This document shows, one piece after another, positions 1 through 64,000 of a stretch of DNA of 64,000 bases. A program made the position numbers and the translations under genes. Position 1 is the stretch's first letter, and each line of letters begins with the position of its first letter. The notes under the pieces are model-generated. The model was not told the origin of the DNA. It saw only the letters and a program-made list of their open reading frames with translations, and did not search any database. The stretch comes from Candidatus Sericytochromatia bacterium (GTDB taxonomy: Bacteria > Cyanobacteriota > Sericytochromatia > S15B-MN24 > JAQBPE01), in the NCBI GenBank assembly GCA_040400605.1, contig JBBAPZ010000007.1, positions 19,485-83,484 on the forward strand, written 5' to 3'.

Positions 1-2390
1 CGCCTGTCACGGGCGCATCGGGTGCCGTGGCAACCAAACGTGACGACGTGCCTCAGACGGACGGTTTGAGTGTTGACGAGTTGGTGATGCGAGCACAGCC
101 TGTGTCGACTGAGCCGTGGCGGGTTGAGCCGGACGCGTTGGTGTGGATCGCGCATCAAGGCGTATGTGATCTGAGTGCGGAGCTGGTCAAACAGCTGACG
201 GGCCACGGAGCAAAGGCACAGGCGGTTGATATCGCGATGCCGGAGGCGTGGCCTGAGGCAACGGGCTTGTACGGGGTGGTCCTGGTTGCGCCTGCAAACC
301 AGGTGTTGGATAGTCGCTCGATGTACCAACTCACGCAACACGTCGCGCCGGTGCTGAGAGCGGCCAAGCAAGGATTTGTCGTTGGCATCACGCGCATGGA
401 CGGCGCGTTTGGCCTGGGTCACGCAAGCGGAAACGAGAGCAGTGGTGCATTGAGCGGCCTCGTCAAGGGGTTGGCTTGGGAATGGCCGGCGCTACGGTGT
501 CGCGTTTTGGATGTGGATGCCGACCAGTACGACCGTGAGGCGATGGCAGCACAGGTCTTGCCGGAATTGTGGCGCAAGGGTCCCGTTGAGCTGGGGCTTT
601 CGCCTCAGGGTCAATGCGTCCTGGAATTGACACCGAGTCGCACACGACCGGCGGCCTCAGCGGCGGCGCTCGCGCCCCAGGATGTGGTGCTGGTAACGGG
701 TGGGGCACGTGGCGTGACTGCGGCGTGTGCGATCGCCCTTGCAGAGGCTTTGCGTCCGACTTTGGTTTTGCTGGGGCGATCGCCTTTACCAGGCCCCGAA
801 GCGTCCTGGTTGGCTGGTTGCGACGATGAAGCTGCCATCAAACAAGCGCTGAGAATCCACGAACCGGCGTGCAATACCCCCCGTTTGTTGCAGCAGCGCG
901 CGCAAGTCATCCTGGCTGAAAAAGCGATCCGTGAGACCCTCGCAAGCATCAACCAGTTGGGGGTGCCGGTGCACTACGTCAGTGTGGATGTGCGGGATGC
1001 GTCAGCCGTTAAAGATGCGGTGACGACCGTGAGGCAAACACTTGGGCCCATTCGGGGCTTGATTCACGGTGCTGGCGTCATTGCTGACCGCCTCATTCAC
1101 GAAAAATCCATCGCACAGTTTGATGCCGTGTTCGAAACCAAGGTCGTTGGGCTGCAGGCCATCATGGCAGCGACCGACCCTGGCGACCTCAAAGCGTTAA
1201 TCCTCTTCAGTTCGGTCACTGGTCGCCAAGGACGCAGTGGTCAAAGCGATTACGCGATGGCCAATGAGTGGCTCAATAAATTTGCCCAGGCGTTCGCCAG
1301 GCGTTATCCGGCTTGCCTCGTGCGCGCGTTAAACTGGGGCCCATGGGATGGTGGAATGGTCACGCGTGCGCACAAACGCCTCTTCGCGGCGGAGGGAGTG
1401 GGCGTCGTGCCACTTGAAGCCGGGGCGCGCTGGCTCGCCCAGACACTGGGTAGCGCGGTGGCGTCGGGGGTGGAGCAGGTGATACTCGGAACGCTCCCCG
1501 AAGCGAAAGCTGTTGCCTCCAAGCAGCCCGAATTGGTTCAAGACGTGTTCGCGTTCGAACTGGACCCCACGCGGGATGCCTGGCTGGATGATCATCGCCT
1601 GCGTGGGCGCTCGGTTTTACCTGCCGCACTGATGATTGACTGGCTCCTGCTTGCGGCTTCGCTGACGCAACCGGGTCTGAGTGTGCGCAGTTTAAGGCAT
1701 TTCACGGTCTTGAAGGGCTTGGTGCTGGATGAGTCACGTCAAAGCATCCATGGCGTGATTGAGCATACGAGCCGCAACGGTGAGACAACCGCTGTGCAGG
1801 CTGCCTTGGTGACGCGGGGTCATGATGGTCAAACAGTGCGCCACGCCAGTGCAGAACTTGAGGTTGGTGAGCAGTTAAGCCAAGACGTGGGTGATGTGGC
1901 TTTGGCGTTACCTGTGGGGCGTTATCCCCTTCGCATTGACGATGCGTATGGGCGTCATTTGTTTCACGGTGCGACTTGGCGTGGCATCGAGCGCATCACG
2001 GCGTTTAGTCCGGAGGGGGTCGCGGCACGTTTGCGCTGTGCGCCGGTGCCGCAGGCCTGGTTGAGCGAGACGCTCCAAGAGACGTGGATGGCTGATCCCT
2101 TGGTCATTGATTGTGTCTTTCAGCTTTTGATCCTGTGGAGTGTCCACCACTTGAACGCCCCTTGCTTACCCGCTCGCGTCGGCAGTCTGGAACGTTATTT
2201 TGAAGCCTTCCCGTCCCAAGGGTGTGACGTGGTGATTAGTTGTGTCAGCAAGCATCCGCACGAGTTGGTGGCAGCGGTTGAACTGCGCGATGGTGCGGGA
2301 TTATTGCTCGCACGCATGCAAGATGTGGTGGCAACGGTCAGTGCGCAACTGGTTGAGGCCTTTGGGGTAGAGGCGTCGGTGCCGCGGTGA
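1..2390 (+). CDS. pfaA: PfaA-like PUFA synthase/iterative PKS subunit, C-terminal KR + PKS-type DH region (5'-truncated by window edge)
   Basis: Frame is open back to the window start. KR Rossmann motif VTGGARGVT, HGAGVIAD and catalytic YAMAN; DH motif DHRLRGRSVLP (HxxxGxxxxP). The stop overlaps the next start (GTGA, 2387-2390). Confidence 0.88.
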   Translation, partial: PVTGASGAVATKRDDVPQTDGLSVDELVMRAQPVSTEPWRVEPDALVWIAHQGVCDLSAELVKQLTGHGAKAQAVDIAMPEAWPEATGLYGVVLVAPANQVLDSRSMYQLTQHVAPVLRAAKQGFVVGITRMDGAFGLGHASGNESSGALSGLVKGLAWEWPALRCRVLDVDADQYDREAMAAQVLPELWRKGPVELGLSPQGQCVLELTPSRTRPAASAAALAPQDVVLVTGGARGVTAACAIALAEALRPTLVLLGRSPLPGPEASWLAGCDDEAAIKQALRIHEPACNTPRLLQQRAQVILAEKAIRETLASINQLGVPVHYVSVDVRDASAVKDAVTTVRQTLGPIRGLIHGAGVIADRLIHEKSIAQFDAVFETKVVGLQAIMAATDPGDLKALILFSSVTGRQGRSGQSDYAMANEWLNKFAQAFARRYPACLVRALNWGPWDGGMVTRAHKRLFAAEGVGVVPLEAGARWLAQTLGSAVASGVEQVILGTLPEAKAVASKQPELVQDVFAFELDPTRDAWLDDHRLRGRSVLPAALMIDWLLLAASLTQPGLSVRSLRHFTVLKGLVLDESRQSIHGVIEHTSRNGETTAVQAALVTRGHDGQTVRHASAELEVGEQLSQDVGDVALALPVGRYPLRIDDAYGRHLFHGATWRGIERITAFSPEGVAARLRCAPVPQAWLSETLQETWMADPLVIDCVFQLLILWSVHHLNAPCLPARVGSLERYFEAFPSQGCDVVISCVSKHPHELVAAVELRDGAGLLLARMQDVVATVSAQLVEAFGVEASVPR

Positions 2391-5300
2391 ACACACAGCC
2401 CATGCAACCGATTGCCATTATTGCTGCGGCGGGAACCTTGCCGGGTGCTCAAGATGATCTTCAGGCATTCTGGCGGATGGTTGAAGCGGGGGAGAGTGCC
2501 ATCAAGCCCGTGCCGCAGGCGCGTTGGGGCCTGAAGAATCCGCCTGTGCAAGATTCCGCCCGGGGTCGGCCTGATTGCATCAATAGTGATCGCGCCTGCC
2601 TGCTTGCGCCCATCGCGTTTGATCCGGGTGGTTTTTTGGTTGATGAGGCCTTGCTCACAAAACTGGATCCATTGTTTCAGTTGCTGCTGCACACAGGCCG
2701 TCAGGCCTGGCGGCAAATCGCAGCCGGGCGCCTGGATCCCCGGCGTGTATCCGTTGTCATCAGTAACCTCATCTTGCCCAATGCGGCCAGCGCACGTCTG
2801 GCGCAACAGGTTTTGGGCGACGATGTGGTTACGCAGGACGATTCGGCGTGGCAGGATCGCTTCATGGCGGGGTTGCCGGCGGGTCTGCTCGGGCAGGCGT
2901 TGGGCCTTGGCGGGGGTTGTTTCACCTTGGATGCTGCGTGTGCGTCGGCATTTTACGCCATCAAGGTGGCGTGTGATCAACTCGAAGCGCTCGAAGTGGA
3001 TGCGGTGCTGACAGGCGGCGTATCGCGGCCCGATGCCTTGTATACGCAAATGGGGTTCTCCCAATTGCATGCGCTGTCCGTGCGTGGCATCAGTGCGCCT
3101 TTTGATGCGTCGGGCGATGGGTTGGTGGTTGGTGAAGGGGCGGGCTTGTTCGTGCTCAAGCGCCTGGTGGATGCCGAAAAGGACGGTGACACCATCTGGG
3201 GTGTCATTCGCGGGATTGGGCTGTCGAATGATCGCGAAGGCAGTTTGCTTGCCCCGCATAGCGAAGGCCAGTTGCGTGCGATGCGGGCCGCTTATCATCA
3301 AGCGGGTTGGTCGCCACGGGAGCTTTCACTCTTCGAGTGCCACGCCACCGGCACCCCACGGGGTGACTCGGTCGAAGTGGAAAGTTTGCGCCGCTTGCTG
3401 GCCGAGTGGCCGGCGGGACCCCATGATGTGGAATCGGCGGTGATTGGTTCCGTCAAGTCGAATGTCGGTCATTTGTTGACAGCCGCAGGCGCGGCGGGAT
3501 TGCTTAAAACGCTGCTCGCGTTTCAACATGCGACGCTGCCACCAACGGCCAATTTTCGTTCGACGGCAGCGGGGATCGACTTGAGCGATGGCCGTATCAG
3601 GGTGCTCTCACGCCCGGAACCTTGGTTGGCGCCGCCTGCCGGCGGGACGCGCCGCGCGGCATTGAGCGCTTTTGGTTTTGGTGGCATCAATGCCCATTTG
3701 TTACTGGAGAGTTATCCAGGTGTCGCGACGCCTGTCACTGTCAGCGGGCTTGACGCGCCTGAGCCGATCGCCGTTGTGGGGCTTGCCGCGCGCTTTGGTG
3801 GTCTTAAGAATTTGCGCGCGTTTCAGGAAGCCGTTTTGGGTGGTGCCGTGGCGCAGGAACACCGTTTGCGTCCAGCGCGCGATTCGAGGCTTGCATCCAC
3901 CCGTGAGCAAGGCTATTTCCTGGCGGGTGATCTGACAATCATGCCAGGCAAGTTTCGGATTCCCCCCCAGGAATTGCGCGATATGCTGCCGCAACAATTG
4001 CTTGCATTGCTTGGGGCGGAGTCCGCCCTCGAAGACGCAGGGCTGACACAGGCCGCGCGCGCGGGACATTTGGCGAACGCGGGTGTCTTGGTTGGCATTG
4101 GCCTTGATCCAGGCGCCACGAATTACCATTTGCGGTGGCAGGCCTTGGCGGAAACAGCACCCGGAGGCATAGACATGAGCGACAATCCGCCACTGAGCGC
4201 CAATCGCACGATCGGTTCACTGGGCGGGATGGTGGCCAGTCGCATTGCGCGGGAGTTTCGGTTGGGTGGCCCCAGTTTTACGGTGTCGGGGGAAGAGACG
4301 TCCGGGATACGGGCGATCGCGCTTGGCATGCGGGCGTTGCAGCGCCAAGAACTCGATCTCGCGGTGGCGGTCGCCGTTGAACTCGCGGGTGATCCCAGGC
4401 ATTTGTGGGCCTTTGAGGCGTTGCATGGCCAAACGGAGCCTGCGGGAGAAGGGGTGGGCGCGGTGGTGCTGAAGCGTCTGTCCGATGCGCAACGGGATGG
4501 GGATCGCATCTATGCCGTTTTGGATGGCGCTGCGTTCGCGAGCGGGGGTGCAGTTGAGCCAGGGGCGATCGCACCGTCTGCTTTGCGCGAGGTATGGGCT
4601 TCGGCGCTAAAAAGTGCCGAGGTGGCGTTGGCGCAGGTTGGTTATGTGGAATCCGCGGCAGCGCCGCGATACGCTCGCCAGGAGGCGTTGGCGCTGGCTG
4701 GATTCACCGCGGGTGAGGCACCGCCCCCTGTGCCGATCGCACTGGGACAAGCGGGATTGCGCGTGGGCCTTTGTGGCGTGGCAAGTTCGATGGCAAGCGT
4801 CATCAAAACCATCCTCGCAGTGTATCAAGAGATTTTGCCGGGTCATGACGCACCCCTCGCGTTGGCGAAGCACCTTCTTGAGGCGGATACCGAGGGCGCG
4901 AAGCGTTGGTTTCATCATCCGCGCACGGGACAGTACTGGTACCGGAACCGGGTTGATGGTCCGCGGCGCGCCGCAGTGCAGGCGATCGCCCACACCGGGG
5001 AGTGCGCGGTGTTGCTGATGCGCGAAAACGAAACCGTTCACCCGTCCCGCACAGCACAGGTACGCAGCGAACGGCATGCGCCCTTGGGCCTCGAACCCTT
5101 TGGCCTGTTTGTCATTCATGCGAGGGATGATCAGCAATTGGCGCTTGAGACGGCGGGTTTCCGTGACTGGTTGAGGCAGTGCGACAGCCAAAGACCATTG
5201 TCCGGCTTGGCGCGCGACTGGTTTGCGCAACATGGTCAGGGATTGGATCACGCCGCCCGGCTCAGTCTGGTGGCAGGCACCCTGGCGCAGCTGGAACAGG

Positions 5301-8300
5301 AATGCGAGGCAGCCGTGTCGCGTGGTTTCGCAAGCGCCTACGAAGCAAATGGGTCGCGCTGGGTTGGACTGCCTCAGGGGCGCACAACCCCGGAGGTCGC
5401 CTGGGTGTACCCTGGCTCAGGCAACCATTTTCCGGGCATGGGGGTTGCCTTGGCAGCCAACCATCCTGAGATTCCGCGACTGCAAGACACCCGCACGGCG
5501 TACTTGCGAAGCCAGGTCCTGCCGGAACGTTTTGCGCCGTGGCGACTGGACTGGCCAAGCGACTGGGAAAGCACCGTGGAACGCGAACTGGCGCAATCAC
5601 ACGGCCAGGTTTTGTTGGGGCAGGTGAGTGTCGGGGCTTTGATGACCGACTGGTTGGCCGCTTTTGATGTGCCGTTTCAGCACGTGATTGGTTACAGCCT
5701 CGGTGAAACCGCTGGGTTGGTGTCGACAGGAATCTGGCGCGACCGTGATACGTTGCTTGAACGGATGGCGCAAACGCCTTTGTTCAGTCGCGATCTCGCC
5801 GGTCGGTGTGAGGCGGCGCGCGCGGTATGGAGTCTGAATGACAACGAATCGGTCGATTGGCTGATTGGCGTTGTCAATCGTGATGCGCACGCGGTGCACG
5901 ACGCACTGGTTGGCCTGCCACGGGCCTATCTGTTGTTGGTGAACCAGCCGCAGGTATGCGTTGTGGGTGGCGCGCGCGAGGCGGTGATGGCCTTGGTTGA
6001 GCGGCTCGATTGCGCGTTTTTGGCAATCGATGGGGTGACGACGGTGCACTGTGAGGTCGCAAAACCGGTCGAGGCGGCCTACCGCGCGTTGCACCGCCTA
6101 AAGGTCTACCCCTTGGCTGGTGTTCGGGTTTACAGCGGCGCAAGCGGTGAAGCATACGTACCGGATACGGAATCCGTGGCGGATGCGATCGTGAACCAAG
6201 CCCTCGATACCGTTGACTTTTCGCGTGTCATCGAACGGGCGTATGAAGCGGGCGCGCGGATTTTCATCGAATTGGGACCCCGCAGTTCATGCACGCGGAT
6301 GATCAAGGCCATTTTGGGCGATCGCCCACACGTGGCCCGCGCGATGTGTATCAAAGGCGTACCGACCACACTCTCGGGCTTGCAATGCCTCGCCCAACTT
6401 CAGGCCGAAGGCGTCAGCGTGAACCTCAACGCGTTATATGGGCTGCGATCGCACGCGCGCGGCTGGGAGCCCGCAGCGCCGGTGCCCCAAAACGCGCTAC
6501 GCATCCCCATTCAGTCCGCGCCAGGCAAGCACGCGTTAACTGTGGTACAACCGCTGGATGCCACAGCCAGATTATCAGGCACCGAGGGCGAGTTGATGCC
6601 TGTATCCGTGCGCCTCAGCACGCAGGCAAACGATACGGTGACACCGGACGATGCCGCACAACCTGGTTTGTATCCGCTCGACGCATCGTTGATGCCGCGG
6701 GCTGTGCCGCCTGAGTGGCTGAGCGGTGAAATGGCGCTGAGTCGCGCCATCGCGGATGCGCATGCGGCTTATCTGGGGTTTGTTGCGGGACACACAGGCG
6801 CAATCCAGGCGGTGCTTGCGCGGCTTGAAGCACCAGCTGACCTGAGCGTTGCAAAGCCTGTCTGGTTGGATCGCGCGGGTTGCTTGCGTTTTGCGCAGGG
6901 TGCGATCGCAGACGTTCTGGGAGAACGTTTTGCCCCTGTGGATACCCACCCCACACGGGTGCGTTTACCGGATGAACCACTGATGCTGGTGGATCGTATT
7001 TTAAGCGTCACGGGCGAGGCCTGCTCACTGGGTTCTGGTACCATCGTCACAGAGCATGACGTGATGCCGGGTGCGTGGTACCTCGATGCGGGACGAATTC
7101 CAACCTGCATCGCTGTCGAAGCCGGGCAAGCCGATCTCTTTTTGTCAGCCTACCTGGGTATCGATTTTGAAACCCGGGGCCTTGCCTGCTACCGCTTGCT
7201 CGACGCGGTGGTGACCTTTCACCGCGCGCTGCCGTTGGCGGGCGCCACGATTCGCTATGACATTGCGATCGATCGCTTCATGCGCCAAGGCGACACCCAT
7301 CTGTTTTTCTTCCGCTTTGAGGCAACTGTTGATGGTGAACCCCTGCTGAGTATGCAAAACGGCTGTGCCGGATTTTTTAGCGCGCAACAATTGCAAGACG
7401 GGCGCGGGATCGTGCTGACTAGCCTGGAGCAGCGTCAAATCGCGGGCAAACGTCCCGAAAACTGGCCGCAGTGGGTGCCGATGCGCCCAATGACCTTGTC
7501 GCTGGCGCAAGTGGATGCCTTGCGCGAGGGGCGGCTCGTTGACGCCTTTGGGTCTGAATTTGCAGGTCTCCCGCTGAGCAACCCGGTTCGTTTGCCTGGT
7601 GGGCGGCTGCGTTTGGTCGAAGAAATCAGCCTGCTTGATCCCACCGGCGGGCGCTTCGGGTTGGGACTCATTCGGGGTGAAGCCCGTATTCAACCGGATG
7701 ATTGGTTCTTGACTTGCCACTTTGTGGATGACCAGGTGATGCCAGGCACCTTGATGTATGAGTGCTGCATGCACACGCTGCGCATTTTCCTCATGCGAAT
7801 GGGTTGGGTTGGCGAGGATGATCACGTGAACGTCGAGCCGGTGCCGGGGGTGTCAAGCACCCTCAAGTGCCGGGGGCAGGTGCTGGCTGGCACCAAGCGG
7901 GTCACTTATGAGATTGTGATTCGCGAACTGGGGCTTGCGCCAACCCCTTATGCACTGGCCGATGCCTTGATGTACGCGGATGATCGCCCGATTGTTTCAA
8001 TCACGAACATGTCAATTCGCATGAACGGTCTTGGCGAAGCCCAATTGGCAAGGATGTGGGGTGAACGGGAAACGGCGTTGCCAACAGCGCAAGCGTTACC
8101 CTACAACCGTGAGTCGATTCTGGCTTTTGCGATTGGCAAACCGTCTGAAGCGTTTGGCGATCGCTACCGCGTTTTTGATGCGCAGCGCATCATCGCCCGT
8201 TTACCCGGTCCACCCTATATGTTTTTGGACCGGGTGGTCAGTGCCACAGGTGCGCCTTGGGTGATGCAAGCAGGCGCTGCGTGTGTTGCCCAATATGACG

Positions 8301-9190
8301 TGCCGCACGACGCGTGGTATTTTGCGGATGAAGCCCAGCCGCGCATGCCCTTTGCCGTATTGCTCGAAGTGGGCTTGCAACCGTGTGGCTGGTTGGCCGC
8401 TTATGTCGGGTCGGCGCTAACCAGTGACGTTGATCTCTCGTTTCGCAACTTGGGCGGCCAAGCCACACAACACCTGCCCGTGACGCCGGATACCAGGACC
8501 TTGACCACGCGGGTGGAATTGACCAAGATTTCAAGTTCCGGGGGAATGATTATCCAAGATTACATCGTGAGCATCCACGCGGGCGAAAACTTGGTCTATC
8601 AGGGCGACACCACCTTCGGCTTCTTTACCAAAGCGGCCCTGAAGCATCAAGTCGGGGTACGGGGCGCCACCCTCTACGAACCGGATGCAGCCGAAAAACG
8701 CGCGCAAAGCGCTCCGACGCTTGATTCAAGCGGGTTGCCGATGGCGCGCGGCAGGCTTCGCATGCTGGATGAGCTAACCATGTTTGCACCGGGCGGTGGG
8801 CGTTTCAAGATGGGCTACCTGCGCGGCACCAAAACGGTGGACCCGGCGGCTTGGTTCTTTGCCGCGCACTTTTACCAAGATCCGGTCATCCCGGGGTCTT
8901 TGGGCCTCGAATCGCTGCTGCAATTGCTGAAGGCGTTTGCGCAGGCTCGCTGGACCAATCGTGTCAAACCGGCTGACCAGTTCGAAAGTATCGCTTGTGG
9001 GGTGCCGCATGCCTGGCAATACCGCGGTCAGATTGTTCCAAGCAATCGCCAGGTGGTGGTGGAGGCGCACATCAAGCAAATCGACGATGGGGGGCGCATG
9101 ATTATTGCAGATGGACAGTTATCGGTGGATGGCCTGGTGATTTATCACATGACTGATTTTGGCCTTCGGGTCGTGACGGGGCAACCGTGA
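2387..9190 (+). CDS. pfaBC: PfaB/PfaC-type PUFA synthase fusion: KS - chain-length factor - AT - FabA-like DH/pseudo-DH pairs
   Basis: KS triad DAACAS, ECHATGT, NVGHLLTAAG. Second KS-like domain has no catalytic Cys (GEETSG; CLF). AT motifs YPGSG and GYSLGE. Two FabA-like DH motifs, CHFVDDQVMPG and AHFYQDPVIPG. 2267 aa. Confidence 0.92.
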   Translation: MNTQPMQPIAIIAAAGTLPGAQDDLQAFWRMVEAGESAIKPVPQARWGLKNPPVQDSARGRPDCINSDRACLLAPIAFDPGGFLVDEALLTKLDPLFQLLLHTGRQAWRQIAAGRLDPRRVSVVISNLILPNAASARLAQQVLGDDVVTQDDSAWQDRFMAGLPAGLLGQALGLGGGCFTLDAACASAFYAIKVACDQLEALEVDAVLTGGVSRPDALYTQMGFSQLHALSVRGISAPFDASGDGLVVGEGAGLFVLKRLVDAEKDGDTIWGVIRGIGLSNDREGSLLAPHSEGQLRAMRAAYHQAGWSPRELSLFECHATGTPRGDSVEVESLRRLLAEWPAGPHDVESAVIGSVKSNVGHLLTAAGAAGLLKTLLAFQHATLPPTANFRSTAAGIDLSDGRIRVLSRPEPWLAPPAGGTRRAALSAFGFGGINAHLLLESYPGVATPVTVSGLDAPEPIAVVGLAARFGGLKNLRAFQEAVLGGAVAQEHRLRPARDSRLASTREQGYFLAGDLTIMPGKFRIPPQELRDMLPQQLLALLGAESALEDAGLTQAARAGHLANAGVLVGIGLDPGATNYHLRWQALAETAPGGIDMSDNPPLSANRTIGSLGGMVASRIAREFRLGGPSFTVSGEETSGIRAIALGMRALQRQELDLAVAVAVELAGDPRHLWAFEALHGQTEPAGEGVGAVVLKRLSDAQRDGDRIYAVLDGAAFASGGAVEPGAIAPSALREVWASALKSAEVALAQVGYVESAAAPRYARQEALALAGFTAGEAPPPVPIALGQAGLRVGLCGVASSMASVIKTILAVYQEILPGHDAPLALAKHLLEADTEGAKRWFHHPRTGQYWYRNRVDGPRRAAVQAIAHTGECAVLLMRENETVHPSRTAQVRSERHAPLGLEPFGLFVIHARDDQQLALETAGFRDWLRQCDSQRPLSGLARDWFAQHGQGLDHAARLSLVAGTLAQLEQECEAAVSRGFASAYEANGSRWVGLPQGRTTPEVAWVYPGSGNHFPGMGVALAANHPEIPRLQDTRTAYLRSQVLPERFAPWRLDWPSDWESTVERELAQSHGQVLLGQVSVGALMTDWLAAFDVPFQHVIGYSLGETAGLVSTGIWRDRDTLLERMAQTPLFSRDLAGRCEAARAVWSLNDNESVDWLIGVVNRDAHAVHDALVGLPRAYLLLVNQPQVCVVGGAREAVMALVERLDCAFLAIDGVTTVHCEVAKPVEAAYRALHRLKVYPLAGVRVYSGASGEAYVPDTESVADAIVNQALDTVDFSRVIERAYEAGARIFIELGPRSSCTRMIKAILGDRPHVARAMCIKGVPTTLSGLQCLAQLQAEGVSVNLNALYGLRSHARGWEPAAPVPQNALRIPIQSAPGKHALTVVQPLDATARLSGTEGELMPVSVRLSTQANDTVTPDDAAQPGLYPLDASLMPRAVPPEWLSGEMALSRAIADAHAAYLGFVAGHTGAIQAVLARLEAPADLSVAKPVWLDRAGCLRFAQGAIADVLGERFAPVDTHPTRVRLPDEPLMLVDRILSVTGEACSLGSGTIVTEHDVMPGAWYLDAGRIPTCIAVEAGQADLFLSAYLGIDFETRGLACYRLLDAVVTFHRALPLAGATIRYDIAIDRFMRQGDTHLFFFRFEATVDGEPLLSMQNGCAGFFSAQQLQDGRGIVLTSLEQRQIAGKRPENWPQWVPMRPMTLSLAQVDALREGRLVDAFGSEFAGLPLSNPVRLPGGRLRLVEEISLLDPTGGRFGLGLIRGEARIQPDDWFLTCHFVDDQVMPGTLMYECCMHTLRIFLMRMGWVGEDDHVNVEPVPGVSSTLKCRGQVLAGTKRVTYEIVIRELGLAPTPYALADALMYADDRPIVSITNMSIRMNGLGEAQLARMWGERETALPTAQALPYNRESILAFAIGKPSEAFGDRYRVFDAQRIIARLPGPPYMFLDRVVSATGAPWVMQAGAACVAQYDVPHDAWYFADEAQPRMPFAVLLEVGLQPCGWLAAYVGSALTSDVDLSFRNLGGQATQHLPVTPDTRTLTTRVELTKISSSGGMIIQDYIVSIHAGENLVYQGDTTFGFFTKAALKHQVGVRGATLYEPDAAEKRAQSAPTLDSSGLPMARGRLRMLDELTMFAPGGGRFKMGYLRGTKTVDPAAWFFAAHFYQDPVIPGSLGLESLLQLLKAFAQARWTNRVKPADQFESIACGVPHAWQYRGQIVPSNRQVVVEAHIKQIDDGGRMIIADGQLSVDGLVIYHMTDFGLRVVTGQP

Positions 9191-10236
9191 TGCGATTCTC
9201 ACGGGTGTCGCTGCTCACAATCGGCTACGAACTGGCACCGGTTGTGGTGAGTTCCAGGCAGCTTGAGTCGCGCCTTGGGCCACTTTATGAGCGTTTGGGC
9301 CTGCAAGAAGGGTATCTCGCGTCGTTGACGGGCATCAAGGAGCGTCGCTGGTGGCCCAAACAATACAGCCTCTCGGAGCGCACCGCGGTGGCTGCTACGC
9401 GGGCACTGGCGCAAGCAGGGCTCGAACCGGGTGAACTCGGAGCCGTCATTTACGGGGGTGTGTGTCGTGAGAACCACGAACCGGCCACGGCGTGTGCGGT
9501 GGCGGAACGCCTCGGTGTGACGGGCGCCGTCTGCGTGCAGGATATCTCGAATGCTTGTTTGGGGGCGTTGTCCGGGATTTTGGCGATCGCCAACATGATC
9601 GAATTGGGGCAGATTCGAGCAGGCGTGGTGGTGGCCGCAGAATCCGCACGAGAAATCAACGACGCCATGATTGAAGACATGCTGGATGACCCGACCATGG
9701 ATCGCTTTCGCCTCGGTATGGCGACTTTAACCGGTGGTTCGGGAGCTGTTGCGATCGTACTGGTTGACAACACGTACTACACCCAGCGACGTGCGCACCG
9801 CTTGCGGGGTGCGACAATTCTTGCCGAACCCGCGCATCATCGCCTTTGTCGTTGGGGAGCCGATACGCGCGTGCCGCCCCGTCGCAGCGTGGTGATGGAA
9901 ACGGACGCAGTGAGCGTGTTAAAAGCGGGTGTGCCCTTGGGGGCCCGCACGTGGCAAGCCTTTCTTGCCCAAATGGAATGGGCGCGTCAAGACGTCAGCA
10001 AGGTGATAAGCCACCAGGTCGGGCAAGCCAATCGGGAGCAAATTCTGCGGGCACTGGACATTCCAGATACACGTGATTTTTCAACCTACCCATTTTTGGG
10101 TAATACGGGCTCCGTGGCGGTGCCCATCACGGCGGCGATCGCCGCCGAACGTGGCTTTTTGCAGACCGGTGACAACGTGGCATTCTTGGGCATCGGCAGC
10201 GGTCTCAGTTGCCTGATGCTGGGTTGGGAGTGGTGA
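9187..10236 (+). CDS. oleA: OleA, thiolase/KASIII-like acyl:acyl condensing enzyme
   Basis: HEPATA (catalytic Glu), NACLG (Cys), SHQVG, LGNTG, C-terminal GIGSGLSC; followed by oleBCD. Start is GTG 9187 or ATG 9190. Confidence 0.9.
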   Translation: MMRFSRVSLLTIGYELAPVVVSSRQLESRLGPLYERLGLQEGYLASLTGIKERRWWPKQYSLSERTAVAATRALAQAGLEPGELGAVIYGGVCRENHEPATACAVAERLGVTGAVCVQDISNACLGALSGILAIANMIELGQIRAGVVVAAESAREINDAMIEDMLDDPTMDRFRLGMATLTGGSGAVAIVLVDNTYYTQRRAHRLRGATILAEPAHHRLCRWGADTRVPPRRSVVMETDAVSVLKAGVPLGARTWQAFLAQMEWARQDVSKVISHQVGQANREQILRALDIPDTRDFSTYPFLGNTGSVAVPITAAIAAERGFLQTGDNVAFLGIGSGLSCLMLGWEW

Positions 10237-11159
10237 TGACGACGACACAGGCGCCCTTCGCAGGCATTGACCCCGTGCTCTGGCATTCGGAATATCCCTT
10301 CGAATCCCGGTATCTGCGCCTGTCTCACGGGGCACGCATGCACTACCTCCACGTTGGGCAGGGCGAACCCGTCATCATGGTGCATGGCAACCCGTCTTGG
10401 TCCTTTTATTTCCGCAAACTGGTTCGGGCACTGTCTGACACCCATCAGGTGATCGTTCCCGATCACATCGGCTGCGGGCTGTCAGACAAGCCTGACGACT
10501 CACGTTATAACTATACCCTGCGCTCACGGATCGATGACCTCGCGGAACTGTTGCAAAGCCTTGGCATTGACGGCCCTGTCACCTTGGTCTTGCACGATTG
10601 GGGCGGGGCCATCGGCCTCGGTTGGGCGGCCAGACAACCCGCGTGCCTCAAGCGCCTGGTATTGCTCAATACGGCGGCTTTCGGCCTGCCTGAGGGTAAA
10701 ACGTTGCCCTTTGCGCTCACCCTGTGCCGCGTGCCGGGGCTTGGCGCCGGCTTGATTCGTGGCTTGAATCTCTTTGCGCGCCAAGCATCACGGATCGGCT
10801 GTACCAGCCATCCGATGACGCAGGCATTAAAAGACATGTACTGCGCACCCTACGACTCTTGGCACAATCGCATTGCAACCTTGCGTTTCGTACAAGATAT
10901 TCCCCTCACCACGACCGACCCGGCTTATGACAGCTTGAGACAGGCAGAGGCTGCACTGACGCACTGGCAACATGTTCCTGCTTTGATTGCGTGGGGTGGA
11001 CAAGATCCCGTATTTGATAAACTCTTTTTGAACGAATGGCAAAAACGTCTGCCAAACGCCACGGTGGAATGGTTTCCACACGCAGGCCACTACATTTTGG
11101 AAGACGAAAGCGTTCGAGTGGTTCCACTGATTCGCGATTTTTTGTCAGAGGCACGTTAA
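10236..11159 (+). CDS. oleB: OleB, haloalkane-dehalogenase-like beta-lactone decarboxylase
   Basis: HGNPSW, Asp nucleophile elbow HDWGG, AGHY catalytic His, FVQDIP; TGATG overlap with oleA. Confidence 0.88.
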   Translation: MTTTQAPFAGIDPVLWHSEYPFESRYLRLSHGARMHYLHVGQGEPVIMVHGNPSWSFYFRKLVRALSDTHQVIVPDHIGCGLSDKPDDSRYNYTLRSRIDDLAELLQSLGIDGPVTLVLHDWGGAIGLGWAARQPACLKRLVLLNTAAFGLPEGKTLPFALTLCRVPGLGAGLIRGLNLFARQASRIGCTSHPMTQALKDMYCAPYDSWHNRIATLRFVQDIPLTTTDPAYDSLRQAEAALTHWQHVPALIAWGGQDPVFDKLFLNEWQKRLPNATVEWFPHAGHYILEDESVRVVPLIRDFLSEAR

Positions 11160-11162
11160 ACG

Positions 11163-12809
11163 ATGGACCCAAGCGCTGAATTGTCACCGATTGAATCGCT
11201 CGCCGATATGACGAACATTGCGTCATGTCTGGAGCGCTGGAAGGCGATCGTCCCTCGGCAAACTGCCATCACGGTGGGGACTCAATCCCTGGATTTTTCG
11301 ACCTTGGACGAGTTGAGCGACCGTTACGCCGCTATCCTTCAGGCTGCCGGCATTCAAACCGGCACCCGTACCGCTTTGATGGTAACGCCAGGCGTTGATT
11401 TCATCGCCTGTGCCTTTGCCCTGTTCAAACTGGGGGCGCTGCCCGTGATGGTGGATCCAGGTCTTGGCTTCAAGGAAGTGGGCGCCTGTTTGAACAGGGC
11501 CAAGACGCAAGCGTTCGTGGGTGTCCCCAAGGCGCACTTGGCGCGCGTGCTGGGGCGTTGGGGCCGAGGCGATCGCTGGTTGAATGTCTGGGTGGGCAAG
11601 CCAGGGTTTAACGGCCACATGCCGTGTTTACACCCAGAGGTGGTATCAACTCCCTTGCAATGGGATGCAAGCATTAACCCGGATCAAGCAGCCGCCATTT
11701 TATTCACAAGTGGCAGCACGGGGAGTCCCAAAGGGGTTATGTACACGCACCGGATGTTTCTTGAACAGTTACGACTGCTGGCAAAAGACTTCAAGACGGG
11801 GCCCGGCTATGTGAGTTTACCGACGTTTCCTTTGTTCGCGCTGTTTGATGTGGCGTTGGGTATGACAATCATCATCCCCAAAATGAACTTTAGCAAACCT
11901 GCCAAGGTCGATGCGCAACACATCGTGGAACTGATTGGGCGCCACGGGGTGACCCACCTGTTCGGTTCGCCTGCCTTGATCCAACGCGTGGGGGAATGGG
12001 CCATCAAACGGCAATATCGCTTGCTAAGCCTAAGGGTGGTTCTGTCAGCCGGTGCACCGGTTGCGCCGCCGATCCTCAAAACCTTCGCCTCACTTCTCAG
12101 TTCAGACGTCATGCTGGTCACGCCATACGGTGCTACCGAAGCCTTGCCCGTGGCACTCATCGACCATACCCGGATTTTAGATGACACGCTGGAACAGTGG
12201 GCTTCAGGCGGCGGCGTCTGCGTCGGTCATCTCGTCGATGGCATCGAGGCGGCACTGATTCCGATCACGGACGCACCAATTACCCGATTTGACGCTAAAA
12301 TGGCACTCCCCCAAGGGGCGGTGGGTGAAATTGTCGTCCGTGGCGCTCAGGTGTCACAGGTTTATGACAACCTCCCGGAAGCGACTTTGGCAGCCAAAAT
12401 GGCTGATGAACGGGGCGATCCCTGCTGGCACCGCATGGGAGATGTCGGGCGTTTTGATGAACAGGGGCGACTATGGTTTTTGGGGCGCAAAGCCCATCGG
12501 GTTGAAGTGAATGGCGAACAATTGCTCCCCATTCCGTGTGAGGCCATCTTCAATCAACATCCGGCCATCAAGCGCTCAGCGTTGGTGTCCGCGCGAGGCA
12601 AAGCCGTGATTTGCGTTGAACGGGAAGCCGGATTTGGTGATTTGCCGTGGCGCGAGTTGGTCCTGGCACTGCGGGCCTTGGCACAACGACAGCCGCACAC
12701 GCGTGCGATCACGACGTTTTTGGAGCATCCGGCGTTTCCGGTTGATATTCGGCACAATGCCAAAATCCGGCGCGAGATCCTCGCGCAGTGGGCGTCACAA
12801 CGAGTATGA
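11163..12809 (+). CDS. oleC: OleC, AMP-dependent beta-lactone synthetase
   Basis: FTSGSTGSPKG, YGATE, HRMGD and the OleC-like C-terminal FPVDIRHNAKI. Confidence 0.9.
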   Translation: MDPSAELSPIESLADMTNIASCLERWKAIVPRQTAITVGTQSLDFSTLDELSDRYAAILQAAGIQTGTRTALMVTPGVDFIACAFALFKLGALPVMVDPGLGFKEVGACLNRAKTQAFVGVPKAHLARVLGRWGRGDRWLNVWVGKPGFNGHMPCLHPEVVSTPLQWDASINPDQAAAILFTSGSTGSPKGVMYTHRMFLEQLRLLAKDFKTGPGYVSLPTFPLFALFDVALGMTIIIPKMNFSKPAKVDAQHIVELIGRHGVTHLFGSPALIQRVGEWAIKRQYRLLSLRVVLSAGAPVAPPILKTFASLLSSDVMLVTPYGATEALPVALIDHTRILDDTLEQWASGGGVCVGHLVDGIEAALIPITDAPITRFDAKMALPQGAVGEIVVRGAQVSQVYDNLPEATLAAKMADERGDPCWHRMGDVGRFDEQGRLWFLGRKAHRVEVNGEQLLPIPCEAIFNQHPAIKRSALVSARGKAVICVEREAGFGDLPWRELVLALRALAQRQPHTRAITTFLEHPAFPVDIRHNAKIRREILAQWASQRV

Positions 12810-13813
12810 AACAGGGGCTGGTAACAGGCGGCGGGGGGTTTTTGGGACGTGCGATCGTCGCGCAATTGCTGGCGTTAGGCTGGAAGGTTCGTTGTTACCA
12901 ACGCGGGCATTATCCAGACTTGCTGGCGGCCGGTGCGGAGGTTTGGACAGGTGATCTGACAGACATAGAAAACATGAAACAGGCCTGCCAAGGCGTTGAC
13001 ACGGTGTTTCATGTCGCGGCCAAGGCGGGTGTTTGGGGGCCTTATGAAGGCTATTTTGCAGCGAATGTCACAGGGACGCGTCATGTGCTTGAGGCGTGCC
13101 GGGCAAACGGCGTCCAACGGCTTGTTTACACCAGTTCGCCGAGTGTGGTGTTTGATGGACGCGATCACGAAGGCATTGATGAGCGCACCCCCTACGCGAC
13201 CCGGTTTCTGGCAAGTTACCCCCAAACCAAGGCGATCGCCGAACAAATGATCCTTGCAGCAAACAGTCCCGAACTGGCGACCATTGCGCTGCGGCCGCAT
13301 CTGATTTGGGGTCCGGGTGATCCGCACCACCTGCCCCGGCTCATTGCGCGCGCGCGCAGCGGGCAACTCCGACGCATCAGCGGTCCAACCACATTCATCG
13401 ATGCCACCTACATCGATAACGCAGCCCACGCACATATCCTCGCGTGCGACGCCCTCAAACCGGGTGCGCCCTGCGCCGGACGCGCCTACTTCATCGCGCA
13501 GGGCGAACCCGTGGCGACCTGGGACTTCATTCAATCCATACTCGAAGCCGTTGGGCAGCCCCAAACACTACCGACCATACCGCCGTGGCTGGCACGCCTG
13601 GCAGGCGCAGCCGCCGAAGACACCTACCGTCTGCTGGGCCTCGAACGCGAACCACCGATGACCCGGTTTGTCGCCCAGGAACTCACCACATCCCACTGGT
13701 TTGATCTCACGGCAGCCCGGCAGGATCTGGGTTACACAGCATCAATTACCACCGACGAAGGCCTCCGACGACTGGCTCAGGCATATGCATCAGATGCCAC
13801 CAACCAGACGTGA
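12806..13813 (+). CDS. oleD: OleD, NAD(P)-dependent 2-alkyl-3-oxoalkanoate reductase (3-beta-HSD-like SDR)
   Basis: VTGGGGFLG, HVAAKAGVWG, YTSSPSVVF, YPQTK, RPHLIWGPGD; ATGA overlap with oleC. Confidence 0.9.
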   Translation: MKQGLVTGGGGFLGRAIVAQLLALGWKVRCYQRGHYPDLLAAGAEVWTGDLTDIENMKQACQGVDTVFHVAAKAGVWGPYEGYFAANVTGTRHVLEACRANGVQRLVYTSSPSVVFDGRDHEGIDERTPYATRFLASYPQTKAIAEQMILAANSPELATIALRPHLIWGPGDPHHLPRLIARARSGQLRRISGPTTFIDATYIDNAAHAHILACDALKPGAPCAGRAYFIAQGEPVATWDFIQSILEAVGQPQTLPTIPPWLARLAGAAAEDTYRLLGLEREPPMTRFVAQELTTSHWFDLTAARQDLGYTASITTDEGLRRLAQAYASDATNQT

Positions 13814-14031
13814 GACAAGCGCGCCATGATGACTGAGGGTTTCAAACATTCTGGAGTCGTACCGCCACAAAGCGTGTGCCACACGGATCGCGCAAGCATT
13901 TTTTTCATAAGTGGCCACACGCCAGGGATCAGTGTGACGTCTACGCGCAATCAGGAAAACGTGCACCTCAGCTAAAATAGCACCCCATTATGCCCGATGC
14001 GCCAACCTTGTAACCAGACTGGAAACCATTC

Positions 14032-14060
14032 TTGACACTGGCTTGGCCTGAACTTATACT
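14032..14060 (+). promoter_or_regulatory. Sigma70-type promoter for yceD-rpmF
   Basis: TTGACA (14032-14037), 17-nt spacer, TATACT (14055-14060). Confidence 0.75.
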
Positions 14061-14119
14061 TTTGATGCTGTGCGGTATTTTGTGGGGAGTCACAGGAGAG
14101 CTGTCAGCCAGGGGTTCGA

Positions 14120-14581
14120 ATGCAACTCGCCGTTTCCAGTATTTTGCAATCGCAGCGGAATACAAATGTCTACCCTTTTTGTGAAATGTTAAGCCTCGAG
14201 TCCGAGGACGAGCGTTTGACGCGGGCAGTTCAAGGAGACGTCACGGTAACGCGAGCCAGTTCACGGGTGATTCGCGTGACGGGTGCCTTCGATACTGAAT
14301 TGACGTTCAAGTGCGACCGGTGTGGTGAGACCTTCACGCAAGCCTTCGCGTTTGAACTGGACGAAACCTTGGATGTTACAGATAGCCCGTTGACGGCGCT
14401 TGAAGTGGAAGAAGCGGTCTCGCCCACGGGTCAACTGGATTTGACGGATCTCGTCCGGCAGAACCTTCTTGTCAGTTTGCCAGGTCGGCGTTTATGTGGT
14501 TGTTCACCCATTGAGTCAGGTCAGTCAGGAGACATTTTAGACCCACGCTGGTCGGCTCTCAAAGGTTTCGGCACCAACTGA
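14120..14581 (+). CDS. yceD: YceD/DUF177 family protein
   Basis: CDRC motif, LDLTDLVRQNLLVSLP, C-terminal DPRWSALK; directly upstream of rpmF. Confidence 0.88.
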   Translation: MQLAVSSILQSQRNTNVYPFCEMLSLESEDERLTRAVQGDVTVTRASSRVIRVTGAFDTELTFKCDRCGETFTQAFAFELDETLDVTDSPLTALEVEEAVSPTGQLDLTDLVRQNLLVSLPGRRLCGCSPIESGQSGDILDPRWSALKGFGTN

Positions 14582-14671
14582 AACCGAAGCGTCTATCCCT
14601 CACGGTTGGCGTGCCAAGGCGACACGGATCGCGCCGTCGCAACACCTCAACAATTGTTCTGGAGAATTCCG

Positions 14672-14860
14672 ATGCCTCAACCCAAGAAAAAACACACCAA
14701 TATGCGTACCGGCCATCGTCGCGCACACTGGATGAACAGCATTCATGTGCCCAACCTGACCACCTGTAACACATGCAACGCGCCCATGATTCCCCACACG
14801 TTGTGCCAGTCATGTCAGACCTACCGGGGGCGTTCGTTCGGTGTTCCGGCCGAGGAGTAA
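14672..14860 (+). CDS. rpmF: 50S ribosomal protein L32 (Zn-ribbon form)
   Basis: MPQPKKK..RRAHW..CNTC..PHTLCQSC..YRGR; GGAGA RBS upstream. Confidence 0.93.
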   Translation: MPQPKKKHTNMRTGHRRAHWMNSIHVPNLTTCNTCNAPMIPHTLCQSCQTYRGRSFGVPAEE

Positions 14861-14878
14861 TTCGGTAACCACATTTAC

Positions 14879-14911
14879 GAGCCTGTCACTTACCCAGTGA
14901 CAGGCTCTTTT
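14879..14911 (+). terminator. Intrinsic terminator after rpmF
   Basis: 12-bp perfect stem GAGCCTGTCACT / AGTGACAGGCTC followed by TTTT. Confidence 0.85.
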
Positions 14912-15290
14912 CGTAGGGCCTGACGGTGATCAAATTGGGATTGCCTTCCAGTATTAATGGTGTTGTAAATCCGCATCTTTTTGGCAGTACAGAGCAGTGA
15001 CACGCCACATTGTTACAACCAACAGCGTGGGACTGGTTTGAGTCCACCATTGGGGTTTTAAAACTGTAATTTTAAGCCTTGCAACTGGACTTTCCTTTAA
15101 CTAGGACAGTCTTAGCAAGACCTTTGACTTGCCACCTGCTGACTTGGGCGCCTTTTTTGTGCAACCAGACACGCGAGTGCAACCGCACCGGACACCTTCA
15201 GGTTGGCCGTTGCATCCGCGCCGCGAAGCAGTCTTCAACGCGGTCCGTCGTGAAGAAGTCAATCGAGGTCTCTGGGTAATTTTGCAAAGA

Positions 15291-15341
15291 TTAACCATAG
15301 CTTAATCTTTTTTTACTCATTTTGTAACCTTTTTGTAACCA
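15291..15341 (+). promoter_or_regulatory. Five 11-bp-period direct repeats, Pho-box/OmpR-family-like operator
   Basis: TTAACCA (15291), TTAATCT (15302), TTACTCA (15313), GTAACCT (15324), GTAACCA (15335). Confidence 0.6.
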
Positions 15342-15400
15342 TTCCTTAGGATAAGGATGTTGTCAGGTTGGTGGTGATGAGTGACGAAAGTAGGTAGGGT

Positions 15401-15922
15401 GTGCCGCAGATGACGAACAACGGAAAGACTTCATTGTCGCGTCCTTCTTCTGGCGCTGATCCGACGTCGCGCTTGACTGTCAACGGCAAGACATTTAATG
15501 CAACGGTAAAAAAGCTGACACAGACGCAAGAACTTGAAGCGTTGCGTTTGGCACCAAGCAACGGGGCTGATGACATGTTCTTCAAACTCAACGGGGATAC
15601 TTATGTGGCGACGGGGCGTGGCTTGCCGATCGACCGCGTCAAAAAAGGTGCTGCGGTTGGGTATGCAGACCAGACGGGTTACGTGTTGAACACGGATCGC
15701 GAATTGAACACCTTTAATGAGGGGATGCGTCATCCGTTGGGACTGACCATCGGCGGCGGATTGACTGCGTATGGTCTGATTGGTTTTGTGCAAGGCGTCT
15801 TGGCCGGGCAGAACATGGCCGGACTGGGTTTGCTAATCGCCGCCATGGGTCCGGTCGTTGGCGCGTTGACCAACCTGGTGCCCGCCATTTATGGGAGCAG
15901 CCGTCGGGTGGATGACCGTTAA
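15401..15922 (+). CDS. Hypothetical protein with two C-terminal Gly-rich hydrophobic segments
   Basis: 173-aa ORF with an AGGTAGG-like RBS; the only long ORF in this interval; hairpin at 15945-15969 downstream. Confidence 0.7.
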   Translation: MPQMTNNGKTSLSRPSSGADPTSRLTVNGKTFNATVKKLTQTQELEALRLAPSNGADDMFFKLNGDTYVATGRGLPIDRVKKGAAVGYADQTGYVLNTDRELNTFNEGMRHPLGLTIGGGLTAYGLIGFVQGVLAGQNMAGLGLLIAAMGPVVGALTNLVPAIYGSSRRVDDR

Positions 15923-16144
15923 TGACAAGGGCCCCTGTCGCGCTCTCGATGGCTAATTCACCCATCGAGGCGAGACTTTCCGTTGCGGCTCAGGGTGCTA
16001 TGCGGTAACACATAGGTTTTGTTCAAAACGTGTGTAGCGAACTGCAAACATCAGGCGCTGGCTCATTATTTCTGAATAACAGCCAAAATTTAATCATCGG
16101 TCAACGCGTGTCTGTATCGCGGCAAACATGACGTTTGTTGTATT

Positions 16145-16842
16145 TTAGGCGTTCACGTCCCCCTGTGAAAACACCGAATAGCATCGCATTCAGATGCCGA
16201 ACGTGCTGACGCCTGATTCAAATCAGGAGTCAGCGAGACGTTGCACCCGATTTTTGCGCAAAGCCGTTGGGGGGCAGTGCGGCGACAGGCAGTGTGGTGT
16301 CACGACGCCCTCTGGCAACGCGCCACGCCTTTTTGCGCCACAACCTGCACAGCAGACAACATACCGCTGATACTCAACAACAAACGGCTAAACGGGTGGC
16401 AATTCAATAATCTGCCAGGTGATGGACTCACCATCCACAGGGGCATCTGAATCGATTGTTGCGCCATATTGACCACACGCCGCGGGTTTGAGGGGCTGTA
16501 CCTGTGAGATCTGCTCTTCGGTAAACGGTTGAAAGGTTTTGCCTTCATGACCTTCTTGCCCGCCAGCTTTCTTGTTGCTTTTGTTGCGCGGACGGTGCTT
16601 GCGGCCATGCATGTCGTTTGAGGTTGGTTTTGAGGAATTGCTGACGTTCGTTTTGAGCCGGACTTCAAGCTCCGCCAACCGGGACGTGAGTCGTTCACGT
16701 CGCAATACGGGCCAATGCTGCATCCCGTTCGGCAATTGCTGCATCACGCTCTAAAATGAGACGTTCAGCCTGACGGAACAGCGATCTGCCATTTTGAGCG
16801 CAGATCACGTTCGATCATTCCTGTAACACCCTGAACGCGTAC
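16145..16842 (-). mobile_element. Internally deleted, degenerate IS66-family element
   Basis: Ends GTACGCGTTCAGGG (minus strand from 16842) and TTAGGCGTTCACG (16145) resemble IS66 terminal inverted repeats. The interior encodes a transposase N-terminus. Confidence 0.7.
16300..16747 (-). pseudogene. IS66 transposase N-terminal fragment
   Basis: LAELEVRLKTNVSNSSKPTSND..KAGGQEGHEGKT..QIIELPPV*PFVVEYQRYVVCCAGCGAKRRGALPEGV, with an in-frame TAG at 16388-16390 and no DDE core. Confidence 0.8.
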
Positions 16843-17220
16843 AAATATATTTATATCGACGGCAATTTTCAAAAGAATTGTTTTGGCATATCTGGGATGA
16901 GGTCACCGTGGGGGTTTTCCTAAAAAACAAGTCTGTAGCTTAAAATGCAGTTACAGAGAGACATTTTACAAAAAATCAGTTACCGAAACCGTCAGGATCG
17001 ATCAAGTCCCCTTGAGTGCAACAACCCGGGTCCATCGTCTTTTCTTTGTGTTGATACGTTGGAAAAACCATGCCGACACTTTCTTGCCAGGCCTCCACCG
17101 GAATGGATAGACACCACGGGACGCTACCGAACGATCGTCGCTATCAGACAGAAATGCGCTGACGGGGGCTCACGATTTGGCGGACACCCGCAACCACCGC
17201 ATCCGCAAGCTCGTGGCGCG

Positions 17221-18336
17221 CTAACCGAACCCGAAGGGGCAACGCTTGCCGTCCTTCACGCCGCGCCCGTCTGCGCTGGCCTGGTAGGCCGCCTCACGGA
17301 TGGCGTTCAGCTCGCCGATCCCCTTGAGCGCACCGTCTTCGGGGCCCCAGCGGTTGCCGATGCCAAAGGCCAGTCCGTCGACCTCTCGCTCGTGCGCGAG
17401 CTCCTCTTGGCGCGCGGCGCCCTTCGCCCAAGGCAGCGTTAGTTCGCCCACCGTGAGCCACGGCGAGTCCCACGCTTTGCGCATGTCGTCGAGCGGCGTG
17501 GACGTGGGGTCGCGGAAGCCCTGGACCTGCAGCTTGTAGCGTACCACGCCGCCGTCGAGGCGCCTCTCCAGGTCTCGAGACAGCTGCTCCGGCCCGTTAG
17601 CTTGCAGCTTCGGGTCCGACTCAACCGGCACGAGACGCAGTTTCACCGCGTGCTCGCCGAGCTGAAAGGGCGTACGGCTCCAGAAGGTGTGCCCAGCGAG
17701 GCTCACGCCCCGGCTCATGACCCGCTTGCCAGCCATCACCAGCTCGATCGCCGCGAAGAACCCGATCTCCCGCCGCCAAACGGCCTTCGCCAGGAACCCC
17801 AGCCCCTTGCCGCGCACCTGCGCCCCCACTATGGCGCCCTTCGCACCCTTGGCCATAAAGGTCTCCGACGTGTTCATGAGCAGGTCCTGGACGTGCCCCT
17901 GATCGTCGGTTAGGCGGATGGCGATGCCGCGCAGGTCGGCTTCCTCGTCGGAGGTGCCGACCCCGGCCACGTTGGAGACGCGCACGATGGCGCGCAGCTT
18001 GGCGCCGGGGGCGAAGGGCCCATGGGCGACGGCCGCAGGCAGATCCGCAGGCACCCGCAGCTCCGCGCGGGTGGTGGTGTAGAGGGCCTTCGCGTGCTGG
18101 GCCCGCTTTACGCCGCCGTTGGCGGGGGCAAAAAGCTTCTGGATGTCAGCGATCGCAGCGGCCGCGCGCGCGGGGTCGCTGCGATCGCCGGCGGGGACGT
18201 GCTCTGCCCAGTCCGTGCGCCACGTCGCGACGATTTGGGCTGGCGTGAGGCCGCCTGCTGCAGCCGCGGGGGGGACCCCCTTCGTGGGATCCGGGGAGCG
18301 GAATGGTTGGCCGGCGGGGATGGGCGCGATAGTCAT
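17221..18336 (-). CDS. Catalase-like heme protein (small catalase-related superfamily)
   Basis: RAQHAK distal His, VRVSN, DLRGIAIRL, QDLLMN, WSRTPFQLG and proximal REAAY; markedly GC-rich. Confidence 0.78.
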   Translation of the reverse strand: MTIAPIPAGQPFRSPDPTKGVPPAAAAGGLTPAQIVATWRTDWAEHVPAGDRSDPARAAAAIADIQKLFAPANGGVKRAQHAKALYTTTRAELRVPADLPAAVAHGPFAPGAKLRAIVRVSNVAGVGTSDEEADLRGIAIRLTDDQGHVQDLLMNTSETFMAKGAKGAIVGAQVRGKGLGFLAKAVWRREIGFFAAIELVMAGKRVMSRGVSLAGHTFWSRTPFQLGEHAVKLRLVPVESDPKLQANGPEQLSRDLERRLDGGVVRYKLQVQGFRDPTSTPLDDMRKAWDSPWLTVGELTLPWAKGAARQEELAHEREVDGLAFGIGNRWGPEDGALKGIGELNAIREAAYQASADGRGVKDGKRCPFGFG

Positions 18337-18392
18337 ATTAGTTATATACCCGCCAACGTCGCGATCTTACAGCGTAGATTGACACCGAACCA

Positions 18393-18858
18393 TTGATTTC
18401 ACTGGGCGGCTATGGGGTGCCCGAGCGTGTGAGCAGCGACGCACGCCGGCAACTGCCCCGGTTGTTGCTCTCAGGCGATATGACAGGCGTGCGCGAGGTG
18501 TTGCACACCCTTTATGCCGGTATTCCACACGACTGGTACCGCAAGATTTCTTCAGGGGGCCGATGGGCACTATGCCAGCGTGTTTGATTGTTGCCTCGTG
18601 GCTTTGGGCTATGATGTCGCGGTGGAAGACGCCACCAACAAGGGCCGCATCGATTTGGCCCTGCGAGTGAAAACCCGGGTGTACCTATTTGAAATCAAGG
18701 TCGTGGAGCAGGACCCCAAAGGCAAGGCCCTGGCTCAGTTACAAGCACGTGGCTAGGCCGAGAAGTACAAAGGGCCTGGTGTGAGCGCCGTATTGGTTGG
18801 CATTGAGTTCAGCCGGGAGGAGCGCAACGTGGTGGGCTTTGAGGTGGCTGAAGGTTGA
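18393..18858 (+). pseudogene. Truncated, frameshifted paralog of the C-terminal PD-(D/E)XK region of the downstream AAA gene
   Basis: AGIPHDWYRK, a frameshift, then YASVF..EDATNKGRIDLALR..YLFEIKVVEQ..LAQLQARG*AEKYK..GIEFSREERNVVGFEVAEG*; collinear with about 20130-20581. Confidence 0.85.
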
Positions 18859-19033
18859 GAGGCAGCACGGTGGCTCGGATCGCGCCTTCAACTCACTCAT
18901 CACAATTCCGGTCCCACGCACCGAGATGGCTCTTGCATGTCTGTCTTTTGCGCCCACAAGGCGCGAGAAAGAGACCAGGCAGACCCCATTCAATCCCGTC
19001 TGACGCCGTGCTATGATACGCCTTGGAGGCGAC

Positions 19034-20581
19034 ATGCAGCGCAGGAATCTCCCAATCGGGATTCAGACCTTTCGTGAGATTCGTGAAAATGGCCACTATT
19101 ATGTGGATAAGACCCCGCTGATTCTGCAGCTCATCAAACAGGGCAAACCCTATTTTCTTTCCCGCCCGCGTCGCTTCGGCAAGAGCCTGTTGCTCGACAC
19201 CATCAAAGAACTCTTCGAAGGCAACCAGGCCTTGTTTGAAGGCTTGCGTGCCGAGGCCAACTGGGATTGGTCGGTTACGCATCCGGTGGTGCGTTTGAGT
19301 TTTGGCGCAGGCGTGCTCAAGACGTCCGAGAAACTGGCGGCAAATTTGCACAAACAGCTTTCTCGGCTGGAGCAGGAATCCGGTTTGAAGCAGCGCTTTG
19401 AGCATGCGGGAGAGCGTTTGGCTGACCTGATTGAGACGCTGCACGATCGCACGGGGCGGCGGGTTGTTGTGTTGGTGGACGAGTACGACAAACCGATCCT
19501 CGACAACTTGACCGAACCTGAGCGGGCGCGGGCGATGCGTGAGGGGTTACGGGATTTATACAGTGTGTTGAAAGATGCGGATGCGCATTTGCGCTTTGTG
19601 TTCATTACCGGGGTGAGCAAATTTTCGAAGGTGAGTCTGTTCTCGGGGCTGAACAACTTGCGTGACATTACGTTGAGCGCGGAGTATTCCGCGTTGTGCG
19701 GTTATACGGACCACGATGTGGAGACGGTGTTTGCGCCGGAACTGCCCGGTTTGGATCGCGACCGCATCCGGCGTTGGTATAACGGTTACAATTGGACGGG
19801 TGAAGCGGTATACAACCCTTTTGACCTGCTGCTGCTGTTTCAGGAGCGTCAGTTTCGGCCTTATTGGTTCGAGACGGGTACACCCACGTTTTTGGTGGAG
19901 CATCTGGCCAAGCGCCGCTATTTCACGCCGAATCTGGCGCGCATGCAATCCAGTGAAGCCTTGATGTCGCGTTTCGATGTGGATGACATCGCGCCTGAGG
20001 CGTTGCTCTGGCAAACCGGGTATCTGACCATTTTGGGTACGCGGGAGGTGAGCGAGGGGCAGTGGGTTTACACGTTGGGCTATCCCAACCGGGAGGTGGA
20101 GGCGAGCCTGAATGCGAGTTTGGTCAATGCGTATGGCGGCGAGGAATCCCCTGCGTTTGATGCGCGCGTTCAGCTGATTGAAGCCTTGCAGGCAGGGGAG
20201 ACCGACCATTTGCGGGATATTATCCAGGCGTTGTTTGCCAGTATTCCGCACGATTGGTATCGGAACAACCCGTTGCCGCAGTATGAGGGGTTTTACGCCA
20301 GTGTGTTTTACAGTCATTTGGCGGCGTTTGGGCTGGATACGCGGGTAGAGGATGCGACGAACAGGGGGCGCATCGATTTGGCGTTGCGGACAGGCGATCG
20401 CATCTACCTGTTCGCGTTCAAGGTGGTCGAGCAGGTGCCGGAGGGCCGTGCGATCGCACAGTTGCAACGCAAGGGCTACGCTGAAAAATACCGCGCACCA
20501 GGTGTCACGATTAGCCTGGTTGGCATCGAATTCAGCCGGGAGGCACGCAACGTGGTGGCGTTTGAGGTGGCAGACGGCTAA
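19034..20581 (+). CDS. AAA-ATPase-like domain + PD-(D/E)XK nuclease-fold (DUF1703-type) protein
   Basis: LPIGIQTFREIR, YVDKT, Walker A SRPRRFGKS, VDEYDKP, YNPF, YWFETGTP, GRIDL, GIEFS; GGAGG RBS. Confidence 0.9.
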   Translation: MQRRNLPIGIQTFREIRENGHYYVDKTPLILQLIKQGKPYFLSRPRRFGKSLLLDTIKELFEGNQALFEGLRAEANWDWSVTHPVVRLSFGAGVLKTSEKLAANLHKQLSRLEQESGLKQRFEHAGERLADLIETLHDRTGRRVVVLVDEYDKPILDNLTEPERARAMREGLRDLYSVLKDADAHLRFVFITGVSKFSKVSLFSGLNNLRDITLSAEYSALCGYTDHDVETVFAPELPGLDRDRIRRWYNGYNWTGEAVYNPFDLLLLFQERQFRPYWFETGTPTFLVEHLAKRRYFTPNLARMQSSEALMSRFDVDDIAPEALLWQTGYLTILGTREVSEGQWVYTLGYPNREVEASLNASLVNAYGGEESPAFDARVQLIEALQAGETDHLRDIIQALFASIPHDWYRNNPLPQYEGFYASVFYSHLAAFGLDTRVEDATNRGRIDLALRTGDRIYLFAFKVVEQVPEGRAIAQLQRKGYAEKYRAPGVTISLVGIEFSREARNVVAFEVADG

Positions 20582-21128
20582 GGCGGCACGACGGTTACAC
20601 CCGTTTCCAAATGATGACATACGAATCCCACTTGCAAGTCGCGAACCGTTTTCGCGCAGCATTCGCTCATGCCTGCTTTGCCACGCTGATGACAGAGATT
20701 TCGCCCCGGGCAACTGAAAGGCGTATGGCTGGATCATTAGGCGCCATAAGGCTTTGAGACGAATAATCTTTTCTTAACCTGGCGTGGGATGAAAGCCTGG
20801 CAGCGAGCAACGACTTGAGATGACTGCAGCTGGGCGGACTTGAGAATCGATCGTTGGTGCAGCCTTGGCGATCGCAACCACGGCGATGACCACCGTGCCA
20901 CTAGCCCACCTCGCCAAGCAGCCTGATTCGGTTCTGATTCGTGCACCCCCAAAAGAGATAGACCGCCTGTTGACTCCTCAAACCGAGGGGGAACTCGTTG
21001 CTGTCACACGCTTAGTTTCTTTAATCAGTCACGTCTCTCGACGGGTTCATAGGGTATTAAGCACAACCGAGGCGAAATCTCTGACGGGGATGTGAACGAC
21101 TACTCATCGCAAAGTACCCCACCCTTCG

Positions 21129-21374
21129 TCAGGTAGCGACAACTTGCGTCAAAAAATCCACAGCTTCTTTGACCGTTGTGATTCGCTCTGCATCTTCATC
21201 CGAGATCTCGACGTCAAAACCATCTTCAAAAGCCATCACAAGCTCCACCGTATCGAGTGAGTCCGCACCCAAATCATCGGCGAAACTGGCATCGGCGTGC
21301 ACCGCCTCAGGCTCCAAGGCCAGCCGTTCAGCCACGATCGCACGAACCTTTGACAAGATCTCATCCCTTGACAT
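21129..21374 (-). CDS. acpP: Acyl carrier protein
   Basis: [31 protein letters not shown]. Confidence 0.95.
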
Positions 21375-21502
21375 GCCTTCAAGACTCCTCAATTCCACGG
21401 TTGCTGTATGGATGAATGTTCCCACTACTGGCGCTGGTGAATCAACACGCCACCCAAGAATGGGGTACCAGTCAGTGTAGCATTTGAGCCGTCGCAATGG
21501 GC

Positions 21503-22594
21503 TTACGCCAGGTTCCATTCACGCATGATTCGTGAAAGTTTCTGGCCGTAACTCGGATCCGTTGCGTAGACCCCCGTGATGTTGCGCGCAAACGCGTGGG
21601 GGTTGCGATCCCGTGCATACTGTGCCACGGCACGATCATAATAACCATTGTGAAACAGCTTTCCGTGAGCCTCAAAAGCCTCTTCCATGTTACTGTAAGC
21701 AGCGAATTTATCCCGAGTGTTCACCCAACGACCACCATAAACCTCCTGGGTCGCCGAACTGGTCGAACCCGCACTGCCCCGACCCTTGATACCAAACAGA
21801 TTGTATCCCGGTAACGCGCGCGCACCCCATCCGGACTCCAACGCCGCTTGAGCAAGCGTTACGGCGGCCGGTATCCCATGTTTTCGTTCCGCCGCCTCCG
21901 CACCCGGTCGCAACCGTTCAAAAAAAGCACGCTTATCAGTTGCACCCAGACGCTTCAGTTCCGAGACCGAGACCGCCTGGGCCGCCACCCGCGGCTGCCA
22001 CGCCGTCGGGTCAGAGGCAACGGCATCATCCACACCCGCAGGTGTTGAGGCAACCGGCGCACCGACAATCGTCTGACCAGGGAAAGGCCCCACAACCACG
22101 CCGGGAATCGCCAACGGGAGGTTAAAAGGCACACCAACACCACTTGGTGCCTGTCCTGACATCGGCATCGGCAAAGGAGCGGCAGCGACCATCATCGGTG
22201 GCGGCGGTGGGGGCGGAGGCGGCGGCGGCGGTGGGGCAAGCGGGGGCGGCGGTGGGGGCGGCGGCGGCGCACCGGGTTGCAGCGTTTGTGAGGCGACCAC
22301 GGTCACCATCGGCGCTGGCATACCCAATGGGGCAACCGCAGGAGCGGAGGGCAACGTCGGCTGAGGCGCGACCATCAGTACCGGCGCGCGGGTAGGGGCC
22401 ATAAACGGCCTGCCCGATACTTGCCCACTTGGCGCAACAGGGCGGCTCGGGGGGGCCTGCACCGGAGACAACGTGAGTTTGTCCAATCCCCACGCATCCA
22501 TGCGAACCGGATTCGATGTGGCCTGCGTCGCCGCATGCGGGTAACGATTCAGGTCGGTTACCCACCCATCTCGACGATCGATTTGTGGAAACAT
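21503..22594 (-). CDS. GH73/FlgJ-like glucosaminidase with Pro-rich N-terminal region
   Basis: [24 protein letters not shown]; long Pro/Ala linker. Start placed at MFPQID. Confidence 0.88.
22196..22268 (-). repeat. Low-complexity CCN repeat encoding polyproline
   Basis: Encodes [24 protein letters not shown]. Confidence 0.85.
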
Positions 22595-22734
22595 CACCAA
22601 GACCTCACAGTAATCGACAGACGCTTGCACCGTTATCGGCCAAATCTGCCACAAGACGGTTATGCTAGAATTAACTTTAGGCTATGAAATTGTAGTACTG
22701 ATGGGTTTGTGGCGAACGAAAGGGGAAACGACCG

Positions 22735-23586
22735 ATGGCACGCGCACGGGTACCGGAAGCAGAAGCGCTCCTGGATCAACCCTATCCCGTTTTGGACCAT
22801 GGCTTCGTTCGCTTGGTGGATTATCTGGGATCCGACGATCGCGTGGTCGAAGCAGCGCGTGTGTCGTATGGAGGCGGTACCAGGACCCTGCGTGAAAACC
22901 AATCCCTCATTCATTACTTGATGCGCAACGACCATACCAGTCCCTTCGAGCAGGTGGTGCTGGTGGTTCACATGAAGTTGCCCTTGTTTGTCTTTGCCCA
23001 GATGGTGCGCCATCGCACGGCGCGCCTGAACAGTTTGAGTGCCCGCTACAGTGTCATGGAAGACGAATTCTATCTGCCGCAAGGCGATCAGTTGCGTGCA
23101 CAGAGCACACTCAACAAACAGGTGGGAGATGGCGAATTGCCGCAAGAGGTGGGTGAACAAGGTGCTGCCACCTTGCGTCAACAAGCGTCAGATGCCTATG
23201 CCGCTTATGAACGTTTGCTTGCACAGGGGGTCAGCCGGGAGCAGGCGCGGATGCTCTTGCCGCAGAATTTATACACCCAGATTTATTGGCAGTGCGACCT
23301 TCACAACCTGTTCCACTTTTTGCGACTGCGCCTGGATTGGCACGCGCAAGCCGAAATTCGCGCCTACGCCGAAGTGCTGGCCATGATGGCCTCGAAGGTT
23401 GCCCCCCTCTGCTATGGTGCCTTCGAAGAACACATTTTGGGCGGTACCCGGCTATCACGCACAGAAGTTGACGCAATCAATGCCATGCTCAGCAAGGAAT
23501 CGGTTCAGTTAAGTGAGAAGGCCCTCGCCGAACTCAAACGCAAAATGCGCTGGTCAACCGTCACTGACCCAAGTACGGCGTCGTGA
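22735..23586 (+). CDS. thyX: FAD-dependent thymidylate synthase
   Basis: AARVSY, HTSPFE, RHRTARLNSLSARY, HAQAEIR. Confidence 0.95.
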   Translation: MARARVPEAEALLDQPYPVLDHGFVRLVDYLGSDDRVVEAARVSYGGGTRTLRENQSLIHYLMRNDHTSPFEQVVLVVHMKLPLFVFAQMVRHRTARLNSLSARYSVMEDEFYLPQGDQLRAQSTLNKQVGDGELPQEVGEQGAATLRQQASDAYAAYERLLAQGVSREQARMLLPQNLYTQIYWQCDLHNLFHFLRLRLDWHAQAEIRAYAEVLAMMASKVAPLCYGAFEEHILGGTRLSRTEVDAINAMLSKESVQLSEKALAELKRKMRWSTVTDPSTAS

Positions 23587-23724
23587 TGCCGCCAGCATCT
23601 TTGGCTGTGCCTTGCAATGGCGGCAATTCGTCAATACAGAAAAGTGTCGATTGGTGATCAGACCGTTGGCTCTTGCTAATAACAGAACGCGAGTCCCTGT
23701 TGTGGTGAACAATCAAAAGACCCT

Positions 23725-24291
23725 TTAGAAACGTCGCAACGCTTGCACTTCGGACGGCGCAAGTTCCCGACAATCACCAGGCGCCAGTTCATCAATGGTG
23801 AGATTTCCGATACCAAAACGCACCAGCCGCAATGTCGGGTGACCAACCGCCGCCGTCATACGACGCACCTGCCTGTTTCGTCCTTCCGTGATAACCACGC
23901 TCAACCAGCTGTCGGGGACACTCAAGCGCATCCGAATGGGTGGGTTTCTCGGCCACAAGCCGGGCGGCTCACCTACACGGATCACCTGCGCCGGACGGGT
24001 CTGATGACCTTGGATTACCACACCCGTTTCGAGGCTTTTGAGCGCCTGCCACGAGGGAACACCTTCGACTTGTACCCAATAGCGCTTGGGTTGTTTAAAG
24101 CGTGGATCCGCCAAACGGTGAGCCAATGCACCATCATCCGTCAGCAACAACAGGCCTTCGCTGTCATGATCAAGCCGGCCCACCGGATAAACACCCGGGA
24201 TCGTCAAATAATGCCCCAAGCCTGGATGATGACCATCATCCGTGAACTGACTTAAAACACCATAGGGTTTGTTAAACACAATGTAACGCAT
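23725..24291 (-). CDS. RsuA/RluE-family rRNA pseudouridine synthase
   Basis: FNKPYGVLSQF, GRLDHDSEGLLLLT, EGRNRQVRRMTAAVG. Confidence 0.92.
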   Translation of the reverse strand: MRYIVFNKPYGVLSQFTDDGHHPGLGHYLTIPGVYPVGRLDHDSEGLLLLTDDGALAHRLADPRFKQPKRYWVQVEGVPSWQALKSLETGVVIQGHQTRPAQVIRVGEPPGLWPRNPPIRMRLSVPDSWLSVVITEGRNRQVRRMTAAVGHPTLRLVRFGIGNLTIDELAPGDCRELAPSEVQALRRF

Positions 24292-24407
24292 GTCGAGGCA
24301 TCATACTATACAAATTACCGCTTTCATCATCGGTTGCTTCCAACACGACGCACGTCAAAGCGATTTCACAGATGCAGGTTGGATCCACACGGGTTACAAT
24401 GTGACTC

Positions 24408-25112
24408 ATGACGCTGACGCACACAGAACTGTTTTCAAAACTCGGGCTTACTGAAGCACCCGACCAAGCCTTGCTCTCGCTGGCGCTCACCCATTCCTCA
24501 GCGGAAAAAACCGACAATTACGAGCGCCTCGAGTTTTTGGGCGACGCTGTCTTGAAAATGGTGGTGAGCGACTGGCTGTATCATCTTGATGGCGCACTGA
24601 GCGAAGGCGAAATGACCAAAATTCGGGCCCAAGCCGTCAGCGACGCAACCTTGGCGCGTGTTGCTCAAACCTTGGATTTGGGTCGTCACCTGCAATTGGG
24701 ACGGGCGGAGCGTCAGGCCGGTGGGCGCGCGAAAGAGAGCATCACCGCCAGTGCGTTGGAAGCGGTGTTTGGCGCCGTGTACCTGCAATTTGGCCTTGTG
24801 CGGTCGGGAGAATGCATTGTGCGGGTGATGGCCGAAGAACTGGCGCTTGCGCGTCACGCAAAAGGCGAAAACAACCATAAGGCGCGCTTGCAGGAATGGA
24901 CGCAGGCACACTGGAACTGCCTGCCTGAGTATCGGGTATTGAGCATGGCAGGACCCGAGCACAACCGACACTACACCATCGGTGTTTATCTGCACCAGCA
25001 ACTGCACGGAGAGGGCCAAGGCCCAAGCAAAAAAAGTGCGGAGCAAGCGGCAGCAAAAGCCGCCCTTGCGCACCTTGTTCCTGACCAGCAACCTGAAAGG
25101 AAGCTCAATTGA
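24408..25112 (+). CDS. rnc: Ribonuclease III
   Basis: ERLEFLGDAVL signature; C-terminal dsRBD (SKKSAEQAAA). Confidence 0.95.
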   Translation: MTLTHTELFSKLGLTEAPDQALLSLALTHSSAEKTDNYERLEFLGDAVLKMVVSDWLYHLDGALSEGEMTKIRAQAVSDATLARVAQTLDLGRHLQLGRAERQAGGRAKESITASALEAVFGAVYLQFGLVRSGECIVRVMAEELALARHAKGENNHKARLQEWTQAHWNCLPEYRVLSMAGPEHNRHYTIGVYLHQQLHGEGQGPSKKSAEQAAAKAALAHLVPDQQPERKLN

Positions 25113-25768
25113 CCCCAGTGGTTGCGCCTTCAATCCTGTCTGCCGATTTCGCTCATCTCGCAAGCGAATTACAGGCGCTTGAAGCGGCGGGGGCAGACTG
25201 GGTCCACCTTGACGTGATGGATGGGCATTTCGTGCCCAATCTAACCTTTGGTCCACCGGTCATCAAAACCCTGCGTGCCAACAGCCGGCTGACCTTTGAC
25301 GCGCATTTGATGATCACCAACCCCGATTCAATGCTGGATATGTTCGCAAACGCCGGATGCGACAGCATCACCGTCCACATCGAAACGTGTCCTCACATCC
25401 ATCGAACCCTGTCGCGCATCCGCAGTCTCGGCCTCAAGGCGGGTGTCGCCTTCAATCCAGCCACTTCCTTGCACGCATTGCCCCACATCATCGACGAAGT
25501 GGATCTCATCTTGCTCATGGCCGTCAATCCCGGATTTGGTGGCCAACGCTTCATACCCGCCGTGTTGCCAAAAATTGTCCAAGCCCGCGAGATCGCCGAC
25601 TCCGTCGCCCATCACGTGCACATCTCAGTCGATGGGGGCATCGACCCCAACACGGCCCCTTTGGTCTTAAATGCGGGTGCGAATGTCTTGGTCGCAGGGA
25701 ATGCCATTTTTCATGGCCCGGGCAACTATGCCGACAACATCCGTGCGTTGCGCAGTGCAACCCAATGA
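25109..25768 (+). CDS. rpe: Ribulose-phosphate 3-epimerase
   Basis: APSILSADF, HLDVMDGHFVPN, VNPGFGGQ, VDGG. Confidence 0.95.
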   Translation: MTPVVAPSILSADFAHLASELQALEAAGADWVHLDVMDGHFVPNLTFGPPVIKTLRANSRLTFDAHLMITNPDSMLDMFANAGCDSITVHIETCPHIHRTLSRIRSLGLKAGVAFNPATSLHALPHIIDEVDLILLMAVNPGFGGQRFIPAVLPKIVQAREIADSVAHHVHISVDGGIDPNTAPLVLNAGANVLVAGNAIFHGPGNYADNIRALRSATQ

Positions 25769-25890
25769 GCGCCTGTTCGTGATGCGCGGGGCTTGGAAAG
25801 CAACTGATGCGTCGCCAGTTTAGCCTCGGTCAAAGATTCCGGTGGTCAAACAAGCCACGAATTCAGATCACGGGCACAAAACTCCTTCGT

Positions 25891-26214
25891 TCACGGGCCC
25901 CATCCATAACGGGCAGCAACCACGAACCAACCAAGCAACAAGCCCAAACTGACGATCAAACAACCTTGAACAAGGCCCAATCGCGCCCCAGGCCGGCCCG
26001 ATAACGGTCGGTCTCCCAGTACAAGAGCCAGCAACCCACCAACAACCAACGCACCATAAAACCAATCGAGTCTGATACCACCCCACAGCGCATAATACCG
26101 CAGCAACGGATAGTGACTGAGGCCGCAAAAACCGACACCCAGCGCATAAATGCCCGCCCAAGCGGAAAATGCCACGTCATCTGTCTGCGACAAGACGAAC
26201 TTGATGACCCTCAC
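25891..26214 (-). CDS. Small hypothetical membrane protein
   Basis: Three hydrophobic segments; codirectional with and just downstream of speB. Confidence 0.5.
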   Translation of the reverse strand: MRVIKFVLSQTDDVAFSAWAGIYALGVGFCGLSHYPLLRYYALWGGIRLDWFYGALVVGGLLALVLGDRPLSGRPGARLGLVQGCLIVSLGLLLGWFVVAARYGWGP

Positions 26215-26260
26215 AACCTAGCCCCAATCACCGTCGCGTACCCCGCACGGCCCAAGCAAA

Positions 26261-27166
26261 TCATAATGAAGCCAGTCGATTGTCTTCATGAAATTTGTAA
26301 CCAATCAATTTATAAATCAACTTGGCTGTTGCAAACTCCGACACATTTTGCCCCGGAATCGGTGCCAGTTCGACGACATCACAACCGACCACGTTTTTTG
26401 ACCCAAAAAGCCCACGCAAAAGCGTCAGGGTCTCATACCAACCAAGCCCACCTGGCTCCGGCGTTCCAACCCCCGGTATCACCGAAGGGTCCAAACCATC
26501 CAGATCGATGGTCAGATAGACAGGACGATCACCCAATGCGTCCAAAACCTCGGATACCGAGTGCTTGCCCCGACAATAATCGCGCGCCCAAAAAATTTGC
26601 GAAAACCTCGCTTCGCGCCAATCAGCCATTTCTTCGGCCGATATATTGCGAATGCCCACCTGGACCAAAGGAACACCAAGATCCACAATCCGACGCATCG
26701 CACTGGCATGGGAATAGGGCGTATCGTCATAAGTGGCGCGAAGATCAGCATGCGCATCAATCTGCAACACCACCAACTCAGGATGCCGCTTCAACGCCGC
26801 ACGCACCGGCGCCACCGTCAATGCGTGCTCACCACCCAACACCACCGGAAACAACCCCTCATCCAAGGCCGTCTCGCAAACCGCCTCCAACTGCGCCAAG
26901 GGCTGCTCATAATCCGCACGACCAGGCCAAACCACCTGCGCCGTCGCAATGCCAACTTCCGCCGGCGACCAGTCAAGTTCCTCGTCATACAGTTCCACTT
27001 GCGCTGACGCATGCAAAATTGCTAACGGACCATCTTTCGTTCCACCACGATAACTGGTCGTGGCTTCATACGGAAACGGAATAATCACCGCCCGCGCAGA
27101 CGCAGGATCACTCATCTCATCCGGCAAGTTACCGAAGTTCAACCACTGTCGACCCAAACTCGTCAC
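26261..27166 (-). CDS. speB: Agmatinase
   Basis: GGEH, DAHAD, TIDLDGLDP, GTPEPGG. Confidence 0.92.
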   Translation of the reverse strand: MTSLGRQWLNFGNLPDEMSDPASARAVIIPFPYEATTSYRGGTKDGPLAILHASAQVELYDEELDWSPAEVGIATAQVVWPGRADYEQPLAQLEAVCETALDEGLFPVVLGGEHALTVAPVRAALKRHPELVVLQIDAHADLRATYDDTPYSHASAMRRIVDLGVPLVQVGIRNISAEEMADWREARFSQIFWARDYCRGKHSVSEVLDALGDRPVYLTIDLDGLDPSVIPGVGTPEPGGLGWYETLTLLRGLFGSKNVVGCDVVELAPIPGQNVSEFATAKLIYKLIGYKFHEDNRLASL

Positions 27167-27207
27167 CGGACACCCCTCTTTAGCGATAATTTTCTAACCA
27201 AAACACC

Positions 27208-27828
27208 TCATTTAAGCACAACACGCTTCATGCGATCCGGCGTCTTCCGAGCGCCAGGACCCTCAGTTGCCGCCAATTTCAAAACCACATCATAGCCGCG
27301 AACGACATGGCCAAACACCGTATAGCCGCCATCTAAAAACGCTAGACGATTCTGCGCAATATAAAACTGACAACTCGCACTGTTTGGCATCGCCGAATGT
27401 GCCATCGCAACCGAACCGGGCAGATGCTTCAAGCCGTTTCCATGCTCGTCTGGAATCCTGCGGTCCGCATCCCCTGTACCAATCTGCGGATGACCAGCCG
27501 GCAAAGTCTTGGAATTCGGGTCACCGCCTTGTGCCACAAACCCCGGAATCACACGATGAAAAGTCGTCCCATCATAAAAGCCAGAAGACACCAGTCGCGA
27601 GATTTGGTCCACCGTTCTGGGTGCAACCTTCGGGAACAAAACCAGTTCAATCTCTCCCGCCGTCGTCCTAAGCAACACGCGCTTTCCCAACGCCACGGCC
27701 TTGCCCGCCGACCGATTCACATCCGCCAATGTGGCGGCGCGCGAGGCCGGTGCATCCGCCAGAGCAGGTCTTCCACCCACCAAAACCACCGCAACAAACG
27801 CACCCAACGCAAAGAACCGCTTCAACAC
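27208..27828 (-). CDS. Cyclophilin-type peptidyl-prolyl isomerase with signal peptide
   Basis: FHRVIPGFVAQGGDP, SCQFYI, LDGGYTVFG; hydrophobic N-terminus ending ALA; AGGAGA RBS. Confidence 0.9.
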   Translation of the reverse strand: MLKRFFALGAFVAVVLVGGRPALADAPASRAATLADVNRSAGKAVALGKRVLLRTTAGEIELVLFPKVAPRTVDQISRLVSSGFYDGTTFHRVIPGFVAQGGDPNSKTLPAGHPQIGTGDADRRIPDEHGNGLKHLPGSVAMAHSAMPNSASCQFYIAQNRLAFLDGGYTVFGHVVRGYDVVLKLAATEGPGARKTPDRMKRVVLK

Positions 27829-27866
27829 GCCTTGTCTCCTGAATGAACGATTCACCCCAAAAGCAG

Positions 27867-27945
27867 TGGGGATGGAGGGACTTGAACCCACACACCGAAG
27901 TACCAGAACCTAAATCTGGCGCGTCTGCCATTTCGCCACATCCCC
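27867..27945 (-). tRNA. tRNA-Leu(TAG), CCA not encoded
   Basis: GGGGATGTGGCGAAATGGCAGACGCGCCAGATTTAGGTTCTGG..GGTTCAAGTCCCTCCATCCCCA; long variable arm; extended -10 TGTGGTACAAT just upstream. Confidence 0.93.
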
Positions 27946-27988
27946 AGCGATCTTCATTGTACCACAGGTGCCAGCCAAGGCTCGGCGT

Positions 27989-29032
27989 TCACGTCCCGGG
28001 TGTTTGACCAAACAAGCCGTCAACGAATGCCTGCGGCTCAAAGTCACCGATGTCGTTCAAACCTTCGCCCAAGCCGACGACCTGAACGGGCAACCCCAAA
28101 GCGTCGCGAATGCTGAAAATGACGCCACCTTTGGCTGTTCCATCCAGTTTCGTCAGAATGACACCCGTCAAGCCCGTGGCCTCCCGAAATACGCTCGCCT
28201 GTCTGACACCATTTTGGCCAGTCGTGGCATCAAGTACCAACAAAACCTGCACTGCAGCATCTGAAGCCTCGCGCTCAATGATGCGGCGCACCTTGCGCAA
28301 CTCTTCCATCAAATTGGCTTTATTGTGCAAGCGTCCGGCCGTATCCACAAGGAGCACTCTCTTGCCACGCGCTCGCGCGGCCTGAATCGCGTCATAAACG
28401 ACAGCGGCGGCATCCGCTCCAGACTGGTGTTTGACCAGATCAACTCCCGCCCGCTCAGCCCAGATGGCCAGCTGTTCGATCGCCGCTGCCCGAAACGTGT
28501 CACCAGCGGCAATCAACGTCGACAAACCGCTCTGCTCAAACCGCCAGGCCAACTTGCCAATTGTCGTCGTCTTGCCGACGCCGTTGACCCCAACAATCAT
28601 CAGCACGTTCAACCGGTTTGGATCCACCTGCAAGGGCGCCGCAACCCCAAGGCGTTCGGCCAGAAACTGCGCGAGCGCCGTCGGAATCTGCGCGGGAACC
28701 AAAGCCTCCTCACGCGCACGGCGGCGTAGTTCCTGCAACAGCGCTTCGGTTGTTTCCACGCCAACATCGGCACCCAGTAAAATTTCTTCCAGCGACTCAA
28801 GCAAATCATCATCGATGCGACCACGCCCGGCGATGAGCACCATGACACGATCCATCAACACCTGACGCGTCCTGGCAATCCGCTCGCGCGTCTTGATTGC
28901 CCACGCTTCATCTTGATCAAAAACAGGCTTGTTCAAAGCCTCCCAAACCCGGGCCAACAACCCTTTTGCTTCTGCGGGCGTATCACTGGGTACAGCAGGC
29001 GTTTGAGCGCGCGCGTCGCGCTTAAACCACAT
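27989..29032 (-). CDS. ftsY: Signal recognition particle receptor FtsY
   Basis: GVNGVGKTTT, DTFRAAA, DTAGR, TKLDGTAKGG. Confidence 0.95.
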   Translation of the reverse strand: MWFKRDARAQTPAVPSDTPAEAKGLLARVWEALNKPVFDQDEAWAIKTRERIARTRQVLMDRVMVLIAGRGRIDDDLLESLEEILLGADVGVETTEALLQELRRRAREEALVPAQIPTALAQFLAERLGVAAPLQVDPNRLNVLMIVGVNGVGKTTTIGKLAWRFEQSGLSTLIAAGDTFRAAAIEQLAIWAERAGVDLVKHQSGADAAAVVYDAIQAARARGKRVLLVDTAGRLHNKANLMEELRKVRRIIEREASDAAVQVLLVLDATTGQNGVRQASVFREATGLTGVILTKLDGTAKGGVIFSIRDALGLPVQVVGLGEGLNDIGDFEPQAFVDGLFGQTPGT

Positions 29033-29675
29033 GGCGCCGCCCACGACGCAGCGCACCGGCCTCTTCGGCAAAACGGGACAACACGCCATTCACGAAACGT
29101 CCAGAGTCAGCGGTGCCATACTTCTTGGCCAGTTCCACCGCTTCATTGATACAAACTTCAACCGGAATCTCCGGATTGAACAACAATTCAGCAACCGCAA
29201 GACGCAAAACGTCCCGATCCACACTGGCCATGCGCTCAACGCGCCAATTCTGTGCCGCGGCCTCCAAGCGTTGTTCGACATCACCTTGGTGCCTGACATA
29301 CATCTCAACCTGCTCCAACGCAAACCCCCGCACTTCAGGTGCACCAGCCATGGCAACCATTGCAGGCAGTTCCAAGGCCGAACCCAGCAACTCAATGGCG
29401 TCTTGCGCGGTTCCCACCGCACCCAGCACGGATTCAACATCTGCCCGGCTCAACGGCGAGTCATGCATCTCGACATAGCGTTCATGCACGACACGCTCGA
29501 TACGAACGAGATCAGCACCCGCCTCTTGCAATCGCTCCGACGCCTCCATCGACAACATGTCCGCCGCTCGGCCCAGCATCTCCCCCAGACTCGGCGCACC
29601 ACCATCCGCACGATTCATCATCTGGGACATCGTCAACAATGCCAATTCCCGCGCAACCCGACGACTGTTTAACAC
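29022..29675 (-). CDS. nusB: Transcription antitermination factor NusB (long form with internal helical insert)
   Basis: RRVARELAL, then DRDVLRLAVAEL..INEAVELAKKYG..FVNGVL; start estimated from a GGGAGG RBS. Confidence 0.92.
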   Translation of the reverse strand: MLNSRRVARELALLTMSQMMNRADGGAPSLGEMLGRAADMLSMEASERLQEAGADLVRIERVVHERYVEMHDSPLSRADVESVLGAVGTAQDAIELLGSALELPAMVAMAGAPEVRGFALEQVEMYVRHQGDVEQRLEAAAQNWRVERMASVDRDVLRLAVAELLFNPEIPVEVCINEAVELAKKYGTADSGRFVNGVLSRFAEEAGALRRGRRHVV

Positions 29676-29909
29676 GATCACCCTCCCCAAGATTCATTTG
29701 AACGCGCATCGGCATTCGCCGCACGTAAAGGCCGCCATCAAAAAACGGTCACACCACCACCTGCGGCTCAACCGGCGCCACTCACCCGACACAGTCCTAA
29801 CCTTTGCAGCGGACCGACACAGATACTCCATCATACGGCGGAATGCCACCCCTGAACAGTGTCACCACGCGCACCAGGCTGTTCCACCCCGACAAAAACA
29901 GTGAACGCG

Positions 29910-30350
29910 TCAGTCAGCACCATCAGGAATCAACTCAAGCAAGGGTGCACCATCCGCCACCGCCATACCGTCAACAGCAAAAATGCGTGCGACTCGCCCC
30001 GCCACTTCGGCCCGGCACTCGTTCATGAGCTTCATGGCTTCTAATAAGCCAACCATTTGTCCGGAACGAACCCAATCACCCTCCGCAATGAATGGCGGCG
30101 CCTCAGGCGCAACCGCCCGATAAAACACGCCGGAAAGCGGCGCGCGAATCACCACCCGTGCCGGGGAAACCGACCCTGTTTCCTCGCCATCCCGCCGCAC
30201 CGAGCTAACATCAAACGGGCTCGCATGACACGTGTCTTGCACCCGTTTGACAACGTGTATAAAAAACCCTTTGCGTTCCAGGCTGAGTGCATCAACCCGA
30301 TCGGACGTCAAGCACTCAAGCCAGGCATCCAGTTCATTCAGTCCGTGCAC
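29910..30350 (-). CDS. accB: Biotin carboxyl carrier protein
   Basis: APLSGVFYRA and EAMKLMNE biotinylation motif; follows efp. Confidence 0.85.
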   Translation of the reverse strand: MHGLNELDAWLECLTSDRVDALSLERKGFFIHVVKRVQDTCHASPFDVSSVRRDGEETGSVSPARVVIRAPLSGVFYRAVAPEAPPFIAEGDWVRSGQMVGLLEAMKLMNECRAEVAGRVARIFAVDGMAVADGAPLLELIPDGAD

Positions 30351-30361
30351 AGAACAGTTAC

Positions 30362-30919
30362 TCAGGCGCGACCCAAATACTCGCCGGTCCGCGTGTCGAT
30401 GCGTATCTTCTCACCGGTCTCGATGAAAAACGGCACAGCCACCACCGCGCCTGTCTCCATTTTCGCCGGTTTGGAACCGCCTGTCGCCGTGTCACCCCGC
30501 ACACCCGGATCGGTCTCAACCACTTCCAGTTCAACCATGTTAGGGATATCAACACCAATCACGGTGTCACCAAAATACAACACCTGCGCAATCATGCCCT
30601 CTTTCAACCATTTGACGGTGTCTCCGAGTTGTGTGGCACCAAGCGTCACCTGATCGAAAGTCTGTTGATCCATGAAGTTGTATTCGCCAACCGCCTCATA
30701 CATATACTGCATTTCGCGTTTGTCAAGATTCGCCATCGCGATCATCTCACCAGCGCGGAAGGTTTTTTCCACCGTTCCGCCACCCTTCATATTCTTGAGT
30801 TTGGTCCGAACAAACGCTGCCCCCTTACCGGGCTTGACGTGTTGAAATTCGATGACGGAACAGGGGTTCCCATCGACGATGATCGTCTTACCGGGGCGCA
30901 GATCATTCGATGAAATCAT
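30362..30919 (-). CDS. efp: Elongation factor P
   Basis: [40 protein letters not shown]. Confidence 0.96.
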
Positions 30920-30968
30920 GAACACAATCTCTTTTCGATACAACAATGAAAGGCTGCTAACGGGAGGC

Positions 30969-30997
30969 ATGATAACACTACCAACAAGCGTCCGCAA
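30969..30997 (-). promoter_or_regulatory. Putative sigma70 promoter for efp
   Basis: Minus strand TTGCGG, 17-nt spacer, TATCAT with an extended TG. Confidence 0.5.
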
Positions 30998-31497
30998 AGT
31001 ACCGACACCCTTCCAGCCGAACGCCAAACCCCATCAGGGTACACTGCTTCCCGGAAAGCGGCCCGACTGATGCAATTTCCCCCTGATGAGTCTAAACGGA
31101 CCCGGGTCCGACGCATGCACGCCTGAAGCGTCTCCCGCCTCGGTTGCCAACCGGGATTGTCAGCCATGCTTTCAAGCCTTACCTGGTCGTGGAGCGACGT
31201 GTCAACCATCACCACTCGCGCACCAATCGGCGCAAGTAATCGGTCGTGAGCACAGATTTGAACATCCCCTGGTAGCGCATCGCACAAGCGCTATCTAGCC
31301 AAGCGTCAATTGATGATCAAACCTTGGCAGTTGGTGCCTGAAAACAAATCAAAGGGCCTGATGTTTTTTTATATGTCACACAAGTTTTGGCCAGAAAGCG
31401 CTGCGTGACTGTATCGTGCCACACGTCACGAGTTCTATGGCATCGCAAAAACTGTTATGCTGGTTATCGTTTCCTCCATTTTGAAGAAGCAGCGACC

Positions 31498-31965
31498 ATG
31501 CCTTTCCGTTTTACGTGGGTGATCCCCGAACAATTGGCCGGTATGGCCCTTCCCGGTTCGACCGCGAGTCTGGATGACGATTTTGCCAGCCTGCGCAAAC
31601 GCGGCATCACAAACATCGTGACGCTGACCGAGAAGCCTTTGGCGTGTCATGATTCCGTTGGCTTTCGTTTGTACCATTTCCCGGTGCGGGACATGGGTAT
31701 TCCCGAGCATCGGCAGACGGAGGCGTACTGTCGAATTGTCGATGCGGCCATTGCAGACGGGCAAAGCACAGCCGTGCACTGTCACGCGGGGATTGGTCGC
31801 ACAGGAACATTTCTGGCGGCGTATCTGATCTGGTCGCGTGGCTTGGATGCTGCTGAGGCCATCCGTGCGGTTCGTCAATGCCGGGTTGATTATGTACAGA
31901 GTCGTGGACAGGAACTTTACCTTCGCGACTGGGCAAAAGACATCGCGGGGTGTGAAGCCCGATGA
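31498..31965 (+). CDS. Dual-specificity/tyrosine protein phosphatase
   Basis: HCHAGIGRT (CX5R) active site; ATGA overlap with the ROK gene. Confidence 0.88.
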   Translation: MPFRFTWVIPEQLAGMALPGSTASLDDDFASLRKRGITNIVTLTEKPLACHDSVGFRLYHFPVRDMGIPEHRQTEAYCRIVDAAIADGQSTAVHCHAGIGRTGTFLAAYLIWSRGLDAAEAIRAVRQCRVDYVQSRGQELYLRDWAKDIAGCEAR

Positions 31966-32918
31966 TTGCGGCCATTGACCTTGGTGGCAGCAAGTGCGCC
32001 ATCGCGCTTGGCCAACCCGATGGCACGGTTCTGACGCGGGCCCGTTTTACAACGAGGCCCGACCGGGGTCCTGAGGTAGTCATCGCGGAGATGATTGCAA
32101 CCGTCAACCAGTTACGCGACCAGGTAGCTGGCACCTTATCCCGGATTAATGTGGCCAGTGTTGGGCCGCTTGATCCCGTGAGCGGCCTCTTGCTTTCCCC
32201 TCCTAACTTTCCTGGATGGGATGCAGTGCCCCTTCGCCACCGTTTGCAAGAGGCTTTCGGTGTCAGTGTGCTGGTCGAAAACGATGCGAACGCCGCCGCT
32301 TGGGGCGAGTTCAAATTGGGCGCGGGCCGCGGGTCGGACGCCATGATGTACGTGACTGTCAGCACGGGGATTGGTGGCGGCCTTGTTTTGAATGGCCGCC
32401 TTTGGCGTGGTTTTCGCTCCGGTGCCGGTGAACTGGGTCACCAGACCGTGATGCCCTTTGGTGGTCCGTCGTGCGGTTGTGGCAATGAGGGTTGCCTTGA
32501 GGCACTTGCTTCCGGCACCGCGATCGTTCGGGCGGCGGCGGAACGCCTTGATCACCTTCGCACACCCGAACTCTGGCGACTGTGTCGCGGCGATCGCCAG
32601 GCCTTGCGGGCAACCGATGTTGCCGTCGCGGCGGCTGCCGGCGAGCCGGAGGCGCGCCATATTTGGGAAACAGCCGTCACTTGGCTTGGGGTGGGGCTTG
32701 CAAACGCGATCAATATCGTTTCTCCTGACTGCCTCATCATCGGTGGCGGCGTGGCCCGTGCCGGTGATGCACTCATTGCGCCGCTGCGACTGGCTTTGCG
32801 CCAGAGGGTTCGATTGATGCCAATTGACAGGATGACACTCCGGACAGCCACGCTTGGCGATGACGCCGGTTTGATGGGCGCTCTGGTATTGCCCGAGCAG
32901 GAGGCGGACAGCCGCTGA
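31962..32918 (+). CDS. ROK family sugar kinase (glucokinase-like)
   Basis: IDLGGS, ENDANAAA, STGIGGG, GELGH, CGCGNEGCLE. Confidence 0.92.
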   Translation: MIAAIDLGGSKCAIALGQPDGTVLTRARFTTRPDRGPEVVIAEMIATVNQLRDQVAGTLSRINVASVGPLDPVSGLLLSPPNFPGWDAVPLRHRLQEAFGVSVLVENDANAAAWGEFKLGAGRGSDAMMYVTVSTGIGGGLVLNGRLWRGFRSGAGELGHQTVMPFGGPSCGCGNEGCLEALASGTAIVRAAAERLDHLRTPELWRLCRGDRQALRATDVAVAAAAGEPEARHIWETAVTWLGVGLANAINIVSPDCLIIGGGVARAGDALIAPLRLALRQRVRLMPIDRMTLRTATLGDDAGLMGALVLPEQEADSR

Positions 32919-33157
32919 ACGAGCCGCAATCAGCTTCGTTGATTGGTCATTGAATGCTGGCTGCAACAAGGCGGGTTTCAACTCTCGAGCGCGGTCTTGT
33001 CACCCTTGCGGGCAGGTCTGGTGGTTGTCATTCGGGCGGCGCATCTGCCGATTTTTTGATGTTGGTATCAGGAGTGCGTCTTGCGCACCGCTTGTAGTAT
33101 CATGGCGTCAGGCTTGCATCATGGGCTGGGGCAATTCAAAAGTCTGGGGGTTTTTTC

Positions 33158-34261
33158 ATGGCTCGGGCATCTTCAGCACTGGGATGGTTGGCTTTGGTTG
33201 CAACGGGCGTTGCGGTGGGCGCACTGGCTTCCAATCGCCATGTCGAGTGGATCAACCGACTTAGCCAAAAGGGGCATCTAAGTGGCGCAACACCGCTGCT
33301 ACCGGTCGTTATCACGCTTGGGACCGAATTGTGGGAGGCGTTGGGTACGTTCCGTGACAAGGTAATGGAGGTGCCGGACGTCGTCAGGCGTGCGATGGGT
33401 TTCGCTCCGACACAGATTCACTTTAGCCTGAAAATGGATCTGGCGCCTTTTGAGTATCAGTTGCATCTTCGCGGTCTGAATGTCGGCTCAGGTACGATCA
33501 AGCCGCAGCACTTGTTTGCGGTGCAAGAACACGGCGACGGGGCGGATGATCTGCCAGGCGAGGTGGCGCGGGATGCACGTTCCGGTCGTTGGGGCATCTG
33601 GATAGCGGAACAAGATACAGGGCGGGCGCACTTGTTGGGTTATCATGCGCTGGATGCGGCCTTTGTCATGGCCTTGCATATTGAAACGTTGCTTCGGCGC
33701 CATCTGTATGAACTGCTAACCCGTGAAGAAACCTATCGGATGTTGGAGGGCGCGCGCCGAGAGTGTCCGAGAACGGTGGATGAAGTTGAAAAGCAACTCA
33801 ATGTGGGACTTATCCAAGGCGTACTTCAGAATCTGCTTCGCGAACAGGTTGCCTTGCTGGATCTACCGCTTGTTCTGGAGTTGATGAGTGATGCCAGTCG
33901 GGAGGAAACAACACCTGATGGATTGACCAGACTGGTACGCGTGGGGTTGGCCCGGCAGATCAGCGCTGCCTTTGCCGATGGGCAGGCACGACTGCATGCG
34001 ATTCCCTTCGACGTGCCAAGCGATCTGCTTCGTACCATGACCATTGGCGAACCGGCTCATCGGCAATTGGTTGAACGCGTGACGCGGCAACTGGATCACG
34101 CCCGTCATATGGGGCTGCCTGCCGTTTTGGTTGCGCCCGGTGGTATCCGCAGTGACCTGAGGCGCCTGCTTGAGCAGGACTTGCCCGATCTGCCGGTACT
34201 GGCCAAAGCAGAATTGGCCAGCGGTTACGAACTGACCTGGTTGACGGACTTACCTGTCTGA
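33158..34261 (+). CDS. FlhA/SctV cytoplasmic-domain-like protein with a single N-terminal hydrophobic segment
   Basis: LAPFEYQLHLRG, ELLTREET, IQGVLQNLLREQV, LTRLVRVGLARQI, IRSDLRRLLE..LPVLAKAEL; no multi-TM domain. Confidence 0.8.
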   Translation: MARASSALGWLALVATGVAVGALASNRHVEWINRLSQKGHLSGATPLLPVVITLGTELWEALGTFRDKVMEVPDVVRRAMGFAPTQIHFSLKMDLAPFEYQLHLRGLNVGSGTIKPQHLFAVQEHGDGADDLPGEVARDARSGRWGIWIAEQDTGRAHLLGYHALDAAFVMALHIETLLRRHLYELLTREETYRMLEGARRECPRTVDEVEKQLNVGLIQGVLQNLLREQVALLDLPLVLELMSDASREETTPDGLTRLVRVGLARQISAAFADGQARLHAIPFDVPSDLLRTMTIGEPAHRQLVERVTRQLDHARHMGLPAVLVAPGGIRSDLRRLLEQDLPDLPVLAKAELASGYELTWLTDLPV

Positions 34262-34299
34262 TTCGATGCGCCCCAATCCAGTGAAAGACGTCACGCACT

Positions 34300-36915
34300 T
34301 TGGATCTCGTTGTCGCTCACACCAGAACCGACTTTGACGCGCTGGCTTCCACCATCGCGGCATCACTGCTGCATGATGGGGCCGTACCTTTTTTGCAGAG
34401 CCAACTGGATGCACGGGTTGCGTCCTTCGTTTCGGTACACAGGGACGAACTCGGCCTCAAACGCATCGACGAGGTCGATCTCAACGATGTGCACCGCGTC
34501 ATCGTCGTCGATACGCGGCGTCCCGAACGATTGGGAGACGCGGCACCGTTGTTGAAACGCCACGATGTGGAATGGGTCGTTTATGATCACCACCCCATTC
34601 AAGACGGCGATCTCCTGGTGCCAGCGGGTAGCTCGCGTCGCGTCGGCGCCTGCGTCACCTTGCTCATTGAGGCACTTCGTGAAAAAGGGTGTGCCATATC
34701 GCCAATTCAGGCGACCACGATGGCCATCGGCATCTATGCGGACACGGGTCGTTTCAGTTATCCCGGCACGTGTTCTGATGATTTGCTGGCGGCGGCCTAT
34801 TTGCTGCAGCACGGTGCCGACCTCACCTTGATTCAGCATTATACAGAACCTCAGCTTAGCCACAAGCAAAGAGACCTTCAGGAGAAACTGCGCGCCTGTG
34901 GCGTCACCGTGGCGCAGGACGAACACGATGTGTTTCTGGCCAGTTGTTCCCACGAGACACACGTTGACGGGTTGGCGCTGATCACCGAACTTCTGCAGGA
35001 AGAAACCCACGCTGACGTCATCATCATCGCTGTCGCCATGCGCCCCCACGTGGTCAATGTCGTTGCACGAAGCCAACTTCCGGCGCTTGATCTGAGACAG
35101 ACACTGGCGTTCTTGAACGCAAAAGGGCACGCCGGGGCCGTTTCCGCGTTGGTGCGTGACCAACCCCTCGAGCGCATCGTCATCGAACTGCGCGACGCGC
35201 TCCAACGGGCACTCCCTTCAACACCGCGTGCAATGGACATGATGAGTGCGCCTGTCCGAAGCATTGCACCAACCCAAACGCTTTCTCAGGCCAACCTGCT
35301 TTTGGAGCGCCTTGGACACTCGGCGTTGCTGGTCATGGATGAAACAGGTCGGTTAAAAGGAGTGTTATCCAAGCGCGACGTGGCCAAAGGTCTGCGACAC
35401 GGTTTAGCGGAAACACCCGTTTCGGACTGGATGACACGACGAGTGGTCAGCATCCCCCCAGATTGCACGCTGACTGACATTGAACGCTTGATGGGGCGTC
35501 ACGATATTGGCCGCATGCCCGTGATCAAAAACAGCGCGGTGCTCGGTATCGTGACGCGCTCGGATGTCTTGCGTATCCGTTATGGGCATCGCTTGTCAGG
35601 GGAGCAAGTTGTCAAGAAGCGTGTTCAGCCAATCAAGCAGCGCTTGCTCAGGCAGTGGCGTGAAGAAGACTGTCAGTTGCTTGAGCTGGTTGCCGGTGTG
35701 TCCGGTATGGAGCGCGTCTATTTGGTGGGCGGGGCTGTCCGGGATCTTTTATTGGGGCACGACAATCCTGATATCGATCTCGTGGTGGAAGGTTCGGCCA
35801 TTGATCTCGCACGCCGTTTGACCGAGGTTTTAGCAGGCGCCCAACTGCAAATACATGAGGCAGTTGGGACTGCCCGCATCCACCTCACAGGCGATCGCCA
35901 CCTCGATGTGGCAAGCGCACGCACCGAATATTACGCCCGGCCCGGTGCCGTGCCTGACATTGCGTTCAGCTCACTCAAACAAGACCTCGCACGCCGAGAC
36001 TTCACCATCAATTGCCTGGCCATCCAGTTAAGCCCACCGCCTTTTGGCCAGTTGCTTGACTTTTTCGACGCCCTGCAGGACTTGGACGACAAGCAACTAC
36101 GAGTCTTGCACAACCTCAGTTTTGTCGAAGACCCCAGCCGTGTTTTGCGTGCCGTTCGCTTTGAAAGTCAACTCGGTTTTCGCCTCGAACCCGGTTCGGA
36201 GCAACTTGCGCGCACGACGCTCAAAAATAGGCAATTTGCCGGTTTCGGCAGCAAACGCGTCATGCAGGAGTTACAACGCATCTTGTGCCTGCCTCATCCT
36301 CTCCAAGCGCTTGACAGGCTGAATGATTTGGGGGCACTCAGCCTCATTCACCCGGAATTGACGTTGGCCTCACACACCCGTCGCTCATTGCGTCTCGCCC
36401 ACAGGCTCGCGTTAACTGCAAAACTGGATCCAAGCGGCAGTTCCGCTTTGTATTTAAGTGTCTTGCTTGAAAGGCTGCCATCAACCGCACAAAAAGAAGC
36501 CTTGCGGAGTCTGCAATTCAGTAGGACCGCCTGGAACAGAATTTTGGCTCCGATTGAAGCGCTTGAGGAATGGTCAAAGGGCATATCCAGTGCCAGCCGC
36601 ATTCATCGTTTGTTACAACGGTTTGATGACTGGGCCATTCTCGCCGTCATGGTGCTTGGGCGATCGCACCCCATCTCGCCTTGGCTCCGCCACTTTCGTC
36701 GCGACTGGCGCTCCAAGGCCGTCGAGCACTCAGGTGCCGACCTGATGCGCCTTGGGCTCACGCCCGGTCCCCGCTACGCAGAAATTCTGGATGCCCTCCT
36801 TGAAGCCAAATTAACCCACCCATTGCCAGACAAGTCGGCGGAAAAAGCGTGGCTCGATACCTTTCTTAAAGCCGAAACGGCTGCGCGTGGAGAAGCATCC
36901 CGTGGACGTGATTGA
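34300..36915 (+). CDS. DHH + CBS-pair + class II tRNA nucleotidyltransferase (likely A-adding type)
   Basis: HTRTDFDAL, YDHH, two CBS repeats, VGGAVRDLLLG..DIDLVVEG, RRDFTIN, EDPSR. Confidence 0.9.
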   Translation: MDLVVAHTRTDFDALASTIAASLLHDGAVPFLQSQLDARVASFVSVHRDELGLKRIDEVDLNDVHRVIVVDTRRPERLGDAAPLLKRHDVEWVVYDHHPIQDGDLLVPAGSSRRVGACVTLLIEALREKGCAISPIQATTMAIGIYADTGRFSYPGTCSDDLLAAAYLLQHGADLTLIQHYTEPQLSHKQRDLQEKLRACGVTVAQDEHDVFLASCSHETHVDGLALITELLQEETHADVIIIAVAMRPHVVNVVARSQLPALDLRQTLAFLNAKGHAGAVSALVRDQPLERIVIELRDALQRALPSTPRAMDMMSAPVRSIAPTQTLSQANLLLERLGHSALLVMDETGRLKGVLSKRDVAKGLRHGLAETPVSDWMTRRVVSIPPDCTLTDIERLMGRHDIGRMPVIKNSAVLGIVTRSDVLRIRYGHRLSGEQVVKKRVQPIKQRLLRQWREEDCQLLELVAGVSGMERVYLVGGAVRDLLLGHDNPDIDLVVEGSAIDLARRLTEVLAGAQLQIHEAVGTARIHLTGDRHLDVASARTEYYARPGAVPDIAFSSLKQDLARRDFTINCLAIQLSPPPFGQLLDFFDALQDLDDKQLRVLHNLSFVEDPSRVLRAVRFESQLGFRLEPGSEQLARTTLKNRQFAGFGSKRVMQELQRILCLPHPLQALDRLNDLGALSLIHPELTLASHTRRSLRLAHRLALTAKLDPSGSSALYLSVLLERLPSTAQKEALRSLQFSRTAWNRILAPIEALEEWSKGISSASRIHRLLQRFDDWAILAVMVLGRSHPISPWLRHFRRDWRSKAVEHSGADLMRLGLTPGPRYAEILDALLEAKLTHPLPDKSAEKAWLDTFLKAETAARGEASRGRD

Positions 36916-37510
36916 TTCAAATCTGACACACCTTGTCATTTTGCTTGTGTTATTCGTTCCTTCGATCACGGTTCATGAATTCGCTCACGCCGTGGTGGCG
37001 CATACGTTAGGCGATCGCACCCCCCAGCGTCACGGTCGCCTCACCCTCAATCCGCTCGCCCACTTGGATCCAATCGGTACCCTGTGTCTTTTGTTCGCCG
37101 GATTTGGATGGGCCAAACCAGTGCCCGTAACAACCTGGGATTTACGCCACCCGCGCCTGGCTGAGTGCCTGATCGCGCTCGCAGGCCCCGCAAGCAACCT
37201 GCTTCTTGCCTGGCTGACACTGTGGCTGTACACCCATGCGACAACCAAACCCTCACCAGAAGCCAGTCTCTTGCTTGCCGGCTTCAGCCTCAATGTCACG
37301 CTTGCCGTTTTCAACATGCTACCTGTTCCGCCACTTGACGGGGGGCACTTAATCGCCAATCTCATCCCGGAACGTCACCGAGCACGCTACGAAGCCTTGC
37401 TACCATACGGCATCCTGATCGTCTTGTTGATGGTTTTCGTGCCAGCACTCAACCAACCGCTCGTGCTGCTTAACCAATCAGTGCGCCAATTGATCATCAA
37501 AGCGGTTTGA
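36902..37510 (+). CDS. Site-2 protease (M50 family)
   Basis: HEFAH, NPLAHLDP, GWAKPVP, FNMLPVPPLDG. Confidence 0.92.
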   Translation: MDVIDSNLTHLVILLVLFVPSITVHEFAHAVVAHTLGDRTPQRHGRLTLNPLAHLDPIGTLCLLFAGFGWAKPVPVTTWDLRHPRLAECLIALAGPASNLLLAWLTLWLYTHATTKPSPEASLLLAGFSLNVTLAVFNMLPVPPLDGGHLIANLIPERHRARYEALLPYGILIVLLMVFVPALNQPLVLLNQSVRQLIIKAV

Positions 37511-37514
37511 AGCC

Positions 37515-37988
37515 ATGTGGCTGCGCATCCGTCAAGTAATGTACTACCTATTTCCCAGAACATCCCCCCACGACAGCGATTTTATCGCAACCATTCTCAA
37601 CCCCCAGCAGCAAGCCCTGTTTTGCTCCCTCAGTTTGCCTGACCAAGCCCACGCCATCCGCGTCGCACGACGAATGCAACGACGCAACGCACCCCGCTTC
37701 GCACTCGAAGCCGCATTGCTGCACGATTGTGGAAAACCCGCCGACTTCAGACTCTGGATGCGCATCGCCTGTGTCATCGCCACACACCACCCCATGCTCA
37801 CCCACTGGGCACAGCAAAAACCCTGGTTTCAGATTTACCACCAGCATGGTGACCGTGGCTTGAAACTCGCAGAAGCGCACGGCAGCACGCCAGAAGCCCT
37901 CGCTTTGCTACACGCCTGTTTGCACGACCCAAGCACAAACACTTTGCCTTGGCTTCAGGCCCTGCAACAATGCGATGATTTGGGCTGA
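37515..37988 (+). CDS. HD-domain protein
   Basis: DQAHAIRVA, ALLHDCGK, C-terminal DD. Confidence 0.8.
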   Translation: MWLRIRQVMYYLFPRTSPHDSDFIATILNPQQQALFCSLSLPDQAHAIRVARRMQRRNAPRFALEAALLHDCGKPADFRLWMRIACVIATHHPMLTHWAQQKPWFQIYHQHGDRGLKLAEAHGSTPEALALLHACLHDPSTNTLPWLQALQQCDDLG

Positions 37989-37991
37989 GCT

Positions 37992-38204
37992 TCACGCTTC
38001 ACCGCTTTGACCTTGCTGCAACCACTGCTGCAAGCCCTGAGCTTCAGCAACTTGATAATACTCACCCTTGAACTGACGCGCTTTCAATAATCCCAAACTT
38101 TGCTCAAGTGATTCAGTCAAGGCCAAGCACGCTGGCCCCGTCACGCCACGAACATCCAGTTGAATCGCACCTTCTGATGTGATCACGATTTCTATCTCCT
38201 GCAT
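37992..38204 (-). CDS. DUF2997 family small protein
   Basis: MQEIEIVI..G...DVRGVTGPACLALTESLEQSLG..EYYQ; GAGGAGG RBS. Confidence 0.8.
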   Translation of the reverse strand: MQEIEIVITSEGAIQLDVRGVTGPACLALTESLEQSLGLLKARQFKGEYYQVAEAQGLQQWLQQGQSGEA

Positions 38205-38462
38205 CGCCTGGTGCCTCCTCTCACCACCACTTAAACAAAAAAGCGTTGATTGGCCGTCAAACGTTGGTTATCAGTAAACAACAGCAGGTGACTGCCCGAT
38301 GTTGTTGAGTTTACTACACACGTTTTGAACAGAAACAGCCGTGTCACGGTATATCAGCAAATGAACTCGTGACGACGACACGTTGCTTGCCAATCAACGT
38401 TGAACACAGAACCGCGAGCTTCCGCTAACGTTACAAAACCGGGACTTCAGGCCACATCCGTT

Positions 38463-39635
38463 CTACCGCCCGGTGGCGCCTTCCGCCCGAGCTGTCAGCA
38501 ACATACCCCATTTTTCCCGATAACCATCGCCCGACTCGAAGGGCGTCAACTCAGACGCCCGCTGCATCGATTCGATGGCCTGATCCAGTTGCCCCAATTT
38601 CCAAAAGGTCGTACCAAGCCCATCCCAAGCCGGCGCATGCGTTGGCTGCACACTCAGAGCCAATTCAAAACAGGCACGGGCACCAGAATAACGGCTGTCT
38701 TGCAACATCGCCCATCCCAACCCCGTTCGCGCTTCCACCCAATGGGGTGCAAGTAACAGCGCTTTGCCAAAACTGCCAACCGCATCGGCGTGCAAGCCAT
38801 TTTCTAATTGCGCAACCGCCAGGTCATACGCGGATTCAGCGCTTGTGGGACTCAGGCTGAAGACCGTTTGGAAAGCTGTGAGTGCCTGTGACAGGTGGCC
38901 CAACGCCATCTCAATCTGCCCAATGGCTCGCCACGACGTCAGATGATTCGGCTGACGGTTCACTGCGCGTTGATAGGCCGCGCGCGCGCATTCCAACTGA
39001 CCCAGTAACTGAAACGATCGCCCGACACCAGCTAACCATTCAACCGCCAATGTCTCTTGTTCGAACAGTTTTGCCAATACCTCCAAGGCATCAGAGATAG
39101 CGTCGTGCGCAGGTGCCAAGTTAACCAATTGCTCAAGCACGAGCAGGTCGGCACAACCAGACAACAGCCAATCTGTCATGACGGCCAACACGCGTGGTCC
39201 ATCTCCCATTTTTTCGTGATAACGAACCAACCCGGCATACGCTTCCGGCGTTGTGTGGCATACGCTCAGGGCACTGATCCACAATGCGTAGGCTTCGGAC
39301 CAAGCGCCACGTAACTCAGCGACTGAAGCCAAACCAAGGTATGCCGCCACCAAACGCTCATCCAACGCAAGCGCTTCGGCAAAAGCCTCTGCAGCAAGGC
39401 CCAGACGGGGTGGCTGAACAGCCAGATAGGACTGCCCCAACCCCAACCAAGCCAACGCATCGCGCCGTTCCAAAGCCAAGGCGGCAAAAAAACATTCACG
39501 TGCCCCAGCACCATCACCAGTCACAAGCCGCTGTTTCCCCAGCGCCAACCAAGATCCGGATTCATCGACAGGCAGCCCCTGACCGTCAGAAAAACCCTCT
39601 CGACAACCGTATCGCGAATCAGGCAATTCCGTCAC
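38463..39635 (-). CDS. Tetratricopeptide repeat protein
   Basis: Repeated AWxGLG..A..AF..AL.L.P helical units. Confidence 0.85.
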   Translation of the reverse strand: MTELPDSRYGCREGFSDGQGLPVDESGSWLALGKQRLVTGDGAGARECFFAALALERRDALAWLGLGQSYLAVQPPRLGLAAEAFAEALALDERLVAAYLGLASVAELRGAWSEAYALWISALSVCHTTPEAYAGLVRYHEKMGDGPRVLAVMTDWLLSGCADLLVLEQLVNLAPAHDAISDALEVLAKLFEQETLAVEWLAGVGRSFQLLGQLECARAAYQRAVNRQPNHLTSWRAIGQIEMALGHLSQALTAFQTVFSLSPTSAESAYDLAVAQLENGLHADAVGSFGKALLLAPHWVEARTGLGWAMLQDSRYSGARACFELALSVQPTHAPAWDGLGTTFWKLGQLDQAIESMQRASELTPFESGDGYREKWGMLLTARAEGATGR

Positions 39636-39673
39636 AACGGTCTCCCAACCGAGCCAGCCTCTGCAACGACCGT

Positions 39674-42508
39674 TTATCGCACGTCAAGCGCACCCACACA
39701 CCGTTGACACAAAGTGTCATGCTCAGCGCAAGACCCAACTGATTCCGACCACACCCAGCAACGTTGACACTTTGCACCAGGCGCAACCGATACCACGCAT
39801 CGAATCGGCACCGTCTCATCTGCGATGGGCTGTGGCGAAAGCACCACCCGAGATACAATCGCAATCCGTCTGATGGCCTCCGCACCGAGTGTCTGCCAGT
39901 GTACATGGCGTTCGCCGTCCGACGTGGCCAAATGAACCTGGGCCTCCAGGCTTGACCCAATCAACTTCGCCTGTCGCGCTTCCTCGAGCGACCTGAGGAG
40001 TTCAGGGCGCCACGCCATCACCTGTTCCCACTCACCCTTCAACACACTGTCCATACGCGACGCATCTGCAACAGGCCAATCCACTAAAAAGACACTCTCC
40101 GCGCGACTGGTACCGCAGCTTGGCACATGCTGCCAGATATCTTCTGCCAAATGCGACAAAACAGGCGCAATCAAGCGCGTGAAAACCAGCAGAATATCAT
40201 AAAGCGCAGTCTGGGCGGACCGTCTGAGATTTCCATTCGCTTTTTCCGCGTAAAGGGTATCTTTTTGAATATCAAAATAAAAACTGGAAAGATCAATCAC
40301 ACAATAATTCTGAATCACTTGATAAAAACGGAAAAACTCATACGCTTCCAGCGCATCACCCACTTCCATAATCAACTCTTGCAAGCGATGCAACGCATAG
40401 CGGTCAATCGAGGCCAGTTGCGCATCGGAGACCCTGTCTTGCTCGGGGTCGAAATCGTGGAGATTGCTCAAAATAAAGCGAGCCGTGTTGCGAATCTTGC
40501 GATAAATCTCAGCCATCTGCTTCAAGTTGGCATCGCTCACACGCACATCATGCGTGTAATCAACCGACGCGACCCATAACCGCAAAATATCGGCTCCGTA
40601 CTGCTCAATCACTTTCGCAGGCTCAATCACGTTCCCGATCGATTTGGACATCTTGCGTCCATGCTCATCAACCGTGAACCCGTGTGTCACCACCGTGCGA
40701 TACGGTGCATGGCCGCGACTCGCGACAGCAGTCAACAATGACGATTGAAACCAACCCCTGTATTGATCCGTCCCCTCAAGGTAGACATCAGCTGGCCAAC
40801 TGCAATCCGAACGCCCTGCAAGCACCGCCGCGTGACTACTACCGGAATCAAACCAGACATCCATGATATCTTGCTCTTTCCGAAAACGTGTGCCCCCACA
40901 ACGTCCACACGCGATCCCCGCAGGTAGCAAATCCGACGCCTCATACCGCCACCACGAATCAGAGCCTTCCTTGGCAAAACGCTCCTGCACACTCGCAATC
41001 GACTCAGGCGTCAACAAGGCTTCATGATCCGCCTCACAATAAAAAATGGGAATCGGAACACCCCACGAGCGCTGACGACTGATGCACCAATCCGAACGGT
41101 CTGCAACCATTTTCGCTATGCGCCGTTCCCCAGTTGCAGGAATCCACTTGACCCGCTTTATCTCAGCCAACGCTTGCTCACGGAATCCCTCTACCGAACA
41201 GAACCACTGTTCCGTCCCGCGGTAAATAACGGGCTTGTGACAACGCCAACAATGCGGATAGCTATGACGCAAGCTGCCCTCATGCAGCAAAAATCCAGTC
41301 TCGGACAAGTGACGGATAACCACGGGATTAGCCTTGTTGTACCGCAAGCCAGCAACCAGCTTACCCGCCTCATCCGTAAACACCCCCTGCGCGTTCAAAG
41401 GTGCGAACACCGGCAAATGATAACGCTTGCCCACTTCATAATCTTCCAACCCGTGGCCAGGCGCCGTGTGAACCACCCCTGTCCCTGAGTCGGCGGTCAC
41501 ATGCTCCCCCAAAACAACCAAACTGGTGCGCGGCAAAAACGGATGCTGCGCCTGCATCAGTTCAAACTCCGCCCCCACAAACTCATCCAGTGCCTGACCG
41601 ACAAGATTCGTTTCGGCCAAAAAGCGCTCCACAAGCTGCGTGGCAACCAACAAATGACCGTGACCCTCGGTTTTAAGCAGTGTGTACTTCAGGCGAGGAT
41701 GAACGGCTATCCCAAGGTTGGCAGGCAAAGTCCAGGGTGTGGTGGTCCAAATCACAAAATGTACGGGTTCGCTGATCCGGCCAAGACGCGCCAACATCGC
41801 CTGCGACGTCATCTTGAGCGGAAATTTGACATAAATGCTCGGTGACACATAGCCATCCTGATATTCAACCTCTGCCTCAGCTAAAGCGGTCTCGCACCCC
41901 GGGCACCAGTACACAGGCTTCAGCCCGCGGTAGATATAGCCCTTTTGAGCCATCGCACCGAACACGCCAATCTGACGTGCCTCAAAATCTGGATCCATCG
42001 TCAGATATGGGTGCTCCCAATCAGCGAGTATTCCCAACCGCCTGAAACGCGCCTGCTGACCATCAAGATTCTTCAACGCAAACGTTTTGCATTTCGCGCG
42101 CAATTCCAGCACTGACATCGCGTGACGCCCGCCCTCAACATCTTTCAGCACCGCATTTTCAATGGGCAAACCATGGCAGTCATAACCCGGTACAAACGGC
42201 GCACGAAAGCCATTCATCGACTTGTATTTAATTACGATATCCTTTAACACGCGGTTGAGGGCGTGACCCAAATGGATCTGCCCTGAACTGAGATATGGCG
42301 GGCCATCATGCAACATAAACGTCGGCGCGCCAGCCCGACGCTCCTGCATTCTCCCGTACAATCCCATGGCATCCCAGCGCGCCTGAAAATCAGGCTCGCG
42401 TTGCACCGAATTCGCCTTCATCGGAAAGGCGGTCTGAGGGAGACACAACGTCTGCTTGTAATCATACTGCGTCGCATCAAGACCTGATTTCGTCGTATCC
42501 ACAAGCAA
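39674..42508 (-). CDS. ileS: Isoleucine--tRNA ligase (type 1)
   Basis: HDGPPY..HLGH, WTTTPWTLP, WCISRQR, KMSKS, C-terminal CQRCW..CQRC zinc site. Confidence 0.96.
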   Translation of the reverse strand: MLVDTTKSGLDATQYDYKQTLCLPQTAFPMKANSVQREPDFQARWDAMGLYGRMQERRAGAPTFMLHDGPPYLSSGQIHLGHALNRVLKDIVIKYKSMNGFRAPFVPGYDCHGLPIENAVLKDVEGGRHAMSVLELRAKCKTFALKNLDGQQARFRRLGILADWEHPYLTMDPDFEARQIGVFGAMAQKGYIYRGLKPVYWCPGCETALAEAEVEYQDGYVSPSIYVKFPLKMTSQAMLARLGRISEPVHFVIWTTTPWTLPANLGIAVHPRLKYTLLKTEGHGHLLVATQLVERFLAETNLVGQALDEFVGAEFELMQAQHPFLPRTSLVVLGEHVTADSGTGVVHTAPGHGLEDYEVGKRYHLPVFAPLNAQGVFTDEAGKLVAGLRYNKANPVVIRHLSETGFLLHEGSLRHSYPHCWRCHKPVIYRGTEQWFCSVEGFREQALAEIKRVKWIPATGERRIAKMVADRSDWCISRQRSWGVPIPIFYCEADHEALLTPESIASVQERFAKEGSDSWWRYEASDLLPAGIACGRCGGTRFRKEQDIMDVWFDSGSSHAAVLAGRSDCSWPADVYLEGTDQYRGWFQSSLLTAVASRGHAPYRTVVTHGFTVDEHGRKMSKSIGNVIEPAKVIEQYGADILRLWVASVDYTHDVRVSDANLKQMAEIYRKIRNTARFILSNLHDFDPEQDRVSDAQLASIDRYALHRLQELIMEVGDALEAYEFFRFYQVIQNYCVIDLSSFYFDIQKDTLYAEKANGNLRRSAQTALYDILLVFTRLIAPVLSHLAEDIWQHVPSCGTSRAESVFLVDWPVADASRMDSVLKGEWEQVMAWRPELLRSLEEARQAKLIGSSLEAQVHLATSDGERHVHWQTLGAEAIRRIAIVSRVVLSPQPIADETVPIRCVVSVAPGAKCQRCWVWSESVGSCAEHDTLCQRCVGALDVR

Positions 42509-42520
42509 TCCCTTTCGCGC

Positions 42521-42551
42521 AAAAGCCCTCGCCTGACACGACGAGAGGCTT
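42521..42551 (-). terminator. Hairpin + U-tract after ftsZ
   Basis: Minus strand AAGCCTCTCG..CGAGGGCTT ending in a TTTT run. Confidence 0.5.
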
Positions 42552-42578
42552 CATCGGCTTGGCGTTAAAACCAACGAC

Positions 42579-43700
42579 CTACTGACCAGATCGCTGTTTG
42601 TTCCGGTTATTCAAAAAATCCGGAATCTGTGGCTTGTCTGGGCCCATGCCGGTACCAACGTTGCCAAGATACGCCAAACCATTCGTCTCCTTCACCGGCG
42701 TCTCAATACTCGCAGCGGCAATCGATCGTGATGGCAAAACAGGCGATTGCGCTGACTTGTTCTGATCAAATCCCGTCGCAATAACGGTGATGCGGATCTC
42801 ATTCTTGAACCGCTCGTCATTGACCAGACCAATGATGATCATCGCATCCGAGTTCACTGACCCATAAATCACTTCCGCCGCATCACTGACCTCCGCCAAG
42901 GTCACATCCATACCGCCGGTCACATTGAAGATCACACCGGTCGCACCGTTGATACTTGTCTCAAGCAACGGCGAGTTGATGGCTGCACGCGCCGCCTCGA
43001 CTGCACGCCCCTCACCAGACGCCGTCCCCGTACCCATCAAGGCCGAACCAGCCGAGGACATAATCGTCTTGACATCCGCAAAGTCGACATTCATTTCACC
43101 CGGAATCGTGATAATGTCACATATCCCCTGCACACCCTGGCGCACCACATCATCGGCCAACTGAAACGCCTCGCGCATGGTCGTACGCTTATCTGCAACG
43201 TGCAACAACTTGTCGTTCGGAATGACGATCAGCGTATCAACCTTCTCGCGGATGGCATTGATGCCCTCAGCAGCCTGTTCAGCACGACGCTTGCCCTCGA
43301 AGGTGAACGGCCGCGTCACCACGGCAACCGTCAGAGCACCGACTTCCTTCGCAACCTCTGCTACCACCGGCGCTGCACCCGTACCAGTTCCGCCACCCAT
43401 ACCCGCCGTGATAAAAACCATATCAGCACCGGTCAACGCAGCCACGAGGTCCTCGCGACTCTCCTCAGCCGCTTTTTGCCCAACCATTGGACGACCGCCA
43501 GCACCCAAGCCCTTGGTCACCTTGGATCCAATTTGCAATCGTTTTTCCGATTGCGACTGCGCCAATGCCTGTGCGTCCGTGTTGACTGTCCAAAACTCGA
43601 CATTGGTCACGCCGCTCGCGATCATGCGATTGACGGCGTTTGAACCACCGCCCCCGACTCCGATGACCTTGATGTCCGCGTTGTTCGTCAATTTGTCCAT
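42579..43700 (-). CDS. ftsZ: Cell division protein FtsZ
   Basis: [30 protein letters not shown]-terminal IPDFL. Confidence 0.97.
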
Positions 43701-43815
43701 CTTATCAGGCACCCTCACTGCCGCAGAGCCGCAAGAAACCCTTTCCTCGCAACAACCGGCGCTCCTTGAAATTTTTCCAGTTCGAAGATCCTACCACAAA
43801 TCTCACCCTAACGAA

Positions 43816-44166
43816 CTACGACAGGAAACGATTAAGTACCATCCGTCGCACCACCGCCAAGTTATCAAACAACCGAACCCCAAACACCACAACCGCCGCA
43901 ACATAAAGATCAATACCCAGCAGATCCCCCAAATAGGTCAATGCCGCCGCCAGTAACGAGTTAAAGGTAAACCCGCTGATAAAGGCAACCGAATCAAAAC
44001 GCCCTTCCAATGCTGCCCGAAACCCACCCAAACCGGTATCGAGGGCGGCCAAAATTGCAACGGCCGTATATTTGGCAACCGCATGCGGAATGGTGACGGG
44101 CGCAAATGCCCCCAACGCCACACCCACTCCGAGCGCAAAAACAGGCAAGATGAACGAAGTGGTCAC
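43816..44166 (-). CDS. sbp: Small basic protein (DUF1290)
   Basis: YTAVAILAALDT.LGG.RA..FISGF..N.LLAA.L..LG..LG..LY.A...FGVRLFDNLA. Confidence 0.88.
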   Translation of the reverse strand: MTTSFILPVFALGVGVALGAFAPVTIPHAVAKYTAVAILAALDTGLGGFRAALEGRFDSVAFISGFTFNSLLAAALTYLGDLLGIDLYVAAVVVFGVRLFDNLAVVRRMVLNRFLS

Positions 44167-44864
44167 GATGGTTTCTTGTTGGGGCGTACGCCAGATTTGG
44201 CGTATCGGTAAACAGGGGCGCCATGATAAACGGGCACAATCACCTCATTTTTCTTGAAGATGCTAACTTGAATCCGGTAGAATTGCAAGTATTCGACGAC
44301 ACCACCACGCAACCGCAACGCCGCCTCCATGGTATCCGGGTCGCCAATCGCCCGAATGATGAAAGGAGGAACCAGACGCGTTTTGTTCACCAGTATGGTT
44401 GGCCCGGCGCAACTTATCTCAGTTGTCTCGACCAGCCTTTGGTCATTGATTGCGATCGCCTCGGCGCCACTCGCTCGCAACTCATTGACCAATTTTAACA
44501 AGTCCTCATTATGCACAATGGCAATGTTTGGATTTTCCCCCTGCGACAATGGCGTGACGCTGTCTGCCACAGTCAATTCGATGCCAGGGCCCTGCAAGGC
44601 CAACCACCGTTTCGGCAACACGGTATCATTTGCCCGCACGCCTTGTTCTGGATGTTTGATACGCTCACGCAACGCCATCAACTGTTGCGTCAACCGCCGA
44701 TTCTCTTGCTCCGCTTCTTTCAGCATCACGACAAGGTCCTCCACACGCCGGCTCGGGACGTCGGCGATATCGCGGCGATAACCCCACTCGGCACGAAATT
44801 GGGCCGCGATTAACACACCGCAGACCAAGGCCATCAAGCTGATCGAGAGCGGCCACTGCATCAC
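44163..44864 (-). CDS. DUF881 (YlxW/YlxX-like) protein
   Basis: TM + coiled coil, GPGI, VHNEDLLKLVNELRASGAEAIAINDQR, CAGPTI, PFIIRAIG. Confidence 0.9.
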   Translation of the reverse strand: MMQWPLSISLMALVCGVLIAAQFRAEWGYRRDIADVPSRRVEDLVVMLKEAEQENRRLTQQLMALRERIKHPEQGVRANDTVLPKRWLALQGPGIELTVADSVTPLSQGENPNIAIVHNEDLLKLVNELRASGAEAIAINDQRLVETTEISCAGPTILVNKTRLVPPFIIRAIGDPDTMEAALRLRGGVVEYLQFYRIQVSIFKKNEVIVPVYHGAPVYRYAKSGVRPNKKPS

Positions 44865-45724
44865 GGCGTTGGACTCATTTTCACGATGGGCGGCGAAGCG
44901 GAAGGGGATGGTTTTGCCTTCGCTTGTTCCGTTATCAACCGATCGCCCGACTTGAGAACAATACTCGGGCTTTCAACATAGCGAAAATCAAGGTACTTCA
45001 AACGCTCACGATAGCGCTTCACAGCCGGTTGCAAATATTGAAGCAACCCCAATTTCAATTCGACCGCCTCCAGCCGCCCAAGCCGAACTGGCCATTCACC
45101 AATCTGAACATAAACGTCGTTCCAGCGCCGCAAATCAAGTCGGCCTGACACACCCGCTGGCCAAGCCGCCAGCAGCGCACGCAAGGATCGCGCATCAGCC
45201 TCCGTCACCCGTTCGCCTGGCCCCTCCATCATGATTGCCTTCAAGGCGAAACGGGGGGTCAACGGCACGGCCGCCGCACCGAAGACCACACCGTGGTGAT
45301 CCAAAAAAAACGCGCCGCCCCCGCGAACACTCTGTACGCGCAACATCGGACGCCGCTCCTGAATCTTGATCGAAATGCGAGCAGGAAACAACCAGCGTCG
45401 CACTTCAACCCGCTCAATCGCCGGTATCACACTCAACTGCGCCTGGATCCACTCGGGGTCAAGGCGATATAACGCACGATTGGGTGGCACAAAGAGACGA
45501 GCCAACACATCAGCGCGACTGACCAAACGGTGTCCACTCGTTTGTATATTCCCCTGCCACGCCCAAAAGTCTGCCACCCAGAAGCTGTAGATTCCGTATG
45601 CCAACGAAAGCGCCAAAACAAATTGCAGCAAATCCACCAAGCGTCGCCACATCCGTTTGCGTCGACGGCTGGCAACCGCAACACGAACACTCGGAACCAA
45701 TGATTCTTGTTCAGCGAATGTCAC
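44861..45724 (-). CDS. ftsQ: Cell division protein FtsQ/DivIB
   Basis: Basic N-terminus, TM, POTRA (VEVRRWLFPARISIKIQER), YLDFR; start estimated. Confidence 0.85.
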   Translation of the reverse strand: MTFAEQESLVPSVRVAVASRRRKRMWRRLVDLLQFVLALSLAYGIYSFWVADFWAWQGNIQTSGHRLVSRADVLARLFVPPNRALYRLDPEWIQAQLSVIPAIERVEVRRWLFPARISIKIQERRPMLRVQSVRGGGAFFLDHHGVVFGAAAVPLTPRFALKAIMMEGPGERVTEADARSLRALLAAWPAGVSGRLDLRRWNDVYVQIGEWPVRLGRLEAVELKLGLLQYLQPAVKRYRERLKYLDFRYVESPSIVLKSGDRLITEQAKAKPSPSASPPIVKMSPTP

Positions 45725-46631
45725 CAACAGCCATTCCCAATCCAACCACTTCCGGCACCAACCATACACCGAAATGCTGCCAAACACGCTGTTGCAGCTC
45801 GATTATCAACGCGTTGATATTCTCGGCACAGGCACGGTCACGGTTAACGATAAAATTCGCGTGTTTCTCGGACACCTCCGCACCCCCAACCCGCAAGCCC
45901 TTGCCCCCCACTTGCTCAATCATCGCACCGGCCGAGGGCAAACCCTCACCTGGATTGCGAAACGTACTGCCCCCCGAAGGAAAGTTGGTCGGTTGACGCT
46001 GATGACGCCACTGCTGCAATTCAACCACGCGACGACGGGCCTCCGTGCGTTCGACGTCTCGCATCTTCCAGACACCTTCCAAAAAAACACCTGGCTCATC
46101 CAACAGACGACTGTGACGATAGCCAAAACGAAACTCATCCCGCGTCCAGCTCGCCACATCACCCTCAGCCAGCAACACCCGACCTGACTCAAATCCTTCC
46201 GAGATGGTCACGCCATGCGCACCGGCGTGCATGACAACAGCGCCCCCGACCGTACCGGGAACGCCAACCATCGGCTCAAGCCCGCCCAAACCCTCCTGCA
46301 GTCCGGCCATCACCATCGCCGCCAAAGGTACCCCTGCCTGCGCCCGCATCCATCCGACGCCATCCGTATCACGTTCAAATGACACGCGGGTCATCGCTCC
46401 GCCAGTCCGAACAACCAGTCCATCAAAACCATGATCGGCAATCAACACATTACTTCCGCGACCCAAGATGGCCCACTTAACCGCCGCTTGCCGAGCCCAA
46501 TCAATCACCGACTGCAGCGCATCACACGAATCAGGCTCAAAAAAATAGCGGGCATCGCCACCAATTTGCCACGTTGTGAAAGGCGCAAGCCGGACGTTTG
46601 TCTTTACTCCCTTCGGCACGGTCACGGACAC
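45711..46631 (-). CDS. murB: UDP-N-acetylmuramate dehydrogenase
   Basis: TTWQIGG, GRGSNVL, PGTVGGA, FGYRHS, GSTFRNP, HANF. Confidence 0.95.
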   Translation of the reverse strand: MSVTVPKGVKTNVRLAPFTTWQIGGDARYFFEPDSCDALQSVIDWARQAAVKWAILGRGSNVLIADHGFDGLVVRTGGAMTRVSFERDTDGVGWMRAQAGVPLAAMVMAGLQEGLGGLEPMVGVPGTVGGAVVMHAGAHGVTISEGFESGRVLLAEGDVASWTRDEFRFGYRHSRLLDEPGVFLEGVWKMRDVERTEARRRVVELQQWRHQRQPTNFPSGGSTFRNPGEGLPSAGAMIEQVGGKGLRVGGAEVSEKHANFIVNRDRACAENINALIIELQQRVWQHFGVWLVPEVVGLGMAVGDIR

Positions 46632-46714
46632 AAACGATTCCCCTTTGACTGTGAGCGCGCTTTCAATACCAAAACCACACGCATCAAACCATCACCCCAC
46701 CTATGACAACGCCT

Positions 46715-48091
46715 TCAGGCAGTCTGTACCTGCGCGGTGCCCCGTAATCCCAACGCCTGAAGCAAAGGTTCCGCCATCAAATGGATATCCCCCGCCCCCA
46801 ACAACAGGATGAAATCACCAGCCTGGGCCAAAGACAGCACGTGCGGCACCGCCTGTTGCTGACTTGACACATGACACGTGCGGGCGCCAGGCAAGGCCTG
46901 TTTGACCAGATCCGCCAACGTTCCTGCATTCACGCTTCGAGGCGCTTCACCCGCCGCATAGGTATCAAGGATCGTGACCGATGCAGCGCCATCGAAACTT
47001 TGTGAAAAATCAGTCAGCAACGCTTCGAGACGGGAATGACGATGCGGCTGAAACACCACGTGAACACGTTTCTGATACAATGCAGCCGCCTGCAATGTTG
47101 CACGAATTTCACTGGGATGATGTGCATAATCATCAATCACGCTAACACCGTCAGCACAACCCATTGTCTGGAAACGACGGTTCACCCCGCCAAAAGCCAA
47201 CAGTCCCGCTCGAATCGCGTCAACCGGAATCTGCAATGATTGAGACACGACAAACGCTGCAACCGCATTCAAGACGTTGTGCCTGCCAGGCACGTTCAAT
47301 TCCAGAGGAACAGCATTGACACTGAAGCGCGAATGGCCTGCTTCCATGACCACATCCTGAACCAGCCAATCGGCGCCGGCATCAAAACCGTACGTCACGA
47401 CACGTCGTTCAAGCATCGGAATCAGACGTTGGACACCCGCATCATCCAAGCAAACAACTACCGCGGCATCAGACGTGAGTCCATTGATAAAGCGGGCGAG
47501 AACTTCATAGATTTCTTCGATATCCCGATAATGCTCGAGGTGGTCGCCCTCCACATTCGTGATAATGACCCATTGCGCACTCAGGTTGACGATCGACTTG
47601 TCACTTTCGTCCGCCTCCGCCACCAAGAACTGACTGGCGCCTACCCTGGCATTTCCGGACATCAGCGGCAACTCTCCACCCAGAAGCACTGTTGGGTCAA
47701 GCTTTGCCGCCAACATCACGGATGCCAGCATTCCGGTCGTCGTCGTCTTTCCATGCGTCCCGGTCACCGCCACCGAGCATTTTTCGCGCATCAAGGCGCC
47801 AAGCACCTGTGACCGGTGAAAAACGGGCAGTCCACGGCGACTGGCCTCAAGCAGTTCGGGGTTATCCGGTTTGACGGCGGTCGACACAACCAGCGCCTGT
47901 GCCTGCTCAAGATGTTCAGGAGCATGGCCCAGGGCGACGTGAATGCCGGCTGCCCGCAAACGTTCCAAAATTGGGGAGTCGTGCAGATCCGACCCGGACA
48001 CCGAACCACCGCGTGCGCACCACACCTCTGCGACCGCGCTCATTCCGATCCCGCCAATTCCGACAAAATGCAGTGAATCGGGAATCGTCAC
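46715..48091 (-). CDS. murC: UDP-N-acetylmuramate--L-alanine ligase
   Basis: HFVGIGGIGMS, GTHGKTTT, EADESD, DDYAHHP. Confidence 0.95.
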   Translation of the reverse strand: MTIPDSLHFVGIGGIGMSAVAEVWCARGGSVSGSDLHDSPILERLRAAGIHVALGHAPEHLEQAQALVVSTAVKPDNPELLEASRRGLPVFHRSQVLGALMREKCSVAVTGTHGKTTTTGMLASVMLAAKLDPTVLLGGELPLMSGNARVGASQFLVAEADESDKSIVNLSAQWVIITNVEGDHLEHYRDIEEIYEVLARFINGLTSDAAVVVCLDDAGVQRLIPMLERRVVTYGFDAGADWLVQDVVMEAGHSRFSVNAVPLELNVPGRHNVLNAVAAFVVSQSLQIPVDAIRAGLLAFGGVNRRFQTMGCADGVSVIDDYAHHPSEIRATLQAAALYQKRVHVVFQPHRHSRLEALLTDFSQSFDGAASVTILDTYAAGEAPRSVNAGTLADLVKQALPGARTCHVSSQQQAVPHVLSLAQAGDFILLLGAGDIHLMAEPLLQALGLRGTAQVQTA

Positions 48092-48271
48092 CAAGGCTTT
48101 CCTTCCTTCCAGACAACTGTTTTGCAAGCCGCGACAGCCGTGGTTGCAATCACGCTGAACAAATGTTCCTGACAAGTCATCCTCATTAAGTACTGACCCG
48201 GAACTGTCATTCTTAAACAAGAATACAGCAAATCTGCTGGAACTGTCATACGCACGGTCACGGCCGGACAA

Positions 48272-49366
48272 TCACCCGCCATCCAGCCACACCAACAACT
48301 GTGTGGCCAGCGCCTCTGCCGCTTCGGGGCGTGCCAGTCGTCGGCTCGCCTCGGCCATGTTGGCCCGTCGGTCTGCATCAGCCAGCAACGGCCAAAGGTG
48401 AGTCTCCAGCGCGCCTGCCTCGAGTTCAGCATCGGGTATGACGCAAGCAGCGTCGGCGTGACGCATTTCCTGGGCATTCAGTGCTTGATGCCCTCCAGCC
48501 AACGGGTAAGGCACCAGCACCATTGGTTTGCCGGCTACCGTAAGTTCGGCCAAGGTGGTGGCACCGGCCCGACTCACGACCAAATCGGCAGCGATAATTG
48601 CAGCGGGCATGTCGCTCAGAAAACCATCCAGACGATAACGTGACGCATCGATGCCGCTTGTTTGTCGCCGTATCAGATCAAACTGGCGCAAACCGCAAAC
48701 ATGATGCACCACCCAGTCGGTTTGCTCAAGAATGCGCGGCAACAGTTTCAACAAAGCCTGATTGATCGTCGCCGCACCTTGCGAGCCACCCGTTACGAGC
48801 AGCACGCGCGCATCCGACGCAAAGCCAAAGACGTCACGCATTGCGGCAGGCTCCCGTTCAAACGCCTCCGTGCGGACCGGGTTGCCCGAAACCCAAGCCT
48901 CCGTTGTGCGCAAATGGGTGCGAGACGAGGCAAAACTAGTCGCAAAACGCGTCACGAAACGCGCCAGCGCCTGGTTGACTTTGCCCGGGTAAACATTTTG
49001 CTCATGTAACAGACACGGAATGCCCTGGGCGCAAGCCGCCAGCATCAAAGGCGCACTGACATAGCCGCCCGTGCCAAAAACGGCCCGCGGCGCCTCCTGA
49101 CGCAGCAGGCGCCAGGCCCTGACGATCGCCACACACAACACGCCAAGCGCAGCCAGCGCCTGTAAGGGTTGACGGGACAAACCCCGCGCGGGGATGGCAA
49201 AAAATGGAAAGCCAGCCTCGGGAACAACCTGCGCTTCAAGGCGGTCCGGCGTCCCGACAAAGGCCACATTGCAACCGGGCCGCAAACGTTGCAAAGCAGA
49301 CGCCACGGCCAGAGCTGGAAACAGATGCCCCCCTGTTCCGCCACCTGTCATCAACACATCCGCCAT
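48272..49366 (-). CDS. murG: Lipid II GlcNAc transferase
   Basis: GGGTGGH, GGYVS, HEQN, GGSQGA, RAGATT, HQALNA. Confidence 0.95.
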   Translation of the reverse strand: MADVLMTGGGTGGHLFPALAVASALQRLRPGCNVAFVGTPDRLEAQVVPEAGFPFFAIPARGLSRQPLQALAALGVLCVAIVRAWRLLRQEAPRAVFGTGGYVSAPLMLAACAQGIPCLLHEQNVYPGKVNQALARFVTRFATSFASSRTHLRTTEAWVSGNPVRTEAFEREPAAMRDVFGFASDARVLLVTGGSQGAATINQALLKLLPRILEQTDWVVHHVCGLRQFDLIRRQTSGIDASRYRLDGFLSDMPAAIIAADLVVSRAGATTLAELTVAGKPMVLVPYPLAGGHQALNAQEMRHADAACVIPDAELEAGALETHLWPLLADADRRANMAEASRRLARPEAAEALATQLLVWLDGG

Positions 49367-49410
49367 GTCTATCCGAACCCTTCTTGTTCCTTTGTAGATG
49401 CCCAATCCCA

Positions 49411-50583
49411 TCAAACAGGCGGTGGCGCAACCGAAGGAAGCATCCGAGCCTGCGCCTGGCGCGAGACGTTCAGGATCAACCCCATCGCGAACATGGTGGT
49501 TAACAAGGATGTTCCACCAAAACTCAGGAACGGCAGGGGAATGCCGGTTGTTGGCAAACTGGCCGTGACAACCCCGATATTGATGAAAGCCTGGCACACC
49601 ACGGAAGTGGTCAAGATCAGGCTCAGCAATGCGTGAAACTCATCGCGCGCACGTAGCGCGATCGCAAAGCCACGCCACGCCAACAAAACAAACATGCCAA
49701 TCAACAATGCCGCCCCAATAAGACCCATTTCCTCCGCGAGAATCGCGAAGATAAAATCCGCATATTGAATCGGCAGATAAAACAGTTTTTGTTTACTCTG
49801 TCCCCAGCCCTGCCCCAGCACGCCACCAGAACCAATCGCCATCAACGACTGCACCAATTGATATCCCGTATGCTGCGGATCGCCCCACGGATCCCAAAAG
49901 CCGATCCACCGCGCCCGTTGGTACGGCGTGCTCAAACTGACATACATCACAACGATGACACCCGCAACGCCTGTCATCGACATCACCCGCAAGGGCACAC
50001 CATGGCAGAAAAAAGCCACGAACGCGGCGATGGCGAGGACAATGGTCGTTCCAAGATCCGGCTGGATGTAAACCAACCCCAAAACAGCAACAACAGGAAT
50101 CAACGCCTGTCGCACCTGCACCAGATTCCACGATTCTTCGGCCCGACGTGCCAACACATCCGCCAGATAAACCGCCAGGGTCACCTTGGCAATCTCCGAT
50201 GGTTGAAGGGACAATCCGAACAGGCGCAACCAACGGGTCGAACCCATCTCAGTCACCCCGATGCCCGGAATCTGCACCAAGAACAGCAAAATAGCGGTCA
50301 ACGCCAAACCGTGCAGAGCCAAAGCCCGGACGAAAGACAAACGGATGCTAGCACCTACCAACAAAACCGTCGCCCCAAGTACAAACCAAACCAGTTGACG
50401 CTGAAAGTAATAAAGGCTGTCTCGCAACTGACTCTGAGCGACGGGTGCACTTGCGCTCAAAATGGCCGTCAAACCCCAAACGGCCAATAAAATGACGAAC
50501 AAAAGCAGTGTCACATCGAAACCACTCGACGGACGCGACTTGTAAGCGTTACTTGCCTGCTCAGCGCGGGAGTTCCTGGACAA
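49411..50583 (-). CDS. ftsW: SEDS peptidoglycan polymerase FtsW
   Basis: SLQPSEIAK, QPDLGT, GYQLVQS, DFIFAI..EE.G, LPFLSFGG; start uncertain. Confidence 0.93.
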   Translation of the reverse strand: MSRNSRAEQASNAYKSRPSSGFDVTLLLFVILLAVWGLTAILSASAPVAQSQLRDSLYYFQRQLVWFVLGATVLLVGASIRLSFVRALALHGLALTAILLFLVQIPGIGVTEMGSTRWLRLFGLSLQPSEIAKVTLAVYLADVLARRAEESWNLVQVRQALIPVVAVLGLVYIQPDLGTTIVLAIAAFVAFFCHGVPLRVMSMTGVAGVIVVMYVSLSTPYQRARWIGFWDPWGDPQHTGYQLVQSLMAIGSGGVLGQGWGQSKQKLFYLPIQYADFIFAILAEEMGLIGAALLIGMFVLLAWRGFAIALRARDEFHALLSLILTTSVVCQAFINIGVVTASLPTTGIPLPFLSFGGTSLLTTMFAMGLILNVSRQAQARMLPSVAPPPV

Positions 50584-51916
50584 TCGATTTGTAAACACGC
50601 CCGCGCTCCTCATAATTTTTAAACATATCAAAGCTTGTGCAAGCTGGCGAGAACAAAACCACCTCGCCCGAGTGAGCGATCGCACGAGCCAGGTTGACGG
50701 CGTGCGGCAAGTCCGTGGCCACACTCACGGCCGTATACCCCACATTGTGCAACATCCGCTCGAAGTAAGGTCCCGCCTCACCCAGCAAAATGGTGTGTCG
50801 AACCTTTCGAACCACGGCGTCCAGAAAATCATTGATGGCACCGCCTTTGTCGCGCCCGCCCGCAATCAGGACCAAAGGCTCGTCAAACGCCTCGATTGCC
50901 TTGACCGTGCTGGCATAATTCGTCCCTTTGCTGTCATTGACATACAAAACACCATTGAGCGCACGAACCGGCTCAATGCGATGCTCAACCCCCCTGAATG
51001 CAGCGATCGCCCGGCGCATCGGCCCAGCCAATACCTTTAGAATCACGCCGACACACACCGAGGCCAAAACATTTTCCAGATTGTGACGACCGCGCAAGGG
51101 TATCTCATTGACGGGCATGACCGTCTGATCACCCTGTGCGGTACGGTGAATAATCCAACCATCCTTGATCATCACCCCAGCTGGTAAATCACGTTGCGCA
51201 GAAAAATAAAGCACCCGCGCAGGAACCATCCCTGCAAGACCCGCCACCGTTGGATCATCCGCATTCAATATGACCCAATCGTCAGCACGTTGCTGTTCAA
51301 AAAGGCGCCGCTTCGTCGCCAGGTACTGTTCCCTGGAACCATGACGATCCAGATGGTCATCTGAGAAATTCAAGAACACCCCGATCTTTGGCCGAAAATG
51401 ACGCACGGTTTCCAACTGGAATGAGCTGATCTCAGCAACAACCCAATCAGCCGGCGCGTGTACCAAAGACACCAAAGGCAGTCCGATGTTACCGCCTACC
51501 GGCGCTTTCAACCCAGCTGACGCCAATATCTCACCAATCAAGGTGGTGGTGGTCGTCTTTCCGTTGGTGCCAGTGATGGCGATGATTGGCACGTCCGGTC
51601 GCAAGTGAAAGGCAAGCTCCACTTCCCCAATCACCGGCACCCCATCCGCTATTGCGGCCTGTATGATCGGCAAATTAACCGATACACCCGGCGACATGAC
51701 AATCAGGTCCGCATCCAGGCACGCTGAAGAATGACCCCCGCCCTCGACACGCACCCGCTGCTCGCTCAAATGGGCCGTCAAGGACAGCAGCTCCTCGGTC
51801 GGCCGACTGTCACTCAAAATCAGATCACAACCTGCATTCAACAACTCCTGAGCACACGCGAGGCCGCTGCGCCCCAACCCCAGGATGGTTACGGTCTTTT
51901 GTCTCAGTTCCAACAC
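50561..51916 (-). CDS. murD: UDP-MurNAc-L-Ala--D-glutamate ligase
   Basis: GLGRSG, GTNGKTTT, EISSFQL, DHLDRH, NDSKGTN, SPACTSFD. Confidence 0.95.
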   Translation of the reverse strand: MLELRQKTVTILGLGRSGLACAQELLNAGCDLILSDSRPTEELLSLTAHLSEQRVRVEGGGHSSACLDADLIVMSPGVSVNLPIIQAAIADGVPVIGEVELAFHLRPDVPIIAITGTNGKTTTTTLIGEILASAGLKAPVGGNIGLPLVSLVHAPADWVVAEISSFQLETVRHFRPKIGVFLNFSDDHLDRHGSREQYLATKRRLFEQQRADDWVILNADDPTVAGLAGMVPARVLYFSAQRDLPAGVMIKDGWIIHRTAQGDQTVMPVNEIPLRGRHNLENVLASVCVGVILKVLAGPMRRAIAAFRGVEHRIEPVRALNGVLYVNDSKGTNYASTVKAIEAFDEPLVLIAGGRDKGGAINDFLDAVVRKVRHTILLGEAGPYFERMLHNVGYTAVSVATDLPHAVNLARAIAHSGEVVLFSPACTSFDMFKNYEERGRVYKSIVQELPR

Positions 51917-52006
51917 GAAAGCTCTCGAACTCCCTCAATTGTGGGTCACCCGATGCATCATCCTACGTCGACATCCCCGCGACAGTGACGGCCATCATCC
52001 GCTTCG

Positions 52007-52969
52007 TCAAAAACATAACACAGCCAGAAGGGCTACGACGAGCCCAGTAAGCCAAAATCTCGTCACAACGCGGGTTTCAGGCATGCCTCCCAGCTCAAAA
52101 TGATGATGAATCGGGCTCATCCGCAGCAGCCGTTTCCCCCCGGTTCGTTTAAAGTATGTCACCTGCGCCATAACAGACACTGTCTCGACAACAAAAACAG
52201 CCCCGAACACAATCAATGACAGCTCCAGATGACCGAGCACCGACGCGCCACCCAACAAGGCGCCTAAACCCAGTGAACCGGTGTCTCCCATGAAAATCTG
52301 GGCAGGGTGTCCGTTGTACCACATAAACGCTGCCGCAGCGCCCAGCGCCGCAAACAACACGACCAAAACCCCCTCTGACACCCCCACCTGATGCAACAAT
52401 GCCAAAAGGGCGAGCATGGCAATAAACGACGTGCCCGTCGCCAACCCATCCAATCCATCGGTCAAATTGACGGCATTGGCCGAACCCACCATGAGCACGG
52501 TCACAAGCCCGTAATAGAACCACCCCAAATCAACCAACGCCATCCCACCGCTAAAAGGCAGGCGCACCTGCGTGGCATGTCCCAAATACATCAACCCCGT
52601 TACAAAAAAGAGGGCCACACAAAACTGACCCACCAGTTTCTTGTGTGGTGCAAGCCCCCGGTTGCTCTGTCTTTTCACGATCAGAAAGTCATCCAGCCAA
52701 CCCAATAACGTGAAACCCAAAACCACCGCCACCAACAACGCTGTGGCGCCATCCATCCTGCCAACGACAACGGGGGCCAACAACGGCGGCGCAAGTAGCA
52801 ACCACCCCCCCATACTCGGTGTGCCTGCCTTGCGTTGATGTGTCTGTGGTCCCTCTGTACGGACCACCTGCCCCATGCGCCAACGCACCATCCAGGCAAT
52901 GTATGGCCGCCCGAGCAAAAGACCGGCAACCAATGACGTCAGCATCACCCACAGCAACCAGGCCTTCAT
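52007..52969 (-). CDS. mraY: Phospho-N-acetylmuramoyl-pentapeptide transferase
   Basis: KAGTPSMGG, NAVNLTDGLDGL, FMGDTGS, PIHHHFE. Confidence 0.96.
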   Translation of the reverse strand: MKAWLLWVMLTSLVAGLLLGRPYIAWMVRWRMGQVVRTEGPQTHQRKAGTPSMGGWLLLAPPLLAPVVVGRMDGATALLVAVVLGFTLLGWLDDFLIVKRQSNRGLAPHKKLVGQFCVALFFVTGLMYLGHATQVRLPFSGGMALVDLGWFYYGLVTVLMVGSANAVNLTDGLDGLATGTSFIAMLALLALLHQVGVSEGVLVVLFAALGAAAAFMWYNGHPAQIFMGDTGSLGLGALLGGASVLGHLELSLIVFGAVFVVETVSVMAQVTYFKRTGGKRLLRMSPIHHHFELGGMPETRVVTRFWLTGLVVALLAVLCF

Positions 52970-52973
52970 TGCT

Positions 52974-54386
52974 TCAAATCCTCACGTGCGCTTCCAGGTA
53001 CGCCAGTATTCGCTCAAACCTCGCTGCTCGTGATGCCTTCATAAACACCCGATCCTGAGGTTTAATCCATTCCTTGAGCCACCGGGCCGCTTCTTCGCAA
53101 TCAGGGACGACAATCCCGGTTACCCCGCTTGCCAGATACAAGCGCGCCCACGTGCCGCAAGCAAGCACCAAAGGAATTTCCTGCCCCTTTAACCAGGCTC
53201 CCAATTCGTGATGCGCTTGCTCTGTCATGGCACCCAATTCCGCCATGTCGCCCAGGACCAGGACACGCCTTCCCTCACACGGGCTTGCCATAAAAGCCCG
53301 TATCGCCTGACGCATGCTGTCGGGATTCGCGTTGTAGGTTTCATCCATGACCGACACCGTCCCGAACCGCACCCAACGCGATCGCCCCGCCATCACCGAG
53401 GGTGTCAACGTAAGCGTCGACGGAGGCGTCAGACCAAGCGCCAATCCGGTCGCCAATGCCGCCAATGCATTTCCCCGATGGTGATCACCCCACAATGGCA
53501 GCTGCACCACAGCACTCCCAGCGGCAGAGCAGGCGCCAAACCCGCGCCAATGGGCGACAAAACACTGTCCCTCACCCACCGCTGACACATCGCTGGCCCA
53601 CACCGTGGCGTCTGAATCACCCAAACTCCAAGACACGAACAATCTACCCCAGGTCTGCACAGCGGCACGCGCCAGGTGATCATCCCAAGGCACAACTGCA
53701 ATGCCTTCCGACTTCAGATGCGTCCAAAGCTCCGCTTTTGCCCGAGCGATATTGGCCTGCGAACCCAACAGCTCAACATGTGCCAGCCCAATATTCGTGA
53801 TCACGCCGATCGTCGGCTCTGCAAGGTCGGCCAGATAAGCAATCTGGCCCAAACCCCGCATCCCCATCTCAATGATGGCGAGCTCATGGTGTGGACGCAG
53901 CGCAAGTAAACTTAACGGTACCCCCAGTTCATTGTTCTGATTGCCTTCGGTACGTGTCACACAATAAAACTGCCCCAAGTAGGCCGCTAACATTTCTTTG
54001 GTTGACGTCTTGCCCGACGAGCCGGTAACCCCGATGACCACGGTGCCAAGCGTTCGATGCCAAGCCCGGGCAATTTTTCCCAACGCCAAAACCGCGTCTG
54101 CAACCCGCAACACGGGAACGTCGGTTTCCAAAGTCAAAGAAACCCCGTGTTCGGCCAAAATCGCGGCAGCCCCGGCATCACAAGCAGCCTGGACATAGGC
54201 GTGACCGTCAACCCGTTGCCCACGAAGGCAGACAAAGAGATCGTGAGGTACAACACGACGCGAATCGATGGCCACCCCGCGAATGATTAGCTCGGACGCA
54301 CCATTCGCAATTTCACCATCGCAAGCTTCACCAAGCTGCCCAAGGGTCAACACGTGCAACCTCGTTTCGTCACCACGCGGGATCAT
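52974..54386 (-). CDS. murF: UDP-MurNAc-tripeptide--D-Ala-D-Ala ligase
   Basis: IDSR, TGSSGKTSTKE, NNELGVP, EMGM, YNANPDSM, LGDMAELG. Confidence 0.94.
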   Translation of the reverse strand: MIPRGDETRLHVLTLGQLGEACDGEIANGASELIIRGVAIDSRRVVPHDLFVCLRGQRVDGHAYVQAACDAGAAAILAEHGVSLTLETDVPVLRVADAVLALGKIARAWHRTLGTVVIGVTGSSGKTSTKEMLAAYLGQFYCVTRTEGNQNNELGVPLSLLALRPHHELAIIEMGMRGLGQIAYLADLAEPTIGVITNIGLAHVELLGSQANIARAKAELWTHLKSEGIAVVPWDDHLARAAVQTWGRLFVSWSLGDSDATVWASDVSAVGEGQCFVAHWRGFGACSAAGSAVVQLPLWGDHHRGNALAALATGLALGLTPPSTLTLTPSVMAGRSRWVRFGTVSVMDETYNANPDSMRQAIRAFMASPCEGRRVLVLGDMAELGAMTEQAHHELGAWLKGQEIPLVLACGTWARLYLASGVTGIVVPDCEEAARWLKEWIKPQDRVFMKASRAARFERILAYLEAHVRI

Positions 54387-54420
54387 AAAACACGCGATGA
54401 GCAGAAATCAGTGAGATCGA

Positions 54421-56166
54421 TCATGCGCCCGACGAGGCCTTTTTGGATGGACGAGGTCGTACCGGCACAGTGGGCTGAATCGACAAATGATGCAAGGTGT
54501 CCGCGGCAATTCGGCCAAACAAAGGCGCAGCCGTAGAACTGGCCCAATGCACCTTTCTCGGACTGTCCAGCAACGTCAGCATCACAAAACGGGGATCCTC
54601 AACCGGAAAAAATCCCACAAACGAGGCAATCACATCATCCGAGTAGCCACGGCCATCTTCGCGAATGCGCTGCGCCGTGCCAGTTTTCCCAGCGATACGA
54701 TAACCGGGCACCTGTGCTTCACGCCCGGTTCCAATCTGAACCACGCGTTCCAACATCGCCATCACCGTATTGGCTGTCGCAACACTCATCAACTGCTTCC
54801 CCGGCTTCAAGGGGAACTCGCGCAAAACCCGTCCCTTGCTGTCCACAATTCGATCAATCAACCGCGGCGTCATACGCAAACCGCCATTACCAATCGCTGA
54901 CGCTGCCGATAAAATCTGCAAGGGCGTTACTGACAAACCGTGACCATACGATATCGTCGCTTGGGTGATACGCCGCCAGGGCAATGGCGGCAACAATGCC
55001 GCTGATTCACCTGAAATACCACTGCCCGTACGCGAGCCAAACCCCATCGATGCCAGATAATCACGGTGCTCCTGAGCCCTCAGGCGAAACGCGATCGCCG
55101 TTGTTCCCACATTCGAACTGACCTCCATAATCTCAAATGGCGTCAACACCCGACCAGACGCCGGTGCATCATGATCAGAAACGATACGCCCATCCACCTT
55201 GATCGCACGGGGACAATCAAATTCCTCATTCTCATTGATTCGCTGAGCGGCAATCGCTGCTGCTATCGTAAAAATCTTCATCGTCGAACCAGGCTCATAA
55301 ACATCCGTCACGGCCCAATTCTTGATGCGATTCCAATCGTAACGCCCAAACTGGTTGGGATCGTAAGTTGGAAGTGTCGAAAAAGCCAACAAATTACCGG
55401 TCTGCGGCTCCATCATAATCACCGCCCCACGCAATGCCCCGGACTCGGTGATGGCTTGCGCCAACGCACGGTCACAAATATGCTGCAGGTTTTCGTCGAT
55501 CGTTAACACCACCTGGGTACCATCCGACAGATATGCCTCCGTCTGCCCCTGCGCACCCTCACGCAAAATCTCCCGACCATAAGCATCCACTTCCACACGC
55601 AACTTCTGACGAGGCCCACGCAACACATCATCGAAGGCATGCTCGATGCCAGCAAGGCCTTGATTATCGACGCCAACAAAGCCAATCAAGGTGGCAGCCA
55701 ATTGTCCCTTGGGATACACCCGCCTCATTTCACTGACCATCCCCACGCCAGGTAACTGCAATGCCGCAATCCGCGGCCTTGCGGAAATCGGTGCCTGTCG
55801 CTTCAACCAACGAAAACGGGTACCCTTCAATTTGGCTACCAACGCCTGGACCGGCTCGTTCAAAATGGGTGACAGCGCTTCGGCAGTCCGTAGCGGATCA
55901 AAGTCACGCGCATCTTTCGGTGTCGCATAAACTGATACCGCCTCAACCGACACGGCCAACTCCTTGCCGTTGCGGTCAACGATCTCACCACGCAAGGCCG
56001 ACAAGTCGATGGTTTGCGTGCGCTGGGCGGCAGCCAACCGTGCCAACCGCTCACCCTGAATCACCTGTATGTAAAAAAGCCGAAGTAGCAACAACAACGC
56101 CACAAACAACAAAAACACCCACACAACCTCGGCCCGCTTACGAATAACCGCGTGTCGTGGGTTCAA
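54421..56166 (-). CDS. ftsI: Class B penicillin-binding protein (FtsI/PBP3)
   Basis: RGEIVDRNG, EPGSTMK (SxxK), SSN (SxN), KTGTAQ. Confidence 0.93.
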   Translation of the reverse strand: MNPRHAVIRKRAEVVWVFLLFVALLLLLRLFYIQVIQGERLARLAAAQRTQTIDLSALRGEIVDRNGKELAVSVEAVSVYATPKDARDFDPLRTAEALSPILNEPVQALVAKLKGTRFRWLKRQAPISARPRIAALQLPGVGMVSEMRRVYPKGQLAATLIGFVGVDNQGLAGIEHAFDDVLRGPRQKLRVEVDAYGREILREGAQGQTEAYLSDGTQVVLTIDENLQHICDRALAQAITESGALRGAVIMMEPQTGNLLAFSTLPTYDPNQFGRYDWNRIKNWAVTDVYEPGSTMKIFTIAAAIAAQRINENEEFDCPRAIKVDGRIVSDHDAPASGRVLTPFEIMEVSSNVGTTAIAFRLRAQEHRDYLASMGFGSRTGSGISGESAALLPPLPWRRITQATISYGHGLSVTPLQILSAASAIGNGGLRMTPRLIDRIVDSKGRVLREFPLKPGKQLMSVATANTVMAMLERVVQIGTGREAQVPGYRIAGKTGTAQRIREDGRGYSDDVIASFVGFFPVEDPRFVMLTLLDSPRKVHWASSTAAPLFGRIAADTLHHLSIQPTVPVRPRPSKKASSGA

Positions 56167-56167
56167 A

Positions 56168-56611
56168 TCAAAACGCCTCGTGGCAGAACAACTTCACGGC
56201 CGGCGCCGCCTCCACCCGCAAAGAAGCCGCTATAACAGGTTGCGGTAAAAAAACAATTTCGCTGGGTTGGTGCATGGACAAACGCGCAATCGCCTTCGAC
56301 TCAACACGCCCCGGGTTCTCCAGACTTGCCAGTTGAGAGCGCAACCCCTTGGTCTTTTGCTGAATCGCCTTGAGTTCCCGTTGCTGCGTCACCACCTGAT
56401 TTTCACGGATGACAGTGTGAACGTACAAAACGACAACCAAGCCCATCAATACGGCCAAACCAAACCACCACCAAGTCGGAATCGTGTGACGAACGCGTCT
56501 TCTCATGCCGGACAGCACACGCCATTGATTGGTCGCGTGGTGCGTTTCCACTGTTGATTTCAGCAACCTCGATTGACCCATGCCCCATCCTGTCTGTCTG
56601 AAAACCCTCAA
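56168..56611 (-). CDS. ftsL: Cell division protein FtsL-like
   Basis: TM + coiled coil ending LENPGRVESKA...LSM; lies between rsmH and ftsI; start may be 56581. Confidence 0.75.
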   Translation of the reverse strand: MRVFRQTGWGMGQSRLLKSTVETHHATNQWRVLSGMRRRVRHTIPTWWWFGLAVLMGLVVVLYVHTVIRENQVVTQQRELKAIQQKTKGLRSQLASLENPGRVESKAIARLSMHQPSEIVFLPQPVIAASLRVEAAPAVKLFCHEAF

Positions 56612-57534
56612 CCAAGCCGTCGCGCAACCCTGAGTTTAGCACTCCTCGACCGCGGGTTGCAATTCCGCTCCGTCTGGTCAGCTACCAAAGGTTTCGGTGT
56701 CACGACGCTCAAGGTCGGTACTTCACCACAGGTACACACCGGCTGACGAGGCGGACACACACAACCTGTCTTGCAACGCCTGAAAAACTGCTTGACCAGG
56801 CGGTCCTCAAGTGAATGAAAACTGATCACCCCCAACCGACCACCGGGTTTGAGTTGAGCAACCGCCTGCGGCAAGACCCGCTCCAAAACACCCAATTCGT
56901 CATTCACCGCAATGCGAAGCGCTTGAAACACACGCGTAGCCGGGTGAATGCCCGACACATCCGGCGGAACCAACCGACGAACAAACTCCGCCAGTTCCAA
57001 GGTATGCTCGAACCACAATCCTTGTTCCCGACGCTGCACAATTGCCCGTGCAACACGACGGGCATAACGTTCTTCACCATCGCGGTGAAACAACGTGGCA
57101 AGCTCGCTTTCGGTCAATCGCAACAACAGTTGGTTGGCACTTTCACCCACAAACGGATTCATCCGCATATCAATCGGTCCCGCTTTCTGAAAACTGAAAC
57201 CGCGCGCCGCACAATCAAGCTGATGGGATGACACACCAAGATCCATCAAAACAACATCAAACAGGGGCAATTGCAGCGCACTCATCTGCGCAAAATTGAC
57301 CTGGTGCAAAGCAAACGGCAAGCCGAGTTGGCTCAATCGCTGTCGAGCAGCCTCAACGGCTTCGGCATCTTGATCCAAACCGTGCAAAAAACCGGTGGGG
57401 CCCACACACTCCGACAAAGCCACCGCATGCCCGGCGCCGCCAACCGTACAGTCCAGCACCCAATCGCCCGGCTGGGGATCCAGCGCGTCAAGCGTCTGGG
57501 CAATCAATACTGGCTGGTGCTGAAACACTTGCAT
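56608..57534 (-). CDS. rsmH: 16S rRNA m4C1402 methyltransferase
   Basis: HQPVL, DCTVGGAGH, DLGVSSHQLD, HPATRVFQALRI, SFHSLEDR, NPRSRSAKLR. Confidence 0.95.
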   Translation of the reverse strand: MQVFQHQPVLIAQTLDALDPQPGDWVLDCTVGGAGHAVALSECVGPTGFLHGLDQDAEAVEAARQRLSQLGLPFALHQVNFAQMSALQLPLFDVVLMDLGVSSHQLDCAARGFSFQKAGPIDMRMNPFVGESANQLLLRLTESELATLFHRDGEERYARRVARAIVQRREQGLWFEHTLELAEFVRRLVPPDVSGIHPATRVFQALRIAVNDELGVLERVLPQAVAQLKPGGRLGVISFHSLEDRLVKQFFRRCKTGCVCPPRQPVCTCGEVPTLSVVTPKPLVADQTERNCNPRSRSAKLRVARRLG

Positions 57535-57625
57535 ACCGAGGTTGTACCCCATGCTGAACTGTGACGTCATCTACCCGTATCGTAACCGACACGAGGCGGA
57601 CCTGCCACGAAAGCAAAGCCCGCCT

Positions 57626-57979
57626 GGTGGTGGATCTGTAAGCCGAGTTCTGTCCCCTTCTTTCAAAGGGGGGTGATCATCTATCTGGGATACCCGTTAC
57701 CGAGTACCTCGTGCGACCTGACCCGGGGATCAGCGGGCCGCCTCAACTCCCCTGCTTGGTCTTGCTCCTGACGGGGTTTACCTAGCCAGCGAGTCACCCC
57801 GCTGCTGGTGGGCTCTTACCCCACCTTTGCACCCTTACCCGAATGGCGTTTGCCAGCAGGCGGTTTATTTCTGTGGCACTTTCCTCGGGGTTACCCCCAC
57901 TGGGCATTACCCAGCGTCAAGCCCTGCGGAGCTCGGACTTTCCTCAGCCACCATCGTGACCGCGACCACCCGAACCACG
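57626..57979 (-). ncRNA. rnpB: RNase P RNA (bacterial type A)
   Basis: Minus strand GAGGAAAGTCCGAGCTC, GAAAGTGCCACAGAAA and ACAGAACTCGGCTTA; ends approximate. Confidence 0.95.
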
Positions 57980-57984
57980 TGTAG

Positions 57985-58014
57985 ATGTTATCACCGCCCA
58001 TCTGACGTGGTCAA
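57985..58014 (-). promoter_or_regulatory. Putative promoter for rnpB
   Basis: Minus strand TTGACC, 18-nt spacer, TGnTAACAT immediately before the RNA 5' end. Confidence 0.55.
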
Positions 58015-58063
58015 GAAACATCGTGCGTTGGCCCTGATTTCCCCGCCATCGTCACTCCCTCTT

Positions 58064-59161
58064 TCACCTGCTCGCCAGAGTCTGCAATGCCTGCTCGGAA
58101 CGAGCCTGCAACGACGGGAAATTCAAGCGTCTTGCCAAGTCGACGCACAATTCATGCGCATCCGGATCCGTCCCATCACGCTCAAGCGATTGCAAAACCA
58201 GTACCAAAGCCGCACGATGCTGTCCAAGGCGTGCCAGTACAATGGCTTTGACGTACCACGCACGGGCATTGTTTGGCTCCAGTACGACCGCCAAGGCCGC
58301 TTCGCGCCGTGCATCAGCATCACGTCGCATCTGCAGGAACGCTTCAGCCAAGCCCATATGGGCTTCGGCCAGGGTGTCATCCACTTTCAACACGGCTTCA
58401 TAGACGGATGCGGCTTCCAACCAGGCCTGCTCCCGCAAAAACAACGCACCCAAATTGCCCACGGCGGTCAAATCACCGTTGGAGATGCCCGCGGCGATGC
58501 GGTACTCACTGACGGCCTCTTGCGCAAAACCAAGGCAATCCAATGCAAAGCCGAGATTGTTGTGGGCCCAGTAATTAAGGGGCTCTTCCGCAATCACCTG
58601 CCTGAAGCGATCCGCCGCCTCACCCCACCGCTCCTGTTTCAGAAATGCCAAACCCAGGTTAAGCTGATACTGCGGTGCGGAAACCAACGCGATCGCCTGA
58701 CGATAGTATGCGATGGCACGCTCGAGAGATTGATTGCGATAATAAACATACCCCAGTCCGTTAAGTGCTGCCGCATCAAGCGGTTGTATCCGCAAGCTTC
58801 GCCGAAAGGCCAGTTCGGCTTCGGACCAGCGCTCGATTTCTGAAAACGCGACACCAATCTGGATCTGTACGTCGTGATCGCCCGGTGCCAAGAGCATTGA
58901 GCGCATCAAACAGGCCTCCGCACGCGACAGTGCACCCTCTGCGATCGCCTGACGGCCGCGTTCAAGCCACATCTGTCCCTCGGAGACACGGCCAGGCACA
59001 CAAAGACCATCAGCCAGCGCAGGCTCGGAAAAGAAGAGCCTGTGTCCCCCCAACAGGAGCACGGTCCCAATTAAAACGACGGCACGCAAACAAAAACCTC
59101 GCTGTTCGCTGACAAATGGGCCATGCCCACATACCCCGAAACGTTCAAACACTTCAATCAT
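58064..59161 (-). CDS. TPR protein, probably exported
   Basis: Repeats such as ALNGLGYVY, YQLNLGLAF, AHNNLGFAL; hydrophobic segment near the N-terminus; start uncertain. Confidence 0.85.
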   Translation of the reverse strand: MIEVFERFGVCGHGPFVSEQRGFCLRAVVLIGTVLLLGGHRLFFSEPALADGLCVPGRVSEGQMWLERGRQAIAEGALSRAEACLMRSMLLAPGDHDVQIQIGVAFSEIERWSEAELAFRRSLRIQPLDAAALNGLGYVYYRNQSLERAIAYYRQAIALVSAPQYQLNLGLAFLKQERWGEAADRFRQVIAEEPLNYWAHNNLGFALDCLGFAQEAVSEYRIAAGISNGDLTAVGNLGALFLREQAWLEAASVYEAVLKVDDTLAEAHMGLAEAFLQMRRDADARREAALAVVLEPNNARAWYVKAIVLARLGQHRAALVLVLQSLERDGTDPDAHELCVDLARRLNFPSLQARSEQALQTLASR

Positions 59162-59459
59162 CTTTTGTCGGAGCGCTCAAAAGGCCAGACCAATCAAATC
59201 GTCTCAAAGGCGCAACCTGGTCTTACCGATAAACACGAGGGTATTCCACAGTTCGTGGCGAAAAATCCTGAAAACCAAGTCATACACTTATTATGGAAAA
59301 TATTCGGTCCACCAGACGATCTGAAACACTTATCAGGCAGGGTACACTGAAACAAGCCGCCAAACAGCGTTTCAAGCACGTTTTGAATTGATGAAATGGC
59401 GAACAGGCGAAGGATCTCGCGCACCATTCCCGCTTTCGGGTCGCCTGCGCCACGTTCAG

Positions 59460-60326
59460 TCAACCCTTCACCGCGCCACTGGTGGCCCCGCCGATGAAAA
59501 ACCGCTGCAACGCCAGGAAAAATACCAAAATGGGTAAGACGGCCAATAGCAGCCCGGCAGCGATCAGACGCCAATTCGCGCTAAAGGTTCCTGCCAAATA
59601 GGCAAGCCCAACAGGCAGCGTATAAAGGCTTGGGTCTTTCAGCACAAGCAATGGCCACAAAAAATCGCCCCAAGAGCCAACAAAGGTGAAAATTGCCAAG
59701 GTGGCGAGCGCCGGTTTGGACAATGGCAACATGACCCGCCACCAGATATCGAAGGCAGATCCGCCGTCCATCACCACGGCCTCTTCCAATTCGCGCGGAA
59801 TCGCCTTGAATGCCTGTCGCATCAAAAAGATGCCAAAGGCGCTCACACTGGTGGGTATCACCAGCCACAAATACAGCCAGTAGGGGGAGTGCCACGCTTC
59901 AGGCATCACGCCAAGCAAACCCAAATGCAATTTGGTCACGAGCAAAAACAGTGGCACCATAATGACGGGGAATGGCACCATCATCGTCGATAACACCAAA
60001 TAGAACATGACGTATTTTCCCCTAAAATTCATTCTGGCCAACGGATAGGCGGCCAAACTGGCGAAAACCAGATTCAGCAAGACTGAGCCCGCCGCCACCA
60101 GGGCACTGTTGAACACGTAGCGACCAAAGGGTACCACCGACCAGACTGCCTCAAAATTGCCCAGAGTCGGTTCACTTGGCAGAAAACGCGGGGGATAGGC
60201 AAAAATGTTTTCCTGTCCCCCCTTTAATGCCGTCAGCAATAGCCATAAAAAAGGACCGACCGTCACAAGCGCCATGACGACGAGGCTGGAGTACAGCATA
60301 CCGATCCGAATGACCCGACCCAACAT
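59460..60326 (-). CDS. Carbohydrate ABC transporter permease (MalG-like)
   Basis: EAA loop IPRELEEAVVMDG, WGDFLWPL, QRFFIGG..GAVKG. Confidence 0.92.
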   Translation of the reverse strand: MLGRVIRIGMLYSSLVVMALVTVGPFLWLLLTALKGGQENIFAYPPRFLPSEPTLGNFEAVWSVVPFGRYVFNSALVAAGSVLLNLVFASLAAYPLARMNFRGKYVMFYLVLSTMMVPFPVIMVPLFLLVTKLHLGLLGVMPEAWHSPYWLYLWLVIPTSVSAFGIFLMRQAFKAIPRELEEAVVMDGGSAFDIWWRVMLPLSKPALATLAIFTFVGSWGDFLWPLLVLKDPSLYTLPVGLAYLAGTFSANWRLIAAGLLLAVLPILVFFLALQRFFIGGATSGAVKG

Positions 60327-60376
60327 CAATGAAAGCCCCCCGCTCTTGTCGTTGCCCCTCGTGACGCGCGATGCGC

Positions 60377-62965
60377 TCACGGGTGAGTGCGCGCCAGATA
60401 AACCGGGCGTTGACTCATTTCGTCTTTCGCCCGCTGCAGCGCTTGCCGAACATCCTGCCACAAAACCCGGCTCACACAAGCAGTTCCCGCTTGACTCGTC
60501 ACCCCGATGCATATGCGCAACCCGGTTGACTCACCTTGTTCCACACCGTCAGACAAGGTTGCCAAAGCGCGACGCAGACTTTCCGCGTGCACCATAACAT
60601 CACCCGCTGACACCAAGGGAAGCAAGATGACAAAATCGTCAGCCCCCGATCGCGCAGCGATCGCACCAGCGGGGAGCCACTCAACAATCACCTGCGCCAT
60701 CCGGCGCAACACCGCATCTCCCCAATCAAATCCATAGCGCGCATTAAGTTCGTCAAATCCGTTGATGTCAATCAAAATTACGCCGCAGGAATGCCCTTGG
60801 ATCGACGCCTGTTCAACGGCCGCATGCAAAGCTTTCGCGAACGCGCGCTCCGAATTGAGACCGGTCAAGGCATCCTTTTGGGCGTCGCCGTCACCGTCGG
60901 AGGCACGCCTCAACCCGTCCAGGCCTCGGGCCACCATGGCTGCACCCAATTCGAGCACCGCCTGGTCACCAGCATTGAATCGACCACCGGCACCGCGGTA
61001 CACGGTCAAAACACCCTGCACGCGATCAGCAGCGATGAGCGGCAACGCGATCGCCACACCAAAACCGGCTTCGCTTACCCAGGGGCCGGGGCGAAATCTC
61101 GAATCATTCATTAAGTCCGACGAACCAACCGCTACCCGTTCCCTCAGTGCAAGCCGTTCCAGGCCGCGATCGCAATCGCCGATATCGACGCCCCGCCACA
61201 AAAAGCCGTAGACATCGACGCAGACCAAATCAGCGCCATCGCGCACACACCACAGTGCGCCGCCAGCCAATTCACAGTGACTGCTCAACACCTGCCAAAC
61301 CGTGTCGTAAAAATCTCGCTCATCAGCCGCTTCCAATGATGCATGCAACAGTCCCAACAAACGTGGCACGTAGGTTTCAAGCACCCAAGACCCATTGGGG
61401 TCCCTTGTCACCTCGCGCGAGACAACAACATCCTTGGGTTCCCCTGGTGATAATTGCCCCCAAAGGTCATGCATGACCCGAATGATCGCCGGATCAAACT
61501 GTGTTCCAGATGCGTCGAGCAACTCAGCCATCGCCCCGGCACCATCCAATTGCATCCGATAAGCACGCGACTCCGTCATCGCCACAAACGCATCAGCCGC
61601 CGCGATGATCCGGGCCGCCAACGGAATGTCTTCACCACGCAGACCATCAGGATAGCCCAAGCCATCCCAACGTTCGTGGTGATGGCGAATCGCTGGCACC
61701 AACTTCGTCAAGGACTTGAATGTCCCGATGAAATCAGCACCGAGTTCCGCATGACGTTTCACGATCGCCCAGTCCTCAGGCCAATAGGGTCCCGGGCGAT
61801 GACGAATGGCGTCCGGCAAAAATACCTCGCCCCAATCATGAAGACTGGCAGCCCATTCAAGCAAGTCAAGTTCAGCTTGGGGCAACCCCAGCGCGCCCCC
61901 CACTTGTCTGGCCCACTGCGCGACAGCTGTCGACGTTTGACTACGCGCTTCATCCCGCATCCGCTGAACAGCCATCAGGCCTTCAACCAACTCGGCAACC
62001 GTTTCGCCCGATCGCCCCTCCATCTGTACCAGACGAAGCGAAACGGCCAACTGTGAAGCCACGGTTGCAACCCAATCGTCCTCCACACTCTGCCAAGGCC
62101 GATCATCCAGACGATTCGCCAGACACAACACCCCCAACACCCGACCACCGTGCTGCAACGGATGCGCCACAAGTTGCGAAAACCCAAGGCTTTCAAGCGT
62201 CTGGCGGCGTCGGATGGTGACTTCGAGATCCTCAATGCCCTGATACGTGCTCGCCGGCGCGCCAGTCAAAAAAACCTGGGCAATCAAACCATTTTCCGCA
62301 AGCGGGAAAGCCATCCCATTCAAGGCCCTCTCAAGAATTCGCGGTGCAACCGCAGCCTGAATCGTCAAAACGTCAGGTTTTTGCTCATCCGGCAACAAAA
62401 TGGCACAAAACTCGCAATGTAAAAGCCGGGCAGTGGCTTGAACCGCCGCTTGCCACTGCTCGGCAGGAACACTGGTCAGTTCGAATGACTCCGACAACCG
62501 ACGAACCGCCCGCAATTCGTCTTTCAAGTGTTGATACCCCGCCAGCAAGCCCCGACACGCATCAGTCGCTTCGTGGATCAACGCGTCAAAAAATTCCGCC
62601 AAACACTCGCTCAGTGCCACCCAGTCCGGCCCGGATAAACCCTGTTTCCACAAGGTCTGACGAAAGTTTCGTTCCAACTGGGTCAAACAAATCAACACGG
62701 TCTCAAGACTGAAGTCAGTTCTCAATCGCAGCAAAAAACGCTGCAAAATCGGGGCCACCGCTACCGACTCAGCATCAAGCCACGCATTGAGCGCCTGTAG
62801 ACACATCGAGGGCAAACGCTCAAGCATCATTTGATCGATGTGCAAACGTTCCGACAAAGTCAAACATTGACGGGTCCACGACGCGTCAGGCCCACCCGCC
62901 GACAAAACACCATTCACATCGAAAAACGGCCTGAGCTTGTGCGTTAAACCCACTTGTCCCATCAA
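60377..62965 (-). CDS. Signalling protein: helical N-terminus - GAF - HD-GYP - GAF - degenerate GGDEF
   Basis: LHDWG, HHERWDGLGYPDGL, DALTGL, IDINGF..N..YG, RSGADDF. Confidence 0.88.
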   Translation of the reverse strand: MMGQVGLTHKLRPFFDVNGVLSAGGPDASWTRQCLTLSERLHIDQMMLERLPSMCLQALNAWLDAESVAVAPILQRFLLRLRTDFSLETVLICLTQLERNFRQTLWKQGLSGPDWVALSECLAEFFDALIHEATDACRGLLAGYQHLKDELRAVRRLSESFELTSVPAEQWQAAVQATARLLHCEFCAILLPDEQKPDVLTIQAAVAPRILERALNGMAFPLAENGLIAQVFLTGAPASTYQGIEDLEVTIRRRQTLESLGFSQLVAHPLQHGGRVLGVLCLANRLDDRPWQSVEDDWVATVASQLAVSLRLVQMEGRSGETVAELVEGLMAVQRMRDEARSQTSTAVAQWARQVGGALGLPQAELDLLEWAASLHDWGEVFLPDAIRHRPGPYWPEDWAIVKRHAELGADFIGTFKSLTKLVPAIRHHHERWDGLGYPDGLRGEDIPLAARIIAAADAFVAMTESRAYRMQLDGAGAMAELLDASGTQFDPAIIRVMHDLWGQLSPGEPKDVVVSREVTRDPNGSWVLETYVPRLLGLLHASLEAADERDFYDTVWQVLSSHCELAGGALWCVRDGADLVCVDVYGFLWRGVDIGDCDRGLERLALRERVAVGSSDLMNDSRFRPGPWVSEAGFGVAIALPLIAADRVQGVLTVYRGAGGRFNAGDQAVLELGAAMVARGLDGLRRASDGDGDAQKDALTGLNSERAFAKALHAAVEQASIQGHSCGVILIDINGFDELNARYGFDWGDAVLRRMAQVIVEWLPAGAIAARSGADDFVILLPLVSAGDVMVHAESLRRALATLSDGVEQGESTGLRICIGVTSQAGTACVSRVLWQDVRQALQRAKDEMSQRPVYLARTHP

Positions 62966-63638
62966 TTGTTACAACCACACTCGCACCGACAACGCCAAAA
63001 CCGTTCCCAAGACACTCACGACTATGCGTTCGATTTTACCAGATTGCATTGCACCGCGTTCGTAGCCACCGATGCCCATCAACCTTGGCTCAAAGCGAAC
63101 GCCTCCAAACTCCGGCAGGTCACGGTGAAATTTCCGACCCAATCACAAGATTGACTGTTTGTTCGTTAAACATTCGTTGTGACCATGCCGCCTGCAATAC
63201 CCGAAATCGGTCTGCTTAACCCTGGCGTCTTGTTCTGATGGTCAGCGTCCGATCGGTGAAATTGATGGTTGGATTTTCCACCTGCCAGGTTTCAAATCGC
63301 AAAAAAATGGGTATGCTGGTCACAGATGAACATGAAAAAAGCCTGGCAGGCAGGCTTGTGTATCCAAAGGCTATCAGACATCGCTCCATAGCCGGCGAAC
63401 CAGATTTCAAACTTTTATGAAATGGTTCGTTTGGTGTGTCAACCCATCGAATGCAACGGCGCATTCGATGTGGATTCCGGATCCAACGAGGGGTAGCTGC
63501 GCGAAGCGCTCCAAATGGGTCCCATCGGGTAAGGCGCGCCTCTGTATCGGCCTTGGCTGCATCGAACACCGTGCACGGCTCGTTTGATGTGACGCGTCGA
63601 CAGTGGCGAAAACGATTGGCGGAGTTGAGGGCACGGTG

Positions 63639-63920
63639 ATGAACATGCATTTCACGGGTCGGGTCATCTTGATTTGCCCAGATTGTGAAACCCATCTGGT
63701 CAATGTGGCATCTTGTGGGGAGCGTTACCATTGCACGGACTGCGAACTGACACTCATTCGCCAAAATGAAGGGTTTGGCCTGCATCGCTTTGGGGAAGTG
63801 ATTGGCACGTGTACGTTGGAGCAGATTCTGATGCAGGTACATTGGCAACCGGCGGCTTGGATGCCGGCACACGCGAACTCAAGGCGCACGTTGGTGGCAG
63901 CCGTCACCTGTTCCGAATGA
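63639..63920 (+). CDS. Small hypothetical protein with two CxxC motifs (possible Zn ribbon)
   Basis: CPDC..CTDC; GAGGG RBS upstream. Confidence 0.55.
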   Translation: MNMHFTGRVILICPDCETHLVNVASCGERYHCTDCELTLIRQNEGFGLHRFGEVIGTCTLEQILMQVHWQPAAWMPAHANSRRTLVAAVTCSE

Positions 63921-64000
63921 TCCGGGCATGTAACAATTGAAACCGTTTTGGGGTATGGAGACGGCGTTGTTGTCTGAGTTGTTCAGGCCGTTCGATTCTG

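Follow-up and report, generated by a model that had tools for sequence, protein, structure and literature searches.

The closest described counterpart of the locus reported here is that of Geobacter bemidjiensis, in which pfaD-A-B-C-oleABCD-pfaE lie in tandem and which makes the C31:9 polyene (PMC4882568). It has been assigned to the 'Type I' secondary lipid synthases (Shulse and Allen 2011, PMC3098273; Yoshida et al. 2016, PMC4882568), a type whose clusters carry a pfaBC fusion and to which ole genes are 'often linked' (PMC3098273). In the passages of these two papers that deal with Geobacter, the link from pfa genes to the olefin is an inference and not a genetic proof in that host (PMC4882568, PMC3098273). 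Shewanella, with pfaEABCD and oleABCD, forms the C31:9 olefin hentriacontanonaene. Its OleA condenses a Pfa-derived 16:4n-3 chain, the Pfa synthase being its source of substrate in vivo (PMC6463001, PMC4882568), and the hgl heterocyte-glycolipid islands of photosynthetic cyanobacteria are described as pfa-related type I synthases (PMC11804610).

The window, a stretch of 64,000 nucleotides from a Candidatus Sericytochromatia bacterium, carries on its plus strand, in one run, the 3' part of pfaA, a fused pfaC/B, oleA, oleB, oleC and oleD, and together with the genes found upstream of it the full cluster is composed of seven genes on one strand, in the order pfaD-pfaA-pfaC/B-oleA-oleB-oleC-oleD. 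Judging from sequence comparison, this cluster quite probably belongs with the published 'Type I pfa-like plus ole' clusters, and its product would be a polyunsaturated olefin of very long chain, with C31:9 or a closely related polyene as the most likely candidate. It shares with G. bemidjiensis the pfaD-first order, the fused pfaBC, the position of oleA-D directly after it and the location on a single strand. Unlike in G. bemidjiensis, no pfaE follows oleD in the window, where yceD is found instead 306 nt downstream, and the phosphopantetheinyl transferase (PPTase) candidate lies on another contig. The hosts differ as well, a non-photosynthetic member of the Cyanobacteriota here and an anaerobe of the Desulfuromonadales in the case of Geobacter.

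The open reading frames of the run span, on the plus strand, positions 3..2390, 2387..9190, 9187..10236, 10209/10236..11159, 11163..12809 and 12788/12806..13813. Between pfaA and pfaC/B (2387-2390, GTGA) the GTG start of pfaC/B is overlapped by the TGA stop of pfaA, and between pfaC/B and oleA (9187-9192, GTGATG) the pfaC/B TGA (9188-9190) falls inside the GTG-ATG start of oleA. The oleB ATG (10236) is overlapped by the oleA stop (10234-10238, TGATG), the oleB TAA (11157-11159) is followed by a 3 nt spacer and the oleC ATG (11163), and the oleC stop is overlapped by the oleD start (12806-12809, ATGA), oleD itself ending with the TGA at 13811-13813. Re-reading of the ORFs and junctions from the sequence agrees with the gene calls, gene order and stop/start overlaps of the first-pass annotation, and the catalytic motifs that it had described as intact are so for every motif checked. 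Downstream of the run, a promoter-like site (14032..14060, plus strand; TTGACA, 17 nt, TATACT), identified as a consensus match only, with 11 of 12 positions, sits between oleD and yceD, in the 306 nt that separate them, and is the best of five such sites in 1..14700. The next transcription unit probably starts there, which would put the 3' edge of the cluster at this point. The consensus scan of 1..14700 found no promoter-like site on the plus strand inside the cluster. No pfaE is present within the cluster, and domain and family model searches detected in it no thioesterase and no acyltransferase for release to lipids.

The 3' part of pfaA (1..2390, plus strand, in frame from base 3) encodes the last residues of the ACP-linker region, a KR and a PS-DH dehydratase (Pfam KR 120.9 bits, PS-DH 56.6 bits, PKS_DH_N 37.2 bits) and covers positions 1817-2581 of the PfaA model TIGR02813. 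The first-pass annotation had expected pfaD/ER and the KS-MAT-tandem ACP part of pfaA upstream, and ORFs and domains place both there on the same strand (G000:C7:13726-19385). pfaD, separated from pfaA by 18 nt and oriented the same way, matches TIGR02814 (pfaD_fam) with 640.2 bits for a cut-off of 449. The upstream portion of pfaA comprises a KS, an AT, one complete PP-binding domain and the start of a second ACP, at which point a scaffold gap of 100 N interrupts the ACP repeats directly before the window start, KR and PS-DH being found after it. Since the window start follows this gap, the apparent frame break of pfaA corresponds to an assembly gap, with no sign of mutation. Tandem Repeats Finder found no ACP array in pfaA, because the scaffold gap breaks the array; the homologues in the host family possess 3-4 ACP motifs. 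The depth of the ACP unitig is ~3x that of its flanks in the read sets X1/X2, possibly derived from the source sample, and X3, which is a hint only.

The fused pfaC/pfaB gene (2387..9190, plus strand) encodes 2267 aa with a KS, a second KS, an acyltransferase and two FabA-type dehydratase/isomerase units; Pfam recognises ketoacyl-synt in two stretches, Acyl_transf_1, and FabA in four stretches, and the PfaB family model matches residues 1000-1348. The KS cysteine motif reads DAACASS in PfaA and DAACASA in PfaC/B, the second KS of PfaC/B being devoid of it and therefore CLF-like. The AT motifs GHSYGE and GYSLGE are present, the latter being the one in PfaC/B, as are the ACP motif LGIDSI and, in PfaC/B, two FabA-type histidine motifs (HFVDDQVMPG and HFYQDPVIPG).

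The oleA gene (9187..10236, plus strand) encodes a 349 aa protein predicted to be a thiolase-fold enzyme of head-to-head Claisen condensation, with 443.8 bits on NF006720 (cut-off 285). Grouping with FabH, a possibility that the first-pass annotation had raised, was tested and the protein sides with OleA: it scores 162 bits over its full length against the solved structures of Xanthomonas OleA and 68 bits against the best FabH, and in the OleA tree (93 rows) it falls in an 87-row clade together with Shewanella and Geobacter. On the FabH model it reaches 83 bits, compared to 275 for the genome's own FabH-like gene located elsewhere. The best structure matches are 3ROW, 3S21 and 4KTI, all from Xanthomonas campestris, whose OleABCD are the same four enzymes as here; identity to that OleA is ~37% by eye, with Cys, His, Asn and Glu in matching positions. 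Cys124 (in NACLG), His276, Asn306 and Glu98 are invariant in the OleA alignment, and we take their roles to be those assigned in the Xanthomonas enzyme. X. campestris is not known to carry pfa genes, its Ole substrates coming from FAS II.

The oleB gene (10236..11159, plus strand) gives 307 aa from the ATG at 10236 and encodes an alpha/beta-hydrolase of haloalkane-dehalogenase type, a predicted beta-lactone decarboxylase (Abhydrolase_1 104 bits; haloalkane dehalogenase structures up to 127 bits), in which the Asp of HDWG and the His of GHY align to the dehalogenase structures. The oleC product (11163..12809, plus strand; 548 aa) is of the AMP-forming ligase type (AMP-binding), a predicted olefin beta-lactone synthetase with the P-loop TSGSTGSPK. 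It matches PRK09274 with 603 bits (cut-off 478) and two olefin beta-lactone synthetase models with 507 bits (E 4.9e-152; cut-offs 850 and 900), and it groups with OleC genes of other ole clusters in an OleC tree built without outgroup. Finally, oleD (12806..13813, plus strand; 335 aa from the ATG at 12806) encodes an extended SDR of 3beta-HSD type (3Beta_HSD 201 bits) with the motifs GGGGFLG (Rossmann) and YPQTK (YxxxK), a predicted 2-alkyl-3-oxoalkanoate reductase whose two best matches are OleD models (412 and 396 bits; cut-off 580). The curated cut-offs for OleC and OleD are those of Shewanella and Xanthomonas equivalog models.

These predicted activities suggest a route in which a methylene-interrupted polyenoyl chain would first be assembled on the tandem ACPs of the Pfa synthase, an iterative system (ER; KS-MAT-ACPn-KR-DH; KS-CLF-AT-DH2). 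Two of these chains would undergo head-to-head condensation by OleA, giving a 2-alkyl-3-ketoacid. This would then be reduced by OleD with NADPH, closed to a beta-lactone by OleC with use of ATP, and decarboxylated by OleB to yield a cis-olefin. Gene overlaps this tight would favour transcription as one unit and translational coupling, and it would fit with this if OleA were handed its substrate directly by the synthase. A search for RNA runs covering positions 5000-14000 of the window listed none. The ACPs would be activated by a phosphopantetheinyl transferase of the Sfp/EntD-like type whose gene lies elsewhere in the genome; the sole candidate there is a 244-aa ORF on contig C3 with 35.5 bits on the ACPS family (cut-off 25) and a weak EntD match (28 bits for a cut-off of 169). 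The genome carries FAS II, with two FabF above cut-off and the FabH-like gene mentioned above, and given that it has its own FAS II the Pfa system would be secondary. Homology points to C31:9 or a similar compound as the likely product, chain length not being readable from the sequence.

Compared with the loci of Geobacter, Geomonas and Desulfuromonadaceae, identity over the full length is 42-57% for PfaC/B and 53-56% for OleA, and compared with Shewanella it is 55-56% for OleA, 40-42% for OleC and 46-48% for OleD. At seven Shewanella loci no pfa gene was found in the upstream DNA examined, unlike the window with its adjoining pfaC/B. Shewanella also makes EPA for its membranes, and C31:9 has been reported from planctomycetes as well. 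In the Shewanella pfaEABCD cluster, unlike in the window, PfaB and PfaC are encoded by two genes, and the arrangement of the genes is also different (PMC4882568). The combination seen in the window is widespread among the nearest homologues: of the best 80 OleA loci belonging to other species, 51 have a PfaC/B gene whose end lies at most 300 nt upstream of oleA on the same strand, and in 74 of the 80 an OleB homologue comes after oleA. The hosts of the pfaC/B-oleA adjacency are Geobacter and Desulfuromonadaceae, Planctomycetota, Limisphaerales, Elusimicrobiota, Gammaproteobacteria MAGs and Desulfobacterales, and the PfaC/B genes adjoining oleA in other phyla are 42-57% identical to that of the window. 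The end branch of the window sequence is 0.54 in the OleA tree (median 0.12) and 1.12 in the OleC tree (median 0.23), and given these long branches the specificity of both enzymes may have drifted.

Within the class, the gene order is the same in all five genomes of the host family that were compared (L096-L100), as far as each stretch reaches, and all four ole genes are kept. Among the other genomes of this family, homologues are found in 7/7 for OleC, 6/7 for OleA and 7/7 for the DH part of PfaC/B, compared to one of the 39 genomes of other Sericytochromatia families for the latter. Two of these other families, f6 and f7, carry ole genes with a different type of OleA, 31-37% identical to that of the window and placed across the root of the tree with a branch of 1.78 on each side; relative to both this type and Xanthomonas OleA, the OleAs of the window family are ~9 residues longer just after the LCRWG motif. 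The DH part of PfaC/B occurs in 1/19 of the f6 and f7 genomes, no pfa gene was seen adjoining ole at three of their loci (L101-L103), and the ole genes do not form a single group at L102 and L103. The OleB, OleC and OleD of L101 are 44-53% identical to those of the window, and vertical inheritance of OleBCD in the class with replacement of OleA alone was considered on this ground; it is unsupported, the host family and f6/f7 forming separate OleC clades in the tree without outgroup. An ancestor of the host family may have acquired the cluster as a whole, which fits the data, since a single family holds the pfa-linked form and since, in both the OleA and OleC trees, this family is nearest to Elusimicrobiota rows, nearer than to Geobacter.

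It could be argued that Pfa and Ole are neighbours with separate functions, Pfa supplying a polyunsaturated or other secondary fatty acid to membrane lipids and Ole turning ordinary FAS II acyl chains into olefins with no or one further double bond (saturated or monoene), in the manner of Xanthomonas or Micrococcus. FAS II is present in the genome, Ole can work without Pfa in Sericytochromatia since f6 and f7 have ole genes and the pfa part in just 1/19 genomes, and pfa homologues may keep a stand-alone product, a possibility raised in the literature (PMC3098273). This nevertheless seems unlikely for the present locus, whose OleA lies in a clade of pfa-associated OleAs, far from the f6/f7 type, whose pfaC/B stop overlaps the oleA start, an adjacency recurring in the 51 of the best 80 loci, and which is devoid of a thioesterase or acyltransferase for release to lipids. 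Four full-length ole genes with their nucleophile and cofactor motifs, kept in the five host-family genomes compared, likewise argue against a pathway ending early, with a polyunsaturated ketone or beta-lactone as end product and no decarboxylation to the olefin. We regard such an outcome as very improbable, even considering the 31:8 ketone obtained from OleA alone in E. coli (PMC6463001) and the scores of OleC (507 vs 850/900) and OleD (412 vs 580) below the curated equivalog cut-offs.

Decay or silence of the cluster in this host, with a genuine break in pfaA and relaxed selection behind the long branches of OleA and OleC, appears just as improbable. pfaA does read in one frame before the gap and in another after it, but the break coincides exactly with the run of 100 N in a repeat, and the remaining ORFs are all open with every motif checked intact. 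Of at least 101 differences to a related strain, 36 are listed, with 17 protein-changing and 19 silent; these 36 are mostly located in the ACP-KR linker, and the 17:19 split still suggests purifying selection, given an estimated ~3x more non-synonymous sites. The best reading of the sequence remains that this PUFA synthase would be dedicated to making a long polyunsaturated olefin.

With respect to novelty, the first-pass annotation was right to caution that the pfa-ole linkage may not be new, considering its frequency among the best 80 OleA loci and its publication for G. bemidjiensis. It had added that near-identical, already characterised clusters would remove the novelty, which largely applies here, the layout being published, although the proteins are just ~42-57% identical and the Geobacter pathway stands without genetic proof. 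The layout being already described in Geobacter, the sole new point is the host, an uncultured non-photosynthetic relative of cyanobacteria. Hydrocarbon formation in Cyanobacteriota is credited to two other routes. The FAAR/ADO alkanes, the Ols terminal olefins and the hgl islands of photosynthetic cyanobacteria belong to the same phylum with a different chemistry, and FAAR/ADO and Ols are not known to carry out head-to-head condensation. We would tentatively suggest, with rather less than even confidence, that Sericytochromatia, as the non-photosynthetic sister class of the oxygenic cyanobacteria, carry the Ole pathway in two forms, one family having fused it with a PUFA synthase; this would constitute a third, apparently unreported hydrocarbon route in Cyanobacteriota, through which C31:9-type polyenes, or a polyene with a new chain length, would arise in freshwater and the subsurface, the latter product being entertained because of the long OleA and OleC branches. 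The cluster would leave knowledge of the mechanism unchanged while extending a known polyunsaturated-hydrocarbon pathway into Cyanobacteriota, and it bears on the reading of C31:9-type polyenes as environmental markers and on the choice of compact seven-gene operons for expression.

The lineage had also been presumed uncharacterised for this chemistry, which holds for the host, an uncultured non-photosynthetic class of Cyanobacteriota, and no mention of ole or pfa genes in Sericytochromatia turned up in a literature search. An OleA-like gene was detected in 0/73 genomes of the phylum outside this class, and all 22 genomes with ole genes among the 111 Cyanobacteriota genomes sampled belong to Sericytochromatia. 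For the placement of the host, its IleRS was compared with that of five MAGs and gave identities of 49% (Planctomycetaceae), 46% (Verrucomicrobiales), 46% and 43% in two pieces (Limisphaerales), 40% (Phycisphaeraceae) and 28% (Elusimicrobia), values that do not decide the taxon, and a protein atlas returned generic IleRS clusters in which Bacillota are the most frequent taxon. The phylum was instead assigned through photosystem II and the class by elimination: photosystem II was found in 0/21 Sericytochromatia genomes and in 20/40 genomes of the phylum outside the class.

From position 1 to 13813 of the window, the + strand displays six ORFs with hardly any spacing between them. The first, the 3' end of pfaA, encodes the KR and DH domains that close a PfaA-type synthase, and it is followed by a PfaC-PfaB fusion of 2267 aa (PfaC/B) with a KS, a second KS-like domain, an AT and FabA-type dehydratase units (Pfam and NCBIfam for both). 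Downstream, oleA was recognised by NF006720 (443.8 bits, cut-off 285), oleB as a haloalkane-dehalogenase-like hydrolase (Pfam, NCBIfam), oleC as an AMP-forming ligase, the specific models that fit it best being the two for olefin beta-lactone synthetases (507 bits, below their cut-offs of 850 and 900), and oleD, ending at 13813, as an extended SDR whose top two matches are OleD models (412 and 396 bits, below the cut-off of 580). Every junction listed in the first-pass annotation was read in the sequence, namely GTGA at 2387, GTGATG at 9187, TGATG at 10234, a 3-nt gap followed by ATG at 11163, and ATGA at 12806. Judged by consensus matches only, the cluster holds no + strand promoter-like site, and the best such site of the region (11/12) is found in the 306-nt spacer between oleD and yceD. 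The pfa-ole gene arrangement is confirmed.

The first-pass annotation had also predicted that a pfaD/ER gene and the KS-MAT-tandem ACP part of pfaA would lie upstream, and both are found there. Indeed, the upstream 19.5 kb carries, on the strand of the cluster, a PfaD-family enoyl reductase (TIGR02814, 640 bits vs a cut-off of 449) and, starting 18 nt after it on the same strand, the KS-MAT-ACP part of pfaA, so that the full unit reads pfaD-pfaA-pfaC/B-oleA-oleB-oleC-oleD. About 1 kb upstream of pfaD, a 1158-aa ORF (9145-12621 of L003, the locus fetched from the contig bearing the window, G000:C7) encodes a fusion of a B12-binding domain, a MeaB-like GTPase and a methylmalonyl-CoA mutase, an IcmF-like architecture.

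Decay of the cluster was considered, since the pfaA frame seems to change within the tandem ACP repeats and the window's own OleA and OleC sit at the tips of long branches (0.54 and 1.12), and it is not favoured. The apparent frame change coincides exactly with 100 consecutive N (G000:C7:19386-19484), directly after which the window (G000:C7:19485-83484) begins; it is therefore attributed to a gap in the scaffold, and nothing points to a mutation. PfaA homologues of the family are 2415-2519 aa long with 3-4 ACP motifs, and a 260-nt ACP unitig is covered about three times as deeply as the sequence on either side in sequencing runs X1/X2, which may come from the source sample, and X3, although such depth is not copy number; together these hint at three or four ACPs in PfaA. 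Furthermore, all the catalytic motifs checked are intact, as the first-pass annotation had claimed. PfaA and PfaC/B each carry a KS cysteine, which the second, CLF-like KS of PfaC/B lacks; the serines of both ATs and of the ACP are in place, as are two FabA-type histidine motifs. OleA retains Cys124, His276, Asn306 and Glu98, OleB its aspartate (in HDWG) and its histidine (in GHY), OleC the P-loop, and OleD GGGGFLG and YPQTK. The OleAs of the window and its family homologues display about 9 extra residues after LCRWG (columns 224-232 of the OleA alignment) compared to Xanthomonas OleA and the OleAs of two further families of the class, f6 and f7; some planctomycete and gammaproteobacterial matches are longer again, by about 50 residues.

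According to the named protein families and published work, the Pfa synthase would build a polyenoyl chain on its own ACPs, after which two such chains would be condensed by OleA, the product would be reduced by OleD and converted into a beta-lactone by OleC, and OleB would decarboxylate the latter to a cis-olefin. Judging from Shewanella and Geobacter, C31:9 appears the likeliest product. The genome has its own FAS II, with two FabF above cut-off and a FabH-like gene (275 bits), and a single Sfp/EntD-like PPTase candidate is located on another contig. Separate functioning of the pfa and ole halves is not favoured, nor is a pathway that halts early, at the ketone or the lactone; the pfaC/B stop and the oleA start overlap, and the nucleophile and cofactor motifs of all four Ole enzymes are in place. 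The earlier reading of the cluster as a PUFA synthase devoted to a very long polyunsaturated product is considered reasonable, and the cluster is of a known kind.

Indeed, Shulse and Allen 2011 (PMC3098273) describe, in Geobacter, Desulfuromonas, Pelobacter and Gemmata, a pfa-like cluster of 'Type I' in which pfaB and pfaC are fused and to which ole genes are often linked; they propose that it provides precursors for olefin synthesis and name G. bemidjiensis as a hentriacontanonaene producer. In that organism, pfaD, A, B, C, oleA, B, C, D and pfaE stand in tandem and C31:9 is made, as stated in Yoshida et al. 2016 (PMC4882568); hence both the layout and the likely product are already in print. 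In Shewanella, OleA takes its substrates from the Pfa synthase in vivo, according to Allemann et al. (PMC6463001). The suspicion in the first-pass annotation that the linkage might not be new was borne out by an OleA alignment scan with one genome per species, which gave 589 confirmed relatives, the best 80 of which were analysed by mapping the window's proteins onto their loci. In 51 of these best 80 loci, and in 43 of the 64 whose upstream DNA spans 3 kb or more, the C-terminus of a PfaC/B homologue, encoded on the strand of oleA, falls no more than 300 nt before that gene. The hosts of the 51 are Geobacter, Geomonas, Pelobacter, Desulfuromonadaceae and Desulfobacterales, as well as Gemmataceae, Isosphaeraceae, other Planctomycetota, Limisphaerales, Elusimicrobiota and Gammaproteobacteria MAGs, one of them a Thiotrichaceae MAG. 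The 29 loci lacking this adjacency include all those of Shewanella, Moritella, Colwellia, Psychrobium and Motilimonas, some of the 29 having pfa genes nearby on the opposite strand or farther off.

What is new is the conserved presence of the cluster throughout a family from a non-photosynthetic branch of the cyanobacterial phylum. In agreement with the earlier suggestion of an uncharacterised lineage, no report of ole or pfa genes in Sericytochromatia was found in main-text literature searches on the class together with hydrocarbons or polyunsaturation. Of 40 genomes from the phylum but from other classes, 20 have the photosystem II family PF00421, and the other 20 belong to one family with genomes of 1.6-2.2 Mb, distinct from the window's class. 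PF00421 was found in none of the 21 class genomes, that of the window among them, which places the window in Cyanobacteriota and indicates a non-photosynthetic class. As Vampirovibrionia and Sericytochromatia are named as the non-photosynthetic groups beside Cyanobacteriia (PMC11804610), this points to Sericytochromatia. DNA of the window was found in freshwater, lake-water and subsurface metagenomes.

Within the class, the OleA protein query matched 6/7 other genomes of the window's family (57-63% identity), 0/19 of the other families of its order (f2-f4), 0/1 of f5, 10/10 of f6 and 3/3 of f7 (31-37% identity in both). For the DH part of PfaC/B the corresponding counts are 7/7, 0/19, 0/1, 0/13 and 1/6, and for OleC 7/7, 0/19, 0/1, 12/13 and 6/6. 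The OleA profile matched 4/5 other family genomes, 0/15 of f2-f4, 12/12 of f6, 5/5 of f7 and 0/73 outside the class, so that all 22 matches among 111 phylum genomes, the window's included, fall within the class. Gene order is identical in 5/5 family genomes whose region was fetched, as far as each stretch extends.

The ole genes of f6 and f7 (loci L101-L103 and L112-L118) include a very divergent OleA, and no pfa genes were seen beside oleA in the three loci L101-L103. oleABCD lie together in L101 (G036:C44); in L102 (G028:C51) oleA has no ole neighbour and oleC lies on a different contig, and in L103 (G030:C1) only oleA and oleB are adjacent. The OleA tree (93 rows, quick IQ-TREE, SH-aLRT only), with the long-branched f6/f7 OleAs as outgroup, groups the window, six family OleAs and one long-branch Myxococcales MAG in one clade (support 97), nested in an 87-row clade also holding Shewanella and Geobacter. 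In the OleC tree (67 rows, without outgroup) the family forms one clade adjoining two Elusimicrobiota rows (96), and f6 and f7 a separate one. This pattern, in which the deep forks are weak, fits an acquisition of the whole cluster by the family ancestor.

A second PfaC-like gene is found elsewhere in the genome in 5/7 other family members (G003:C81:54176-56533, G006:C91:23450-25813, G002:C121:528-2891, G007:C84:53581-55950 and G004:C452:2904-5231), with 39-41% identity over the DH part and open frames of 1738-3115 aa; the window's genome gave a single match. Elsewhere in the window, a 522-aa protein with predicted AAA-ATPase (PF09820) and PD-(D/E)XK nuclease (PF08011) domains is encoded amid housekeeping genes (19013-20581, + strand). 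A 367-aa ORF (33158-34261, + strand) matches only the C-terminal part of FHIPEP (FlhA), a flagellar export protein family, at profile positions 335-654 of 657. Finally, a division and cell-wall run on the - strand (42579-56166) comprises FtsZ, MurG, three Mur-ligase-family genes and a PBP transpeptidase, and is adjoined by IleRS at 39674-42508.
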